Of a stretch of DNA of 64,000 nucleotides, positions 1 to 64,000 are shown piece after piece; positions within the stretch are counted from its first letter, which is position 1; each line of letters starts with the position of its first letter. Source of the stretch: Rhizaria sp. SCN 62-66. Taxonomy: Eukaryota. Where the stretch lies: the NCBI GenBank assembly GCA_001724265.1, contig MEDY01000240.1:1-64000 (forward strand). Reading direction: 5' to 3'. A model generated the notes under the pieces. That model was given only the letters and a program-made list of their open reading frames with translations, searched no databases and was not told the DNA's origin. The translations under genes and the position numbers were made by a program.

Positions 1-434
1 TTTTGGTCAAACTTAGGCAAGCGATACGACGCAGTAGCTGCGATGGTGATGCCACTGATTATCCGAAAGTCGCTCAGCGGAGACCTTAACAAAGTGAAGA
101 GGCTGATGCATGGGGTCGCTTGGGACGATTTAACGTATAGATTAAGATACGGTGTTGTTTTTAAAAACAAGGCTGAGCCGTTTGATGCAGGGGTTGCACC
201 TGAAGAGCGCGTTAAGAACGTCTTCAGGACGGATATGATCAACGTAAGGTGACTAGTAGTAACATGAATACCAAGAGAGGGACCAAACTTAAGAAAATCA
301 TCACGCGTATGCAATACCGCTTTCAGCGTCTTCTTATCAAAAGTACTGACGTCATCAAAGATAGCAAGAATTTGAATTTGCGATCCAGCATTTTCATGCA
401 TCTGTTTAGTATCCTTGGTTGTGATTGGGTTCAT
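1..434 (-). CDS. possible partial ORF running off the left edge (hypothetical)
   Basis: Minus-strand frame from ATG at 434 (MNPITTKDTKQMHENAGSQIQILAIFDD...) has no stop down to the window edge. It is AT-richer than the other genes and has no recognisable motif. Confidence 0.2.
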   Translation of the reverse strand, partial: MNPITTKDTKQMHENAGSQIQILAIFDDVSTFDKKTLKAVLHTRDDFLKFGPSLGIHVTTSHLTLIISVLKTFLTRSSGATPASNGSALFLKTTPYLNLYVKSSQATPCISLFTLLRSPLSDFRIISGITIAATASYRLPKFDQ

Positions 435-662
435 AAGATAGTCGTCGGCTTCGACATTAACCTACTGATACGTGTTCTGCGAAAGCTGGTTTATCTGGTT
501 TCCAACTGAAGACTAATATTTTAGAATCGGGATGTGACTTTCTAAACTGGCGCATGTACATGCTGTTATATTACTTTTATATCAATAAATAAAGCTATAT
601 AAGCAAGTTCTAAGTCTAAAAAGTCGAGTTGTTAAAAATACGAACGCGTCTACAAAACTAAT

Positions 663-3374
663 TTACTTCTTGTTCTCGTGTTGGTTCTTGTTCTTGCTCT
701 CACTCTCGGTCTTTACCATCTTCGTCGCAACTTCAGCCTTGGCCTCAGCCTTTGCAGCAACCTTGGCCTCCGCCTCAGCAGCCACAGCAGCAGCCTCCGC
801 CTCTGCACCGGCCTCCGCCGCAGCGAACAACTCGTCCCACTCGACCTCAGCGGCCCTCTGCTCGCGGCGGAAGGCCTCCTCGTCCTCGCTAAGCAGGCCT
901 TCGTTCTCACTCGGCGACAGCTCAACATCCGAGACCAGCGCCTCGTCTCCAGTTTGCAGGGCGTCGATGTCGCTGCGCAAAGCATCATCGCGGTCCGTGC
1001 CATCCTCAATGCCAGCGTTGTTATACTGCTGCGCCAAGTCACTGTCCATGTCATAAAGCGCGCTGTCGACAGCGTCAACATGAGTGTTGGCTTTCGTGCT
1101 CGTGCTCTTGTTTTGCTTGACGTTCTTGCTGTTGCCGCCGCCGCTGCTGCTCTTGGTCTTGCGTACGTACCCGCGGGCCATCGCAAACTGCAGCGTGTCG
1201 TCTGCGTCCTCCGCCTCGACCTCCGCCCACCCCCACATGCCGCGGCTCAAGCCTCCATTCACGCCGCCGATTGCGCTGTTGCGACTCGCGCCACCATCAG
1301 CTGACCCGTCTGCGTCAGCGTCATCATTGTCGTTGCTCTCAACGTTGGCGTTATGCGCGTCGCTGTACGCGTTGCCGCTGCCCGAGAGCGAGGCGGTGAA
1401 CATGTCATTGCAGAGCTCGGACAGCTCCCACGCCAGTGCGCCCTGCATCTCGGCCAGCCCGCGCTGCCCCCAGGCCGCGGCCGCCGCGGCCGCGGGCCCC
1501 GGCCCCACCACGGGACCGGCACTGCTCGCACCAGGCGCGCTGCCGCGGCCGCCGCTGCTGCTGCTGCCGTTGACGTTGTTGCTGTCGCTGCTGCTGGCGA
1601 CACTTGCAACGCCGGCGACGGTGACCTCGAAGCTGTGGCAGTCGTCGTCGACGAACCCCACCGGCCGCGGGGGCAGCGCGGCGATTGCCTCAGCAAGGCT
1701 CCAGTCAGGCATGACTGAAAGCGACGAGGGCGCGCTCGGAGTCGCCGTCGTCGTCGCCTTGCGCGGCAGCGAGCCGGCGGCGCGTACGGTTCCCGTGGTC
1801 GCGCTTTTGCCCGCTGCACTGCGAGTGCTGCCGTTGTCGTAAAACCCGTTCTCGTAATCACGGACCATCGCAGCGTTGTGCTCGCTGTCGCCGCTCTCAC
1901 CGTTGGCGTCAGTCCCGGCCTTCCAGATGTCCGTCTTGGTGGCGACGTCGAACCAGCGCGTCCCCGGCACGAGCTTGTGGTAGCGCCAGCGCAGCTCCTG
2001 GCGGATGAGGAGCTGGTCGGCGAGGCTGGTGCCGCAGTGCCCGCTAGGATCCAGCACGAAGCACACAACCAGCGCGGGCACGTGCTCCAGCACGGCGAGC
2101 GTGAACATTTCCATCGCCTTGCGCTCGCTGTCGGGTCGGTTCAGCAGCCCCGGCGTGTCGGTCACCTGCACCTTGACGTTCACCGATCGCGCGCCCCTCT
2201 CGCCGGCCGCGCCAGTGCCGGCCGCGCCAAGGTTGGCGCGCAGCGTCAGGTGGCCCACGCTGACGGCGCGCGTGGTGAAGGGGTAGTTCTGCACCTCGGG
2301 CTTGGCCGTTGACAGCAGCCGCACGAGCGAGGACTTGCCGACGTTGGGCGCACCGACAAGCGCAACTGTCGGCAGCCGCGGGTTCACGATGTTGAGCCGC
2401 CGCAGCGTGGAAAACGTGTCGCGCACGCGCCCCAGCGCGCGCGCGCTCTCGGGCCCGCACACAGCGGCGTCGAGCGCGGCGGCGGCGGCGGCGGCGGCGG
2501 CCGTCACGTCGGCCAGAGACTGCACGCGCGCGGGCGAGGACAGCAGCGCCGTGTAGTGCTGGTGCACGGCGTGCACACGGTTGCGCACGCGCCGCAGCTC
2601 CGCCAGCACCGAGTGGTACGCGCGCTCGCCGGCGGCCGCGTGCGCTGAGAAGATGCTCGGGCTCTGCTGCTGCTGCTGCTGCGTGTCGTCATCGGGCACA
2701 CTCGCGTCGGCCTCGTCGGCGCTGTTATGGCTGTTACTATTGCCGCTGTGTTGTGCGGGCGCGAGCGCGGGGGCCGCGTTGGACCCCAGCGCTAGCCCCA
2801 CCGCGGTGCGCTCGTAGGGGTGCAGCGCGGCGACACGGGCGGGCGCGGCGGCCAGACACCGGTCGATGCGGTACAGCAGGTACGTCACCTCGGTGTGCAG
2901 CCGCCGCACAGCCAGGTCCCGCGCCTTGCCCTTGGCGCCCGACACGGCCTTGGCGCGCTGCAGGCGGGCCGAGCGCGCGCGCGCGATGGACAGCAGCTCG
3001 GCGGGCGGCGGCAGCAGCGGCAGCCCCGCCAGGACGCCGAACGGGAACGACTGCGGGGACGCCGGGGCGCTGGGCGTCTGCGCGTCAGGCGCTGCGGCGG
3101 CGGCCGCGGATGTCGCTGCGGTGAGAAGCGAGGCCGCGGCGGGGGAAAGCGAGGCGGTGAGCGGGGTGCGGGCGGGGTTCGCGTTCGGCTTCATCTGCTT
3201 CGTTGTGTCCACAAGCCCCGCAGCATCGGCAGCAGCTGAGCTAAACGCACGGGGTAAGTGCATACGTGTGCTTGAGGGAAGGACTGGTGACAGCGCAGAT
3301 GACGCACGGTTGAGGGCCGTTGCGAGCTCGGAGACGACGGACGTCAACGACGACCACGTATGCCGGAGCAGCAT
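663..3374 (-). CDS. NOG1-like (Obg family) GTPase with putative organellar presequence, 903 aa
   Basis: G1 VGAPNVGKSS, G2 NYPFTT, G3 DTPGLL followed by NRPDSERKAME, FVLDPSGHCG, G4-like TKTD and N-terminal LHPYE are all typical of NOG1. The N-terminus is Ser/Arg/Leu-rich. Ends TAA (663-665). Confidence 0.88.
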   Translation of the reverse strand: MLLRHTWSSLTSVVSELATALNRASSALSPVLPSSTRMHLPRAFSSAAADAAGLVDTTKQMKPNANPARTPLTASLSPAAASLLTAATSAAAAAAPDAQTPSAPASPQSFPFGVLAGLPLLPPPAELLSIARARSARLQRAKAVSGAKGKARDLAVRRLHTEVTYLLYRIDRCLAAAPARVAALHPYERTAVGLALGSNAAPALAPAQHSGNSNSHNSADEADASVPDDDTQQQQQQSPSIFSAHAAAGERAYHSVLAELRRVRNRVHAVHQHYTALLSSPARVQSLADVTAAAAAAAAALDAAVCGPESARALGRVRDTFSTLRRLNIVNPRLPTVALVGAPNVGKSSLVRLLSTAKPEVQNYPFTTRAVSVGHLTLRANLGAAGTGAAGERGARSVNVKVQVTDTPGLLNRPDSERKAMEMFTLAVLEHVPALVVCFVLDPSGHCGTSLADQLLIRQELRWRYHKLVPGTRWFDVATKTDIWKAGTDANGESGDSEHNAAMVRDYENGFYDNGSTRSAAGKSATTGTVRAAGSLPRKATTTATPSAPSSLSVMPDWSLAEAIAALPPRPVGFVDDDCHSFEVTVAGVASVASSSDSNNVNGSSSSGGRGSAPGASSAGPVVGPGPAAAAAAAWGQRGLAEMQGALAWELSELCNDMFTASLSGSGNAYSDAHNANVESNDNDDADADGSADGGASRNSAIGGVNGGLSRGMWGWAEVEAEDADDTLQFAMARGYVRKTKSSSGGGNSKNVKQNKSTSTKANTHVDAVDSALYDMDSDLAQQYNNAGIEDGTDRDDALRSDIDALQTGDEALVSDVELSPSENEGLLSEDEEAFRREQRAAEVEWDELFAAAEAGAEAEAAAVAAEAEAKVAAKAEAKAEVATKMVKTESESKNKNQHENKK

Positions 3375-3762
3375 CTAAGGAAGCGTAAATTCACAGGGAT
3401 AAGCAAGCTCTATAAGAATATAATTACGGAATAGGATATTAAATGTATTGAAGTTTCACAAAGTCCCCAGAAAACTCTATTATTATGATCAGAACGTGAG
3501 TTTATGTTGTCTTGCTCCACGCCATTTTCGGCAACCGCTCGGCCCAGACTCTACTTGTGGCTGTGTGGCTACACACACAAAAACTGCATTCGTCGTATGA
3601 CCGCTTCACAGTGAAGACCTTCATGGTTAATTCAGACTGTTCAGAGTAATAATACATGTATTATGTGATATATGTAACAGAGCTAAGTAAAAACTAAATT
3701 AACCATTGATATAACTTGACATGTGTCCGGCGACCGTAACAAAGCGCTTGCCAGACCCCTGC

Positions 3763-6700
3763 TCACTGCTTCATCTGCTGCGACTCCTTCCGAATCAGCT
3801 CGTCCATCGACATACCCTGCACGGGCACCGCGTACCGCGCCGCCAGCGCAACGGCCCACCGCGTGAGCGCGGTCTTCTTCCACCCGCCGGCCTCTGCCGC
3901 GCCCTTGACGACGACAGCCAGCAGCCCCTCCCTCGGGTTGATCACGGTGATCGTGAGCTGCGGCGGTACAAAGCCGCCGTCGCCCCCGCTGCGGTCACCG
4001 CTGCGGCCGCGATTAGAGCCCTTGCCAGTGCCCGCGTGAACGCTAGAGCTCGCGCCATTGCTGCTGTGGCGGCGGCGGCTGGCGCGGGCGGCGGTGCTGA
4101 CGATCGAGTGCAGCGCGATGACGCCGTCGCTCGAGGCCTGGTGCTGACTGTTCGGTGAGTAGCTTGGGGCGACGGCTGCCGCGCTTCTCGCCACACGATC
4201 ACTGTCGCTGTCATTGCCGTCGGTGACGTCGCTGCTGGAATTACCCGAGCTGCGGTCACTACGGCCAATACGGTCACTGCTGTCACTGAGGTCACTTTCA
4301 CTCACAGCCAATTGGCTCACACGGGCGGCATTGTAGGCCATTCCATCGTCCACCCTATCGGCCGCCCTATCGGCCAGCACGACAACGGCCCCCGGCGCCG
4401 CAGCGACGACGGCCTCGACGATGCTTACGACATCCGCGACCGCGTCCGCGGGCACCAGCGGCAACAGCGCCATGGTGACTGTGAGCAGACCTGCCGCGTC
4501 GCGCAGTGCAGCCGCGGCCAGGCCAGGCACCGCCGCCGCCGCGGGCGACACCGCCGCGGTGCGCGGGCGCGAGCGGGGACCGGATCTCGCAGCAGCAGTG
4601 GCAGAGCTAGAGCTATTGTTGTTATCAGGCGACGGTGACGGCGTACGGGACCGCGATGACGACGGAGAGCGCAGCAGCTGCGGCAGCAGTGAGGCGTCGC
4701 CCCCGCCGCGCTGCCGCTGTTGGCGGGAGCGCTTGGCGGCCGCGATCGCGGTCGCGGTTTGCAGCAGCGCGGCGGGGGCCGCGGGGCGCAGCAGTAGCGC
4801 GGTTTGTTGCGCACAGAGCGCGGCGAGCGCAGCCGCGTGGTAGTAGAGCAGCTGCGTCGTCGCCGCGGGCACGATACTCGCAGCCGCAGCCGCAGCAGGC
4901 GTGGAGGTCGAGTCCGCGGAGGGTGAGGCGGCTGCGAGCAGAGACAGGGGACGGGCAATGGCGTATGCCTGGAGGGTGGCAACGAGAGCGCCGCCATCCC
5001 AGTCCTGCCCGCAGTCGTCGTCGCTGTCGCCATCGTCATCGCCATCGACGCTTTGCTCGCGGTCACCGTGCGGTGACCGCAGCAGCGCGCGGGAGCGCGC
5101 CAGCGCCGCGGCCGCAGCGGCCGTGGAGGGCTGCGTCAGCGTCTGCGGCGGCGTGGGCAGCGCGGCCGTGAGCAGCGAGAGGAGACGGACAATGCCCTTG
5201 AGCGAGGAGACGCCGTGGGGGAACGACGCGAGGGTGTGCGGGAGGTAGGCCGCGGCGGACGTCAGCGCCAGCGCGGGGATGACGCTCGCCACGCGACCGA
5301 CCGCAACATCGTCGTCGCTACCGCCATTGCTCAGCTGCCGCTGTTGTTGCTGTTGTTGTTCGGGGGCGATGGAGGCGGCAACCGAGTCCCAGAGGCCCGC
5401 GGTGGCCTCCCCCCAGAGGTTCAGCGCGGCGGCCGAGAGCGCGGCGAAGCCGGCCCAGGGCAGCAGGCCAGTACCGGCCACTCTGCCTGCGCTGCTGGCC
5501 TTGCTTGTCTTCGTCATCGTCATCGGAGAACTGCTGGAGCGAGCGGTTGAGCTTGCAGTTGTAGTGCCGTCAACGACCGTAGAAACGTACGCAAGCACTG
5601 GAACAGCAGCCGTCCCGGAGCCAGGAGAGGCCGTGTGCGCGCTGTCAGCGCCAGTCGCAGCATCGACAGCGGAGGCAGCAGCTTTGGCCTCGTTGTACAG
5701 AGGGTTGTTGAGCGGGATCAACGCGCGGTCGATAACGCTGTAGAAAGAGATCCGGTTCGACTGCTCGTCCTTTGCGATCACAACTGTCGCAGCGTTCACA
5801 GCGGTGGCGGCAGCCGCGGCTGCGCCCGCGGCCATGGTCGCCGCGGCAGCGGGAGTGACGCCCGTGACGGAGAGCCGCAGCGCCCAGGGCAGCGTGGCCG
5901 CAGCCAGCAGGCGCGCGGGCGCGGGCGGCGGTGCGACGGCGGGCGCGCCGGCCGCGGCGGGCACCGTCGGGTGCGGGCGCGCGGGCAGCAGCGACTGTGA
6001 GCAAAGCAGTAGCACGCGCAGGCCGTAGAGATGCCGCGCCAGCGCGACCGTGTCGGGCAGCAGCAGCGGCAGCGGCGTCACAGTCTCCGCGACACTGGCA
6101 GCGGCCGCCGTGCTGAACCGGGCAGTGTTCTTCGGCATGTTGGTGTGAGTCAGAGCGGTGCTGTTGCCCGAGGCAGACGCAGAGCCGGATGCCAAGAACA
6201 GAGGCTTGAGGGAGCTTGCTGCGGCTGCGTAGGGCAGTGGGCACACAGGCACGGGCCACGGCAGCACAGATGACACGGCGTCATACGCGTTGCTACTGGC
6301 GACACCGCTGATGTTGGCGTCCGGGGCCAGGCGCAGCGCTGTAGAGATTGCGCTGATAGCCTCAGACGCCGCAACACTGACACTGCGTGCGGTGAACAGA
6401 GACTGGGAGACAGACACGCGCGAGTTCGAGCCAGACTGCGAGGCACAACTGCCAATGACCAACGAAGGTAACACAAAGGCAGCAGAAGATGTCACGGCAC
6501 CATTTGCTGGCAAGCAAGTCAAGCCACGCCCCATGCCATACCCCGAGCAGAGCAGCACACGCGCTAGCGCAACATTGCTTCCAGCCTTATGAGCGGTCGT
6601 CTTCGCAAAGTCGAAGCTGTGGTCGCCGCCGTTCGCGAGCACTGAGTTCAGCGCAGCGACAGGCGACTCTCCGGCAAGCACCAACAGCGAAACGCTATCG

Positions 6701-9700
6701 TGGCCACCGCTACTGTTCGCACAACTGCCACCAGCGCGCGTGTCAGTGCTCTTGGTCGCGGCGAAGTCTGCGTGGACCGCCGCGAGCACCGCGGCGGGCG
6801 CAGGCGCGAGACAGGGCAGCGGCAGCGCGGGCAGCGGGTCGCGGCTCGCGGCGTGCAGCAGCAGCGGCAGCAGCCCCGAGCTCGCCAGCGGTACTGACTG
6901 AAGCGGCGACGGCGAAGTGGCAGCGTGCGCATTGCTGTAACTGTTGCTGCGCACGTAGTCAGATAGCTTGTGCATGCACGGCAGGTCGTGCGCGTCGGCC
7001 GCAAACAGCGACAACAGCGCACACCCCAGCGGCGAGTACGGCAGCGGCAGCGACTGCGCGCACAGCATCGACTGCGGCGCCTGTGCGATGGCGAGCGCGT
7101 TGGACGACTGTAGGTAAGTGTTCTGCGACTGCGCGAGCCAGTGGCGAGTAAGCCCCACGTCCCAGCTGCCGCAGCGGAGCTTGAGCGCGGCCTCGACGCT
7201 GTTGAGCAGGGCACTGACATTCACGCCGGAGGCGCTTAGACTGCCCGCAGGAGACCGCTGGGCAAGATATGGAAGGCGCTGTGTCTTCGCATCAAGCGTG
7301 GCGATATCGCCATTGGCGTTGGCGCTGCGAGCGCCCACATCGGCGCCGCTGCCGTTGCTCAAGCCTGACGCAGCAAGCGCGGCGAGAGCGGCAGCAGTGG
7401 CCGCGCCAGCCGCGGCACTCGCTACGGAGGTTGCGGCAGTCGGGTTCGCCAAGGCAGAACCGGTCCCAGGTCCGGACGCAGCTCCAGTCAGTCCGGCACC
7501 AATAACACTCGCAGCCGTCGGCGCAGCACTGTTCGCAGAGGCGGCGGCGGCGGCCGCGGCGGCCACGGCGGCAGCGACAGCGGCCGCGGTCGCAGGATCA
7601 GTGCCCGCACTCGCATTCTCCCTGGCACTCGCACTGGAGGCGTCAGCTGCAGGCGTCATCGTTTCGCGATTGCCGCCCTCGCTCGCAGTCACGCTCAGGT
7701 CGTTGTCCTCGCCGCCCTTGAGCGCCGCAGCCAAAACAGCAGCCCCGCCAGCGGCAGCAGCGTTGCCCGCCGCCATCTTGCCCTTGCCCGCGTTGCTGCT
7801 GGCCTTGGCGCTGGTGCGCGCCGCGGGCGGCGAGTGCCGCACAAACCCGAGCGTCGCGACCGTGAGCGCGGCCATGCACGTCGCCCAGCCGCGGCCGCCC
7901 ACGGTCACATGCTCTAGCACAGGCCCGCTGGCGCTGGAGATGACTAGGGGGGCGCTTAGACTGGCGTGAGGGGAAGCGAGGTCGAACCACTTGGACTCTT
8001 CGAGCTCGAGCAGAGGCGTGCGCTTCGCGGTCACCGCGGCAATTGCAGCGGCCACACCCAACAGCGGCTTAGACTGAGTCTGCAGCTGCGGCGACGATGA
8101 CGGCATATCAGCAGCAGACGCAGAGGCGGGGGCGTGCCACGTCGCAGCAGCTGCCTCGGCGGCCGCGGCCCCCGCCCTCTCGCGGCCCCGCACGCGCAGC
8201 AACAGCCTGGCGCTGCCACTCGCACTGCCTGTGCGCGGCGCGCTGAGAGGGCCGACCGCGGCAGCGGCGAACGCGAGAGCACCCGCTGCGGCGGCCGGTG
8301 GCAGGCGTCCGTCGCCGCCGTCGTCGGTCAAGTTCGCCGAGAGCAGCGCGAGCAGCGAGTGCACTAGCTGCGACCAGCGCGCAGAGACAGCCGCCGAGCG
8401 CGCGGGGCCGAGGGGGAGGGCGATGGGGGACACGTCGTGGTGGCACCGATCGTCACCGCCGCTCGCGACAATTCTTGCAGCAGAGCTGCTCTCTGGCTCA
8501 GCATCGTTGCTAGGCGTCTTCGCACGGTTGTTGTTCGACAGAGATAGTACAGTGCGGCAGTGCGAAGGCGGCTGCAGCAGCGGCGGCAGCAAGCGCTGCA
8601 GATACTGCGGCCAGAGCCCCAGGCCTTCACCGGCGACCCCAGCGGCGGCGCTCGCGCCCTGCGGCGCTTGCAGCAGCTGCGCGCGCTGGAGGCGGAGCGC
8701 GCGCCACTGCTGCAGCGCGCGGTAGCGGCCCGCGGTGGCCGCGCCGGCATAGTTGTGTACTCGCCACGCCGCCTCGGCGCCGCGGGCCAGCGCGTGCAGC
8801 AGCGCAAACACGCCGCAGCGCTGCGGTGCCGACAGGGCCAAACCGGTTGTCGTAGCCGCCAGCGCAGTCGCAGAGACAGTGGCCGCGCTGCTGTGGCCGC
8901 GGAGCTCGTGGTCGCGCAGGTGGACGCGGGACGCCAGCACGAGCTCCGCCGCGGCCGCGGCAACCGTGGACAGCGCCAGCGCGGGGACCAGTGACGCCGC
9001 GGTGACCGCGGGTGGGTGGCCGGCCCAGACCGAGAGCGCAGTCAGCGGCAGCAGGCGCGGTAGGGCGTGAGTCGGCACCGTGAGCCGCAGTAGTGCAGAC
9101 GTCAGAGGACCGTCAACGGCTCCAGTCGCAGACGCTTGGACACTCTCATGGCTCAGAGTATTTGGGATCGCGCTGCTGATGTCGTGGGACAGGTGCGAAA
9201 CTAGGCCCGGCAGCGCGGCGACGGCGGGGGCCAATAGCGTCGGGAGCGGCGGCAGCGGCAACGGCAGCGACAACGGCGGGACAGTCACCGACTGGCCAGA
9301 GGCTTGCGCCTGGGCCTGTGCCTGCGCTTGCAGCTGCGCGTGAGTCTGAGTGGCAGCGGCGGCGGCGGCATTGGCGGCGGCGTGCTGCGCGGCAAGCTGG
9401 GCGTGGCTGTGGGCGGCGGAAAGCAACAGCGGGGCGAGCGAAACACGACTGTTCGCAGTGATTGCGCTGCTAACAGCATATGGGGCGGCGGCAGAGCTGT
9501 GGCGCTTGCTGCTGGCTGTTGTCTTGCTGATAGGCAGCATCTTCACGGTCATCTCGTCGCCGAAAGACGACAGCGAGTGCGTGGTGACCGCGGGCAGCAT
9601 GCGCACTGCCGCATCAGCGTCCGCCAACGTCACACTGCAGCTCTCGCCATGATCGCCGCTAGCCGCGTTGTTAGCATTGTCGGCCGCGAGCGAGACCGCC

Positions 9701-12700
9701 TGCCTCTGCGCGAGCGCCAGGCCGCCGCCAAGCGCGGCGGAGAGCCCGGCCGCGGCGGGGAGCGCGCAGCCGGCGGCCCACCGCAACAGCACCGCCAGAG
9801 GCGCGGGCACCGCCAGGGAGCCGCTGGCATTTGCGCTGTGCGGTGACAGCAGGGACTTGGTGATGTGGGACGGGACAAGCGGCAACAGCGGCCACTTGAA
9901 GCAATCAACGTCGTGCACGCCAGCGTCAGTCCCCTGCGCCCGTGTCAGAGTGTCCAACAGTGCGGCCGCGCTGTCAGCCGTCTTGAGCACGCTCACGGAA
10001 GCGCTCGTCACGGCGGCCAGCGCGGCACCGGCCGAGTACGACGCGTGCAGCAACAGCGATGCGCGCTCGCGGCCTAACTTCGACCCACTGCGGCCTGAAT
10101 TATCGCCAGAAGTGACTGTGAGCAAGACGTGGGGCGGGATCGGCAGCAACGGAGTGGCGGCAAGCGCAAGGTCCCAGTCGCTAGAGTTCGCCCCCGCCTC
10201 CTTATGATGCTCGGCGAGACCGAGCCAGAGCGAAGATACAGAGTGCGTCGCCGCAGCAAGATTGGCGACTACTTGCGACACAGCGACTGCAACACCCATT
10301 TGGGCACTCTGGCTGACATCGAGTGTGCGTGACTTGAAGTCAGTGCTGGTCGCAGCGTACGAGCACGTTAGGGTTGTCTCGATATCGGCCGCTGCTTGTA
10401 GTAACTCCTGCGCCAGCACGCGGTCACTGGAGGTAGCCCCAGCCTGGTCACTATGACGCGCCAGGAAAGCGCCTGCGTGCTCAAGCGCGCTCTGCAGCCG
10501 CCACAGCGCAGCGCCGCCGCCAACCCTCACGCCCACCGTGTTGCCGACCTGGGCGCCGCGGGCAGTAGTGACCGTGAACAGGTCGCCGTCGGAGGCCGCA
10601 AGCAGCCCGGCAGCGCAGCCCCCGCCAAGGGCCACGAGCGCGGTTGCGGCCGCTGCCGCGTGCGTCAGGGCCACGGCTGCGGACACAGCAGCGTCCAGCA
10701 TAGCAGTGTCGTTGCCGGCATTGATGGCACCGGTTTGCAGCTGCTGCGCATGCCGCCGTGCGCTGCTTGCCATCGCCTTGAGATCGCAGGCAGCCGACGC
10801 GAGCCGCTTCGTCACGCTCGCGATTGCGGCCAGCGGCGTCGCCCGCGCCGCACGCAGCAGGTCGCGGGCGAGGCCGCGTATCGTCGCTGCCGCCGCAGCG
10901 CCCGCCAGCTGCGGACTGACGGCGGCCGCGGCGGGCAGTGCGATGAGGGCGCCGGCGGACTCGTCGCCCCACGCGTCCGCCACCTCCGCCGGCAACGGCA
11001 GCAGCGCCCGCAGCAGCCCGGACGCGGCGGCGGCGGTCGCGGTGCTCGCCGCAGCCGACTGCAGCGAGGCCGCCAGAGTGAGGCCACAGCTCCACAGGGC
11101 GTGCAGCGACGGGGGGCTCGGGGACAGCGCGGGCGGCCGCGGGCCAGCGGGCGGCTGTGCGCTGGACGGCGGTGACTGGGAGTTGGATGAGCTCGTGGCA
11201 AATGATAGTAAGACGCGGTTGATGTTGTTGGCGCCAGCTACACTGTTGTCAGGCAGACTGAGGCCGCTGTCGCTAATCGCAAGTGCCTCGTGAATGGTGG
11301 TCACAGTAACCTTCTTGGAGCTCCTCCCAATGCTGCTGCAATTTGAGTTCACGTTGCCAGTGGTCGCAGTTGTACTGCTGCTGTTAAACGAGTGCAAGGG
11401 CCAGTCGACAACAGCGGCGGATAAGGCCGAGGTCAGCGGGGGCGCGAGGGGACCCAGCCGCAGCCAGTGCCACGGTGCCATATTGACCGACTGAGACTGT
11501 GGTTGCAACTGCGGCTGTGAGAACCAGAGCGAGAGAGTTAGCGAGACAAAGTCCTGGCAACACGACGTGATCACCGTCATATCCTTCGTGGTCCGCGCCG
11601 TCTTTGAGAGTGACAAGAGCGTGGACAGGGCGAGCGAAGACGGAGACGAAGAGACACGCACGACCGCATTGCGGTCGTCTTGAGAGGCATCATGTTGGTC
11701 AACGCCGATAAGAGCAACGATTGGCACTGTTTCGTCCCATGCAGAGAAGGCGTTCACAGCCAGAGCTGGAGCAACCGCAGTTGCTGTCTGGCTCGAGCTC
11801 TTGTTGTCAGCAGTGGCAGCCGACAAGGCGAGAGCGGGCGACGCCGTGGGCAATGCCACTGACTTGGGCAACTCCCCCAGCAGCGCATCGACCACACTCG
11901 CCAAACCTTCCCCGCTGCTGCTGCCGCTCTTGATGTGGGCCGGAGGGAGCGTGGGGGCGACCGTGAGCAGCACTAGCGCCGCCACCGCCGCCGCCGCCTG
12001 CGCGACGGTCGTCGATTGTCGCAGTAGCTGCGACTGTTCGGAGACGGCGACAGTGCTGACGACAGCCTCCGCCGGCGACTGGCTACCTGCGCCGTCGGTC
12101 AAAACCGCCGTGTAAGGGCCGGCAGCAGCGGGAGCACTTAGATCCACTGGGCTGAGCGAGGTCGAGAAGTGCGCCGCGTCGAAAGGCAGCGCCTCGGCAG
12201 CGGATCCGAGCAAGTGCCTCGTCTCGCCCCCCGCGCCACCGCCGCGGCCGCCGCGGGCCGCGACCGACGCAGCGAGCGCCGAGCCGTCACCAGGCTGGCC
12301 CGTGCCGAGCGTCGCCAGCAGCGCGCCCGCGGCCACTGCGACGGCGCCGGAACCGCCGACCACATCGCTCGTCGCCGCAAGTGTGGCCGCGGAGGCCTTG
12401 GTGCTGTCGGCGACGTACTGAGCGAGCGCCCGCGCGTTGCCGACCACGCCCGCGCTCTGCGCGTTTGCGCTCGCACTCGTGCCCACGCTCACCTTGACGC
12501 CGCTGCCGCCGCCGAGTGCGGCCGCGGCGGCTGCGGTGGCTGCCGCGGCGCGGTGTAGCGCGGCGGCCTTGGCGGGGACGGCGCCGCAGCCGGGCGCGTG
12601 GTGGATCAGGCTCCACAGCGGCTGCGAGGGCGGCGCGGAATACAGCAGCGCCAGATCGCGCCGGACAGTCGCCGCGCCGCCGTCACAACTCACCGCAGCG

Positions 12701-14907
12701 TCAGTACTGTCCTGGTTCATTCTTGTGTTCTCAGTAGTAGTGTCGGCGATGGCGCCGCCCGCGTTGTGGTCACTCGCGACGTGCAGTAGCGCAGCGAGCG
12801 CAACTGCGGTGTCCTGGGCAATGTTGCGCAGCGCCGCGAGCAGCACGGGCGCGCGCGCGGGGGCCAGCGCCGGGGGGATGAAAACGAGCTCGACGCCGGC
12901 GGGGGTGACTGTGGGCACGCTGGCGAGCGCTGCAGACTCGGACGGCGCTTGCTCAGAGACGTTAGTTGCGGCGTCGGTGCCATGAGTTAAGGTGTTGTTC
13001 TTCGCAGTATCACTGGCATCAGAATTATGTGCGCTCACCTCGGTTTGACTGGCATTGGCGCTCTCTGCGTGAACGTCACCCCCGCAGTTCCACCGGCTGT
13101 CCCAGCGGCCGTCCGCGGACAGCTCCGAGTGCTCGAGCCGCGCGCCGAGGCTGCGCACGGCGTGCCAGTCGACGGCCGCGCAGGGCTCGGCATCGCGGGC
13201 CAGGCAGTGCGCGAGGTGTCGGCTCACGGCCGCCGTCAGCGCGAGCAGCGGCACCAGCACGGCCGGCGGCGGCGGCGGCGCGGCGGGGACTGTGACGGGG
13301 CTCCATGTGACCGTGACCGTGAGCGCAGAGGCAGAGGCAGCGGCGGAGGCAGGCGACGGATCTTCAGGGGTGACCGCCGGCTCAATAGCAGGGGCAGAAG
13401 CAGATGCAGGAGCAGCGGAGGACGAGCTCGGTCCAGGCTCCTGTGCTTGCGGCTGCTCTTGGGCTTGCGTCTGAGCTTGACTTGGAACTGATGGCTGCAA
13501 CTGCTGCTGTTGCTGTTGCTTCAACTGTTGCTGCTGTTGCTGGGCAACCTGAGCGCGTGACGCCAGTCTGCCCTGGCCAGCCGACCCATAGCCAGCGCCG
13601 GGCAGTAACGGTGCGCCGTACGGCCCCACACCCGAGCCCACAAGGCCGCCGTACGCAGCAGCAGGGCCGTAGACGGAGGGAGCCGCAGGGCCGCCGAAGA
13701 CAACCCCGCCATACGGCGGGAGGCCCGGGCCGCTGAGCCCGTACCCGGCCCCGTACGCAGCGCCGGCGCCGCCGAGCCCAACGCCGCCTACGAAAGCGGG
13801 GCCGTACGGAGGATTCAGACCCTGCCCGCCGGCATACAGGCCTGCGCCGTACGCAGCGGAGCCGTAGAGGCCACCAGGGCTGTGCATAGCGCCCGGGAAT
13901 GGGCCCAGGCCGCCATACGGCAGCGCGGCGGCGCCGTAGCCAAGGCCGAGACCGGCGGGGTTGGCGGGGCCAAACGCCGCGCCCGCGGCGGCGCCGTAGC
14001 CGAGACTGGGGGACAGGCCGAGCGTCGGGCTAGGGAAGTAGCCACTCGTGGCAACGGGCCGCAGCGCATACTGCGACGGCGCCACAGGCCGCGGCAAAGC
14101 CAGCCCCGCAACGGGGCGCATAAGGCCAGGCAAGGCTGCACTAGCGGCGTTCGAGCTAGAGCCAGAGGCGGAGTCATTGACAGTTGAGCTGGGGCTAGCA
14201 GGCACAGCCTCGTTCTCGTTCGCAGCGGCAGTCCGCGGCTGCTGGCCCTGCTCCTGCTGGGCAAGTAGAATGCGGCTGCTGGCATCGACCGCTTCGACGG
14301 CCGCGGCGGCCGCCTGCGCCGCGGCGACGGCCGCCGCCTTGGCCGCGCGGGCTGCCGCCTCCGCCGCGCTAACCGCCGCCGCGCCGTCCAGCTGCAGCGG
14401 GCGGGCCCGGCCGCCCGCATCCAACTCGGGTGCGGTGGCGAGCGCGGGGCGGAGCACGGCAACCGCGGTGCGGCCGTGAGCGGCGAGCAGCAGCGGCGCG
14501 GCGGCGGCGCGCAACAGCGGCGCGAGCACGGCGAGGTAGCTCTCGGTCGCCGCGCCCGCGTGCAGCGACGCGAAGTCAGTCGCAGCAAGGTGCAGGCGGG
14601 GCGCAAGGGCGGCGTACAGCGCGGTGAAAGAGGACTGCGATTGCAAATGAAAGTCCGGGGCAGGCAGAGCCGCGACAGATCCGGTACTCGAAGTGCTCGT
14701 GGGAGTGGGGAAGGTCGTCGACGCGAGCAAACGGAGAAAGCTCGACGAAAGCGCAACAGCTTCAAAAAATGCGCGGCGTGTAAGAGCCACAGAAGACGCG
14801 GGGAGAGCGAGTGGGGCGAGGGGCCGCGGCAGGACAGGCGCGGGTCGTTCCGACACCGGAGGAGAACTGTCTTCCTGGACCTTGGGGAGGTCTCGAGATG
14901 AGTCCAT
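3763..14907 (-). CDS. giant Ala/Ser-rich hypothetical protein (~3714 aa, no intron needed)
   Basis: 11.1-kb uninterrupted ORF with the same codon style as its neighbours, a Gly/Tyr/Pro-rich segment, polyQ and a helical C-terminus. Ends TGA (3763-3765). N-terminus uncertain: TACTAAT and a TAG acceptor lie just upstream (14917-14950), so an upstream exon is possible. Confidence 0.8.
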   Translation of the reverse strand: MDSSRDLPKVQEDSSPPVSERPAPVLPRPLAPLALPASSVALTRRAFFEAVALSSSFLRLLASTTFPTPTSTSSTGSVAALPAPDFHLQSQSSFTALYAALAPRLHLAATDFASLHAGAATESYLAVLAPLLRAAAAPLLLAAHGRTAVAVLRPALATAPELDAGGRARPLQLDGAAAVSAAEAAARAAKAAAVAAAQAAAAAVEAVDASSRILLAQQEQGQQPRTAAANENEAVPASPSSTVNDSASGSSSNAASAALPGLMRPVAGLALPRPVAPSQYALRPVATSGYFPSPTLGLSPSLGYGAAAGAAFGPANPAGLGLGYGAAALPYGGLGPFPGAMHSPGGLYGSAAYGAGLYAGGQGLNPPYGPAFVGGVGLGGAGAAYGAGYGLSGPGLPPYGGVVFGGPAAPSVYGPAAAYGGLVGSGVGPYGAPLLPGAGYGSAGQGRLASRAQVAQQQQQQLKQQQQQQLQPSVPSQAQTQAQEQPQAQEPGPSSSSAAPASASAPAIEPAVTPEDPSPASAAASASALTVTVTWSPVTVPAAPPPPPAVLVPLLALTAAVSRHLAHCLARDAEPCAAVDWHAVRSLGARLEHSELSADGRWDSRWNCGGDVHAESANASQTEVSAHNSDASDTAKNNTLTHGTDAATNVSEQAPSESAALASVPTVTPAGVELVFIPPALAPARAPVLLAALRNIAQDTAVALAALLHVASDHNAGGAIADTTTENTRMNQDSTDAAVSCDGGAATVRRDLALLYSAPPSQPLWSLIHHAPGCGAVPAKAAALHRAAAATAAAAAALGGGSGVKVSVGTSASANAQSAGVVGNARALAQYVADSTKASAATLAATSDVVGGSGAVAVAAGALLATLGTGQPGDGSALAASVAARGGRGGGAGGETRHLLGSAAEALPFDAAHFSTSLSPVDLSAPAAAGPYTAVLTDGAGSQSPAEAVVSTVAVSEQSQLLRQSTTVAQAAAAVAALVLLTVAPTLPPAHIKSGSSSGEGLASVVDALLGELPKSVALPTASPALALSAATADNKSSSQTATAVAPALAVNAFSAWDETVPIVALIGVDQHDASQDDRNAVVRVSSSPSSLALSTLLSLSKTARTTKDMTVITSCCQDFVSLTLSLWFSQPQLQPQSQSVNMAPWHWLRLGPLAPPLTSALSAAVVDWPLHSFNSSSTTATTGNVNSNCSSIGRSSKKVTVTTIHEALAISDSGLSLPDNSVAGANNINRVLLSFATSSSNSQSPPSSAQPPAGPRPPALSPSPPSLHALWSCGLTLAASLQSAAASTATAAAASGLLRALLPLPAEVADAWGDESAGALIALPAAAAVSPQLAGAAAAATIRGLARDLLRAARATPLAAIASVTKRLASAACDLKAMASSARRHAQQLQTGAINAGNDTAMLDAAVSAAVALTHAAAAATALVALGGGCAAGLLAASDGDLFTVTTARGAQVGNTVGVRVGGGAALWRLQSALEHAGAFLARHSDQAGATSSDRVLAQELLQAAADIETTLTCSYAATSTDFKSRTLDVSQSAQMGVAVAVSQVVANLAAATHSVSSLWLGLAEHHKEAGANSSDWDLALAATPLLPIPPHVLLTVTSGDNSGRSGSKLGRERASLLLHASYSAGAALAAVTSASVSVLKTADSAAALLDTLTRAQGTDAGVHDVDCFKWPLLPLVPSHITKSLLSPHSANASGSLAVPAPLAVLLRWAAGCALPAAAGLSAALGGGLALAQRQAVSLAADNANNAASGDHGESCSVTLADADAAVRMLPAVTTHSLSSFGDEMTVKMLPISKTTASSKRHSSAAAPYAVSSAITANSRVSLAPLLLSAAHSHAQLAAQHAAANAAAAAATQTHAQLQAQAQAQAQASGQSVTVPPLSLPLPLPPLPTLLAPAVAALPGLVSHLSHDISSAIPNTLSHESVQASATGAVDGPLTSALLRLTVPTHALPRLLPLTALSVWAGHPPAVTAASLVPALALSTVAAAAAELVLASRVHLRDHELRGHSSAATVSATALAATTTGLALSAPQRCGVFALLHALARGAEAAWRVHNYAGAATAGRYRALQQWRALRLQRAQLLQAPQGASAAAGVAGEGLGLWPQYLQRLLPPLLQPPSHCRTVLSLSNNNRAKTPSNDAEPESSSAARIVASGGDDRCHHDVSPIALPLGPARSAAVSARWSQLVHSLLALLSANLTDDGGDGRLPPAAAAGALAFAAAAVGPLSAPRTGSASGSARLLLRVRGRERAGAAAAEAAAATWHAPASASAADMPSSSPQLQTQSKPLLGVAAAIAAVTAKRTPLLELEESKWFDLASPHASLSAPLVISSASGPVLEHVTVGGRGWATCMAALTVATLGFVRHSPPAARTSAKASSNAGKGKMAAGNAAAAGGAAVLAAALKGGEDNDLSVTASEGGNRETMTPAADASSASARENASAGTDPATAAAVAAAVAAAAAAAASANSAAPTAASVIGAGLTGAASGPGTGSALANPTAATSVASAAAGAATAAALAALAASGLSNGSGADVGARSANANGDIATLDAKTQRLPYLAQRSPAGSLSASGVNVSALLNSVEAALKLRCGSWDVGLTRHWLAQSQNTYLQSSNALAIAQAPQSMLCAQSLPLPYSPLGCALLSLFAADAHDLPCMHKLSDYVRSNSYSNAHAATSPSPLQSVPLASSGLLPLLLHAASRDPLPALPLPCLAPAPAAVLAAVHADFAATKSTDTRAGGSCANSSGGHDSVSLLVLAGESPVAALNSVLANGGDHSFDFAKTTAHKAGSNVALARVLLCSGYGMGRGLTCLPANGAVTSSAAFVLPSLVIGSCASQSGSNSRVSVSQSLFTARSVSVAASEAISAISTALRLAPDANISGVASSNAYDAVSSVLPWPVPVCPLPYAAAASSLKPLFLASGSASASGNSTALTHTNMPKNTARFSTAAAASVAETVTPLPLLLPDTVALARHLYGLRVLLLCSQSLLPARPHPTVPAAAGAPAVAPPPAPARLLAAATLPWALRLSVTGVTPAAAATMAAGAAAAAATAVNAATVVIAKDEQSNRISFYSVIDRALIPLNNPLYNEAKAAASAVDAATGADSAHTASPGSGTAAVPVLAYVSTVVDGTTTASSTARSSSSPMTMTKTSKASSAGRVAGTGLLPWAGFAALSAAALNLWGEATAGLWDSVAASIAPEQQQQQQRQLSNGGSDDDVAVGRVASVIPALALTSAAAYLPHTLASFPHGVSSLKGIVRLLSLLTAALPTPPQTLTQPSTAAAAAALARSRALLRSPHGDREQSVDGDDDGDSDDDCGQDWDGGALVATLQAYAIARPLSLLAAASPSADSTSTPAAAAAASIVPAATTQLLYYHAAALAALCAQQTALLLRPAAPAALLQTATAIAAAKRSRQQRQRGGGDASLLPQLLRSPSSSRSRTPSPSPDNNNSSSSATAAARSGPRSRPRTAAVSPAAAAVPGLAAAALRDAAGLLTVTMALLPLVPADAVADVVSIVEAVVAAAPGAVVVLADRAADRVDDGMAYNAARVSQLAVSESDLSDSSDRIGRSDRSSGNSSSDVTDGNDSDSDRVARSAAAVAPSYSPNSQHQASSDGVIALHSIVSTAARASRRRHSSNGASSSVHAGTGKGSNRGRSGDRSGGDGGFVPPQLTITVINPREGLLAVVVKGAAEAGGWKKTALTRWAVALAARYAVPVQGMSMDELIRKESQQMKQ

Positions 14908-15449
14908 CACCAAGCTCTATATCTCAGTACATAAGACAATTCCATTAGTATAATAAGATGAGCAAATTCACAATGCAACGTTCAACCTATGACCCACCAC
15001 AAAACCACTATATCACGGATCTGCATGAAGGTATTATGATGCGATTTTTCTAAACTTGTTGATCCGCAGCACCGACGTCCCGCCCATGGTGCGATGAGCC
15101 ACCATGGTTAAGACTGTGAATTATATCTCTATTCTGAGTGTTGATTGTTGATAACATCGAAGTCAACATGATCGAGGGTGGAAGAACGCTCTGAACAAGA
15201 ATACTGTATTCGTCAACATGAAAAGGCAATGTAGCGAGAGCTGGAAAAAGAAAATAGACAAGACGTAACATACGTCCACGCATGAGCGCAAGTCCGCAAT
15301 GTACTGTCAGACTGGAAGACTCGTATGTCGTGTGCACAAAAAGAGGCGTTGGAAACGTGAGAACAACCAACAAAAAATAATACACAACAAATCACAATCT
15401 AGCCAGTCACTCACGCGCATGATGGGTGTCCGTGTTTTAGTAACCGCGC

Positions 15450-16619
15450 TTAATGCGCGGCGGACTTATCCTTCCCGCGGCCCTCGAGCTTGGTGAACAG
15501 CTTCAGGCACTCCTCGTAAACCCAGAACGTGACCGCGTTGACGGGCACGGCGCGCACGAGCGTGGTGCCAAGCCCGCGGAAGAAGAAGGCCGAGCCAAAC
15601 TTACGGTAGCACTCGCGGCTGACGTGCCGCACCGTGGCCTCGTGCTTTGGCGTCGAGTCCGGCAGCGTCTGGATCACGGACTTGATCACATCGGCGGGGT
15701 ACGTGGCCACCCACGTCGCGATGCCCGCCACGCCGCCCGCGGCAAGCAGGCCCAGCGTGGAGTAGCCCACCTCGCGCTTCCACTCGACCTGGAACGGCAC
15801 CTCGAACCGGCTCGACGTCGTCGGCGTCGTCGCCGTGACCGTGGGCACCCAGCTCTCGGTGCGGAAGGCCCACTTGGCCATCTCGTACGCGACGAAGTAG
15901 GCGCCCATGCCGGGCGTGTCGCGCAGGATCGTGGCCCACCAGCCGGAGAAGAGCCCGTAGCGCCAGCCCTTGAGCTTCGTCATCTTGACCGCGCAGTCCC
16001 ACATGCCGTTGTACACGCGCGCGCCCTCGTGCTGCGCCTGCAGCTTGCACTTGATCAGCTCCGCGGGCGTCGTAGCGAGCGACTGCAGCGTGCCAGACCA
16101 GCAGCCGGCGAGGAACAGCTTCCAGAAGTTGGGGTTCGTAATGTCGTTGCGGTACTTGCTGCTACGCTCCAGCTGCTCCGCCGTGAGCGACGGCGCAGTC
16201 TTCAGCAGGTCAGCGTGCAGCGCCGAAACGGCCGCGGGCGCCGGGCGCAGCGTGCGGTCCGCGGGCGCGTTGGGGAAGAAGGGCTCGAGCACGCGCGAGG
16301 CGTTGCCGTAGGCGCCGAAGGCGATGGCGTTCATCGGTGCGTTGCCGATCACGGGCGGCAGCGTGCCCTTGAACAGCGAGCGCGGGCCTTCGTCGCGGAC
16401 CATCTTGATGAAGGCGTCAACGGGGCCCTTGTACATCATGCTGGGTGCCGCGGAGCCCGCAGCACCGGCAGCAGCGCCAGTCGGAACATTTGTGTTGGAG
16501 ATGCCCTGGGCTTGGAGGCGAACCTTGATGGTGTCCAGGGGCTGGCCGACAACGATACCGGCGCAGCCACCAATGGTGCCCGCTGTAAGGTCCTTAAATG
16601 TGTCGTACCACTCACTCAT
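15450..16619 (-). CDS. mitochondrial carrier (SLC25 family; carnitine/basic amino-acid carrier-like), 389 aa
   Basis: Three Px[DE]xxK signatures (PLDTIKVRLQ, PAELIKCKLQ, PADVIKSVIQ), plus RDTPG and RAVPVNA motifs. Ends TAA. Confidence 0.92.
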   Translation of the reverse strand: MSEWYDTFKDLTAGTIGGCAGIVVGQPLDTIKVRLQAQGISNTNVPTGAAAGAAGSAAPSMMYKGPVDAFIKMVRDEGPRSLFKGTLPPVIGNAPMNAIAFGAYGNASRVLEPFFPNAPADRTLRPAPAAVSALHADLLKTAPSLTAEQLERSSKYRNDITNPNFWKLFLAGCWSGTLQSLATTPAELIKCKLQAQHEGARVYNGMWDCAVKMTKLKGWRYGLFSGWWATILRDTPGMGAYFVAYEMAKWAFRTESWVPTVTATTPTTSSRFEVPFQVEWKREVGYSTLGLLAAGGVAGIATWVATYPADVIKSVIQTLPDSTPKHEATVRHVSRECYRKFGSAFFFRGLGTTLVRAVPVNAVTFWVYEECLKLFTKLEGRGKDKSAAH

Positions 16620-17146
16620 TAATCGCGAAGCAGGCTTGGTGTGTGTGTGAAAGAGACGCGGATGCCGGGGGAGAAAGTCTGTAGCTTCGTGCGTGCAAGC
16701 CCGATTCGCAAAAGAGGTTTACTGGGAAAAAAGAAAAACATAGAAGTGATTGAAAAATGAGCCCAGTTCCTTCATGTGACATTGCACTAGAAGTCGTCGC
16801 TTGCACCCAATTACGGCGGATGTGTAATGTGAGAATATCCTGCCGAAGTAAGCCGCAAACTAATCGGCAAACGGACGAGAGACGTCGGTACTACCACAAT
16901 CGTATTCGAAAACCACGTTTAGGCAAAAATACTCGCTTTGGCCGTTGCAAAGCCTCACAATTATAGTATAGAAGCGCATGACTATTGATGATGTCTTTTT
17001 TAATCCTGATGAAAGAACTATGTATACCTGTCTTTTGACTCTGAAGCAACAAAATATGTGACTTTGGCCTAGTTGGCACTGATGCTGACTGACCTTACCT
17101 TGTGTGGTGGCTAGGATCCGGATAGCAATAAGCGTTAATAGAGCAC

Positions 17147-19521
17147 TCAGTCTTCAGTGAAGAAAAGCCGGTACTCCTCGGCTTCCTCGTCCCGGGTGAC
17201 CTTGGTCTCCTGCTTCTTCTTCCGCGCCACGGGCGCAGAGCGGAACATGACCTGCTTGCCCACACGCTGTGCCGTCGAAAAGCAAACCGGAAAACACACA
17301 TAGATGATAAAAAAATAAGACTAGGCGTGAGTAATTAATTATAAACCACAAAGGTTCATATAACAACATAACGTCAAGCAATAGCACAAACAGGAACACA
17401 TTCAAGAGCACATTATTAAGAAATCTTCAAGTCGCGTTCGCGTATGTAGCAACTGAATCGCTGTTAGACGTACCTTGACGACCTCGGCCTTGGCGCGGGC
17501 CATGGCGATGGCGAGGCGCTCCTTAGTCTGTCGGTCGACCTCCCTGCGGCGCGCCTCGCGCACGCGGGCCCTACGCGCGCCCTCGCGCTGGCGCTCCAGC
17601 TCCAGCACGCGGTCGCGGTTCGTCACGGCCAGCGTCGCGATCGCGCCCAGCAGCCGCTCCAGGTGCCGCTCGATCTCGCGGAGCATCTCGATCGGGTCAG
17701 AGTGTGTGTCGCTCAGGCGCAGACGCGTGTAGACTTCGCGCACCTTCGCCGTGAGCGACTCGAGCAGGCGCTCGCGGCCGCCGGCGACCGAGGACACGTT
17801 GACGCGGGACCACAGAGCGTTGGCCTGCAGAGAGAAGAAACAAAACATCGAAATACAACCAAAGTACGGGGCAAGTAAGAGATAAGCAACTTAAAAAATC
17901 TCATAGAATCGTAAAGCTTACATTGACATATAAAAAAGATGACTCTGAAGGAACTTTAGGAACATCATCCACAATGAGTGAAAATAAATAGCATTCGTAT
18001 AAATAGCACTCGTACCTGCGCCTGCTCGTGTGCGATCTTGGCCTTGAGGTCAGCGATGTTCTTCTCCAGCAGCTCCGTCTTGGCCTGCATCTGCTCCTGC
18101 GTAGCCTTGTTGCGGCGGCGCACGTCCTCGGCCGCCTCCTCGGTCTCCTGCACCGACTGGATGAGGAACAGGTTACGCTCCTCGAGCTTGCTGAAGACTT
18201 CGAGCAGCTGCTCGGGCTTGGTGAAGTACATCGGGTCCACCTCGTCCTCGTCGTCATCGTCCTCCTCCTCGTCCGCGCCCTCGCCGTCGCCCTTGGCCTT
18301 CTTCTTGCCGCCGCTGCCGTCGTCGTCGTCGCCGCTGGCGTCGGCGTCCGAGTCCGTGTCCTCGCCATCGAGCGCCCCGTCGCTGTCGCTACTGCTCTCG
18401 GGCCGCGCCGCGTCCTCCTCTTCATCGATGCCGTAGTAGCTGTTCTTCACGCGCGCGCGCGCCTGCGCCTCGCGCGCCCTGCGCCGCGCCTCCTTCTCGG
18501 CCGCGCGCGCCGCCCGGGCCTCGGCGCGCGCGATCCGGCGCACGCGACGGGCCTCCTTCTCGCGCACGCGCTGGGCCTTGACCTCGGCCTTGAGCGCCGC
18601 TGCCGCCGCGCGCATTGCCGCGACCTGCTGGAAGTGCTCGGGCGGCGTCCGCGAGTCGAGGAAGTGCTTGTACTTAAGGCACGACTTGAGCTGCTCATCG
18701 GCCTTCAGGATGTCGCTCTCGACCTTGGTGATGGCCTGCACGAGCTTGCGCACCTGCAGCGCCTTGTCTTGCTTGCCCTTGGTCTCCTGCTCTGCGCGCT
18801 GCAGCGCCTGGTGCGCCTTGCGGTCGTTGTCCTTGAGGAACGCATCGAAACGCATCGCATCGTCTTCAAGCATGATTTCGGCGCGGCGTAGCGTCTCCTC
18901 GCGCGCGCGCGCCTTGTCTTCGAGCTTCTGCACCTCGGCCTTCTTGCAGTCCAGCGCCATCTGAATCAGAAACGTCTCGCGCTTCTTCGCGATGAACTCG
19001 GCCATGTTTTCCTTCTCGCGGCGGCGGCCCTGGAAGACGCAGTCGGCAGCCTTCTTGCCGCCGCCCGCCGCGCCCGCGCCGCCCGCGCCAGAGACGCCGC
19101 CGGAAGCGTTCGAGGGGCGCGCGCGCGCGACGCGGATCTGAGAAATGGCCACAGTGTCATTCTCGGCCGAGTGCTTGTCCCAGATCTTGGTGTTGAGGTT
19201 GCGCGCGCGCTCGGCGGCCTTCTCCTCGCGCTCCTTCTCGCGCAGCAGGAACACGTCCTCGTTGGGGAGCACGAACGGGTTCGGCTCGCTCTCGCGCTTC
19301 TCGAAGAACTGCTGGATCGGGTCCTTGGGCACGATGAGCTGGCGCTGCTCGATCGGGGGCAGCACGGCCGACGACGAAGACTTCTGCGAGTTACTGGCGT
19401 CGCCACTACCGCTTGAGCTCGAGCTGCTTGAGGTGGTGGAGCTGGACGCGCCGGGTTTGCCTGCAGAGCCAGGCGGGTTGCCTGGGCCGTGCGCCAAACG
19501 CGGGAGCGTCACGTCGGACAT
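17147..19521 (-). CDS. CFAP100: cilia/flagella-associated protein 100 (CCDC37/FAP100), 3 exons, ~658 aa
   Basis: Motifs EKENMAEFIAKKRETFLIQM, LEDDAMRFDAFLKDND, MYFTKPEQLLEVFSKLEERNLFLIQ and C-terminal GKQVMFRS...YRLFF. Exons 19521-18016, 17824-17474 and 17266-17147 join in phase 0 via GTACGA..CAG and GTACGT..CAG introns. Ends TGA. Confidence 0.9.
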
Positions 19522-20947
19522 CTATGCAATGTCGGAGTAGCCGTACGAAGCAAAGGCGGGTGAGCACGACGAGTCAATAAGAAGATGTAGAGGAAGGTTT
19601 CTAGGGTGAGCGAGGGCGATAAAAAATTTGGCTCTGAATGTGCAAGATTCCGTCTAACAGAATTGCCAAATTCATAACTGATATTAACAAAGAAATAAGA
19701 TAAGGAGAATTAAATAAGAGTCGCGTTCTGTCGTGTCTGAGGCTCGCCGTTGATGGTTTCTTTCGGCTGCCGTTACCCAGTCTCACGAGCCCAGTCGGTC
19801 CTCGGACAGCGACAGTGTCACAAGACCGTTACTATTTCAGTAAAACAAGTACAAGTCGGTAAAATAAAGGATACAGGTATTACGATTTAGCTATGTGAAT
19901 TAAACATGCTATTTGACTACAAAATTAAAACATCATTGCATTTTGAGACTGTTATCATTGTTTAATCCTGCTTGGTCAATGATGCGTCACGCTTGTCGTG
20001 GAGGCTGTCATCGTACAGATCATGCAGTATCATATCCAGTCAGGGGGGTTTAGCGTCGATACCTCGTTGTGTTGTTTAGTTGAGCAGATGGATTAGCATA
20101 CTGATAGCTTGCTGTGACCCTGTGTGCTCTGTGCTCCCAGACACTCTTGTTTGCCTCAGTGTATGCTCTAACGGTCATACGGATGTCTTCGCATAACACT
20201 GTGAGTTACAGTATCTGAACAGATGTGAATTGATAAGGCACCCAACTCCAGTATAATACATGTATATTGGTATAATGTGCGTTAGGTGTACTGTTGTATT
20301 ATTTATCGATTAGACTCACCATGTCCTTTCAAAGGCAAGATGTTGGGCAGGCTGCCACGAGTACTGTGACATATCCAATGCGCTTAGTTGGTGCAATCAT
20401 AGCGCATAGAGATGCGTCTCAAGGAAATCATGTGGATTGCTATCATGTGCGTTAGATGTGCCTTTGTAGGTGCACACAATTCACTTTGATCGTGCTGAGT
20501 CTATAAATCAACGTGTTGACAATCTCTATCACACATCGTTCAAGAGGGTTTATCTTGTTTGAACTTGCGTCAGCATAAAATAAAAGTAATACACACTAGG
20601 AAAGTTAACCAGTCGTAGTGTATCGTGGTTTTACAAGCTGATAGCATAGTTAACATGTAAATAATGATCAAATGCCATCTCACCACACGTTGTTGTTGCC
20701 TCGTGGCTGACCGACGCTCCAGATGATAGGGCCAGATCAGGAACCAAAACAAGGTGAATTACAGTTCTTTGACCGTCAAATCAATCATTTCTAAGCTGAA
20801 CGTGCACGAATACTATCTAACAGTACAAGAACGAAATATCCTTTCTGAATTTCCAGCCTTCGCCTTGCACAACCTCCTTTCCGTCCACCCTGCCACCCAC
20901 CCCGAACCCCGTGCCTCCCTCCCGCCCCCCGGCCCCCTGCTTCCCCT

Positions 20948-22009
20948 ATGCCGTCCCCTCCCCTGCCGCTCTCGACGCCCGCGGACATTGACGCGGCGTA
21001 CCTCTCTCTCTTCTCGGGTCTGTCCGAGTACCGCGCGGCGATGCTGTCGCTGGACGCCTCGCTGGGCGACGGCTGGCTGTCGCTAGTCGAAGCCGAGCGC
21101 GAAGGCCGCACCAACGCCACGCTCAACGCCACGGCCTACCAGCACAGGGACGTTATTGCCGCGCGCCTCCGCGTCGCCGCACCTGCCAGCAGCAGCGCGG
21201 ACGGCGGCGCAGACGAGCAGGACGAGGCCGTGATGGTCGATTTGTCCAAGGTCGAGCCCGGCTCCGACATCTGGCAGGCCGCCAACGCCCTCGCGCTCGC
21301 ATCTGCCTCTGGCTCCGCCGCTGGCAAGCCCGCCAACGCCGGCGCGGACGGCGAGAACTCCGGCGGCGACGACAGCGACGAGTACGACTTCGCGGATGAC
21401 CCCGAACTGCGCTCGCTCGTCTCGGCCGCCGGCGGAAGCAGCCCTGCCGCTGCCGCCGCTCTGCGCAACCGCAAGTCGACCACGAGCAAGAAGACTGCGG
21501 TGAGCTCTCGCGCCGCTGCGGGTGCCGAAGACACCGAGGCCGGCGGCAGCGAGCCCGTTGCGCCGGTGTACGTCTCCGCCGAGGCCACGCAGCGCTGGTT
21601 CGCGCCGCTGCCCTTGCCAGCGCTGCTGGAGGCGCAGACGCTCTTCTCCAGCGCGACCGCGGCGGCCGTCGAGCTGGCCGGTAGGCGCGCCCGGCTTATT
21701 CAGCTGTTGAGCTCGCTTGAGCGGCTTAACTTGAAGACGTTCAGCATTGAGGACGGCGACAGCAACACGACCCCGGCCGCGGCCCCGGTCCCCGCCTCGG
21801 CCGCGACCAACGCCAAGGAGAGCTCTTGTAGTGGTAAGAGTCCCTCGAAGACGAGTGCGAGTGGGAAGAGTGCTGCTGCGAGCCCCGCAAAGGGCAAGTC
21901 TGTCATTGCTGCGCCTGAGCAGGACGCCGAGGACGACGGCGACGGCTGCGTCGTGGTTGGCCTTGCGGCGGCCGCGGCGACTGCGACCGATGATCACTGC
22001 GATGATTGA
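20948..22009 (+). CDS. CCDC115: V-ATPase assembly factor CCDC115/Vma22-like, 353 aa
   Basis: LSEYRAAMLSLDASLGDGWLSLVEA and QRWFAPLPLPALLEAQTLFSSA match the two conserved blocks of the family as I recall them. Ends TGA. Confidence 0.75.
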   Translation: MPSPPLPLSTPADIDAAYLSLFSGLSEYRAAMLSLDASLGDGWLSLVEAEREGRTNATLNATAYQHRDVIAARLRVAAPASSSADGGADEQDEAVMVDLSKVEPGSDIWQAANALALASASGSAAGKPANAGADGENSGGDDSDEYDFADDPELRSLVSAAGGSSPAAAAALRNRKSTTSKKTAVSSRAAAGAEDTEAGGSEPVAPVYVSAEATQRWFAPLPLPALLEAQTLFSSATAAAVELAGRRARLIQLLSSLERLNLKTFSIEDGDSNTTPAAAPVPASAATNAKESSCSGKSPSKTSASGKSAAASPAKGKSVIAAPEQDAEDDGDGCVVVGLAAAAATATDDHCDD

Positions 22010-22353
22010 GCGAGCTACAAGTTAAGTTGATTCACAGATCCGCTCGTTCATCCGTTGTCTATGGAGTAGATGTCACATTGCATTTCAATTCACCACACAA
22101 TTCTATTTTAATCATATTCGTTAACACAATTAGAATCACACGTGTTCAGCTATCGCGCAAAGTAATGAAGTAGAAGTAGCCCCTTCCTTCAAACCAACTC
22201 TGGCCACAATACAAAAAGAGAACCGATTCCCTCCCGAGTTGCTTTATATTACATTTGCGTTGCTTTATTTCATGATTGATGGTTACATTGTCTGAAACAA
22301 CACATTCAAACACTAAATACGAAAACTTTCACCGATGATCACTCTCGCAGCCC

Positions 22354-24363
22354 TTAGACGAGGTCGTGGTGGCACTCGGAGCCCTTGCCGCAGGGCGGGA
22401 AAGGCAGCGTGTCAGGCACCACGCGCACCTGCGTCGTGAAGGCCAGCGTCTGGCCTGTGGTGCCGACGGGAAACTGGAACTCGAAGAAGAAGGCCAGGTA
22501 AGTGCCGTCCGCGGGGGGCTCCAGGCTGTGGCTGTAGACGAGCGTGTCGTTGGCGCCGGCCTTGTAGCCGGTGTTGACGCCGCTGAAGTCGAGGTCGTAG
22601 TTGCTCATGTCGTTGCTGCCCAGGTACTTGGCAAGCGCGGCCGTGGGGACGACGGCGACGGGCTTGATCTTGTGCTCGCTCCAAATGTAGGGCACGATGC
22701 AGTGGTCGTCGTCCATCGCGATGCCGGGGGCCGTGCACGGCGCCCAGGGCTTGATGGCGCGGATCATGCGGAAGTCGCGGCGCTGCGGGCTCGTCTTGGC
22801 CGTCTTGATGCCGAACATGCGTGCAGCTGACGGCGGCGTCGCACCGGGGACGGCGGCCGTGAGCGTGTTCTGGCTGAGCTGCCACGTGAAGTGAGGCAGG
22901 TTCTGGCTGGTGAAGATCGCGGTCATATACCCGGCGACAGCGGCGACGAGCTCCACGGCGCGCGTTGCCAGCGTGTGCTCGCAGCTGGGCAGCATGAGGC
23001 GGTGCGCGCGGCCGCCCTCCTCGAGCTGTGTCCAGAAGGCCAGGTCGTCGTCGAGGAAAAAAAACTCGTCGCCGGTGGCCGAGATGGCCAGCACATTCAT
23101 GCGCTTCAGTTCCTCGAAGTACGTCACGGGGTCGACGACGGACATGAGGTAGTCCATATCGGGCGTGCCGATCGTGTCAGTCACATTCTGCACCCAGTAG
23201 TCCTCCAGTGCGAAGGTCCAGTTGCCCAGCGACTGGTAGATGCGCGGGATCGTTACGCCCATGTTGACCGCGGAGAATACCTGCGGCGCCACGGCCACCA
23301 CGCGGCGCTGCGCGGGCGGCAGCGAGCCCTCGTAAGCGCCCACAAGCCACGACGCGGCGCCGCGCTTCGAGGCGCCGGAAATGAAGTACTTCTCGAACGT
23401 GTCCGGCACAGGGGACGACGACGAGGCGGACTGCAAAAGGTGAACAGAGAGACAATAGAGAATTAAAAGCAAAAGATCTTAGATGTGTGATGATTAGTTT
23501 CAGTAAACAGATTTTCATTCCATATGATTGCCAACATAGCAAATAATTCCTTCTGATCGTTGTTCATTGTGCCCTGAAGCACGGTGCTCACGTACCCACT
23601 GCGTGAGGGCGTCCATGGCCTTGACGACGGCCTTGGTCATGGGGAAGTAGATCGCCCACTCGGGCTGCTTGCGCTCAAACGCCATGCGCCAGGTGTAGGC
23701 CACCAGCGCGTCCTCCGAGCGGAACTTGTACTGCGGATCCTTTACAAAGCGCAGGCTCTGGTTCGGGATCTGGAACAGCACGGCGACAATGGCGTTGGCC
23801 TTGGTGGCGAGCAGCGAGCCGACGACGATGTCGATGTTCTTGGCGTCAGGGTAGTCGTCCGGGTTGCCGCCATTGTGGCCCTTGGTGACGTAGATGCCGA
23901 TCTTGGTGGTGGAGAGCAGCGTGACGCCGCGCGGCACAAGCACGACAATCTTGTGCGTCCAGACGTGGCCGCCGTCGGTGATGTCGTCGGCCGTCAGCCA
24001 GATCTGTGAGGTCATGTTGAGCACGTACGCGTCGTAGATGTCGGTCGAGTAGGTGATGCCCGTGTCGTGCCACGCGAAGGCAGAGTCGTTGCGCGCGACG
24101 TACTCGTACAGCGGGCGCTCGTTCCCGCGCATGCGGCGAGCGAGCTCAGGGGAGAGCTCGTCCGCGGTGGCCGTGCGGCCGGTGTGCTTGACCGAGGGCG
24201 AGGCGCGGTGCGCGGGGAGGTCGTCGAGCGGGCGGTCGAAGTAGTCGGTGTAGGACGACACGGCCGCGGAGACCGGGGATGAGAGCAGCGCAACGGCCAG
24301 CAGCGCGAGCGTCGCCAAAAGCGAGGCAAGTCGGCCGGCGGAGCAATGACGCGAGAACATCAT
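22354..24363 (-). CDS. secreted PhoPQ-activated pathogenicity-related (PqaA/AprA-like) alpha/beta hydrolase, 2 exons, ~614 aa
   Basis: Signal peptide, LNMTSQIWL, QIPNQ, RSEDALVAYTW, FPMTKAVVKAMD, GASKRG nucleophile motif, ATGDEFF and PSCEH. Exons 24363-23596 and 23430-22354; intron GTACGT..TTGCAG, 165 nt. Ends TAA. Confidence 0.88.
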
Positions 24364-25072
24364 CGGCTCTATGGGCGCGAATGAAGGTGCGGTGAGGCGG
24401 GAGTCAATGTTATGGGGCCACGAGGAAATGAGACGGGTATAAGTGATAAATAAGATATGAAAACAGATGTCAAATGCATACTATGTGTGTCAAGTACGGG
24501 GGCATAACATATACGGATGATACTATGTTCTGCTGCAGTTCAGATGAGACAGATCAAGTTTTGTGCGAGGGTTTCTCGCTCCGAGACGCTGCTTTGGGGA
24601 GCAAGTTCGGGTGCGATTGCGGAACACTAATACAAACAGCACGCGCATTTCATTATTCGGAATATAGACATAGATATCGGCTATAACGCACTCACTTGAC
24701 TAAAGAATAGCTGACGAAGTATCGATGTCAATAAGAGTTGCTTTTCATCGGAGGATACGTCGCCGCCGCCAGCTTTGAGACTGGTGGTCGCCGATTCGCC
24801 ACATTTTTCGTATTCTTACTCTTTCTGTGAGTCGTTGAGCCCTTCTCTAGACTCAATCCCATACACTCCAAACGTCGTCAATATATGTCTTGATTCTATA
24901 ACGGAATTAAAATGTGGTATATTATCTTTCTATATTACTCATATGTCGTAAAAATACTCATATGTGTCGAAACACGACGTCCATTCCCGACCGTTACCTA
25001 TCGGGTTCACGATGTTTGCTTATCCTTTAGCGCACCACTTCGACTATCAGCTGTGCTGTCCGCGCGCCCGCG

Positions 25073-28000
25073 ATGTCCTCCCCGCTGGGCCCTGCCCCGG
25101 CGCCGCTCGCGCCCGCGCCGCGTGCGCACCGCGAGGACGACCCCACGACGTGGACCTCGGAATCGCTCCTCGCCTCTCTTTCGTCCTCGTCCTCCCCCGC
25201 AGCTGCGAACAACCTCGGCAGCAGTGCCAGTCGCGGCAGCCTCGACCCTCTGGTGGCAGGCGGTGACCCGCGCCTCGCTGCCGCCGCTGCGCCTCCTCTG
25301 TGGCCCATCGCCAACAGCGCTGCCGTTCCGTCTCAAAGTCACGACGACCACAAAGCTTACGACGACCCCAACGACGGATTCGGCGGCACCAGCGGCTTCC
25401 CCTTGGCGCCATTTGCCAACAGTCCGTTCGGTGGCCTGCAGTCGCAGCAGATGCAGCCTTACCCGGAGCTGCACCAGCAGCCGCACATGATGTCGCCCTA
25501 TCTGCCCCAGTCCGTGGCCGTCTCCGCCTCCGACCCAAGCGGCGCCGCCATGACCGCCCCCGGCGCTGCGCTGCCGCCGGGCTTCGCGGTGTCGGCCGCG
25601 GCGACGCTCACGCGCCCGTCGCAGGCCGAGCGCAGCCAGATCAAGGCTCTGTCCGACGCCTTTAGCTACTTCACGTCTCGCATGAACCAGGTCCACAAGA
25701 ACAACAACGCACACAGCTACCCTGCCTCTGCGAGCGGCGGCGGCGGCGGTGGCGGCGGGGGCGGCGGCTCGCACACCCCGCGGCCTCCCGCGACCGCGAC
25801 CGGCGCTGCGTCGGCCACCGGCTTCCTTGTCCCCAGCGGCAGCACTGCCAACCTGGGCCCCGGCGCCGTCGCAGTCGCCCGCCGCCGCACCCGCGCTGCG
25901 CCCCGTCACAACGCGAACGCAGAAACACATCGTGGGGGCGCGAATAGCCACAACAACAACACTCTGAGCGCGAACGTGCCGCCCGCGCAGCACCTGGCGC
26001 AGCTGCTGGCCGTGTGCAAAGAAGAGCAGCTGGTGTACGACCTCTTCTTCCACGAGCTCATCCACCAGCTCGCGCCCCATTCGCGCGACCGCGCCGCGCT
26101 GCTCGAGTCGATCCGACTCCACTACAGCGCGCTCTTCGCGCGCGTGCCGCCCGCGGCCGCCGCTCTGCACAACGAGCTCCAGGCCCAACGCGCGCTCGCG
26201 GGCGCGCTCGGGGAGGAGGTGCAGGAGCTGCGCACCGCGCACGCCGAGTCGGAGCTGGCGCTGGCCACCACCCGCGCGCGGCTCGCAGACACCGTGGCCG
26301 AGGCGGAGCGCACGCGCGCCGAGCTGGACCTGGCCGTGCGCGAGGGCGAGCAGACGACGGCGCTATGGAAGGAGCTCAAGCGCGAGTGGTTGCTCCAACG
26401 CGGGCAGCTCGAGGAGCAGATCGTGCTGCTGCGGCAGCGCAACGAGGACTACCAGGTCGAGTTCGAGGCCATGTCGCTCACGCTCAAAGCCAGCGGCGAC
26501 TCGTCGCTCCCGCTCGCGATCGCGGCCGAGGACGCCGCCAAGGCCGAGGCCGCGGTCGCCGCGCGCGTCGCCGCCGCCGTGGCCGCGCGCGAGGCGACCG
26601 TGCGTGCCGAGCTCGAGGCCGCGGCCGCGGTCAAGCAGGAGGCCGCCGTGGCCGCCGCCGTGGCGTGGGCCCGCAAGCAGGCTGCGGCCGAGGCCGACGA
26701 CGAGGCGCGCGCACGCCACACCCGCGCCACGGCCGCGCACCACCGCGGCAGCGCTGGACTCTTCGGCGCCAAGACCTCGACGGGCGCCCTCGCAACGGTC
26801 TTCGCGGGCGAGGGTGACATGGCGCTTAACGCCGGACTCAACGTTACCGACCAGTCCGGCGACTTCGGCGCCGCTGCGGGCAATGGCGGCAACGGCGACT
26901 TCGCACTGGGAGACATCTTCGGCCCCGGCGCGGACATGAAGGCCGTCGCGGGCGCGTTCGGCATCAGCATCGTCACGCCACGCAACGGCCCCGGCAGCGC
27001 TGGTAGAGGCGAGGGCCCCGACGAGCCCGCGTCGCCGTTTGGAGGGCTCTCGCAGCACGGCGCGCGCCGCGGCAGCTACAGCGGGCAGCAGGCGCATCAG
27101 CCGCAGCACGCAGCCGTGTCCGCAGCAGCATTGCATGCAGCAACTCTCATCGTCGGCAAGCCCTCTCTTGACGGTAACAACAACAGCAGCAGCTGTAGCC
27201 CCAGGAGCGGCGGCCTCCCACTCGGTTTGGACGGGGACTCGGACGGCGCGGCGCTGACGTTCGAGCTGCTGCACGCGGAGCATCAGCGCCACGTGGACCT
27301 CACTGCCGCGCGCCAGACGCACGTCCTGCTGCTGCGCCAGGCGAAGCTGCAGCAGGTGCTAACCGAGCTGGCCGCGCTCGGCGCCGCCGACTACAAGGGC
27401 TCGGGAACCGGTAGCAACAACAGTCGAGGTGCCACTAACACAAACACGAACGCGCTGGAGCTGCTGCTAACGAATGACAACACAATGAAGTCCAACGCTG
27501 CGGCGAGCGATGCTACCAGTGACGTTAGTGCCGCGTCCCGCGCCCGCATCCCCGAGCTGCAGGTCTACGCGCACCGGCTCGCGCGTGAGGCGACGCTGCA
27601 GCAGCAGATTACGGAGGCCGCGGTCGCCGCCTCGCTGGCCATCCGCACCGTGCGCAAGCCCGACGCGGCCCTCGCCAGCGCCACCGCGGGCGCCGTCGCC
27701 GCGCTCGCCGCCGCGCTCAGCGCGAGCCCGAGCTTCAGCGTCCCGAGCGCTAGTGCAAACACGGTTGCGCTGGCGGGCACTGCGGCGACCACGAGTCCGC
27801 GCGACGGCACAAGCACGAGCCCTGGGAGCGTCAACAAGGCGGGCCGCCGCGGCAGTCTCGTACGCGGGGCCTCGGGCCACAAGGGCGGCAACATCAACAG
27901 CACCATCAGCCATAGCCACAGCAACTCGAGCGCCAGCGGCAGCAGGAACAGCTTCAGCCAGGGCAACGGGCTCAGCGTCACAACACCGCAGCATCAACAG

Positions 28001-29892
28001 CAACAGCAGCACGGTGACGGCGCGCAACCGGCCTCACCCAGCGGTTTCTTCAACAGCCCCGCTGTCCCCGGCCACGGCCACGGCCTGCCGCAGCTCACTG
28101 TAAGCACCGCCGCGGACGTCGCCGTCACGATCACCGACGCGGCGCCCGCCACCGCGGTGACGGCGGCCGCGTGGACCGCCTTCAAGGCCTCTCTAGTCGA
28201 TATCACGCCGACGGCGATCAACCCCGTCACGCAGGCGCCCGCGCTGTCTTCGCTGGCGACAGCGGCCGCGGCTGCGCTGGCGGTTCCCGCGCCGCTGGCC
28301 GTGCCCCCCATGACGCTGTTGTCGCTGTCGGGCTCTACCCCGGGCAGCCCGGCCGGCAGCCGCATCGCCTCCCCGTCGCCTCTGCAGAACAACAACGCGT
28401 ACAGCAACGCGAGCGCGGACGCCACACAGCGCCCTCTGTTGGCGAGCTCGGCCACCGCAGCAGCCTCCAGCTCCACTGCGTCTGCGCCTATGACTGCGCC
28501 TGGAAGTGCGTCTGTGACCGCGGGCCCGGGCGCGAGCGTCGTCGCCCAGCAGGCCAGCGCGCTGGGTTTCCCTCTCATCAGCACCGAGCTGGGCTCGGAC
28601 GTCATCCCCGCCGCCTTCCCCGCCGCCTCGCAGTCGCTGCACAACGCCGCCGCCGCGGCGCCGTTGCTCGCGGCCTACCGCGCGGGTGCGCTGCTCTCGC
28701 TCCCCGCGCTCTCGGCCGCCGCGGCCAACGGCGGGAAGGGCGGCAACAACAACGCTCCCGGTACGGCGCCATCAGCTGGGGCAGGCTCCAACACGACGGT
28801 GACCGTGAACAGCAGCGGCACGCGCTCTCGCCGCAACACAATCTCGCCGCGCTCTCAGACCCGCGCGGGCGCCCCGGCACAAGCGCAGGCGCAGGCGCAG
28901 GGGCAGGTGCAGTCTGTGTCGGGGGCTCGCTCGCGCCGGTCCTCTCTCGTCTCGCTGCTCGGCTCTTCCGAAGCCCCCCCGGCCGTTGCACGCAGCGCCA
29001 GCACCAGCGGCGGCGCGAGGGCGGGCGGTAGAGGCCCCGCGTCGCTGGTGGCCGTGGCACAGCTGCTCGACTGCGCGCTCGCGGCGCCCTCATCGCTCGC
29101 ACACGCCGCCTTCAAGGCCTTCGTCCCGCTCGCCGACCGCCCCGTCTCTGCCGCGAACAGCAGCAGCAGCAGTGGCGCTGGCGGCAGAAACGCCAAGCCC
29201 GGCTCTGCTGCGACCTTTGCGAGCCTCGCCAACCTGGACGCGCACGTGCGCTTCCCGGTCGCGTCACGCGTAGCGCAGGTCAAGGCGCTGCTGCCGCACG
29301 TGGCCGACGACGTCGTCGTCGCCGCGCTGCGCGACGCCGAGGCCGAAGCGTACAAGGCGTTGTTGAAGCTCACGCGGCCGCCCACAGTCGTCGCCATCAA
29401 CTGGGCCAACACGGGTGCAAACACTGGTGCGCAAACGAGCTTCTCCGACGCTAACGCCAGTCAGCGCTCGAGCGGCGGGCTCAACTCGCTTGTCATCAAC
29501 ACCAACAGCAATGCAGCAGCGAGTGCTCAGCAGCAGCAGGCCCAGAGCGGCGGTTTCTCGCTCAAGTCTCTGTTCCGCGGCTTCATGTCGTCTTCGTCCA
29601 CCTCGTCCCTCTCGGCGGTGACTGGTGCGTCCCCCGTCGCCGTCACCGCGACCCCGGCGACCGCAACCGCGACCGCAGCCGGTCTGCGGGACATGGGTCC
29701 ACCTAGCAGCCCGCTGATGGGGCCGACGCGCCCGCACACGCGGCTGCACACGCACGCCACCAGCGCCATCTCGAGCGCGCAGGGCCAGAGCCGCGGCCAG
29801 CCGCAGAGCCAGAGGCGGGGACGCGACCAGTACAACGGCGACGACAATGATGACAACAGCAATGCCCCGAACAACAACCTCGGCCTCCCCTC

Positions 29893-29929
<37 letters not shown>

Positions 29930-30113
29930 AACGCCAGCGCCGCAGCGGCCGCGGCGGACGGCTCAGACCCGCTGGCCCGCATGTCGCGGCTCATTGCTCA
30001 GCAGCAGGAGCGCTCCGCCGGCAGCGAGAGCCGCAACGCCCGCCGCAACAACAACAACAACAACAGCAGCAGCAGCAACAGTAGCAACCGCACCGGCAGA
30101 GCCGACAATGACA

Positions 30114-30144
<31 letters not shown>

Positions 30145-33100
30145 TGCTGATTACGACGCTAACGCTGCTCAGTACGACGACTCAGCGGATGCCAGCGCTC
30201 TCGTCGCTGCCGGTGTTGCCCTCTCGAAGCGCAAGCAGAAGCATCAGCAGCAGTCATCTGGCTTCAACACTGCTCGCGGCGGCAATGGCGGTGCTCGCCG
30301 CAGCAGCCGCCGCCGCCCCGCCGCCCCGCGCCGGCTTGAGTCGCCGCCATCGTCGGAGCTCTCCGCCTCGTCCGACTACGACGACGCTGACAGCAACGGC
30401 ACCAGTGGCAGCGGCAAGAGCGGAAGCAAGCGCGCGACGGGCAGCGACAGCACCGCACTCATCCCTGTCAACACGACGACGACGACGGCGGTCACGGCTG
30501 CGCCCGTGGCCCCCGCCGGGCTGCGCGTGGCCATCGCGCCCGCCGGCGCCACGCGCGCGCGCTCGCAGGCGGCGCGCGAGGCCGAGTACCGCGCCGTTAT
30601 CACCGCGCTTATCGCCAAGACCGAGACGCTGCAGGACCAGCGCGCGCAGCTCCGCGCGCGCGTCGCCGCGCTTAAGGGTCGCAACGAGCAGCTCGAACAG
30701 GCGCTCGCCGACGTCGACGGCGGCGACGGGCTTGTGCCGCTCTCGAACAACGCGGCCAGCGGTGGCTCCAACAGCGCTAACCCCGGCGTCGGCGGCAACA
30801 TGGGTCTCATCTCACCCCTGGGCGTCCCCACCGGCCCGCTCGCCGCCGCAGACGCCAGCTCCGCCGGCGCCGCTGCGGGCGGCGACTCGGTGGCGGTGCG
30901 CCGCGGCATGCGCGCGCGCGAGGGCCAGTCGCTGCTGGCGCTGTCTCACGCGCTCGCCAACCTGGAAGCCACGGCGTCGGCCGAGGCGCGCCAGACGGCG
31001 CTGCTGGGCGTCGTCGACAGCCTCATCCAGCGCCAGGACGCGCACGCGCGCCTGCAGCGCAAGGCCGCAGAGGAAGAAGCACGGTATGTTGCAGGCACTA
31101 TTTATGGTTTCATTTGCGTCTACTGTTGTATTTTATTGTTTAGGTGTCATTCACTTTGTTTTGCTCAACTATTTACTTCTGGATTCTGTTTTTGTTCTCC
31201 GTATTTTATCTCTTTAGGCAAATGGTGCAGAACTACACTGCCAACGGCGGCAGCAAGAAGGGCGCCAAGGCCAAGGCCAATCCCAATGCCAACGCTGTTG
31301 TCAACAAGCGCGGCACTCTTGGATTCACGGGAGGCTTCGCGCTCATCGGTCTTAACGGCCCTTCCGTCGGCGACGACGGCAACGCGAACGGCGACTACAA
31401 CGACGACGATGATGACGACAACGAGGACGAGGACGAAGAGAGCAACCCTTACGCAACTCCGAATCCCACCGTCACCAACGGCAACGCGGCGCCGCACGCC
31501 TTCTCCAACGGCTTCACCCCGTTCCCGGCCACGTTCAGCAACAACCCCGGCGCCAACGCGGCCGCGGCCAACGGCTACTACACTGCCGGCGCCACCAGCG
31601 TTGCCGCTGACAGCGCGCTGGGCTCGTGGGACGCCACCGCCGCGCTGTCGCCGACGGCGACGATCTTGGGCGCGGTGGCGAGTGGGCAGTCGCTGACGAC
31701 CTTCTCGCGGCTCGCGCGCATGCTCCGCGCCACCAAGGCCCGCGCGGCCACGCTCGCCGTGCGGTCTGCGCGCTACAACGCGGCCCACGGCGCGCACGCG
31801 CCCACGGGCCCCGCGGTCAACGCGCGCACCGGCACCGGCGCCGGCACGGGCGGCAACAACGCTGGGATGGGGGTGCTGGCCGACGACGACGACGTGTACG
31901 CGGCGGCGTTGAACGAGATGGACGCGCGCGAGGCCGCGGCCGCCGCGGGTAGCGTGTCAGCCGGCGTGGCGGGCCAGCGCGGCAGCGCCGGGCAGACTGG
32001 CGTCTCTGCTAGCGGCAAGGCGGGCGGTTTGTCGGGCGCGGCGGCACAGCTGGCCTCGGCCACGGGCGCGGGGTCGTTACCGTGCCTGCTCAAGTGGGTG
32101 CGCAAGACGTGGGACGACAAGACGGCCGCGGACCAGCTCGCGCGCGCGGCGTCGGCGCCCGTGCTGCCGCTGCCCGAGTTCGTCTTCGACGCGCAGCGCC
32201 ATATGTACGGACTCCCCCGCCTCGTCCATAGCAAGACGCTCGAGCTACTGCACGCGCTGTCTGCCTGGCGCGGCTCCTGCGCCGAGGCCGAGTTCGCGGC
32301 GCAGTGCCTGGAGGAGGCGCGGCCGCTAGATGAGCTTGTGCTATTCCTCCGCACGCGCGCCGTCGTCCTGGCCACGCCGCAGGGCGTCTTCTACCAGGTA
32401 CGACTTGCAAATAGCGACGTAACATCTGAATTTGACAATGATTTATGATTAAAATAACTGTTAAGATGGATCTATTTCATCATATATTATAATGCCTTTC
32501 GTCTTGATCTGAAACCAATTATTATAAGTCAATAGCCCCATGATATATCCCTTTCTTGACTTCTTTGACCCTCAAACTCTTTCCGTGTTCTATTTGTTCC
32601 TTGCTACTTTACTCACCCACTCACCCCAGGGCGACACGTCGTCTCCGACGCCGACGGTGCAGGGCTGTGCCGAGTACCTCTCGCTGTCCCGCGCGACGGC
32701 GGCCGTGGACACACTCTTCTCCTCCTCCCCGGCCATCCGCGCCAGCCTCGCGGAGCAGCTCGCTGCGCGCTCCGAGCCTTGGCCCGCGCTCGCGCCTTAC
32801 ATCACCCGCGACCAGCTCGCGTCGTTGCTCGCCGCGGCCGACGCGCCGCCCGGCGTGGACCCCGCGCGTGACCGCCGGCCCGCCGCGCTGTGCGTCGCCT
32901 TCTACGCCTTCGTCGAGCTGATTCTGACGCAGTTCCGCGCGCTCGAGCTCGAGCTGCGCCACCACGAGCTCGCTGAGCGGCTGTTCGCGTCGCAGGACCC
33001 GCTGGGCCAGGGCCGCATCGACTTCCCGGGCTTCAAGGCCATCTTTGAGGCCGCGCGGCCGTCCTACACGCAGCGCGAGATCGCCTCGCTCTTCACCAAC

Positions 33101-34624
33101 CTCACGCGCCAGGCCGGCTCGTCGTCGATCCTGACGCTCGACGTGTTCCGCCGCGTCGCACACGAGCTCATGCTCGCGGGCGTCGTCTTTGCGCCTGTGC
33201 TCTCGGCCGACCCGGGTTCGCGCCACGCGCTGTTGGTCCGGCAGACGGTCACGCAGCACTACGCGCACCTGCGTCCGTTCCTCGACGCGCTACTGGGCCA
33301 CCTCGCGGTCTCCGAGCGGCGCGAGGATGTCGCCGCCGTCGACGCGTGCGCCCGCGTCCGCGCGCTGCTCGAGGCGGATCTGGTCTCCCCGCCCGCAGCC
33401 GCAGCGCAGGGCAGCAGCACCGCTGCCGGCAGCGCCGGGCTGGTCGCCTTCTCTGCGACGAGGCTGCTCGGGTTGTACCGCGCGCTGCTGCACGTCGTGC
33501 TCTCTCATCAGTCGAGCTGGATGCTGTCGGCCGTGTCGCAGCTGCCCTCGGCGCCCGCGCTGCACTGCGAGCTTAAGGCGCTCGAGCACGTCATGCTCTT
33601 CCGCCACCAGCTCTTTGCGCACGGCGGCGCCGACGCGGAGGCCGGCGCCTGGCTCCACAACCTGCACCCAGGGCTCTTTGGCATTGGCAACAACGGAAGC
33701 GGGAATGGTAATCCCAGCTTTATTGGCCACAGCGGGAGCGACGGTGTGCCGATGCTGACGCAGCAGCCGTCTCTCTTCGGGGGCGGCCGTAACGGCGGAC
33801 AACAGCAACAGCAGCAGGATACCGACTGGCTCGGCGCTGGCGCTGGCGCTGGTTCTCGTGTCGGCAGCGCCAGCGCCACCGCCGGTCCTGGCGGGCTCGG
33901 CCGCCGCGGCACCGCCCGCGCCACGCCCACCAACGCCGCCGCCGCCGCCGCCGCCAGTGCCGCCGCCGCTGCTGCTGTGAACGCGGGCACTGCGAGCGGG
34001 CCCTTGTCGCCGTTCAACGGCGCGGCGGGCGGTCTGCGCAGTCCCAAGGGCACAGCGGGCCCCCTGTTCAGCCCTGTCGCGACCGCAAACGAGGTGAACG
34101 GCAACAACAATGCGGACAGTGAGGGCGATAACGGTGCGAACGACGCCGTCTCGTGGCTGTCGGCGTTTGATACCAACGACAGCCCGCCGTTCCCGCCCCC
34201 GGCCGCCGTGGGCGCGCTGAACGGCAAGGGCCAGGCCCAGCAGCAGCAGCAACAGCAGCAGGGCAAGGAGCAGAAGACAGCGACCCCTGCGGTGAGCATC
34301 GCCCGTCTGCGCTCACTGGGTGTGCTCGATAACCCCAATGGCAGCCACAACGGTCAGGCCGCCGCTACGGGCGCGCGCGGCGGCGCCGGTGGCAGGCTGG
34401 GGGCCGCAGGCGCCGCCGCCGTGGCTGGCCACGGTCACGGTCACGCTCGGATCGGCAGCGCGGGCGTTGGTGCGGGCACGAGTGCGAATGGGCTGCAGTA
34501 TCAGCCGGACACGCTGTCGGGGTACATCCAGACGTACGAGGCCGGGTTCATGCCCGAGCTCAACCGGCACGCAGTCCACGCGGTGCGTGCGCGGCAGCAG
34601 CAGGAGCAGGGACAGGGCCAGTGA
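25073..34624 (+). CDS. large protein with N-terminal axonemal dynein light chain (p28/AXDND1-like) domain, coiled coils and C-terminal EF-hand-like region, 3 exons, ~3061 aa
   Basis: EEQLVYDLFFHELIHQL...RDRAALLESIRLHY resembles the Ax_dynein_light domain, and LFASQDPLGQGRIDFPGF is EF-hand-like. Exons 25073-31083, 31218-32397 and 32630-34624 are joined in frame by AT-rich introns GTATGT..TAG (134 nt) and GTACGA..CAG (232 nt). Ends TGA. Confidence 0.78.
29894..29929 (+). repeat. (GAC)12 coding microsatellite (poly-Asp)
   Basis: Perfect GAC run read directly. It is one example of many GAC/AAC/CAG/GCC runs in coding regions. Confidence 0.9.
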
Positions 34625-34955
34625 AGTCTTCGCTTAACGCAACAGTCTTAAGAGACTGATTTGATTTTAATTTACAGACGTATCTGAGTGATTAACATAA
34701 GTAGATATGCATGATTACCAATAAATAGTTTCATTATATTATGCACGTCTTTGTATCATGATAGTTTGTTAAAGTAATCTTGGTGTATTGTCAATAGCAT
34801 GAAAGCACGCCAAACTAAGCAAAGCATTGGGTCAAATCATTTACATGATGGCCCTCATACGACATCTCATGACTTCTTGTTCTTCTTCCTCCATCATTCT
34901 CTCTATCTATCCGTCAACTCAGTTGATCGAGATATGCGCTCACTCGCTCACCCGC

Positions 34956-34994
34956 TCACCGGAAGGCCGCCATGGGCGAGGACGCTGTGAAGGA

Positions 34995-35025
<31 letters not shown>

Positions 35026-36068
35026 ACAGGCGGCGGCGGCGGGTGCCGGCGCGGGTCCGGCTTGTAATCGATGCCCATGTTGAGCCCGGTCTGGCCGGAG
35101 CCCTGCGCGCCCGTCTTGAGCCACTCGGAGAAGGACGGCGGCGCGTGTGGCGCCGTGTAGCCCGTAGACGTCGAGGTCGGCTGCTCGTTGCCGCTCGCGC
35201 CGCCGTTCTCCGCACCCGGCACCGACGAGTCAGCCGCCGTGCCCGCCGCGGGATCCGTCCGCATGTTGGCGCGGGCAGACGCGCGCGCAGCAGCCGCGGC
35301 GCTGGTCCCGGCAGTCGCGCCGGCGGCGGCGCCCGCGCCTGCGGTGGACGTCGCAAAGGCCTCTGACTCGGCGCGCGCGCGGGCGGAGGCCTCCAGGAAC
35401 GAGGGCGAGATCTGCTCGGGCGCGGGAGGCGCGGGGGGGCGCTGTGTCTCGTAGGCGTTGGGCTCAGCGCCCGTGCCGGCGGCGTCGGCGGCGGGGTTCT
35501 CCTCGTCAAAGCCGAGCATGTTGGCGAGGTCGCGCATCGAGGGGAAGAAGTTGTCTTCGGCCTGGGCGTTGAGCGCCATGGCCTCCTGGAGGAAGGCAGT
35601 GATCTCGAGGTCCTGCTGGAGCTGGTCGAACGTCTCAGGCTCATCGCTGAGCGAGTAGACGACCTGCCCGCGCCCGCGGCCGCCGCGCAGGCCCTCGGTC
35701 ACGGAGCGCAGTCCGGCCTGGCGCACCTCGTCGGCGCGGACCTCGGCGCCCGAGCCCGTCTCGATGAACGAGGCACGCGCGATGGCGCCCGCGTCGAAGT
35801 CGACGAGGCGCAGCGCGCGCTCGACCGCGCGACGGTTGATCTCGTCGAACACGGCCACGTCGATGCCCGCGATCGTCGCCGAGGGCGTCTTGGCCGCAGC
35901 CGCGGACGCCTTGTTAGCGGTCGAGGACGCAGAAGAGGCGTGGAGCGAGTTGAGGTGGGAAAAGTCTGTCAGGGCGTGGGCGGGCTGCAGCAGGAAAGTG
36001 GCCGCCAGAGCAGCCACGACTGCACACCACACCACCCCGAATGGGGAGACGAGACGTGAAAACTTCAT
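34956..36068 (-). CDS. secreted Ala/Pro-rich hypothetical protein, ~370 aa
   Basis: Signal peptide MKFSRL...LLQPAHA, SFIE and SFLE motifs, poly-Pro C-terminus and strong GC3 bias. Ends TGA. Confidence 0.8.
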
Positions 36069-36565
36069 CGTTCGTCGCACTAAAAACGGATAAATGCCGC
36101 GAGATCCCTTTGTTCAATTGAAACAAAAGTGACCACGATATAGCGGTTCTCCGAACAAGAATCCGAACTTCGAAAGGAGGCTCGATGTGAGCCAGAGCCA
36201 GAGAGCCACAGTCTGGCTTCCAGTCGGTCGGTCTGTCCCAGTCTCTGAGTTGGTCAGACTGGAGTCCTCAAAGTCAAGCCGCGCTTTCTCCTTTCGAGTC
36301 CCCGATTAAGAAGACGCTTATCTCGCCCTGTTGCTCCAGTTGCGTGATTTAATTAAGCAAAGGTGGTATATCGATCACCAACATATCTATTTTATCTCTT
36401 AAGCTTCCGCAACATCGACTGGAACCTATCGTTTTTCCGTGCCGACTGACCAAACCTCTCCTCCGAGCATTCACTCACATTTCTACTCTTACGCCCTCTG
36501 TCCTGCTTCACAAACCTGCCCATTTGTCCTGCTGACGCTGCTCCATTGTGCTCAGTGTGTTGCCG

Positions 36566-38128
36566 ATGAAGGTCATTCTCGCGTCGGTCCTTGCCGCCGT
36601 CGTGGCCGCCGCCAGCGCGGACCCTGTCGTCGTCGTGGCTGCCCAGGGCAACAGCAGCAATGCTTTCGCTCATGCTGGCATGGCTCCCGTCAAGCCCGGT
36701 GCCAAGCCCGCCGGCGGCCTTACCGCCGCGAAGATTGTCGGTATCCCCACGGCCAACGGCGTGCCTATCGCGCCCGCCAACATGCGCATGCACCCGGTGA
36801 TCCTCAACCCCGACGGCTCCTACCCCGTCGCGCCCGTCCCGGTCCCCAACCCCGCCGCCGTGGCCGCGATGGCCGCCGCCGCCGCTGCCGCCGCTGGCGC
36901 CGTCCCCATTATGGCCAAGCCCGTCGTGTTCACCTCCCCGCGCACTAACACGTTCAACAACGTGCCCGCGCCGGCGCCCGTGCCCGCCCCCTTCCCCTCC
37001 ATGGGCTTCCCTGTCCCTGGTGGCCTCCCCATCGGCTTCCCCCCCGGCGCCGGCGTCCCCGTGCCCATCGGCGTTCCCGCGCCACTGCCCGTGACCTCGC
37101 CCCTTGCGCACGCGCTCGCGCTGTCTGACACGACGGGCAGCGCCGTCATTGCGCAGCTGCACCGCATCGTCCAGCTCACCGCCGCCGCCAAGGCCCAGAA
37201 GGCGCCCGCGGCCAAGGTGCAGAAGCTCGTCTCCGTGTTCGAGCGCATCGTCGCCTCCGTGGAAAAGTACCCCGCCATGCGCGGCCCCGTCGAGGCTGCC
37301 AAGAAGGCCATGGCCGGCCTCACCGCCGCCGCCCCCGCCGCCCCCGCCACCCCTCAGCTCGGCGCTGACAAGGCCTCCCTGCCCCCCGCGCCCGTCGTCG
37401 GCGCCGACAAGTCGTCCCTGCCCCCCGCGCCCATCGTTGGCGCCGACAAGTCGTCCCTGCCCCCCGCGCCCATCGTTGGCGCCGACAAGTCGTCCCTGCC
37501 CCCGGCCCCCGCGGCCGGCGCTAGTCAGGCCGCTCTGCCTCCCGCGCCCGCGGTTGGCGCCGACAAGGCTGCCATCCCCCCCGCGACCGCGGCTGCCATC
37601 AAGGACCAGATCAAGAATGACCTGGCGACTCCCCTGCCCCCTGCGGCCGCCGCCGAGGTCAAGGCCGCCGCCAAGACCGAGGCCAAGGCTGAGGCCAAGG
37701 TTGAGGCCGCCAAGGCCGAGATCATCAAGGACCTCGCCAAGCCCGCCGCCGCTGCCGCTGCCCCCGCTGCCGCTGCCCCCGCTGTCGCTGCCGCTGCTCC
37801 CGCCGCTGGCGACAGCAGCGAGGTCGCCGCCCTGCGCAAGGAGATCTCTGAGCTCAAGGCCTCGCTGACCAAGCGCATCGATGCCACGGACGCGCGCGTC
37901 ACCGCCGTCTCCGCCACCGCCGACGCCAACGCGGCCGCCATCGCCAAGATCAACGGCAAGATCGCGGCCGCCGAGGCCCGCGTGGCCGCGCTGTCGGCCA
38001 AGGAGAAGAAGCTGGCGACTGCCGCGCAGACTGCGATCAAGAAGCTGTCGAGCAAGCTCTCGGCTCAGGGCAGCATCATCAAGAAGGCCGCCGTCAAGGG
38101 CGGCCGCATCCCCATCAGCAAGGCGTAA
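36566..38128 (+). CDS. secreted Pro/Ala/Lys-rich protein with 13-aa repeats and C-terminal coiled coil, ~520 aa
   Basis: Signal peptide MKVILASVLAAVVAAASA, very strong C-ending codon bias (suggests high expression) and a heptad-like C-terminus. Ends TAA. Confidence 0.85.
   Translation: MKVILASVLAAVVAAASADPVVVVAAQGNSSNAFAHAGMAPVKPGAKPAGGLTAAKIVGIPTANGVPIAPANMRMHPVILNPDGSYPVAPVPVPNPAAVAAMAAAAAAAAGAVPIMAKPVVFTSPRTNTFNNVPAPAPVPAPFPSMGFPVPGGLPIGFPPGAGVPVPIGVPAPLPVTSPLAHALALSDTTGSAVIAQLHRIVQLTAAAKAQKAPAAKVQKLVSVFERIVASVEKYPAMRGPVEAAKKAMAGLTAAAPAAPATPQLGADKASLPPAPVVGADKSSLPPAPIVGADKSSLPPAPIVGADKSSLPPAPAAGASQAALPPAPAVGADKAAIPPATAAAIKDQIKNDLATPLPPAAAAEVKAAAKTEAKAEAKVEAAKAEIIKDLAKPAAAAAAPAAAAPAVAAAAPAAGDSSEVAALRKEISELKASLTKRIDATDARVTAVSATADANAAAIAKINGKIAAAEARVAALSAKEKKLATAAQTAIKKLSSKLSAQGSIIKKAAVKGGRIPISKA
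37361..37594 (+). repeat. 6 x 39-nt coding tandem repeat (GADKSSLPPAPIV consensus)
   Basis: Units start at 37361, 37400, 37439, 37478, 37517 and 37556. The central units are near-identical and the outer ones have diverged. Confidence 0.9.
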
Positions 38129-38685
38129 GCAAGATGCTCACGCTTTGAGGATGGTGATGACTTGATGTCGACTGGCTGGAGGTGCGCTCTGGTGGGATGA
38201 GTGGGATTTATTCCGAGTGAATAGAATGACTAGAGTGTTGGTTAAGTGCGAGACTGACTGTTGTGGGGGTTTAAAGCCACGGAACAGTTATGTCTTGCTG
38301 TGATGGTAAACAAGATGTTGTGTTGTGAAGTTTCCAAATCATGTACTACGAATAGTGCAAAACAATACAGATCAAGTGTTAAAAGCAATACGTAGTCCAA
38401 CTCGTCGCATTATTGTCATGCCTCGCGTCGTTAGTTGTTATTGTTATTTGGAGAGTATGACGGTAAATATATGTATGTATTTTACACAAATGAAAACAAA
38501 AAGAAAAAATTACTATAAAGGAAATAGAGATTGAAAGTGGGTGAAAGAGATTGATGATGATTGACTCCTGTGAAATCGGTCACGGCATTCGGGAGACGCA
38601 GTGAGCGAGAGCCCTGCGTGAAGCTACCGACGTCCTGAACTCCGGAGCGTCGGCGCGCGGCACGCGTAGTCGCGGGTGCGCGCGC

Positions 38686-39661
38686 TTAGGCGGACTCGTA
38701 CTCGCCGGATGAGGTGGTGATGGTCTTGGAGCCGAAGCAGCCCTTGATCTTGCCGACCGTGAAGATGCAGCCGTCCTTGGTGAGGCCGGGGATAGCGAAC
38801 CAGAAGTCCTTGTGGGGGCAGGCATCGAGGCCGCGCTTCTCGTACTTCTTCATGCAGACGATGCAGCCGATGGCGACGTAGAGGAAGATGCAGACGAAGA
38901 GGATGATGAGGAAGATGGCGCCGCCGGAGAGGCCGTCGTCGCCGTCGCCGCCGAGGCAGGCAATCTTGGACTTCATCTCGACGGTGTAGTTGCACGTCTC
39001 GGGCTCGTCGACGAGGAAGGACTCGGAGTTGGAGCCGCAGGTGATGAGCAGAGTGGTCTTGTGGGGACGGACGATGAGGCCGCCGCAGCGGGGGGAGTTC
39101 TCCATGTAGATCTTGACACCTACAAGAGCATTTAACGAAATAGAAACAACGCGGGAGGGCAACAAGTTAGACATTAAATAAATCAGGCTTCATGGTATTT
39201 GTGAATAGAGTTGTAGGTTGAGAATGTGATATCTAGACGTAGAGAAACGTACCGCTGGCAGGCTTAGCGGGGTCAATGAGGGAGTAGACGGGGGCGGGCT
39301 CCTCGTGGAAGGAGCCGAGGGAGGTGACGAAGACGGGGGGAGTCTTGTCGTACTGGCAGATGGATCCGTCGGCGGAGCGGCAGTTGGACTCCTCAGCGAC
39401 AGCGCAGATGTTGGCCGTGTAGGAGTAAGTCGGGTTGTCGGTGTCGGTGCCCTTGAAGGTGGTGGTGGCGAGGGTGTTGAAGTCATACTCCTTGCCGCCG
39501 GTGGGCTTGAAGATGCAGCCGGAATCACCGAGGTCGGAGTTCGAGCGGGTCATCTGAGCGAGGAACTTGGTGCGGAACTCGGACAGGAACGACGGCGACG
39601 CGGTGGCGCACGCCGCAGCGAAAGCCACTAGGCAGACAACGACCATCTTGGAAAACTTCAT
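38686..39661 (-). CDS. mannose-6-phosphate-receptor/ATG27-like type I membrane protein, 2 exons, ~280 aa
   Basis: Signal peptide, MRH-like domain (YDFNTL, YTANIC, LLITC, EPETCNYTVEMKSKIAC), TM segment GLSGGAIFLIILFV, PHKDFW..IPGL.KDGC and a YESA tail. Exons 39661-39253 and 39119-38686; intron GTACGT..TAG, 133 nt. Ends TAA. Confidence 0.88.
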
Positions 39662-40321
39662 TCTCCTTGAAAGCTGCGCGCGCGAGTACAGTGGGGATCG
39701 GGAGAGATTCGTCGATAAAAAAGCAGTTCATAGTGAGATGTTGAGAAAATGAGAAGAGACAGAACATAATGACAACAGGGCGGGGCAGGGCAGACGTAAA
39801 ATGAAAGCCCACAATGCGGCTACGTCGATTGGGCACGGCTCGCAGTAGACATGCGATACCTGCGTACACCCAACTTCAGCAGCACTGTAAAAGAATGAGC
39901 AGAACTTTCACGACTCATACGTGTTAATTCAAATTTCTCTACCTCGCTCAAGCACACATACAACGAAATCAAACCAAAAACAGAACGCTCGGCGATGGCC
40001 ACCCAGTTCGACGACGAGCGAGCAAGTGATGACTGTGAGCAGCCTTTTTTCGGTCCGACCCCGTTAGTTTAGCCGCCCAAATCGAAAATTCCCTCAAATA
40101 ACTTGAAAACAAATCAATACAAACATGTGTCGACATATGAAGCAAAATTTATTAGTATCTATCTGTATCTATATCTATATTATCTATCTAAACGACTATA
40201 TCAGCAATGTAACCATGCGAAACACGACTCCAAAGTGTTGGCGCATGACGTGTTCGAAGTACTCATGAAACTCATAACGACGTGTTTGGAGCAGCGGGCG
40301 ACCACGAAAATTGAGCGGCAA

Positions 40322-43300
40322 TTACCCAACAATAGCCTTGTGCGCGCGCAGACACTTTGTGGAGCAGTACTTGTACGTGAGCCGCTCGAAGGGCACAGTC
40401 ACGAGCGCCTCTTGGCAATGAGCGCACCGCTCAACCTTGCCGGCCATCGCCGGGTTGCTCATCGCCAATCGCCGCCGCATGGCCTCCGCGCGCAGCTCGC
40501 GCTCGCCCATCGCGCCCACCTTGGCCTTGTGCGCCTCCGCCGCGGTCCGGACCGCGGCGTCGTCGGCGTCCTGCTTCTTCTTAAGCGCTGCCTGCACGGC
40601 CCGGTCCACCGCAGCCGCCTCCGCGGCCCTGACCTCGGCGGCGGCGCGGCTCTCGGCCTTCTTCCGACTCGCGCGCGCCTTGGCCTCATGGTCGCGCTTG
40701 GCCGCCTCGGCCGCCGCGGCTTCGGCCTCGGCCTGGCGCTTCAGCTTGGCCTCGTCAAGCGGCTCGACCAAGGCGTCGCGGCGCCAGTCAAGCGCTGCGA
40801 AGCGCGCGCCGGGGCCCGCGGCGGCGGCGCCCGTGAGTTCGCTCTCGGGCTCGGCGCTCTCAGGGGCGCGCTCGTCGTCACTGCCGTCGTCATCACCCTC
40901 GTTGTTGTTGTCGTCGTCAGGATTCTCGTCATCGTCGTCATCGTCGCTGACAGCGCGAGACGTCTTCTTCCCGCTCTTGCCACCCTTGCTTTGCTGCCTG
41001 TTGAGCTCCCTGCGCCTTTGTGCGCGCGCCCACTCGCTGAGCCGCCCGGCCCAGAGCCGCGCGCCCATGCCGCCCTGGCCAGCCCCCGCGCCGGCGCCGC
41101 GGCCCAGCCCCGCGGCCGGCCGGCCATGACTGTCCCGCACCGCGGGATCCGCGCCCGCCGCGAGGAGCGCCACGGTCACGGCCGCGGGGGCCTCGGCCGC
41201 GAAAGCCAGGTGCAGCGGCGTGCGCTGCGAGAGTGACGCAACGGCGCCGCTGAGCGGCTCCGCGAACAGTGTCGGGTGGGTCAGTAGGCGCAGCACTTGC
41301 CACAAGGACGGGTCCGCGGTGTCTTCGGCCAGCGCGGGCACGGCGGGGGGGAGGGGGCGGCTTAGCTTCGATAGGTCGGCAGAGTCCGGGGCGGTCGCAA
41401 CTACAACGCGCTTGGTGTTTGTGTCATTCGTGCTCTTGTTGCGTCTAGTGCTACTCTTAGCCCTAGCCTTGATCTTTGTGTCTTTATCATCGTCATCGTC
41501 GTCTTCGTCGCTGGGCAGCTGCCACGCGCTAGAGAGCTTCTTGTTCTTGCGGTTGTCGTTGTTGTACGCAAACAGACCAGGAGCGCTGCCCTTTGTGTTG
41601 GCGAGAGTGTTGCTAGAGCTATCGTCGTCTTCGTCCTCGTCCTCGTCCTCGTCTTTGTCGTCGACGCTCTCACCCTCGGAGTTGTTGTTGCTGCTCACGG
41701 TCGCCTCGAACAGCAAGTCAAGCCGCGCGCAGAGAAAGTCTAGCGCGGGATCCAGGCAGTCGTAGCCGGGGCCGCCGCTGGCGCTCAGCGTGCCGCTGCT
41801 GAGGACGCGGGCGGTAAGCCCAGGTGCGGACACGAGCGACTGCGTCACGGGCGACAGAGGCGACAGCAGGGCGCTCTCGGCCGCGGGCGTGCTTGTGACG
41901 GCGCTCGTCGCGGCGGCCGCGGTCTTGGTGGCGCTCCCACTCGCGGTGCTATCGCCGGTATTGCAAGAGTCACTGACAGGGGTGAACGCGGTGGCAGCAC
42001 CGGCCTGCAACGTGTCGGAGGCAACTGCGATCGCTGCCAAGAGCGGCCGGCGACGGTACGCCAACGGCAAGTCCGCCACAGTCTTGATCGTGAGGTCAGC
42101 CTCCGTATCAACATCGGTGGTCTCGGCAATGCTCGCCTTGTAGTCAGACTCGAGTTTGTTGAGCAACGACTCTGCATGCAACAGCGTCGTCTCGTAAGAG
42201 TTCAACGTCAAGCCGCTGACAGCCTTCGTCAAGTCCGGGACGGCCAGCACAGCTCCCGTGTTCTGCGACACCGCAGCCGCGGCAGCCGTGGCAGCAGCAG
42301 CAGCAGTCGCCGCGGCGGCTGCGGCCGGTGCGCGTTTGGTCAGCAGCGCCATCGCGCGATCGCCCTCCCGCTCGGCCTTGTACTTGATGTAAGCCGCCGC
42401 GAGCAGCCGCAGCACCTCGGTACGTCGCAAGTACGGCGCGGGCACGACGAGCGCGCGCAGCAGCAGCGGGCGTAAGCGGCACGGGTAGAACGCCTTGGTC
42501 GCGGCCTCAGCGGCGGCCTCCTTGGCCTCGGTGGCCGCGGCGCGGCGGTCGCGGCGGCGGCGGCGCTCGGCCTGCTCTTCCTCGTCGGCGTCCTCGTCGC
42601 TGGCACTGTCGCTGCCACTGTCGTCATCGTCGTCGCCGCCGCCGTACAACGCGTCGGCCCCATCAGCTTCGTCGTCGTCGCCGTCGTCGTCGTCCTCAGC
42701 GGTGAGCGTGACGCGCGACAGCGCGGCGTGCACGCGGTTCACCTCGGTCGTCGTCGGCGCCGCCACGGGGATCGGAATGCTCCGCAGGCGCTGGTCTTTG
42801 GGGTGCAGCAAGTACAGGTACGACGGAACGGCGTTAAGCGCGGTACGGCGCCGCGCGAGCTCGGCTTCGTCGCGCTCGTCGTCGCTGTCTGCGTCATCGT
42901 CGTCGTCGTCATCGTCGTCGTCATTGTTCTTGCCCTTGCCCTTGCCCTTAAGCTTGCTCCTCTCGGCCGCGGCGGCCGCGGCGGCGGTGGCGGCGTCGAG
43001 CGGGCCCGTCTGCGGATGCAGCGGCGCCAGCGCGGACGGCACAAGCACGCCGTTCACGCCCGTTAGCGCGGCGTAAGTCGCGGCGGCGGCGGCCGTCAGC
43101 GCCGTGCTTGCGGCGGCCGCGGCGGCGCGGCTCACGGTCACCGCAGGCAGGCCGCCGTCCGCGACGGGCACCGACAGCGGCTTGAAGGGCGTGACCGTGC
43201 CCGCTGTCACGGCGTTGGCGACGCGCTTGCCAGCGCCTGTCGCGTGCGCGGCCTTGAGCGACGCCACTGTGTGCGCGCCAATCACGGCGGTGGTGACCGC

Positions 43301-45687
43301 GAGCGCGGCGGCCGCGGACGTGGTGGAGCCGAGCGCGGGCAGGTAGCCGCCCGTCGCGGCCCACGCCGCGGCCTCGCTCGTGGTCATCACGACATTCTTG
43401 ATGTTATACGAGGGCGCGAAGACGTAGATGGCGTCGCAGGCGGCGATGGGAGCGCGCCAGTCGAGCAGCAGCTGGCACGTCTTCTCGCGGAAGCGCTCGA
43501 ACTGCTGGCGACGGATCATCGCGCCGACGCTGCGGGCGCGGCCCGACTTGTTGTCGTGCGCGGCCTGCGAGCCGCCCTGCTTGCGCCTCGTCGTGTACTG
43601 CTGAAACGAGCGGTGGTGCGTGCAATGGGCGCCCGTGAAGAGCGCGGCCGAGAGGCGCCCACCCATCGCCAGCAGGATGAACCACCGGCGCGGACGCTAT
43701 AAGTAAGTAAAACAAACAACAAAGATGGAATCAAGTTAGTGTTATAACTCTGGTTCGTAGGAATGTTACACTATGATTAAGTAATATTAACATTTGATCC
43801 CGTGATTTACTGAAAGACATCTTGGTTTTGGTAAGATAGAACAGAGACGTACGACCGGGAGCAGGGGGTACTGCAGCAGCGCGGGGACGGCGGCGTGGCC
43901 GAGCGCGCCCGCAGTCGCGGTAGCCGCGATGGCGGGGGCCGCCATGGGGGCGCGCGCAGGCGCGGTGAGCTGCGCAAGCGAGACGAGCAGCGCCGCCACG
44001 TCGGCCCACGCGCAGTCGGGCTGCAGCGACTGGAGCGCAAACGCGCGCTCTTTGCTGCCATCGCCCGCCTGTGGCTGCTGCGACAGGGCGCGTGCAAGCG
44101 CGGCGGCGGCGGCGTCGGCGGCGGACTGCAGGGGGAGCCGGCCGCGCCAGTCCGCGGCGGCGACACGGACGACCGTGAGCGCAACGGGCAGGCACTCGGC
44201 ATCATCGGCCAGGCGCATGCGGCCCGCGGTCACGCCAGCGGTCGCTGCAGATGCGGTCGCCGCAGGTGTGCTGGCAGAGCTAGAGCTGGAGCTAGAGCTT
44301 GAGCTGGAGTCGGTGAGAGTGGAGAGCGCGGAGTAGGAGTAAGGGAAGGGAAACAAGGGCGCTGCAGTGGAGTTGTGGGCAGCGACGCGCACACGCAACG
44401 ATACAGCCTGGGAAGATCGAATGGTTTAGAAAGACACAATGCCAAGAATGAAAAGTGAGTTCGTGCGCACAAAGAGAAATATAGACAAGAAACCCTCATG
44501 AAACATCAAAAGTTATTGCTTCAACGCATTCAACGGTGTCTTACCTGGTCGCGTGAAAGTGCAGCGGCACGACGTTGCTCCTTTTTGCTCTGCTTCTTCT
44601 TGTTCTTGCTCTTCCGCCTGGACGCACGACCGGAGCCGTCGTCGTCCTCGTCGTCGTCGTCGTTGCCGTTCTCATCGTCGTCATCAAAGTCGTCGTCATC
44701 ATCATTGTCATCGTTGTCATTGCTGCGCGATTGAAACATAAACGCCTTGCTTTCGTCGTCAACGTCAGCATCTGCACTCACAATGCTTAGCTGTTGCAGC
44801 TGTGCCTGTTGGCGAGTGCGACTGTCGCTTCGGCTACGACTGCGGCTACGGCTACTCTCCCTTACCGCAGCTCCCGCAGAGTCTGCTGCCGCAGAGTCTG
44901 CTTCCGCGCTCGCATCGTCGTCGACGGGGTTGAACGGCTGTGTAGCGTCAACGCCCGCGTCGTAGGCGTCGCAGTCGACGGGCAGCCCCGCCGTCTCGCG
45001 CTCGACCGCCCATGCCGCGAAGCCGGGCTCCGCCGCGGCGCGCGCGGCGGCGGGCGCGCTCAGCGGGGGCTGCCGCGCGGCGTGGCGCTTGACGTTGAGC
45101 GCGTGGCCCGGGGACTTGATGTGCGCGCGAAACGCCAGCGCGGTGGGGAAGCCCACTGCACATTTGGAGCAATCGAACGCCCCGGTCGCCAGCGCCGCGC
45201 TCGCGCTCGCCGTCGGGGCAGAAGCTGCGGGCGTGGGAGCCGTCGTGCTTGCGGTCGCCGGGCCAGCAGCAGTGGAGTTTGGGTTGCGCGGGGTGTTACG
45301 GGCGAGCAGAACCGAGTTGGCGTGGGGGGATACAGACGCAGTCGCAGCGGCAGGGGCGGGGGCGGGGACGAGGGCGCTCTTACCAGCGCTCGCAGCGAAG
45401 CCTTGCCCCGCAAAAGTGGCGTCAGCGGCAGAGGGGGCGGCCCCCAAGGTGGTGTTGCTTGCGGTGCAAAAGGGCGCGAGAACGGCACGCACGACGGGGG
45501 CCGTGACTGTTAGCGAGGTGGCGCCCAGGCGGATGGACAGGTCGTTGGTGCCGTCCAACATCGCCGTCAGCGCGGTCACAAACCAGGCGTCGTGAATAGA
45601 GTCCGCGGGCGCCGCAAAGCCGCGGGAAAGCCCTGGGGTCGGAGCCGGGGGCGGTTTTGATGCCGTGGGGGAGCGCTTGGGTGGCAT
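40322..45687 (-). CDS. ANKZF1: ANKZF1/Vms1 (VLRF1 tRNA endonuclease, ribosome quality control), 3 exons, ~1690 aa
   Basis: C2H2 finger CSKC...RAHIKSPGHALNVKR, VLRF1 WFILLAMGG...HRSFQQYTTRRKQGGSQ, ankyrin TPLHLA..LLAAGADP and C-terminal CAHC...YKYCSTKC. Exons 45687-44545, 44407-43853 and 43696-40322. Ends TAA. Confidence 0.92.
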
Positions 45688-46032
45688 GGAGCGCTGCGGA
45701 GTAAGGCGGAAAGTGAATTGTGGTGAGATCGAGTTGAGATGCGGACAGCGACGTATATGTGCACGTGACAGCGCAAGAAACAAAATGCATAGTTACATGT
45801 ACTCGTTTTCAGATGTATAAGTTGCGCACGTAGCCATTGACGGAATGTTGACGGAGAGTATCGTGTTTGCGAAATCGTGGTCAGAGGGAGGGTGGCAGAG
45901 AGAGCGGCAGGCTCGCTCACGGTCACCTGACTGGCCGACTGTGTGGCTGGCGGGGAACCACCCTTAGGCGCAGAGAGATGTCGCGTGATTGGGAGAGGAA
46001 ATTTGTTCCCCGTCTGTTGGATCACATTTAAT

Positions 46033-46789
46033 ATGGTACGTAGTATAGTCTCTCGAGACTCTGTTCTATTTGACTATTTCATTGACACTCGTAATCAACA
46101 CCGGAAATAGCCGCAGGACCTCCGCGCATTGTGCCCTCTCGCTTAACTCCATTGGCCTGACGGCTCCACCCGCGGACCTCTCTGCATTCAGGATACAGGC
46201 GATATTTTGATACGATGCACCGTGCTTGTAGCAGGTCGTTTTATGGATAACCCAGTGACTGAGTTTCAGTGCCGGAGCCCACCACATCGACCTTCAAATT
46301 GACTCTTTTTTGGATCCACCCATCTCATCATGCTATTCGTTCTCACCCTCCCGTTGCTCTCTCTCCTTTTCTCCGTTGATCTAACTGCTCCATCGCTCTC
46401 GTCTTGTATGTGCACCCCGCTTGCTTGCACGTGTTTAGCCCAGCAATAAGAGTCTCGCTGTCAAGAAGCTTCTTGGCAAGAAGGACAAGCAGAACCGCCC
46501 CGTACGTTAAGCTCCTCAAACCACTCACACAACCTTGCTCTCCCGAATCTGGCTAACTGTGCTATAGCTCTTATGCACCAATCTCACCACTTTTCTTCCT
46601 CTTCTCCTGCTCTCCTTCGTGCCCCTTTGCCTCCATCTTGGCCTTGCTGTCTGGTATGGCTGCTCTTCTCCCTTGGACTGATGCTTTCCCCCACCACAGC
46701 TTCCCCAGTGGATCCGCCTCCGCACCGGCAACACCGTCCGCTACAACTCCAAGCGCCGCCACTGGCGCCGCACCAAGCTCGGCATCTAA
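46033..46789 (+). CDS. RPL39: 60S ribosomal protein L39 (eL39), 3 coding exons, 51 aa; missed by the ORF track
   Basis: ATG (46033-46035) | GTACGT..TAG | 46439-46501 [21 protein letters not shown] | GTACGT..CAG | 46700-46789 [32 protein letters not shown]. This gives the canonical 51-aa length. Confidence 0.95.
46110..46290 (+). ncRNA. candidate intronic structured RNA (possible H/ACA snoRNA)
   Basis: Lies within the longest intron of the window. Stems GCAG/CTGC, TCCGCG/CGCGGA and ACTGA/TCAGT, and ACA at 46284-46286. No clean H box seen. Confidence 0.2.
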
Positions 46790-47367
46790 CTTAATTGTCA
46801 TCGTCGCCGTCGTTCACTGCAACGGCGTCAACCTCAATGTCATTGAAACACTTGATACCACTGTCGGGGGTGGACTTTATGTGCCTGTATTCACCTAACA
46901 ATACAAACTAAATTCAAAACAAGTACAGCTAAGTTTTATCATACTTCTCCAAACACTACCGAGCATATGCAATCTTTCTCCGCGTCCCAGCGAAACGCGT
47001 ATTCTGACTAGTACTTAGTACATGTTGCAGCATGCATTCAGCAAAAACCCTCCTGAAACCAGAAATGTTTTCAATTCCATCTGATATGTGCGTGCGCAAC
47101 GCGTTTGCCGCATCTACAATTGTCTGTTGTGAACTATAGTTGGTGTTAATTCCATTTTTTCTTCATGTCTGACTGTACTACCGATTCTAAGCGGTCCTAT
47201 CTCTATTTTCCCTGTCTAAATGTGCTCCCCTTTCCTGCGCTCACGCCCTCAAATAACATCTTCACTGTTATCGTCCAATATGTATATTGTTGTCAATGTT
47301 GGACATGTGCAATATGTATAAATAACTCATTTCTTGTTAATTTATATTTGTATTCTATAGAGCCAGG

Positions 47368-48114
47368 ATGGAGGAAGAAAGTCTCCGTATTCGCACTGCA
47401 GCTGCCCCTGTGCTATCGCTCGCAGAGCCAAACGTCACCCATTTGCAAGCGCTCAAATACGCTATCTCAACATGTTCTGCCATACATGAGTGTGTCCCGC
47501 TGCTATGCGATGCAGGAGTTATTGGTGCGCTCTTGCGCCAGCTTGGTGCAGTCAGCGATGACGACGGCGAGGCAAGACAGCGACTTGATATTCTCATCGA
47601 ACTTTTTGCACTTGTCACTGGCCTTTAGCTCGACTCAGACTTTGCCAAATCACGGTTCATTCCATGTGGAAGCAACGCACTCGCCAATCATAACGCATCG
47701 GAGCTGTTTGCCTTACTAGCCCTCCGCTTCAGTTCCAACGAACGCGTGCTCCTTCTCCTGTTGGGCCTCGCGCGCGCTGTCGCGATGTCGCCAGCACTGG
47801 CGCCCAGAGCCAGACGCAACACGCTTAGCCATGTGCTCGCCCTCATGCAACAGAACAACTACAAGGAGCAGCAGCAACTGCTGCAGCCGGGGCAGCAAGG
47901 GCCAGCTGGGGAAGCTGACGCTGAGGGCGCGACCTGTTGCTTTCGCCTTCAAGAAATGCTTTGCGGGACAGTAACTCAACTCTGCTTCCACGGCGACCCG
48001 CCCGCACCCTCCTCGTTATGTTTTGAGGAACACTGCAGTGCGAGCAAGTGCTCCTTAGGCTACAAAGGATGCTGGTCAAGTATCGATAACCCGTCTTTTT
48101 CGAACTCAAATTGA
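47368..48114 (+). CDS. ARM/HEAT-like helical protein, ~248 aa, with in-frame TAG at 47626-47628
   Basis: Track ORFs 47368-47628 and 47746-48114 are in the same frame and separated only by one TAG. LLCDAGVIGALLRQL is ARM-like. Ends TGA. Confidence 0.55.
47626..47628 (+). other. in-frame TAG (putative sense codon)
   Basis: ...GTC ACT GGC CTT TAG CTC GAC TCA GAC TTT...; the frame continues to TGA at 48114. Confidence 0.55.
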
Positions 48115-48255
48115 AACTTAACTATATTTTAGCATCATGTTGTGATCTTGTGGAAGGCTTAAGACTTTGTATCGTGTTCATATTATTACTAGATAGTTTT
48201 TAGATTATTGTAAAGTGGCTCACACCATTCAGAATAAAGACCGGTTGAGTTTTCA

Positions 48256-51200
48256 TTACATGTGTTCCGCGGCAGCCATAAACTGTTTCTCCACGTCGAT
48301 CAGCGCCCCCGTCCTTCGCAGCACCCGCACCGTTCCATTCGCCATGCCCACCACAATTGCGCCGGTGCGCCGACACTGCGCCACCGCGGTGACCGCGACA
48401 ACCTCCTGCCGCGCCACCAGCGCCGCCGCCGCGGCCGCGACCGGGGCGGGGGCGGCGCGCGCCGCTGCGAGGCGGGCGGCCGCGGAAGGCAGCGGGGCGC
48501 GGAAGTCCCAGCCGGGGCCGCAGCTGGCCGTCGCGCGCGCCGCGGGCAGAGCCTCGCCCGTTACGACACCGGCACCAGCGCCAGCGCCGGTGGCGGCGGT
48601 GGAACCAGCAGCAACACTCGCGCCAACGCCCAGAGCACCAGCGGCAGCGTCGGTTCCATCATTGGCGGTGAAAATGATGTTGTTGGCCGCCATCGAGTTG
48701 AGGTGTGAGACCGACTGCGCGAGCACGAGGCCGGGACCACCGACCTTGACCGAGTGCAAAGGAGTAACCGAGAGCTGTGGTAGCGCGCGGGGCGGGCCGG
48801 CGTCGGAGTGTGAGGCGCTTGCAGCAGAGCGGGGAGAATAGCCACCAGGCTTGGGGACGAAGGACTGTCCCGAGACAAAGCCAGCGCTGTCGTCGCAAAC
48901 ACAATCAGCCGCGCGATCGCGCTTCCGTTCGTGGACAATTTGTGTTGCAGATAAAGCGATAGCGTCGCGCTTGAGGGTTGCTAGCGCGAGATCTGAATCG
49001 TAAGTAGAAACATCGATACCGTCAGCGGGGGTGTTAATAGTCTCCACTATTTTCGAGGCAGCATGTGCATCGTCTGAGCTATGCAAAGCACAGCATTGGC
49101 CACACAGACTGCAGTTGTAATAAAAGGTCTCAGTTGCGGTCGCCGGTGATCCAATAGACGATCGAGGGGCAAATGGCGCGGACACTGGGAGTGTGCGAAG
49201 GAACAGTAGAGATGCTGCCTCAAGAGCAAGCGCGTTCAGAGTCGATGTGCTCACAGTCGCAGTCCCAAGCGAAACTGAAGTAAAGCCCGTGTTGGTACCC
49301 GAGATCGAGCGCGCACGGGAGCTTGATTGCGAGTCGTCGTCTCTGTCATCCTCAAGCTTGAGCTCGAATTCCGAGCCCGAGCCCGAGTCAGACTCGGAGT
49401 CGGAGACACACGCAGTATTGCCGTGAGTGTCATCATCACCGCTGCTGTATTCGTTGCCATCCTCGACAGAAGCAGCGGCAACAGGCGAGGCTGCCACGGC
49501 TGCAGTTTCTTTGTCAGCAGAAGTGGGGGCTGACGGGGTCGCCAGCTTGACTTCGTTGTCTTCAGAGTCGCCAGCGCTAACCGCAGCGGAGACTGAGGCG
49601 GTAGTGGCAGAGGCTGGGCGAGTGAAAAACATGTCCAGCCTCGACTGCTTCGGCAGTGGCTGCGCCTGCCTCTGTGGATGTGGCGGCTTCGGCTGGGAGT
49701 TACTCGTACTTGAGCTGGTCTTGCTTGAGCTGGCCGCCTCAGTCTTCACGGTCGCGGACGCAGCGCTGCCACCGGAAGGGCTGGCTGACTTGGGACTTTT
49801 GTGATTACCTGTGTTAATAGGGCTCACTTTAGTGTCCAACTCCGATTTCGTCAAACCGCTTGACGCATTCAAGCGATGATTGTGGGCGGGTTTTTCGCCG
49901 CCTTGACCGTATTCGCTTTTGTTGTCGTTGCTTTTGCTCCTGGCGCCGAGGTGGCTACTGTGGTAGATCGCAGCCCTAATATACGGCGTAAGTGCTATGG
50001 CAACTGCGCGCAGCACGCTACCACCGCCGTTCTCGCGGAACAAAGACAGGGCCGCTGCAACCGTGCGGACACGGCAGCTATAACAAGCCCCCGCGGCCGC
50101 AGCAGATTTTGCAGAATTCGAGAATGTGTTCACGCTTTCTCCGCCAAAGCTGTTATTTGTGTCGAGTCGAAGATCAGCAACGTTGCCTGTGGAGCTGTTG
50201 CTACAAGGAAGCGACGCAGGCTGGGGCGGGCGGCACTGGTGTTGTTGGTGATGTTCCTTATGTTCAAGTTGAAATTGCTGTTGTTGTTGCATAAATATGG
50301 TCTTAGCAGAAACAAAGTCCGTTTTCACTGTTGCATCTGAAACAGTCGATGTGGCACTGACTTTGTGAGAATTGCTGTTTCCGTCAGTATCAAACTGACG
50401 CATGCGCGCGCTTTGCTGTTGACCTTGTTTTAGTTGCTGATATCGCTGCTGAAACATCCGCAATGTCGCTTGTCCGTTAGCACTGACATCACCCAGCACG
50501 CGAGTGCTCGGAGAGCTGTCGTCATCATCATCAGTAAGATCAGACAGTCCGTCGACGCTGCGGTGCGTCGACGTGCTCTTCGAGTTGCTCTGCCTTTGGT
50601 CGTCATAGTCGTCGTCCTCGTCGTCGCTGCCACTGCTGCCATCACGCCGGTGCCTGTTATTGCTAGTGAAAACCCTGTGAAATCCACCGTTGCCGACTTG
50701 CACGCGACCCAAAGTCACGTTTGAGCCAGACAGTAACTGTGCGCGCTTCCCATTGGCGAGTCGCAGTGTGTTGTTCAAGGCGACATCCGCATCATCAGCC
50801 AAACCGCCGCTGCTGCGCCAGAGGGCAGTCGCAACAAGCGGTGCTGCCGCAGTCGCCGCTTGGGTCAAAGCCTCAGCAGGCATTGTTGCACTAACGTTGA
50901 CTTGAGTAACGTCACTATTCGTGTGTTTGTTACGACCGATGTCGTGGTCGCATTTCGCGAGAAGATATGACAGTAGTTTCTCCCCAACCAACCCAGCGCC
51001 GTTGCCACCGTGCCCAGCCGCGGCCGCAGCAGCAGCGACCTTGGCGCCCCGACTGCTGTTTTGGCCGTGGCCGTTGCCGCTGCTCTTGCTCTTCGCGCTG
51101 GCGAGGCTGTCCATCGTGCGCGCGCGGGAGAGCGCAGTGACCAGGAGCAGCGCGGCGCGCAATCGGGGCAGCGCCGCGCGGAGCAGGCGGGTGGCCTCTA

Positions 51201-54200
51201 CCTGCAAGGACACCGCGGCCGCACAACTGACGCCATCAACGCCGGCAGCCTTAGCGTTGTCGCCTACGGCAGCACTCGTGTCGTTGCAGTCGAGAACGTT
51301 GTTATTGCAACTGTTGTCTGTTGTTGAGGTGGGGTGATCACGTGACAAGATCGGGGCCGTGAAGACTGTCTGCTTCGGTGCGTACAAGCTTAGGCCAGCG
51401 CTGCTACCGCCACTGCCCCAACCACCACTCGCGTTCACGCTGCGAGAATGTGTGTTTGTGCAGGGCTTGAATGTTGCGTTTAGACTTGAGGCAAAACCTG
51501 TCGCGCCAAAAGGTGATGATGCTACGGCCGTCAAAGCTGTACCCGAACCGGGGTTGCTGCCGTTGCGCAATGATGAAGCCTTCACACTGGCTGCCGTAGC
51601 GGCAGTACTCAGAGAGCTTAGCAAGTCGTCAAAACTAGAGTTGCTGGCGTTGGTGCTTTGATTGGGACTGTCTAAAGTCTCTAAGCGGGCGACAACGCCA
51701 AAAAGCCCTGCATGTACATCATCAGCAGACTTTTCGCCCAGAGCGTCGACAGGGTTAGTGATGGGATTAAACGAGTCAGTCGCGGAGCTAGAAGCGGGCG
51801 ATGCTGCTGCTAAAGCTGAAGCCGATGCGGCCGAGACCAAGGCAGAGTGCGAGCCTGTGACAGCGGCAAAGTGCAGCCAGTTAGTATCATCTCCGAACGC
51901 GACCACACTCAACCCGCTCCGGCCATTGAGGCTGTGGCCACTGCCCGCCGCAGCGCCGCCGGCGAGGCTCACGAAGGAGAACTTGCGGTAGTTGTCGCCG
52001 CGCGCGAGCGGCATGCGATGCTGCGGCGGCGGCAGCATGAAGCTATGCGCGGGCCGGCCGGAGCGCAGAAAGGACTCGATCAGCAGCCTGTCGCGCGCGC
52101 GGGCCTGTTGCTGCTGTTGCTGCTGGAGCTGTTGTTGCTGCAGCAAGGCAATAGTCTGGGCTTGCGTTAGAGCTGACGCCGGTAAACGCGGTTGCTGCTG
52201 TTGTTGCTGTTGTTGTTGTGGATGCTGCTGATGTTGTGCCTGGGATTGAACACTGCTTCGCTCGAAAGCACGGGGGCGGGAGCTCGAGCGAAGTGCCATA
52301 TCGTGCAAGTGCCTCGCGGGCGCCGGCGTCGGCGCGTACAGACTCGAGACGGCGCCCGTGGCCAGGTCAAACGCGATCAGCGCAAGCCCCGCGGTTTGGG
52401 CCACGAGCACCGACGGCCGCTGCGGGTGCGTCGCCGCGCTAAGAACGCCAAAGCCCGCGGAGGCGAGCGCTGCGGCCGCCGTGGGGGAGAGCAGCGGCGG
52501 GGGTGGCAGCTGGCCGGGACCGAAGCTACTGGCAGACATTGCCGCCGTTGCCGCTGTCGCTGATGTGAAGGCCGATAAAGAAGCGCGAGAGGGGGCTGCG
52601 GTGGCGGTGACGGCTAAGTCGGTGAGCAGGCGACGGCCGCAGAGCCAGGAGCGGCTTGACTTCAAGCTGTCGAGAGCCATGACGGCGGAGACGGCAGCTG
52701 CAGAAGCTGCTGCTGGCGCCATGTGAGCCGTATCATGCGCTGCAGCGGGGGCTAGGTGACTGTGAGAAGCTGTGTTGAGTTTACTGTGATACGAGGCAGG
52801 TGGGGGATATACGCACAGTTCCACACGACGGGGATCGACATCAGTAGCATCAGCTGAATCATTGCTCTTTGGAGTGAAGCCGTCATTATTCATAGACTTT
52901 GATTGAAAGTAAAAGTAGTCGTCATCGTCGTCATCATCGTCGTCATCGTCATCTCGCATGTTCTCTTTCTTGCCCCCCGTCGTACCGCAGCCGCCGCCAC
53001 CACCGCTCTCCAGGTACAACGCGCGGCCCGCCCGCGCCTCCCGCTCCGCCCACTGCTCCCACGCCACGGCTTCGGCCACAGCGGCCTCCAGCGCCAGCGT
53101 CGGCAGGTGCAGCCCGCCGAAGCCGCCGCCGCCCGCGCCAGAGCCCGCGGCAATGACCGAGAGCCCGAAGGCGCGGAGGTCGAGCACGTCCAGGTGCCCG
53201 CTCGCGGTGACCGTGAGCAGCGTGTGCGAGCTCGACGACAGTAGCGGCGCGACGAGCGGGTGCGACGCCGCGAAACCGGGGCCATGGCTCTAGACAGCAT
53301 TAGAATGACTGTGCGACAGGCTCGTGTGCGCTGCGAAGGCTTTGTTGTAGCTCGAACTGAAGATGTCTACCTCGCTACCGCAGTGCATATCATGCCTGCT
53401 GCTGGCGCTGGACGGCTCTACATCTGCGTCTGGGAACACGACCGAGACGATGCGTTTGTCGACGGTGGTCGTGCAGGTGGAGAGCGATGAATGCAGCGAT
53501 TGCGGGCTCACGCCCCAGACAGACATCAGCGACGAGGCCGCCGCGGAGGCGAACGCAGTCGCGGCGGTGCGCGTGCTGGCGCTCGCAGCCGCACTCGCAG
53601 AGCTGGTGGCGTTTGAGGTTGAAACAGGCGATGACAGACCAGAGTCTCCAGATGCAGTTACGTTTGCAGTCGCTGCGGCTGCTGCGGCGGCAGAGGCAGC
53701 CTTCTCCGCCGCGCTTGCAGCCTCTTTCAGAGCATACTGCGTCCAGCTGTCGACGCTCGGCGCGATACGGTAGTAAATACCGGAGCCAACGCTGGTCACG
53801 GAGGACGTAGTGCTTGACCGGAGCACATTGTGGCAGCTGGAGGCGACTGCGGTAACGCCGTTAAGCGGCAAGTTAAGCCGCCAACTTGGTGGGGCGGCGG
53901 CCGTGAGAGCGTCAGACTGCACCGAGACGTGGGCGGCGTTATTGTTTGTGCTGAAGTTGCTATCCGCGCTGGCAGTGTGGTGCGTGTGAGTGTGGCTGTT
54001 TGTGCGTGTGTTCATGTTGTTGTCTGAGAATAAACTGTACTCGTCATCGTCGTCATCGTCGTTAATCGCGCTACTGCTGCGGACAAATCCGCCCCGAGCG
54101 CCTACACCGCCGGTATAGTTCGTCCCCGCAGCAGAATTAGCACGGATGCCGGCGGTGCTGTTCATTGCGCTATTACTGTTGCTGTTGCTGTAGCGCGATG

Positions 54201-56931
54201 TAAACACCGGACTCGACCGCCCACTGCTCACACCGGCGGAGTTCGCGCCGCCCCCGCCGCTGTTGTTGTTGTTGTTACCGCCAAGCAGCAGCCTGTGCGC
54301 AGTGCTCACAGTCTCCTTGTAGGCGGGCATGCGCACGTCCCAGACGAGCGTGTGGCCGCCCTCGGTGCCCGCGACGACAACGGCGGGCGCGTGCGGCGTG
54401 GCGGCTAGTGCTGTGAAGCGCGTCGTTGTGTTGTACAGCGAGGACGGCAGCAGCAGCGTCGTGTACGGCCGCAGCGACATTGTTGGCGCCGTCGCCGTCG
54501 TCGGCGCCGCGCTGGGAAAGCGCACCGTGACGGTGCCGTCTGCGCGATCGCCCACGCTGCCAAATATATCGTCATCATCATCACTATCATTGCTGTCGTC
54601 GTCTTTAACATGAACGGAGTTGTTGCTGTGGGAAGTTGCGAAAGAAGCGTTCTGGACAGTCGCATCAATAACATTTTTGTAGTCGCAGGCCGTGGTATAT
54701 GCTGACTGTGATGGCGCGAGCAGCTGGGAGCTTGTGTTCGCAACCGCCTTACCAGTCGCGATATTCAAGCACTGCTGATGGGTACTAGTAACACTGTTCG
54801 TGTTTGCAGTGTCAGCGGACGCGTTATCGACAATGGACATCAGTGAGTCCCACCGGCTATGCTCACAGTCACCAGTTAGATCAGCGCTACCTCTTAGAGA
54901 CTCGCTGTGACTGCTGCTTAAAGCACAATCGTCAACAGTCGGTGCAAGCACGGCGCCGCGCGAGGCGACGAAGCGCAGCAGCGCGCCAGTTGTCACCACG
55001 TCGGCATCGATCGCGGCGACCGCGGCAACAGGAGACGGTGCAGCGTCAGATGATGCATTTTGCGAAATTTGTTGTGTCGATTCGCGGATTCGCGCCAGAA
55101 CAACACGTGAGTCGCTCTGGGCACTGTTTAAACCAGGTGATGTTGTTGTGACTAAACAACGCCTCTTGTTGTGCGAGAACAGTTGGGTATCGTCGTCTTC
55201 AATGTTGTCGTCTTCGTGCGCATCGTGAGCGACGGTGACGGCGGTACTCAGTAGCAACCGCCTCCGTCGCTGCTGGAGCTTCTCTAAACGAAAGCCGTGC
55301 CTCTGTCGCTGCAGCTGCCCCACGCTCAACGCGTAGCTCGACGCCACGTGCGCGCGGCCGCTTGCGACCGCGAAGCCCTGCACGAGCCGTAACGTCTCCC
55401 GGCTGCCGGCGCCCACAACGCTCGTGCGCCCGGCCAACACCGCAGCGCCGGACGCAGCCACAGAGCCCTGACCGCTGTGGTGACCAGGTGTGAGTGTCAG
55501 CATAGAGTTAATGTTGGCTATCGGGTTAGATAGGAATGATATGTCGTAAATATAGGCCGCTTTGGACGAAAACCCGACGACTGCGAGCAAACCGCCTTTG
55601 TCTGCTCCAAAGCCACCAGTGCAAGCACTTAGGTTAGAGCCAAGTGTAGCACTGATATTTTTATCTATGTTTGAGTCAGCTTTACCACTGGTGCCGCTGG
55701 TTGTGTTGCTGTAGCGAGGGGACATCCCCGTAGCAACAACAGCAGCGGGTGCGGGCAAAAAGCGCATCGCTGTGACTTTGCTGCCAATGCTAAACGCAAT
55801 CGCCGCAGTCGCGCCTGCGCTGGCAGCAGTGCCCGCATTTGTGACAGGGCTGGCTGCAGCATTAGTTGCAGCCGGGCCTGAAACCAGCGGCTTCAGCGCC
55901 TGGCTCGCCCCGGTCTCAGCACCGATCGCACTTGCGCTCGCAGCGCTAATACTGCTGTTGGGATTATGCGACGGGAATACAGCGCTGTTGAGCGTCGCCT
56001 CAGCGTGTTCGCTGCCGTCCCAGCCGTTGTCCTCAACACTGCATTTGCCCTTAGCAGTCGCGTGACGAGTGCGGAAACTTGTACCAAAGCGAATTGAGTG
56101 TTCTTTTAATACAGTCTCAATCGCGCCTGCAGCCAGCTCGCGCAAAGTCACAGAGCTACGCCGTAAACCTGCATTGTTGGCACTGGCTGCACTCCCACTT
56201 ACACTCGAGACTGAGGTACCTACATTGAAGTCAGTCCTGCTCAGACCACGACTGTTATCGTCGCCAATGCAGCCATCCTCCGCGGCGGCGGCGCGGTGCA
56301 CGGCCGTGGCGAGCGGCGTTGCGGCGATCGCGAGCCCGGGCGCCGCGTGCGTGTCGGCAAGGAAAAGCAGGTGCCGTACAACGGCGTTCTCGACGGCGGC
56401 GGCGACGAGGCGGCCGTCGCGCACGCCGAACTCGCGCAGTAGCGACACAACGCGGCCGCAATTCAGCGCGGAGAGGTCCAGCTGCGCAAGCACCTCGCTC
56501 GGGGGGCAGAACGGGAGCGCGGAGGCCGCGGGCGCGGAAGCAGCGGCGGTGGCGGAGCTAGAAGAGGAGGGGGGAGAGCAGAGGAGCTCGCGCTGCACCA
56601 CGAAGTCCATGTGGGTACGCGCGTCGCCAATAACCAACTTGGATAACGCGTTGGCAACGTGGGTAATGCGCGCGCAAAAGTCTTCGTATGCATTTTCAAA
56701 TGAATACACCTCGATCAAGCCCGCGTACGTCGCAGATGCCAGGAGGGAGCCATCCGGCGAGAAATCCAGCGCGATTACGGGGCTTTCATCAGCGCCGGAG
56801 AAGCGCGACGCGTTTGACAAGCCACGTGGGGTAAAAAACCATGGCATAAGACGGTATTGAGAAGCAGCGTCTACTGCGGAAGGGAGAGGCGGGCCGAATG
56901 GGACGGCGGCGTCATGGCCGCAGATGTCCAT
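48256..56931 (-). CDS. giant WD40-repeat protein with low-complexity inserts, ~2891 aa, with in-frame TAG at 53290-53292
   Basis: Blades VIALDFSPDGSLLASATYAGLIEVY, FTALAATPHAPAVVVAGTEGGHTLVWDVR, LLTVTASGHLDVLDLR and VTAVAQCRRTGAIVVGMANGTVRVL. The two track ORFs are in the same frame, separated by a single TAG. Ends TAA. Confidence 0.75.
53290..53292 (-). other. in-frame TAG (putative sense codon)
   Basis: ...TCT AAT GCT GTC TAG AGC CAT GGC CCC...; the frame continues ~1680 codons to TAA. Confidence 0.6.
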
Positions 56932-57253
56932 CAGGAGCCTCTGCGGGGGCAGGGATAAACAGATATAAACATGGGATTTAGACAATATAATTACATACTA
57001 TAGTATGAAAGTCACAATCCTATTCAATAAAGTTGGATCATTTCAATAGACGGATCCTGTGATGTACATCACTCACTGCGATGAGGGTGAACAGAGCGCG
57101 AAAGCAAGACTCGCCGCTTGCCAGTCGCTGGTGGTTGCTGGCAGGGGGGTCTCCCAACGGCTCGATCGGATCGCGAACTTTGTTTTCAAATCTCGTTGCC
57201 TTAACATCCGTGTAATTGTCTGCCAGGCAATTGCTTCGGATTTTTGTGTAAGT

Positions 57254-60200
57254 ATGCAAACACAGACATTTTCCCTGCCTCCCGGAGTGCGTGGGGACGT
57301 CTTGGGTGAGATCGCCCTGACGATCGACCGCGTGCAGTGGGCAGTCAAGGGCAGCAGCAAAGTTGGTCTTCCCGCAGGGCCAGTCTTTGTCCGCGCGAAA
57401 TGGTGGGGTGACGAAGGCGTGAACGGCGCGTCTATTTTCCTCCCTGCTACATACCCGTTGCGTCCTTCACAACAAGACACTCTCAAAAACACCATTGTGT
57501 ACGGTGTTCGTGGCGACATCAGTCGCTACCTTTCTGGTTCGTCCCTCTTCTTTCTCTTGCTTCATGTAATGACAACTTCCACTCTGACAAATGAGCACAT
57601 ATAGTTCACTAAATGTGTTATTTTATTCTCACAATGCGTTATACTCTGGCTTGTGTTTATCTTTGTCCGAAACTCTCTCCTCGCAGACATGAAGCTGCTG
57701 GTGTGCGACGTCTTCCCCCTCGAAGCCTCCTTCGACGCCGCGGCCGTGCGCCGCGAGAGCTACAAGAAGGCCTCCCGCATCCTATGGCCGAACCGCCGGC
57801 TGCCCGCGACGCCGGCGCCCGCGCCGCTGGCCGTGGCCGTCGCCGACCTCACCACCTTCGTCGACCTCCTCTCGCAACGCGACAGCAACACAAGCAAGGC
57901 CAACGCAGCCAACGCCACTGCTGCTGCGGATACAGCGCTGCCATCGACGAGCATCTGCATTGACGTGCCGATTGTGCAGGCCACGCGCGTCCTGGGCCAG
58001 CTTTCGCTGCACCTGGCATTCACGCCCTTGTCGGGGCTGCCGCAGTTGCTGGCCCCGGGCCCCGCCGCCGCCGCCAAGGCCGCCGCTGCCGCCGCTGCCG
58101 CGAAGGGCCAGGTCAGGGCGGGCGCTGAGGCCGCGGCCGCGCTGGGGGCGGCGCAGGAGCACCCCTTCGACCAGTTCCCTACTGTAGCTACTGCTGCTGA
58201 TCCCGCCATCAACACTAACACTTCCGCTGCGACGGCGGCGGTGGCAAGCGCACCTCGCGAGAGCGCCGCTGGCGGCAACGCTGCTGCTGCGGCTGCTGGT
58301 ATGTGGCGGCCGCAGTCGCCGACGTTGCAGTCGCCGTCGCCGCGGGCGCCTCTCAATGGCCAAGGCCTCCACGATGTCTCCACACAGCATCAGCAGCACC
58401 AGCAGCAACTGCAGCAGCAGCAGCAGCAGCAGTATACTGGGAGCAACAACGGCAGCATGACCGAGACGGCGAACCTGCTCTTGACCCCCCGCCCTCTCAC
58501 CCAAGGCCAGCAGCAGCAACAGCAGCAGTATGCCCAGCAGCAGCAGCAGTATCAGTCTCAATCTCACTACAGCAGTGACGCGCAGCTGCTGCAGTCCCCC
58601 CAGCCCCAGCATCTCTCCTCGCAGCTCAGCAACAACAACAGCAGCAGCGGCGGCATCAACGTCAACGCAAGCGTGTCTGTGAGCAGCCGCGACCGCGATC
58701 ATGGCTGCGACCGCGAGCGCGCGTCGGCTTACGGCGCAAACCTGCCGCAGATGCCCCTCCCTCAGCCCCAAGACCAACAACAGCAGCAGCAACAACAGTA
58801 GCAGCACGCAGCGAGCTCTAGCTCTAGCTCAAGCGCGAGCGCTACCTCTGCCTCAGGTGCCCGCTCTGGCACTGGCTCTGCGCTGGACTCGCTGTTCCCG
58901 CCGATGCCGCTGAGCGCAAGCGCGCACCCCGACCTGCTCGCCCTGCGGCTGACCGTGGAGCAGGCGTCTCTCTTCGCCGCCGATGCCGCACTCGCCTCGG
59001 CAGTCTACACGGGCCGCCTCCCCGCACCCGCGCTCGCGCCCCCGCCCCTCGCTGCGCTCTCCGCGGCGGCGTCCGCCGCGCCCGGGTCGATTGGCGCGCG
59101 CGCGGCGGCGGCGGCGACGTTCGCGACGGGCTACGTCTACGCTACGATCACACCCTGCCCCTCGGCGCTGGCCACCGCCGCCACCACCGCCGCCGCGCGC
59201 GCCGCCGCCGACGAGGGCTACAGCAGCAGCGTTGCGTTTAGCAACGGCGTTTACGCGCCCGCGCCGCCGCTGGCCGCAATCCCGCTCGACTCTGCGCCGT
59301 TCGTGACGCCTCTCGTGCCCGCGCGGCCGCACCCACGCTGGCTCAGCACCAACACAGTTCCGCGCATCTTCTCCGCGCACCTGCCCGCAGCGCTGCGCGG
59401 AATGCGGCTCCGCTTCCGCGTGCACTGGTGCCCGCCGCACGTCGCGGCGATGCTCCGAGTCAGCGGCTACCTGCCGCCGACCGTGGGCGGCCATAGTACG
59501 GACGCGGGAGCCGAGTCGACTGGCTCTAGCCCCCTCGACGCGCACACCCGCGACGCCACCGCCGTGGCCGTGACCGTGGCCGGGGTCGGCGCCGCGAGCA
59601 CGACGTGCCACGCCACCGCCGCCGCCGCGGGTGCAGCGGCCGGCGCCTATTACGGCCCCCACCAGCAGCAGCAGCAGCGCGGGGGGCTGGGGCGCGGCGG
59701 ATGCCTGCGCCCGGCGGCATGCGGCTGCGGCCACTGCGGCTGCCCTGTCTGGGCCATCTACCGCCACGGCAGCAACTCTAGCTCTCGCATCTCCGATGCT
59801 GACCCCAGTAGTGCGAGCAGCAGCGCAGCGGTGGGTGCGGCGGGTCCTGTGTCGCGGCTGCAGCGGCTGCTGGACTCGGCCACTGCCCCCGGCTCCGGCT
59901 CTGGCTCTGGCTCCAGTTTTGGCTCTGGCTTGGGAGCGAGCGCTAGCGGCGGCTCGAGCTGGGGCGGCTACAGCATCGTCCGCGCCGACGCCCGCCCCCT
60001 CACGACGAGTGCCTCTGGCCCCAGCCAGCACGGGGGCTCGCTGTTCGCGCACGCCGCCGAGGGACTGGCGACGCAGTTGGCTACCGCGCTGCGCGGAGTC
60101 GCCGCCGCGCGCGCCGTACCGCCCCTGCTCTCCCCGCTGCCGCTGCCCGCTGTCACCACGACGACGACTGGCGGCGCGAGCGGCGGCGATGTGGAGTGCG

Positions 60201-63200
60201 TGGCCGACACGGACGGTGGCCGCGGCGTGCGCGTGTACGCGCGCGTGCTCATCGATGACAACCTCTGCGACCGCGACTACTACATGCGCACCGCGACCGC
60301 CGCCGCCAACGCCAGCAGCGGTAGGAGCAGGGCCGCAATGTGCAAGCGCGATAGTGACGAGGTTGACGTGCTGTGCAGCAAGTGCTGGCAGCAGAGCACG
60401 ACGCGCCTCCCCACCGCCGCCGACCTCGCCGGCGTCGTCGGAAACGGCGACTCGACTAGCTTTGAGGTGCTGTGCGCGTACTGCAACGCGGCGTCGGCGA
60501 GCTTGCTCCCGCTGCTGCCCGCCGCAGCTGTGGACGTGCGCGCGCTCAGCGTGACACTGGGCGAGGCCGAGCTCACTCTCGACGCCGCCGCCGTGGCCGG
60601 TGTAGCCAGCCTGCAGGAGCGCGTGCGGCTACACTACCTCACCAAGGAGCACAACAAGAACAGCAGCAGCTATGGCAACGCCATTGATGACGACGGCAAG
60701 GACGCTGAGCCCAAGGTCGGGGTCAGGGTGCTCGCGTCGACCATCCTTACGCTCAAGGAGCCCGTCGCCCCCTGTCCCACTCATAGCGGCAGCGCCCCCC
60801 GCTGCCCCGCGCAGCCCGCGCGGCCCGCGGCGGCGGCTGCGGAGACGACAGGCTCTTTGGCCGTGACGGTTACTCTGGCGCCGCTGGAACACGCGGCCGC
60901 GCTGGCGCGGCTCGAGGCGACTGCCATCCAGGCTGAGCGCCGTAGTGACGCGGCCGAGGCGGGGGCCGTCGCGCTGCCGGGCGTGTGCGTGCCCATGCGC
61001 CTCACCGCCGACGCCGCGCGCATGCACCGCGCTGCGCTCAGCGACGCGCTCAATAACAATAACAACAGCAGCCCCAACAGCAATAACAGCGTGAGCATCA
61101 CTCTCGAGACGCTGCTGAGTAAGGTGCTGCCGGCGGTGCGCGCGCAGGCCGCCGCCGCCGCCGCCACGGCCGCCGCGGTCGACCATCGCTCTCGCAACCC
61201 CCTCAACCCCGCCTCTGCCGCTGCCTCTGCTTCTGCCGCGACAGCTACAACTGCAGCGGCGGCGACTGGGACGCACGCAGCACCCGCGGCCACGAGTACC
61301 CCGCGCGTGCCCGTCGCGGTGCCGGGCCGCGTGCTGGTCCCGTGGCCCCGACTGACGCTCAGCCTCGCCGACCTGCGGCTGCCGCTGTCCTGGGCCCGGG
61401 CGCCCGCACTGGCCGCGCTCGCTCTGAGCTTCTTCAGCGTCAGCGTCTCGCACCCCGGACTCGCCCCGCCGCGCCAGCCCTGGCTCGTGCCCGCCGGCAG
61501 CGTCGGCGCGAGCGCCAGGAATGTCGGTTGCGCTAGCGGCAGCAGTGACCCCGGTGTCGGTGGGAGCGGCGGCGGGCGCGCGCTGGCGCTGCAGTCAGGC
61601 TGGCGGCCGCCCATGGCCACGCACGCCGTGCGCGGCGACATCGTCGTCGCCGAGTACCCCAGTCAAACCAGCCAAGCCAGTCAAAACATCAACGCCAGCA
61701 GCAACGCGGACGACGCGAAGACTGACAGCTCTAGTGTTGAAGTCGCCTCTGCGAAAAGCAAGACTGCTGTCGCCGTTGCTGGCGCGACTGCCACCGCGCC
61801 AGTGCCCGTACCCGTGCTCTGGGTGCCTCTGCGCGCGGCCACGCAGCTTACCCCGCTTGCGGCCACTCCCTCCGCTCACGGTCACGGTGAAGAGATTATG
61901 GTGACTATGAGCGAGCTGCGGGCCACGCTGGCCGCGCTGCGCCGCGCACCACTGCTTCTCACGGTCACCATGTCGGACTCGCCATTCGCGCCCATCTCCA
62001 CAGCAACCACTGTCGAGGCTGACGGCGACTGTGCGGACAACGGCGACACCGATGGCGAGAGTGGCGACTGTGAGCATACGACGCGTGACCACTTGCAGCC
62101 GCGGCAGCAAGTGACCGTGAGCGCTCTGGACGGCTCCATCGCGCTCCCACCCGCCCACAGCCGTTCCGGCGCGCACGGCCCCGGCTACGGGCCCGCGCAC
62201 AGCACCGCCGACGCCGCCGCAGCCGCGCCCACGGCCACGCCCGCGATCGGCTCGCTGCAGGACCCGTGCCCCGGCGTGCCCGTGGACTTCGACGCTGTCG
62301 CTTACCTCGCCGCGCGCCCCGGCACGTACACCGGCTCCATGGGGACTTACACCGGCGACGGCGAGGGCGCGGAGGGCTATCAGTACGGCAACGGCGTGCC
62401 TGCGCAGTGGGACGCGCGCGGGCGCCGCGTGCACAACCCCTTCGTGCGGACCACCGCGCCCTTTTCCGCCGCGCCGCTCCGCAAGACCGCGGCCGCGGAC
62501 AAGCTCGCGCTCCACAACAAGAGCAACGCCTCCGCGGGCGTCGGCAACGGGGGCTTTCACGGCAATGGCAACGGCGGGAATAGCAACGCGGGCATCATGT
62601 CGGCCGCTGCGGGTCACTCCGCCTCCGGTGCTAGTTCTAGCTCTAGTTCAAGTGGCGCTTCTGTGAATCCCCCCGGGATGCTGTACGGCCGCCGCACCGG
62701 CTACGACGTGGCCCCTGCGCACCTGGCACGCCTCGCCGACACCGTGCGCGACTGCGCCGTCCGCCGCGGCCACGGCCTCGGCCACGGTGACGGCGACGGC
62801 CAAAGCGGGGAGGACGAATGGGCTGTGGACGCGGCGACCGCGGCCGACACGCTCGACATCCACCACCACGACGGCGACGGGAATGTCGCTAATACTGGCC
62901 GTGAGTTCGCAACTGTGGCCGCGCGCGGCGGACGTCTGCTGAAGAACACTGACTTCGCGACCACTCAGCATGTGTACGACGTCATCACCGGCGCAACCTA
63001 CGAACGCAAGCTCCGTGGCGAGCAGCCACTGCGTTCTGTTGGCAGCAGCGGCAGCAACAGTAACGTGACTGCAAGCGGCGTCAAGACGGGCAGCAAGGCC
63101 ATCGCCGACTGGCTCTGGAAGGAGAAGGTGTGCGCCAGCGGCGTCTTCACCGTCGCCAACGCTAACGGCAGCGGCAGCGGCAGCGACAACGGCGCCGCGA

Positions 63201-64000
63201 TCACTGCTGCCAGCACTGCTAACAGCAGCAGCAGCAACAGCAGCAGCAAGGCCAGCAGCGGCGCCAGCGTGTGCAGCGGGTCCAACACGCGCGAGATCGC
63301 TACGTGCGCCGTCTCCGCCAGCGAGCTCGCGGACGCGCTCGTCGCCTCCGTGGCGATGCGGCTTAACTTGAAGGACCCGCGCCAGCTCGACCGCGAGTAC
63401 GGCTTGACTTTCATCTCGGACCCCCGTCGCCAGCAGCGCAGTACAAGCGTCTCCTCGCAGTCCAGCGGCGCGAGCAATAGCGACGGCAACGCCGCGTTTG
63501 GCGTGAACGCGCTCAGGCGCCGCGAGACCGCGATGGCGGTGGCGCTGCTGGCGGCGCCGCCGTCGCCGCTCGACGCCGCCGCGGCGGCCGCGGCGAAGCG
63601 CGAGCCTGTGTGCGTGGGCGCGCTCGCGCGGGCCGGCGTTGTCGACTACACCGTCGCGCCGTGGGCCGCGGCGGGCGCGGGCGGCGAGAGTGAGACGAGC
63701 AAGGCTGCGGCGGCCATCAACGCGCTCCAGCAGCAGCAAGGCGACGACGGAGCCGCTGTGGCGGCCAACGAGGAACGCAAGCCGGGCTGCCCTGTGACGA
63801 CGCATAAGCCGCTGAGTGAGGCTGCGCTGGTGCGGCTTGACTTCAAGATCGACCCCTATGTAGCCGACGGTAGCAGCGGCAGCAAGAGCGTTGAGTCGGT
63901 GACTGCGGCTGAGGAACATGAGGCGTGGGAAGCTTACCTGCAATCGCAACAGCCGCCACAGAAGCCGCAGCAGCAGAAGAGTCAGCTCAACAACTCAATG
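57254..64000 (+). CDS. C2CD3: C2CD3-like centriolar protein (3' end outside window), with in-frame TAG at 58799-58801
   Basis: N-terminus SLPPGVRG..LTIDRVQW..VRAKWWGD..YLSDMKLLVCDV..LGQLSLHLAFTPL parallels the C2CD3 N-terminal C2 domain as I recall it. Intron 57537-57686 (GTTCGT..CAG) restores YLSDM. After the TAG the frame appears open for 1733 codons to the window end, because no closed ORF is listed in the track despite in-frame ATGs. Confidence 0.8.
58799..58801 (+). other. in-frame TAG (putative sense codon, likely Gln)
   Basis: GAC CAA CAA CAG CAG CAG CAA CAA CAG TAG CAG CAC GCA. Confidence 0.7.

Follow-up and report, generated by a model that had tools for sequence, protein, structure and literature searches.

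Nuclear genetic codes that give UAG and UAA different meanings are described from only a handful of lineages, according to PMC5304391 and PMC11687900. In the fornicate Iotanema spirale, UAG is read as Gln, and UAA and UGA are stops. The account in PMC5304391 gives 204 in-frame UAGs across 126 genes, with many at conserved Gln columns, and a T32G change in the GTS motif of eRF1. The same source describes the rhizarian exLh (Sainouroidea), where UAG is Leu: its genes end in UAA (56) or UGA (15), and 384 in-frame UAGs occur in 71 genes, with Leu at 95% of hyperconserved sites. The UAG-reassigned lineages covered there have 1.6–5 in-frame UAGs per gene. Other UAG-only codes, given in PMC11687900, are those of Scotinosphaera (Ser) and of Protocruzia tuzeti and phyllopharyngean ciliates (Gln or Leu).

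The DNA analysed here is a single stretch of 64 kb (the window) from a GC-rich, intron-bearing eukaryote that occurs in wastewater and bioreactor metagenomes. Our literature searches returned no report of stop reassignment in a eukaryote from activated sludge or from a MAG. The original prediction for this DNA was that UAG is either a sense codon or subject to readthrough, with termination left to UAA and UGA. This core inference has gained independent support from the continuity of the reading frame, the recurrence of two of the TAGs in other runs, an in-frame TAG in the carrier gene of a relative, and the absence of TAG from all 19 gene ends considered. We consider it probable that UAG has ceased to be a terminator in this lineage and encodes an amino acid, with UAA and UGA ending genes.

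The window and its gene ends

Intergenic and intron DNA in the window has a GC content of 0.32–0.46 and negative coding scores (−0.3 to −0.8 for intergenic DNA), and the local splice donor is of the type GTAYGW. Introns are present, and several of the originally separate 'genes' are exons of one gene: after exon joining, 25031–34624 is a single gene, as is 45792–40322. The models were also said to contain no internal TAA or TGA. In-frame TAA and TGA do exist, but they are confined to introns, as in the PhoPQ_related intron at 23431–23595. An in-frame TAG at 39233 is also within an ordinary intron. None of the Pfam-supported genes in the window (NOG1-like, Mito_carr, DUF4200, PhoPQ_related and Vms1-like) has an in-frame TAG.

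The best named matches of the carrier are from oomycetes, at just 33–36% identity, and those of RPN2 at the related locus L004 are 29–41% identical (Morus, Tetradesmus, Scenedesmus, Eimeria). Carriers are 41–75% identical across at least three species-level lineages of the clade. A trypanosomatid origin is ruled out by the ordinary cis-introns. No match was found in the viral contigs scanned, or in the genome contigs scanned with the carrier alignment and with a 3717-residue ORF. The window and loci L001 and L003–L006 contain no tRNA genes, and Rfam gave no matches in the window and the relatives' loci.

The original count of 14 gene ends, all TAA or TGA, drops to 13 after exon joining, and the absence of TAG stands. 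Seven genes end in TAA (lowest coordinate of the triplet 663, 15450, 22354, 38126, 38686, 40322 and 48256) and six in TGA (3763, 17147, 22007, 34622, 34956 and 48112, the end at 17147 depending on an inferred last exon). TAG is at none of the ends in the span that contains them all (663–48258, unstranded). For the window alone, 0 of 13 has P = 0.055 (0.8^13), assuming a TAG share of 20% among stops. Six well-defined gene ends in relatives also lack TAG (eIF4E, carrier, RPN2 and DUF5648 of L004, and the carriers of L001 and L005), which gives 0 of 19; at the same TAG share 0.8^19 = 0.014, on a small sample. In the 50 eukaryotes reported on in PMC9348620, higher GC3 goes with more TAG and less TAA as stop. 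TAA provides 7/13 of the window's stops although GC3 is high. UAA and UGA are kept as stops, and UAG is absent from the gene ends examined.

In-frame TAGs in the window and in a relative

Three consecutive genes were originally proposed to contain an in-frame TAG each. The TAGs all exist in the DNA and are in frame, but the case of the ARM-like ORF is weak. That coding-style sequence continues in frame past the TAG is borne out, by codon-usage score and GC3, for the second and third genes (TAG2 and TAG3); around TAG1 there is almost no coding signal.

TAG2 (53290–53292, reverse strand; context cat tct aat gct gtc TAG agc cat ggc) is in frame in a giant gene at 48256–56931 on the reverse strand, with ATG at 56931 and TAA at 48256–48258. 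The gene is assigned to WD40 on a weak match, and has 2891 codons if TAG2 is read through. Read as sense, TAG2 unites two stop-free stretches, one of 1235 and one of 1677 codons, and the frame contains no further stop and no frameshift. Across it, in the same frame, the coding score goes from 0.28 to 0.38 and GC3 from 0.77 to 0.83. The surroundings are GC-rich, with no AT-rich stretch, no GT..AG signal and no GTAYGW donor. Public gene calls split the gene, P0003 stopping at TAG2 and P0004 beginning 133 codons on in the same frame, and a protein ending exactly at TAG2 has been called on four contigs. The 133 codons from TAG2 to the next in-frame ATG (52894–53289, reverse strand) are open, with a score of 0.38 and GC3 of 0.83. 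A polyA-RNA contig (X5 record 28) matches 52921–53270 with 0 differences; it lies just downstream of TAG2 and spans no TAG. Searched against 1.84 billion representatives, 1200 residues spanning TAG2 matched just the organism's own two split products, and a metagenome scan with the WD40-like gene gave 591 pattern matches and no relatives. The AF2 prediction for 361 residues around TAG2 was uninformative (mean pLDDT 40.8).

TAG3 (58799–58801, forward strand) is in frame within a polyQ run (caa caa cag TAG cag cac) of the C2CD3-like gene, also on the forward strand. Exon 1 (57254–57536) matches Pfam C2_C2CD3_N (E 6.4e-13, profile positions 2–75 of 145). It is followed by an in-frame intron of 150 nt (57537–57686, GTTCGT..CTCGCAG, GC 0.39) and by exon 2 (57687–64000), which continues beyond the window and has a GC3 of 0.73–0.92 throughout. 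Exon 2 has no Pfam family match, so the likeness to C2CD3 is that of the N-terminal domain alone. The frame had been described as containing exactly one in-frame stop; there is a second TAG at 57602–57604, but it is inside the intron. TAG3 has 398 codons upstream and at least 1733 open codons downstream, with no other stop and no frameshift. The coding score in the same frame is 0.33 before TAG3 and 0.39 after it, and the sequence is GC-rich without intron signals, having no GTAYGW donor and no AT-rich stretch. The 34 codons after TAG3 are open and coding-like, as in the stretch after TAG2. An exact look-up of the TAG-shortened C2CD3-like product in the protein collection gave no match, possibly because another start was called.

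TAG1 (47626–47628, forward strand) is a doubtful case. It is codon 87 of the 'ARM-like' orphan ORF (47368–48114, forward strand; ATG at 47368, TGA at 48112–48114), which has 248 codons if TAG1 is read through. The coding score of this ORF is about zero (−0.17 before TAG1 and 0.01 after it, versus 0.28–0.39 in the other two genes). It has no homologues among 6938 candidates and no Pfam family match. The single-sequence AF2 model is confident for residues 1–84 only, ending just before TAG1, and the 86-residue ORF that ends at TAG1 is present in the protein collection on one Logan contig. TAG1 may be the genuine stop of an 86-residue protein. It sits in CTTTAG, which is similar to acceptors seen in the window; splicing from the sole GTAT donor upstream would break the frame.

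Recurrence was checked in 32 listed read pieces, none of them over TAG2, and no RNA piece lies over any TAG. The pieces cover TAG1 and TAG3, and no letter at these sites differs in other runs. TAG1 is identical in X4 record 18 (46753–48295), which comes from another study with contigs that carry SNPs elsewhere. The letters at TAG3 are the same in X2 record 6 and in X3 record 14 (each 58441–59548); X2 and X3 resemble one data set and may not be independent of the source.

A further in-frame TAG is found at 2734–2736 of locus L005 from a related species, in GC-rich exon sequence of a conserved mitochondrial-carrier gene. All three Mito_carr repeats are matched (E 1.7e-62) and the third spans the TAG. 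The 63 residues past the TAG alone match profile positions 47–94 of 96 (E 1.3e-10). The protein is 40–45% identical to P0005–P0009 and at most 31% identical to other carrier groups, which places it in the same orthologue group. It has inserts in common with P0005–P0009, and the gene adjoining it matches the window gene at 25031. The TAG falls in a variable loop of the carrier and is known from one 3.4-kb contig. As with the C2CD3-like gene, exact look-up of the TAG-shortened product in the protein collection gave no match, possibly through a different start call. The five long ORFs of L004 have no in-frame TAG in 5,102 codons.

Rarity, meaning and alternative explanations

It had been argued that random errors should also give TAA and TGA. 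This fails, and the argument from 'always TAG' is weak, because TAG is expected from about two thirds of random nonsense changes: with the codon usage of the 17,391 coding codons, 66–68% of single-base nonsense changes lead to TAG, and the probability that three of three are TAG is about 0.30. Robust in-frame TAGs number two in these 17,391 codons (from both giant genes plus the remaining modelled exons), which is 10–100 times rarer than in the UAG-reassigned lineages for which PMC5304391 gives figures. Sense use this rare would suit a reassignment at an early stage, or a codon decoded with low efficiency.

None of TAG2, TAG3 and the L005 TAG is in an alignable conserved column, the WD40-like gene having no relatives, TAG3 being in polyQ and the L005 loop being variable. 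The polyQ context, which had been taken to point to Gln, amounts to a single site. The simplest guess is Gln, since a single transition turns CAG into TAG and TAG3 is within polyQ. Leu is also possible, because it interrupts polyQ runs in the same genes.

Under the standard code, TAG2, TAG3 and the L005 TAG would be recent nonsense mutations, the genes being either newly formed pseudogenes or null alleles that are tolerated (cilium genes, for instance, where flagella are being lost), and the 0 of 19 would be due to chance or to a stop-codon bias peculiar to the lineage. We think this unlikely, though it deserves to be taken seriously: about 67% of random nonsense changes are TAG anyway, in-frame TAG is very rare and is absent from the window's conserved genes, both robust cases in the window are in fast-evolving, low-complexity orphan or cilium genes, and the P value from the window alone is not extreme. 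It fits less well with 2891 and >2100 codons that contain no frameshift or second lesion, with the preservation of codon bias on both sides of TAG2 and TAG3, with a TAG1 common to populations that differ by SNPs, and with DUF4200, another cilium gene in the window, which is intact. It also requires a third independent hit, in a relative's essential-looking carrier, and an absence of TAG ends in GC3-rich genomes, where by the account of PMC9348620 TAG is normally commoner.

It is very unlikely that UAG is still a stop, with each TAG a true end and the sequence beyond it another gene that shares the frame (P0003 and P0004, or the 86-residue protein at TAG1). Gene callers do divide the locus at TAG, and AF2 confidence in the ARM-like ORF ends at residue 84–86. 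However, the 133 codons after TAG2 are open in the same frame with the high GC3 and score already noted, whereas intergenic DNA is AT-rich and scores negative, and the 34 codons past TAG3 are likewise coding-like. In all three cases the frame is kept, for which the prior is (1/3)^3, and what follows the TAG in L005 is the latter half of a carrier repeat, which cannot stand alone. We also regard it as highly improbable that unconventional short introns or U-to-C RNA editing take out or alter the TAGs ahead of translation, or that the assemblies share an error at these sites. The in-frame TAGs at 57602 and 39233 do lie in ordinary introns, and the CTTTAG at TAG1 is acceptor-like. Against this, TAG2 and TAG3 have neither a GTAYGW donor nor an AT-rich stretch, the only GTAT donor 5' of TAG1 breaks the frame when spliced, TAG1 and TAG3 recur in other runs, and we know of no case of nuclear U-to-C editing in such organisms.

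The proposed reading and known codes

If UAG is a sense codon in this lineage, a ribosome reading TAG2 would produce one WD40-like protein of 2891 residues, and one reading TAG3 a C2CD3-like protein of >2100 residues. The mitochondrial carrier of the related species would likewise be translated through its TAG. The decoder could be a CUA-anticodon tRNA, or else a near-cognate tRNA once recognition of UAG by eRF1 has weakened. More tentatively, and with some doubt on our part, the whole uncultured clade may share an early-stage UAG-sense code, with gene ends already cleared, roughly one sense UAG per 6,000–9,000 codons, and TAA favoured despite the GC-rich genome; it would then be a living intermediate of stop-codon reassignment.

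If UAG is indeed sense here, this would be a further independent origin of a UAG-only code, in a GC-rich, intron-bearing, non-ciliate organism that uses UAG very little and never as a terminator. It could reveal a transition state of stop-codon reassignment, in a GC-rich genome, a setting in which TAG would not be expected to undergo codon capture. Metagenome-predicted proteomes would also be wrong wherever TAG occurs, because public gene calls already divide genes there (P0003, P0004).

Tolerance of a stop inside genes is shared with Condylostoma and Blastocrithidia, whose stops are context-dependent or leaky, and with programmed readthrough. In Condylostoma and Blastocrithidia, however, the codon concerned continues to act as a terminator at gene ends, whereas here TAG ends none of 19 genes. 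In Scotinosphaera, Protocruzia tuzeti and the phyllopharyngeans, as far as PMC11687900 describes them, UAG is uncoupled from UAA, as is proposed here. Those organisms are an ulvophyte or ciliates, and the window does not have a ciliate-style genome architecture. With exLh, as presented in PMC5304391, the window has in common a reassignment (here a probable one) of UAG alone, known solely from contaminating or environmental data; nothing in the analysis ties the window organism to Rhizaria. From Iotanema spirale, as the same account describes it, the window differs in having just 2–3 in-frame TAGs among some 17,400 codons, all of them outside conserved columns, in a GC-rich genome of an unrelated or unplaced lineage. 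In both, UAG alone is found in frame and is never terminal, UAA is the commonest terminator (104 UAA versus 15 UGA in Iotanema spirale, 7 TAA versus 6 TGA here), and Gln is a plausible meaning.

In-frame TAG triplets and the reading frames around them

The original prediction was that three genes each contain one in-frame TAG, and all three triplets are present: at 47626-47628, inside an ARM-like orphan ORF of 248 codons (TAG1); at 53290-53292 on the reverse strand, between 1235 and 1677 stop-free codons of the WD40-like giant gene (TAG2); and at 58799-58801, in a polyQ run (Q8-X-Q) of the C2CD3-like gene, followed by at least 1733 open codons (TAG3). The first exon of the C2CD3-like gene encodes a C2_C2CD3_N domain (Pfam, E 6.4e-13). 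A further in-frame TAG in this gene, at 57602, is the sole in-frame stop triplet of a 150-nt in-frame intron (57537-57686), and because it is intronic it is no evidence for UAG as sense.

Positions 45000-64000 were compared with four metagenome runs. In the pieces listed, none of which reaches TAG2, no run differs from the window at these three sites. TAG1 is identical in X4 record 18, which comes from a separate study and has SNPs and an indel elsewhere; TAG3 is identical in X2 record 6 and X3 record 14, two runs that resemble a single data set, whose origin is possibly common with the source. A protein terminating exactly at TAG2 has been called on four contigs. None of the RNA pieces listed spans any of the three triplets. 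After 46789, the contigs of X2, X3 and X4 all have 8 inserted bases; in X4 one base is also deleted at 47155, and there are about 17 SNPs across the stretch; the differences at 46789 and 47155 are population variants in non-coding DNA 5' of the ARM-like ORF.

A codon-usage score trained on the other window genes is 0.28 upstream and 0.38 downstream of TAG2, and 0.33 and 0.39 respectively for TAG3, in the same frame in each case, with GC3 constant at 0.77-0.83. Intron, UTR and intergenic DNA of the window scores -0.2 to -0.8, with a GC of 0.32-0.46. Around TAG1 the score is close to zero on both sides, and a single-sequence AF2 model of the ORF is confident for residues 1-84 only. TAG1 may thus be the genuine stop of an 86-residue product, and for these reasons is left out of the robust cases. 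The highest score in the window by far (0.64 per codon) belongs to a 530-codon gene at 36536-38128 on the forward strand, which matched no family in a Pfam search and is probably highly expressed.

Gene ends, introns and the source organism

After merging of exons, by which 25031-34624 and likewise 45792-40322 each become a single gene, the window has 13 gene ends: seven TAA, six TGA and no TAG, with the end at 17147 depending on an inferred last exon. The original prediction counted 14, and was right that none is TAG. The probability of this result is 0.055 if TAG has a 20% share. All TAG-terminated ORFs with any coding score are antisense to a bigger gene or end within an intron. The excerpted text of a survey of 50 eukaryotes (PMC9348620) links higher GC3 to more TAG and less TAA, a trend that makes seven TAA and no TAG in GC3-rich genes odd on both counts. 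The NOG1-like and DUF4200 genes have an in-frame TAG immediately before the start ATG (3375-3377 and 19522-19524, reverse strand), two genes where about 0.2 would be expected by chance among some 12.

The window DNA is eukaryotic, with ordinary cis-introns. Its GC content is 55-72%, and its long ORFs are rich in poly-Ala, poly-Ser, poly-Gln, poly-Asn and poly-Asp, with AT-richer spacers in between. The introns are about 130-240 nt long, with donor GTAYGW, acceptor YAG and a GC of about 0.38-0.39. There are two in the DUF4200 gene, one in the gene at 38686-39660 (about 39121-39251), and one (23431-23595) in the PhoPQ_related gene (PF10142; 22354-24480, reverse strand), which separates Pfam profile positions 1-166 from 170-367. 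Introns, such as that at 57537-57686, can be in frame and lack TAA and TGA, and would then stay open if TAG is sense; introns must be removed before any TAG census here.

This DNA recurs in bioreactor, wastewater and activated-sludge metagenomes (five studies). For its mitochondrial carrier, the relatives at 75, 65, 62 and 60% identity are unnamed; the first named matches are from oomycetes, at 33-36%. A comparison with Atlas clusters gave no taxonomic placement for this divergent, uncultured clade, and our literature search (main texts rather than supplements) found no publication describing such an organism. The PF10142 family (PhoPQ-activated pathogenicity-related), present here in a eukaryote, is patchily distributed and may help to place the taxon. 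The NOG1-like GTPase (663-3374, reverse strand) has an N-terminal extension of 114 residues, and its closest Atlas clusters are 'plastid-localised Nog1-like (PDE318)' from haptophytes, plants and diatoms; this is a hint that the protein is organellar and possibly derived from a plastid, and with that a hint of algal ancestry.

Relatives and an in-frame TAG in a carrier

Scanning metagenomes with the carrier gave six loci: the window organism itself (L002, 100% identical), a 75% relative (L001), a 65% relative (L003 and L004, the latter a stretch of 21,134 bases from a contig of 311,324 bases in the JGI collection), a 41% relative (L005) and a distant fragment (L006). Named proteins share only 29-41% identity with the RPN2 of the L004 relative. 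Two inserts, around LT.EQLERxS (between helices 2 and 3) and around LP..VEW (before helix 5), are common to the clade's carriers (window 15450-16619, reverse strand; L001; L004; L005) and absent from other carrier groups, making them a convenient marker for detecting the clade in metagenomes.

The L005 carrier is 40-45% identical to P0005-P0009, the orthologue group of the window carrier, against at most 31% to other carrier groups, which assigns it by sequence to the same group. It has inserts in common with P0005-P0009 and a GTACGT intron, and lies next to a gene homologous to the one at 25031 in the window. In a GC-rich exon it contains an in-frame TAG (2734-2736, context gcg cag cac TAG gca gtg). 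By themselves, the 63 residues past the TAG align with positions 47-94 of the 96 in the Mito_carr profile (E 1.3e-10), and are the last helix, needed by a carrier. One of four distinct carriers read at the DNA level thus has an in-frame TAG within a conserved domain. The five long ORFs of L004 (5,102 codons) contain none. Among the relatives no gene end is TAG (0/6): the Pfam-supported L004 genes (eIF4E, carrier, RPN2 and a DUF5648 protein) all end in TAA, as does the L001 carrier, and the L005 carrier ends in TGA.

UAG as a candidate sense codon

On the sequence evidence, UAG is probably read as sense, whether by full reassignment or as an 'unassigned' leaky codon via a near-cognate tRNA. This is favoured by the continuity of frame and codon bias, unbroken by a second lesion over 2891 codons in one gene and over more than 2100 in the other; by the presence of TAGs in other runs too; by the absence of TAG from 19 gene ends (0.8^19 = 0.014); and by the separate in-frame TAG in a relative's conserved gene. 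Under a standard code, the TAGs would be young nonsense alleles. The original prediction argued against this from the lack of TAA and TGA, an argument that fails: CAG, GAG, AAG, TCG and TAC dominate codon usage, so that 66-68% of single-base changes to stop yield TAG (17,391 coding codons), and three TAGs out of three have a probability of about 0.30. Young alleles are an unlikely explanation. It is considerably less probable that the TAGs separate true pairs of genes. Public gene calls do split the WD40-like gene, P0003 stopping at TAG2 and P0004 beginning 133 codons on in the same frame; the sequence between them is coding-like, and positions 52921-53270 of it lie within a polyA-RNA contig. 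Least probable of all is that the TAGs are removed, edited or erroneous. Against UAG as sense stand the single short contig behind the L005 case, the lack of a TAG at an alignable conserved column, and the rarity of the codon.

The simplest guess for the amino acid would be Gln, given that a single transition turns CAG into TAG and that Q8-X-Q surrounds TAG3. The polyQ context noted in the original prediction fits, but one site is insufficient to decide. Leu breaks polyQ runs in the same window genes, and the portions consulted of PMC5304391 and PMC11687900 give precedents for UAG as Leu and as Ser. The former, in those portions, counts 204 in-frame UAGs in 126 genes of Iotanema and 384 in 71 genes of exLh, compared with which the codon is 10-100 times rarer in the window organism. 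Reassignment of UAG only is already a known kind of code, to which this organism would, if the reading is true, add a member that is unusual in having a GC-rich genome, in preferring TAA and in using UAG very rarely.

What the first reader, a model, noticed from the sequence alone, without database searches (positions are those of the whole stretch)
58772..58830. TAG embedded in a poly-Gln codon run of the C2CD3-like gene
Seen: eight CAA/CAG codons, then TAG, then CAG CAC. The frame then stays open ~5.2 kb with beta-strand-like segments (LLALRLTVEQASLF, LRGMRLRFRVHWC). Stopping here would leave only ~465 aa, whereas C2CD3 is a >2000-aa multi-C2 protein (established). There is no AT-rich intron, pyrimidine tract or consensus donor nearby. 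Inference: TAG is a synonymous variant of CAG. Caveat: three upstream polyQ runs in this gene end in CAG TAT, so Tyr (or a TAT>TAG miscall) is a second possibility.
Basis: partly seen in the sequence, partly recalled or inferred. Interest (0 to 1): 0.8.

Follow-up and report, generated by a model that had tools for sequence, protein, structure and literature searches.

The report
In-frame TAG inside C2CD3-like gene
A giant centriole-protein gene of an uncultured wastewater protist has a TAG stop codon in mid-sequence, and so does the gene next to it, which hints, without proving it, that this organism reads TAG as an amino acid.

Summary
At 58775-58798 there are eight CAA/CAG codons, then TAG (58799-58801), then CAG CAC. 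The frame then stays open to the window end (1733 codons) and, judging by a stored protein, for 3053 codons in all.

The TAG is real DNA: contigs of other runs bridge it unchanged.

New points:
- A second in-frame TAG (53290-53292, minus strand) joins two long ORFs (1235 + 1677 codons) of the neighbouring, divergently transcribed gene.
- After both TAGs, G+C stays at 0.70-0.72 and the coding score stays gene-like. After the gene-end TAA/TGA stops it falls to 0.30-0.50.
- All 13 gene ends I could place use TAA (7) or TGA (6), none TAG.
- The six recognisable introns are AT-rich, 131-230 nt, with GTNNG donors. Nothing like them spans either TAG.

Best reading (about 0.5): TAG is translated here, most simply as Gln, while TAA and TGA terminate.

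Main rival (about 0.3): two real nonsense alleles under the standard code. With this codon usage, 72% of one-step nonsense changes give TAG, and a Q-TAG-Q context promotes Gln readthrough in yeast.

No RNA contig, homologue or tRNA settles it. Only the N-terminal C2CD3 domain is shown; C2 domains downstream are a weak lead.

The parts
57254..57536 (+). Exon 1 of the C2CD3-like gene: ATG plus the first half of the N-terminal C2 domain of C2CD3
   Evidence: Pfam PF25339 C2_C2CD3_N, E 4.7e-13, 49.6 bits, residues 6-94 on profile positions 2-83 of 145. The match stops at the exon end, also when the intron is read through. RNA contig X5 record 27 lies on 57304-57500.
57537..57686 (+). Intron, 150 nt, phase 1, GTTCGT...CTCGCAG, AT-rich
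   Evidence: My reading. Low-G+C segment 57457-57693. Same type as five other introns in the window. No spliced RNA contig was seen, so this is inferred.
57687..58798 (+). Exon 2 up to the TAG: low-complexity, Ala- and Gln-rich coding sequence with four polyQ runs
   Evidence: Open frame with G+C by codon position 0.68/0.50/0.78. Coding score of the 60 codons before the TAG is 0.34. No Pfam family.
58799..58801 (+). In-frame TAG, flanked CAG-TAG-CAG, after eight Gln codons
   Evidence: Unchanged in contigs of X2 and X3 that lie on 58441-59548.
58802..64000 (+). Continuation of the same frame: 1733 codons in the window, 3053 in all by P0001
   Evidence: G+C by codon position 0.68/0.62/0.84, like the other genes. 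Coding scores after the TAG are 0.39 and 0.40. No low-G+C segment after 57693. PolyA-RNA contigs lie on 59224-59742, 59763-59994, 61454-61763, 62005-62279 and 62542-62785. Weak C2-type leads.
53290..53292 (-). Second in-frame TAG (GTC TAG AGC), in the neighbouring divergent gene
   Evidence: Bridged with no change by contig X4 record 17 (53151-53707), from another study and a strain that differs elsewhere.
53293..56931 (-). Upstream ORF of the neighbouring gene (1213 codons from the ATG), with weak WD40 signal at its N-terminus
   Evidence: Pfam WD40 E 0.0023, below the curated cut-off. Coding score of the last 60 codons is 0.27.
48256..53289 (-). Same frame after the second TAG: 1677 codons ending in TAA. 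The first 110 codons have no ATG but look coding
   Evidence: G+C by codon position of those 110 codons is 0.75/0.61/0.90 and their coding score is 0.31. G+C of the 150 nt after the TAG is 0.72. PolyA-RNA contig X5 record 25 lies on 52921-53270, ending 20 nt short of the TAG.

Best explanation
The TAG at 58799-58801 is a real codon in the middle of one long gene. That gene has exon 1 with the C2CD3 N-terminal C2 domain, a 150-nt intron, and then one exon of at least 3400 codons. I think it most likely that the ribosome of this uncultured protist does not stop at TAG but inserts an amino acid, most simply glutamine, while TAA and TGA end its genes. That would be a code of the NCBI table 15 type.

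Shown: the TAG exists in DNA of several runs. Coding character continues across it. A second gene has the same feature. No gene end in the window uses TAG.

Inferred, not shown: translation through TAG, the amino acid, and the machinery. The machinery would be a tRNA with anticodon CUA, or near-cognate reading by tRNA-Gln(CUG), together with a release factor that recognises UAG poorly. TAG would be a rare codon (2 in about 17,000 codons), so the change would be young, or decoding inefficient or ambiguous.
For: 1. Two in-frame TAGs sit in two neighbouring genes, each followed by a very long open frame: 3053 and 1677 codons.

2. Of 156 stop codons with at least 60 open codons on both sides in any of the six frames (94 TGA, 48 TAG, 14 TAA), only three have a coding score above 0.2 on both sides. 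They are these two and 31773(-), which is the antisense shadow of a spliced + strand exon. Flank scores are 0.34/0.39 and 0.27/0.41. In-frame windows average 0.46 (sd 0.22, n=191), and 1% of 955 off-frame windows exceed 0.25.

3. G+C of the 150 nt after the TAGs is 0.70 and 0.72. After 14 TAA/TGA stops it is 0.30-0.50, and further stops soon follow.

4. Gene ends: TAA 7 (663, 15450, 22354, 38126, 38686, 40322, 48256), TGA 6 (3763, 17147, 22007, 34622, 34956, 44530), TAG 0. The one TAG that looked like a terminator (39233) lies in an intron.

5. The TAGs are real. X2/X3 contigs bridge 58799, and an X4 contig from another study bridges 53290.

6. The six introns are 131-230 nt with G+C 0.35-0.42 and donors GTATGT, GTACGA, GTACGT, GTACGA, GTTCGT, GTACGT. 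Nothing comparable spans either TAG.

7. There is no AT-rich, promoter-like gap between the two parts of the C2CD3-like gene. PolyA-RNA contigs cover the stretch between the second TAG and the next ATG, while X5 has no depth over the intergenic bin 56812-57212.

8. Gln fits the site: TAG is one transition from CAG, inside a run of Gln codons. UAG-only codes with UAA/UGA kept as stops are known (PMC5304391 abstract and section 6; passages of PMC11687900).
Against: - There are only two TAG codons in about 17,000 codons, and none in the conserved genes (carrier, NOG1-like GTPase, Vms1-like, PhoPQ-related, DUF4200). The rhizarian exLh had 384 in 71 genes.
- With this codon usage, 1719 of 2378 one-step nonsense paths (72%) give TAG. 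'Both are TAG' therefore hardly separates a code change from two nonsense mutations.
- Thirteen gene ends is a small sample. If TAG ended 20-25% of genes (an assumed share), 0 of 13 has probability about 0.02-0.06 (my arithmetic).
- No tRNA gene is in the window and there is no Rfam match.
- No RNA contig bridges either TAG.
- No relative of either gene exists to align. There was 1 hit, itself, among 1.84 billion representatives, and the clusters are singletons.
- The whole neighbouring gene scores below the 0.2 cut-off used, because its third-position G+C is only 0.64-0.66.
- Strain differences in the downstream ORF are 3 synonymous and 2 not, too few to show selection.
Confidence: 0.5

Rival explanations
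1. The organism uses the standard code, and both TAGs are real premature stops (nonsense alleles fixed in this lineage). The proteins are truncated, or enough full-length protein is still made by near-cognate Gln readthrough, which a Q-TAG-Q context favours.
For: With this codon usage, 72% of one-step nonsense changes give TAG. The two affected genes are among the largest and least constrained in the window: low complexity, no relatives. TAG is absent from all conserved genes. In yeast, premature stops inside a Gln-rich domain gave about 5-7% full-length protein and wild-type growth, with Gln inserted, helped by a QXQ flank (PMC13192750, abstract and section 5). Site 58799 has exactly that flank. 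A single recent stop would leave the rest of the frame intact.
Against: Two of roughly 15 genes would each be broken exactly once, with no frameshift or second stop in 3053 and 1677 downstream codons. The second TAG has no Gln context (GTC TAG AGC). The TAG at 53290 is shared by a strain that differs at other sites. No gene end uses TAG (0 of 13). Another cilium-type gene (DUF4200) is intact, so loss of cilia is not evident.
Confidence: 0.3
2. Each TAG lies in an unrecognised intron that is spliced out, so no stop is ever read.
For: Frame-keeping candidates exist (and my reading). For the first TAG: 58299 (GTATGT) to 58856, 558 nt; or 58679 (GTGAGC) to the TAG itself, 123 nt. For the second TAG: 53357 (GTTCGA) to 52752, 606 nt; or 53370 (GTAGAC) to the TAG itself, 81 nt, with a CTAAT branch-like site. 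Two of the six known introns end in TAG. No RNA contig covers either site.
Against: The six known introns are 131-230 nt, G+C 0.35-0.42, with GT-N-N-G donors and pyrimidine tracts. The candidates are G+C-rich and codon-structured (58299-58856: 0.66/0.45/0.79 by codon position). They are also too long or too short, or have off-type donors or no pyrimidine tract. A frame-keeping length is expected for one candidate in three by chance. The polyA-RNA contig 52921-53270 lies inside the 606-nt candidate. The 68-nt candidate from 53357 to the TAG breaks the frame.
Confidence: 0.08
3. The TAGs are true gene ends, and the downstream ORFs are separate genes with their own starts (ATG 58904 and ATG 52959).
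For: The public gene call P0001 starts at ATG 58904. Pfam finds no C2 domain downstream, so a link to C2CD3 is not proven.
Against: There is no AT-rich spacer: every other gene end is followed by 150 nt of G+C 0.30-0.50, here it is 0.70-0.72, and there is no low-G+C segment after 57693. The 110 codons between the second TAG and ATG 52959 have third-position G+C 0.90 and are in a polyA-RNA contig. Language-model hits for the first 200 downstream residues are C2-type (9 of the 10 best named, scores only 0.75-0.78).
Confidence: 0.05
4. Sequencing or assembly error: the true base at 58799 is C.
For: Depth of the organism's contigs is low (about 4-7). CAG repeats break assemblies here, and many foreign repeat contigs pile up on 58015-58816.
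Against: Contigs of X2 and X3 carry the TAG with no difference listed at 58799-58801. X4, from another study, carries the second TAG. The same kind of error twice, both producing in-frame TAG, is unlikely.
Confidence: 0.02

Closest known systems
UAG-only reassignment to glutamine with UAA/UGA kept as stops (NCBI table 15 type): Iotanema spirale, Protocruzia tuzeti, some phyllopharyngean ciliates
   Same: In-frame TAG; TAA and TGA at gene ends, none TAG; one TAG sits among Gln codons (PMC5304391 abstract; passages of PMC11687900).
   Different: There the meaning was inferred from many UAG codons at conserved Gln positions. Here there are two codons, no alignable homologue, and a G+C-rich, non-ciliate organism. 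Its one conserved carrier gene sits next to oomycetes in a single-gene tree, which is only a weak placement. The codon would be far rarer.
Rhizarian exLh (Sainouroidea): UAG = Leu, stops UAA/UGA
   Same: UAG decoupled from UAA. UAG is rarer in highly expressed genes, read there as inefficient decoding (section 6 of PMC5304391). Here TAG is seen only in two giant low-complexity genes.
   Different: exLh had 384 UAG in 71 genes, mostly at conserved Leu positions. Here the context of one site suggests Gln rather than Leu, and nothing tests it.
Gln-codon-driven readthrough of premature stops in yeast (snf5-Q225X, QXQ motif)
   Same: A stop flanked by Gln codons inside a Gln-rich low-complexity region, with the downstream protein still needed (PMC13192750 abstract and section 5).
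   Different: That is a laboratory nonsense allele in a standard-code organism, giving about 5-7% product. It does not explain the second TAG (Val-TAG-Ser) or the lack of TAG terminators here.
C2CD3 (centriole/cilium protein with an N-terminal C2 and several further C2 domains)
   Same: The N-terminal C2 domain of C2CD3 is present (PF25339, E 4.7e-13). The protein is very long if read through. There are weak C2-type leads downstream, including one C2CD3 cluster at rank 18.
   Different: Only profile positions 2-83 of 145 match. No canonical C2 domain is found by Pfam in 3019 downstream residues at E up to 10. Most of the sequence is low complexity.

Membership tests
C2CD3 family | N-terminal C2 domain specific to C2CD3 (Pfam PF25339) | tested here: met
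   E 4.7e-13, 49.6 bits (cut-off 27), but only profile positions 2-83 of 145, ending at the exon 1 boundary.
C2CD3 family | Several further C2 domains along a protein of more than 2000 residues (architecture recalled, not taken from a call) | tested here: inconclusive
   Pfam finds 0 families in 58802-64000 at E up to 1 and 0 in P0001 (3019 aa) at E up to 10. The PDB sequence search gave only noise. Two single-sequence AlphaFold models had pLDDT 41 and 36 and were unusable. In the ESM Atlas, 8 of 10 and 9 of 10 best named hits are C2-clan families, but at scores of 0.75-0.82, which the tool calls leads only. Length is met only if the TAG is read through.
C2CD3 family | Orthology to C2CD3 of other eukaryotes by sequence | tested here: not met
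   No relative was found. The word-based search for longer proteins with exon 1 returned only itself. The full HMMER search of 57689-61288 returned only itself.
Nuclear code with UAG as sense codon and UAA/UGA as stops | In-frame UAG inside genes whose coding character continues | tested here: met
   Two sites, 58799(+) and 53290(-). No others were found in the window.
Nuclear code with UAG as sense codon and UAA/UGA as stops | UAG absent from true gene ends | tested here: met
   0 of 13 ends (7 TAA, 6 TGA). The sample is small, and gene ends were placed by composition, plus domain or homologue reach for three of them.
Nuclear code with UAG as sense codon and UAA/UGA as stops | UAG aligned to one amino acid at conserved positions of homologues | not testable with these tools
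   No homologue of either TAG-bearing gene. No whole genome is held. The conserved genes of the window have no TAG.
Nuclear code with UAG as sense codon and UAA/UGA as stops | Cognate tRNA (anticodon CUA) and an altered eRF1 | not testable with these tools
   ARAGORN found 0 tRNA genes in the 64 kb and Rfam found 0 matches. The rest of the genome is out of reach.
Context-driven Gln readthrough of a stop (QXQ type) | Gln codons directly flanking the stop, in a Gln-rich message | tested here: inconclusive
   Met at 58799 (CAG TAG CAG, four polyQ runs). Not met at 53290 (GTC TAG AGC).

The most novel reading that the evidence does not exclude
An uncultured, G+C-rich wastewater protist, possibly allied to stramenopiles, is at an early or ambiguous stage of capturing UAG as a sense codon. 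UAG is no longer used to end genes and is tolerated, and translated (probably as Gln), at rare sites in giant low-complexity genes. It is not yet found in conserved genes. That would be a living intermediate of stop-codon reassignment, in a lineage where my two literature searches listed no nuclear code change.
Probability: 0.3. Interest if true: 0.8.

Novelty: new member of a known kind. Interest (0 to 1): 0.6.

Why it matters
UAG and UAA almost always change meaning together. Only a handful of nuclear lineages are known where UAG alone became a sense codon. Another case would be useful for three reasons: it would lie outside the ciliates, it would sit in a G+C-rich genome where the codon is still very rare, and the organism recurs in wastewater reactors over years. 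That combination would give a natural system for studying how a stop codon is captured.

There is also a practical point. Standard-code gene callers split such genes: the public call P0001 starts 34 codons after the TAG. Protein catalogues from such metagenomes would therefore be wrong.

If the TAGs instead prove to be nonsense alleles, the case is ordinary. It would then be of interest only as a possible natural example of Gln-context readthrough.

Tried and rejected
**Getting more sequence or context**
- No whole genome is held for the window.
- The record behind L004 is not held for searching.
- Two scans of prokaryote genome contigs for misbinned contigs of this organism found nothing.
- The metagenome scan gave L002 (the same DNA as window 15901-20458), L001 (carrier 75% identical, 1.4 kb) and L003/L004 (65% identical, G+C 0.53-0.54). 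These showed no synteny with the window, so they told nothing about the TAGs.

**Homologues**
- The full HMMER search of 57689-61288 (TAG read as Q) found 1 protein, itself.
- Exon 1 against longer proteins found only itself.
- The clusters of P0001 and P0108 are singletons, so no strain with a longer ORF was found. Five of the 7 exact look-ups were not in the collection.

**Domains downstream**
- Pfam found nothing. PDB sequences gave noise.
- Two single-sequence AlphaFold models (pLDDT 41.0 and 36.3) were too poor to search with.

**Sequencing runs**
- No contig of the polyA-RNA run X5 bridges either TAG.
- X4 has no listed contig over 58799.
- The many joints listed around 58098-58806 have 19-27-letter sides in CAG/GCC repeats and come from repeat contigs, not from splicing.

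**Other checks**
- A short-window coding scan (25 and 40 codons, threshold 0.3) returned only an antisense artefact at 15763 and missed both TAGs, so it was dropped.
- My first score distribution had two training intervals out of frame and was redone.
- TAG 39233(-) looked like a terminator but lies in an intron. TAG 31773(-) is an antisense shadow.
- Viral-type readthrough motif (UAG CAR YYA, recalled): the site matches only the CAG, so this was rejected.
- Taxonomy: named hits of the NOG1-like GTPase were green algae and a liverwort, over only 18-42% of the query. Those of the carrier were oomycetes at 31-36% identity. The FastTree of 34 chosen sequences out of 75 hits has no support values. 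No firm placement.
- Supplementary tables of the papers were not seen.
Full report
**What is there.** The window is G+C-rich eukaryotic DNA with long ORFs and few, short, AT-rich introns.

In the frame that starts at ATG 57254, the first 94 codons match the N-terminal C2 domain of C2CD3 (PF25339, E 4.7e-13, profile positions 2-83 of 145). The match stops where I read a 150-nt intron (57537-57686, GTTCGT...CAG, phase 1).

The frame resumes at 57687 and runs through Ala- and Gln-rich sequence to eight CAA/CAG codons, then TAG at 58799-58801, then CAG CAC. It stays open to the window end, 1733 codons. A stored protein, P0001 (3019 aa, 100% identical from ATG 58904), shows it stays open for 3053 codons in all.

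**Is the TAG real?** The stretch is held by coded metagenome runs from bioreactors and wastewater, 2015-2025.
- Contigs of X2 and X3 lie on 58441-59548 with no difference at the TAG. X3 differs only at 58702. The two runs have contigs of identical lengths and may be nearly the same data. X1 may be the source of the window.
- No contig of the polyA-RNA run X5 crosses the site.
- Its contigs do lie on exon 1 and on five stretches of the downstream ORF, and it has no depth over the intergenic bin 56812-57212. This fits RNA rather than carried-over DNA.

**A second case.** On the minus strand, the neighbouring gene starts 322 nt away and runs in the opposite direction. It has an ORF of 1235 codons (53290-56997) that ends in TAG at 53290-53292. 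The same frame then runs on for 1677 codons to a TAA at 48256.
- The 110 codons between this TAG and the next ATG have third-position G+C of 0.90. They read like protein (…LLTVTASGHLDVLDLR…).
- A polyA-RNA contig lies on 52921-53270, ending 20 nt short of the TAG.
- A contig of X4 (another study; a strain with four differences elsewhere in this gene) bridges the TAG unchanged.

**Do the TAGs behave like this genome's stops?** No.
- After 14 TAA/TGA stops, the next 150 nt have G+C 0.30-0.50 and further in-frame stops soon follow. After the two TAGs, G+C is 0.70 and 0.72 and the frames stay open.
- I trained a codon-usage score on 11,810 codons. It gives 0.46 ± 0.22 for 191 in-frame windows of 60 codons, and 1% of 955 off-frame windows exceed 0.25. 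The flanks of the TAGs score 0.34/0.39 and 0.27/0.41.
- Of 156 stops with 60 open codons on each side in any frame, only these two and one antisense shadow (31773) score above 0.2 on both sides.
- Reading TAG as sense merges no other coding ORFs. Every other TAG in such ORFs lies in a 5' leader or an intron. The neighbouring gene as a whole falls below that scan's cut-off, because its third-position G+C is only about 0.65.

**Gene ends.** I could place 13: seven TAA, six TGA and no TAG. One well-scoring ORF seemed to end in TAG (39233), but that TAG lies 16 nt inside an intron that begins GTACGT.

**Introns.** Six introns can be read. Their donors are GTATGT, GTACGA, GTACGT, GTACGA, GTTCGT and GTACGT. 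Acceptors are a pyrimidine tract plus CAG or TAG. Lengths are 131-230 nt and G+C is 0.35-0.42.

Candidate introns over the TAGs exist and keep the frame: 558 or 123 nt for the first, 606 or 81 nt for the second (and my reading). They are G+C-rich and codon-structured, of the wrong length, or have off-type donors. The RNA contig 52921-53270 lies inside the 606-nt candidate. I give this rival 0.08.

**Why not simply call it a code change?**
- Two codons in about 17,000 is very few, and the conserved genes have none.
- With this codon usage, 72% of all one-step nonsense changes produce TAG, so two nonsense alleles would look just like this.
- The affected genes are the kind that tolerate damage: huge, low-complexity and without relatives. 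The full HMMER search found 1 hit, itself, among 1.84 billion representatives.
- In yeast, stops inside a Gln-rich domain with a Q-stop-Q flank are read through by tRNA-Gln. This gave about 5-7% full-length protein and normal growth (PMC13192750, abstract and section 5). Site 58799 has that flank.

Against this rival:
- The second TAG has no such flank.
- Two of about 15 genes would each be broken exactly once, with no other lesion.
- No gene end uses TAG.

I weigh the two readings at about 0.5 (TAG is translated as part of this organism's normal decoding) and 0.3 (nonsense alleles, with or without readthrough).

**Which amino acid?** Gln is the simplest answer. TAG is one transition from CAG, the site is inside a Gln run, and Gln is the commonest meaning of reassigned UAG. 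Tyr fits the local pattern of polyQ runs ending in TAT. Leu and Ser are the other UAG-only meanings in print. Nothing here tests this.

**Is it C2CD3?** Only the first half of the N-terminal domain is shown.
- Pfam finds nothing in exon 2 or in the 3019 downstream residues.
- PDB sequences gave noise.
- Two single-sequence structure models failed.
- Language-model look-alikes of the first 1100 and first 200 downstream residues are mostly C2-clan families: RPGR1_C, NT-C2, DUF1005, C2, C2-C2_1, Aida_C2, and a C2CD3 cluster at rank 18. Their scores of 0.75-0.82 count only as leads.

**What organism?** Unknown. The mitochondrial carrier's closest named relatives are oomycetes at 31-36% identity. 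In a FastTree of 34 chosen sequences out of 75 hits, it sits in an unnamed environmental clade next to them. Named hits of the NOG1-like GTPase were green algae and a liverwort, over only 18-42% of the query. My searches listed no paper on a nuclear code change in stramenopiles, nor in eukaryotic genomes assembled from activated sludge (search listings only).

**Limits.**
- Only contigs, not raw reads, could be laid.
- Supplements of the papers were not seen.

**Verdict.** It remains unproven until the organism's other genes or its RNA are examined.

Noticed in passing
window 56932-57253: The two TAG-bearing genes are neighbours, transcribed in opposite directions from a shared 322-nt AT-rich spacer. 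The polyA-RNA run has no depth over the bin 56812-57212 that holds most of the spacer.
   Followed up: partly
window 25073-34624 (+): Three long ORFs appear to be one gene of about 3100 codons, joined by two AT-rich introns (about 31085-31220, GTATGT...TTTAG; about 32399-32629, GTACGA...CCCAG). The TGA at 32446 lies in the second intron. No Pfam family was found in the two exons scanned (31222-32448; 32540-34624); the first exon was not scanned.
   Followed up: partly
window 3763-14907 (-): An uninterrupted ORF of 3714 codons with no Pfam family at E up to 0.01.
   Followed up: no
window 22354-24363 (-): A PhoPQ-activated pathogenicity-related (PF10142) gene is split by an intron. Profile positions 1-166 lie in 23515-24363 and 213-367 in 22354-23262.
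   Followed up: partly
window 38686-39661 (-): A small two-exon gene for a secreted or membrane protein (signal-like start, a hydrophobic span near the end). It has the highest coding scores in the window (0.68-0.75). Its intron holds the TAG at 39233 and the gene ends in TAA.
   Followed up: partly
window 52918-52950 and 58015-58816: GAC/GAT (polyAsp) and CAG (polyGln) runs attract large numbers of repeat contigs from other organisms in all four runs. Depth and joints there are meaningless.
   Followed up: no
whole window: Near-identical DNA is held by bioreactor and wastewater runs of several studies between 2015 and 2025 (shares 0.71-1.00 for X1-X4), so the organism recurs in such systems.
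   Followed up: partly
window 58853-63994 (-) and 31773-32390 (-): There are long antisense 'shadow' ORFs opposite real genes: up to 591 codons, with first-position G+C of 0.81-0.86. One pair is joined by a TAG with a gene-like score. Codon-score scans in this genome need a strand check.
   Followed up: yes
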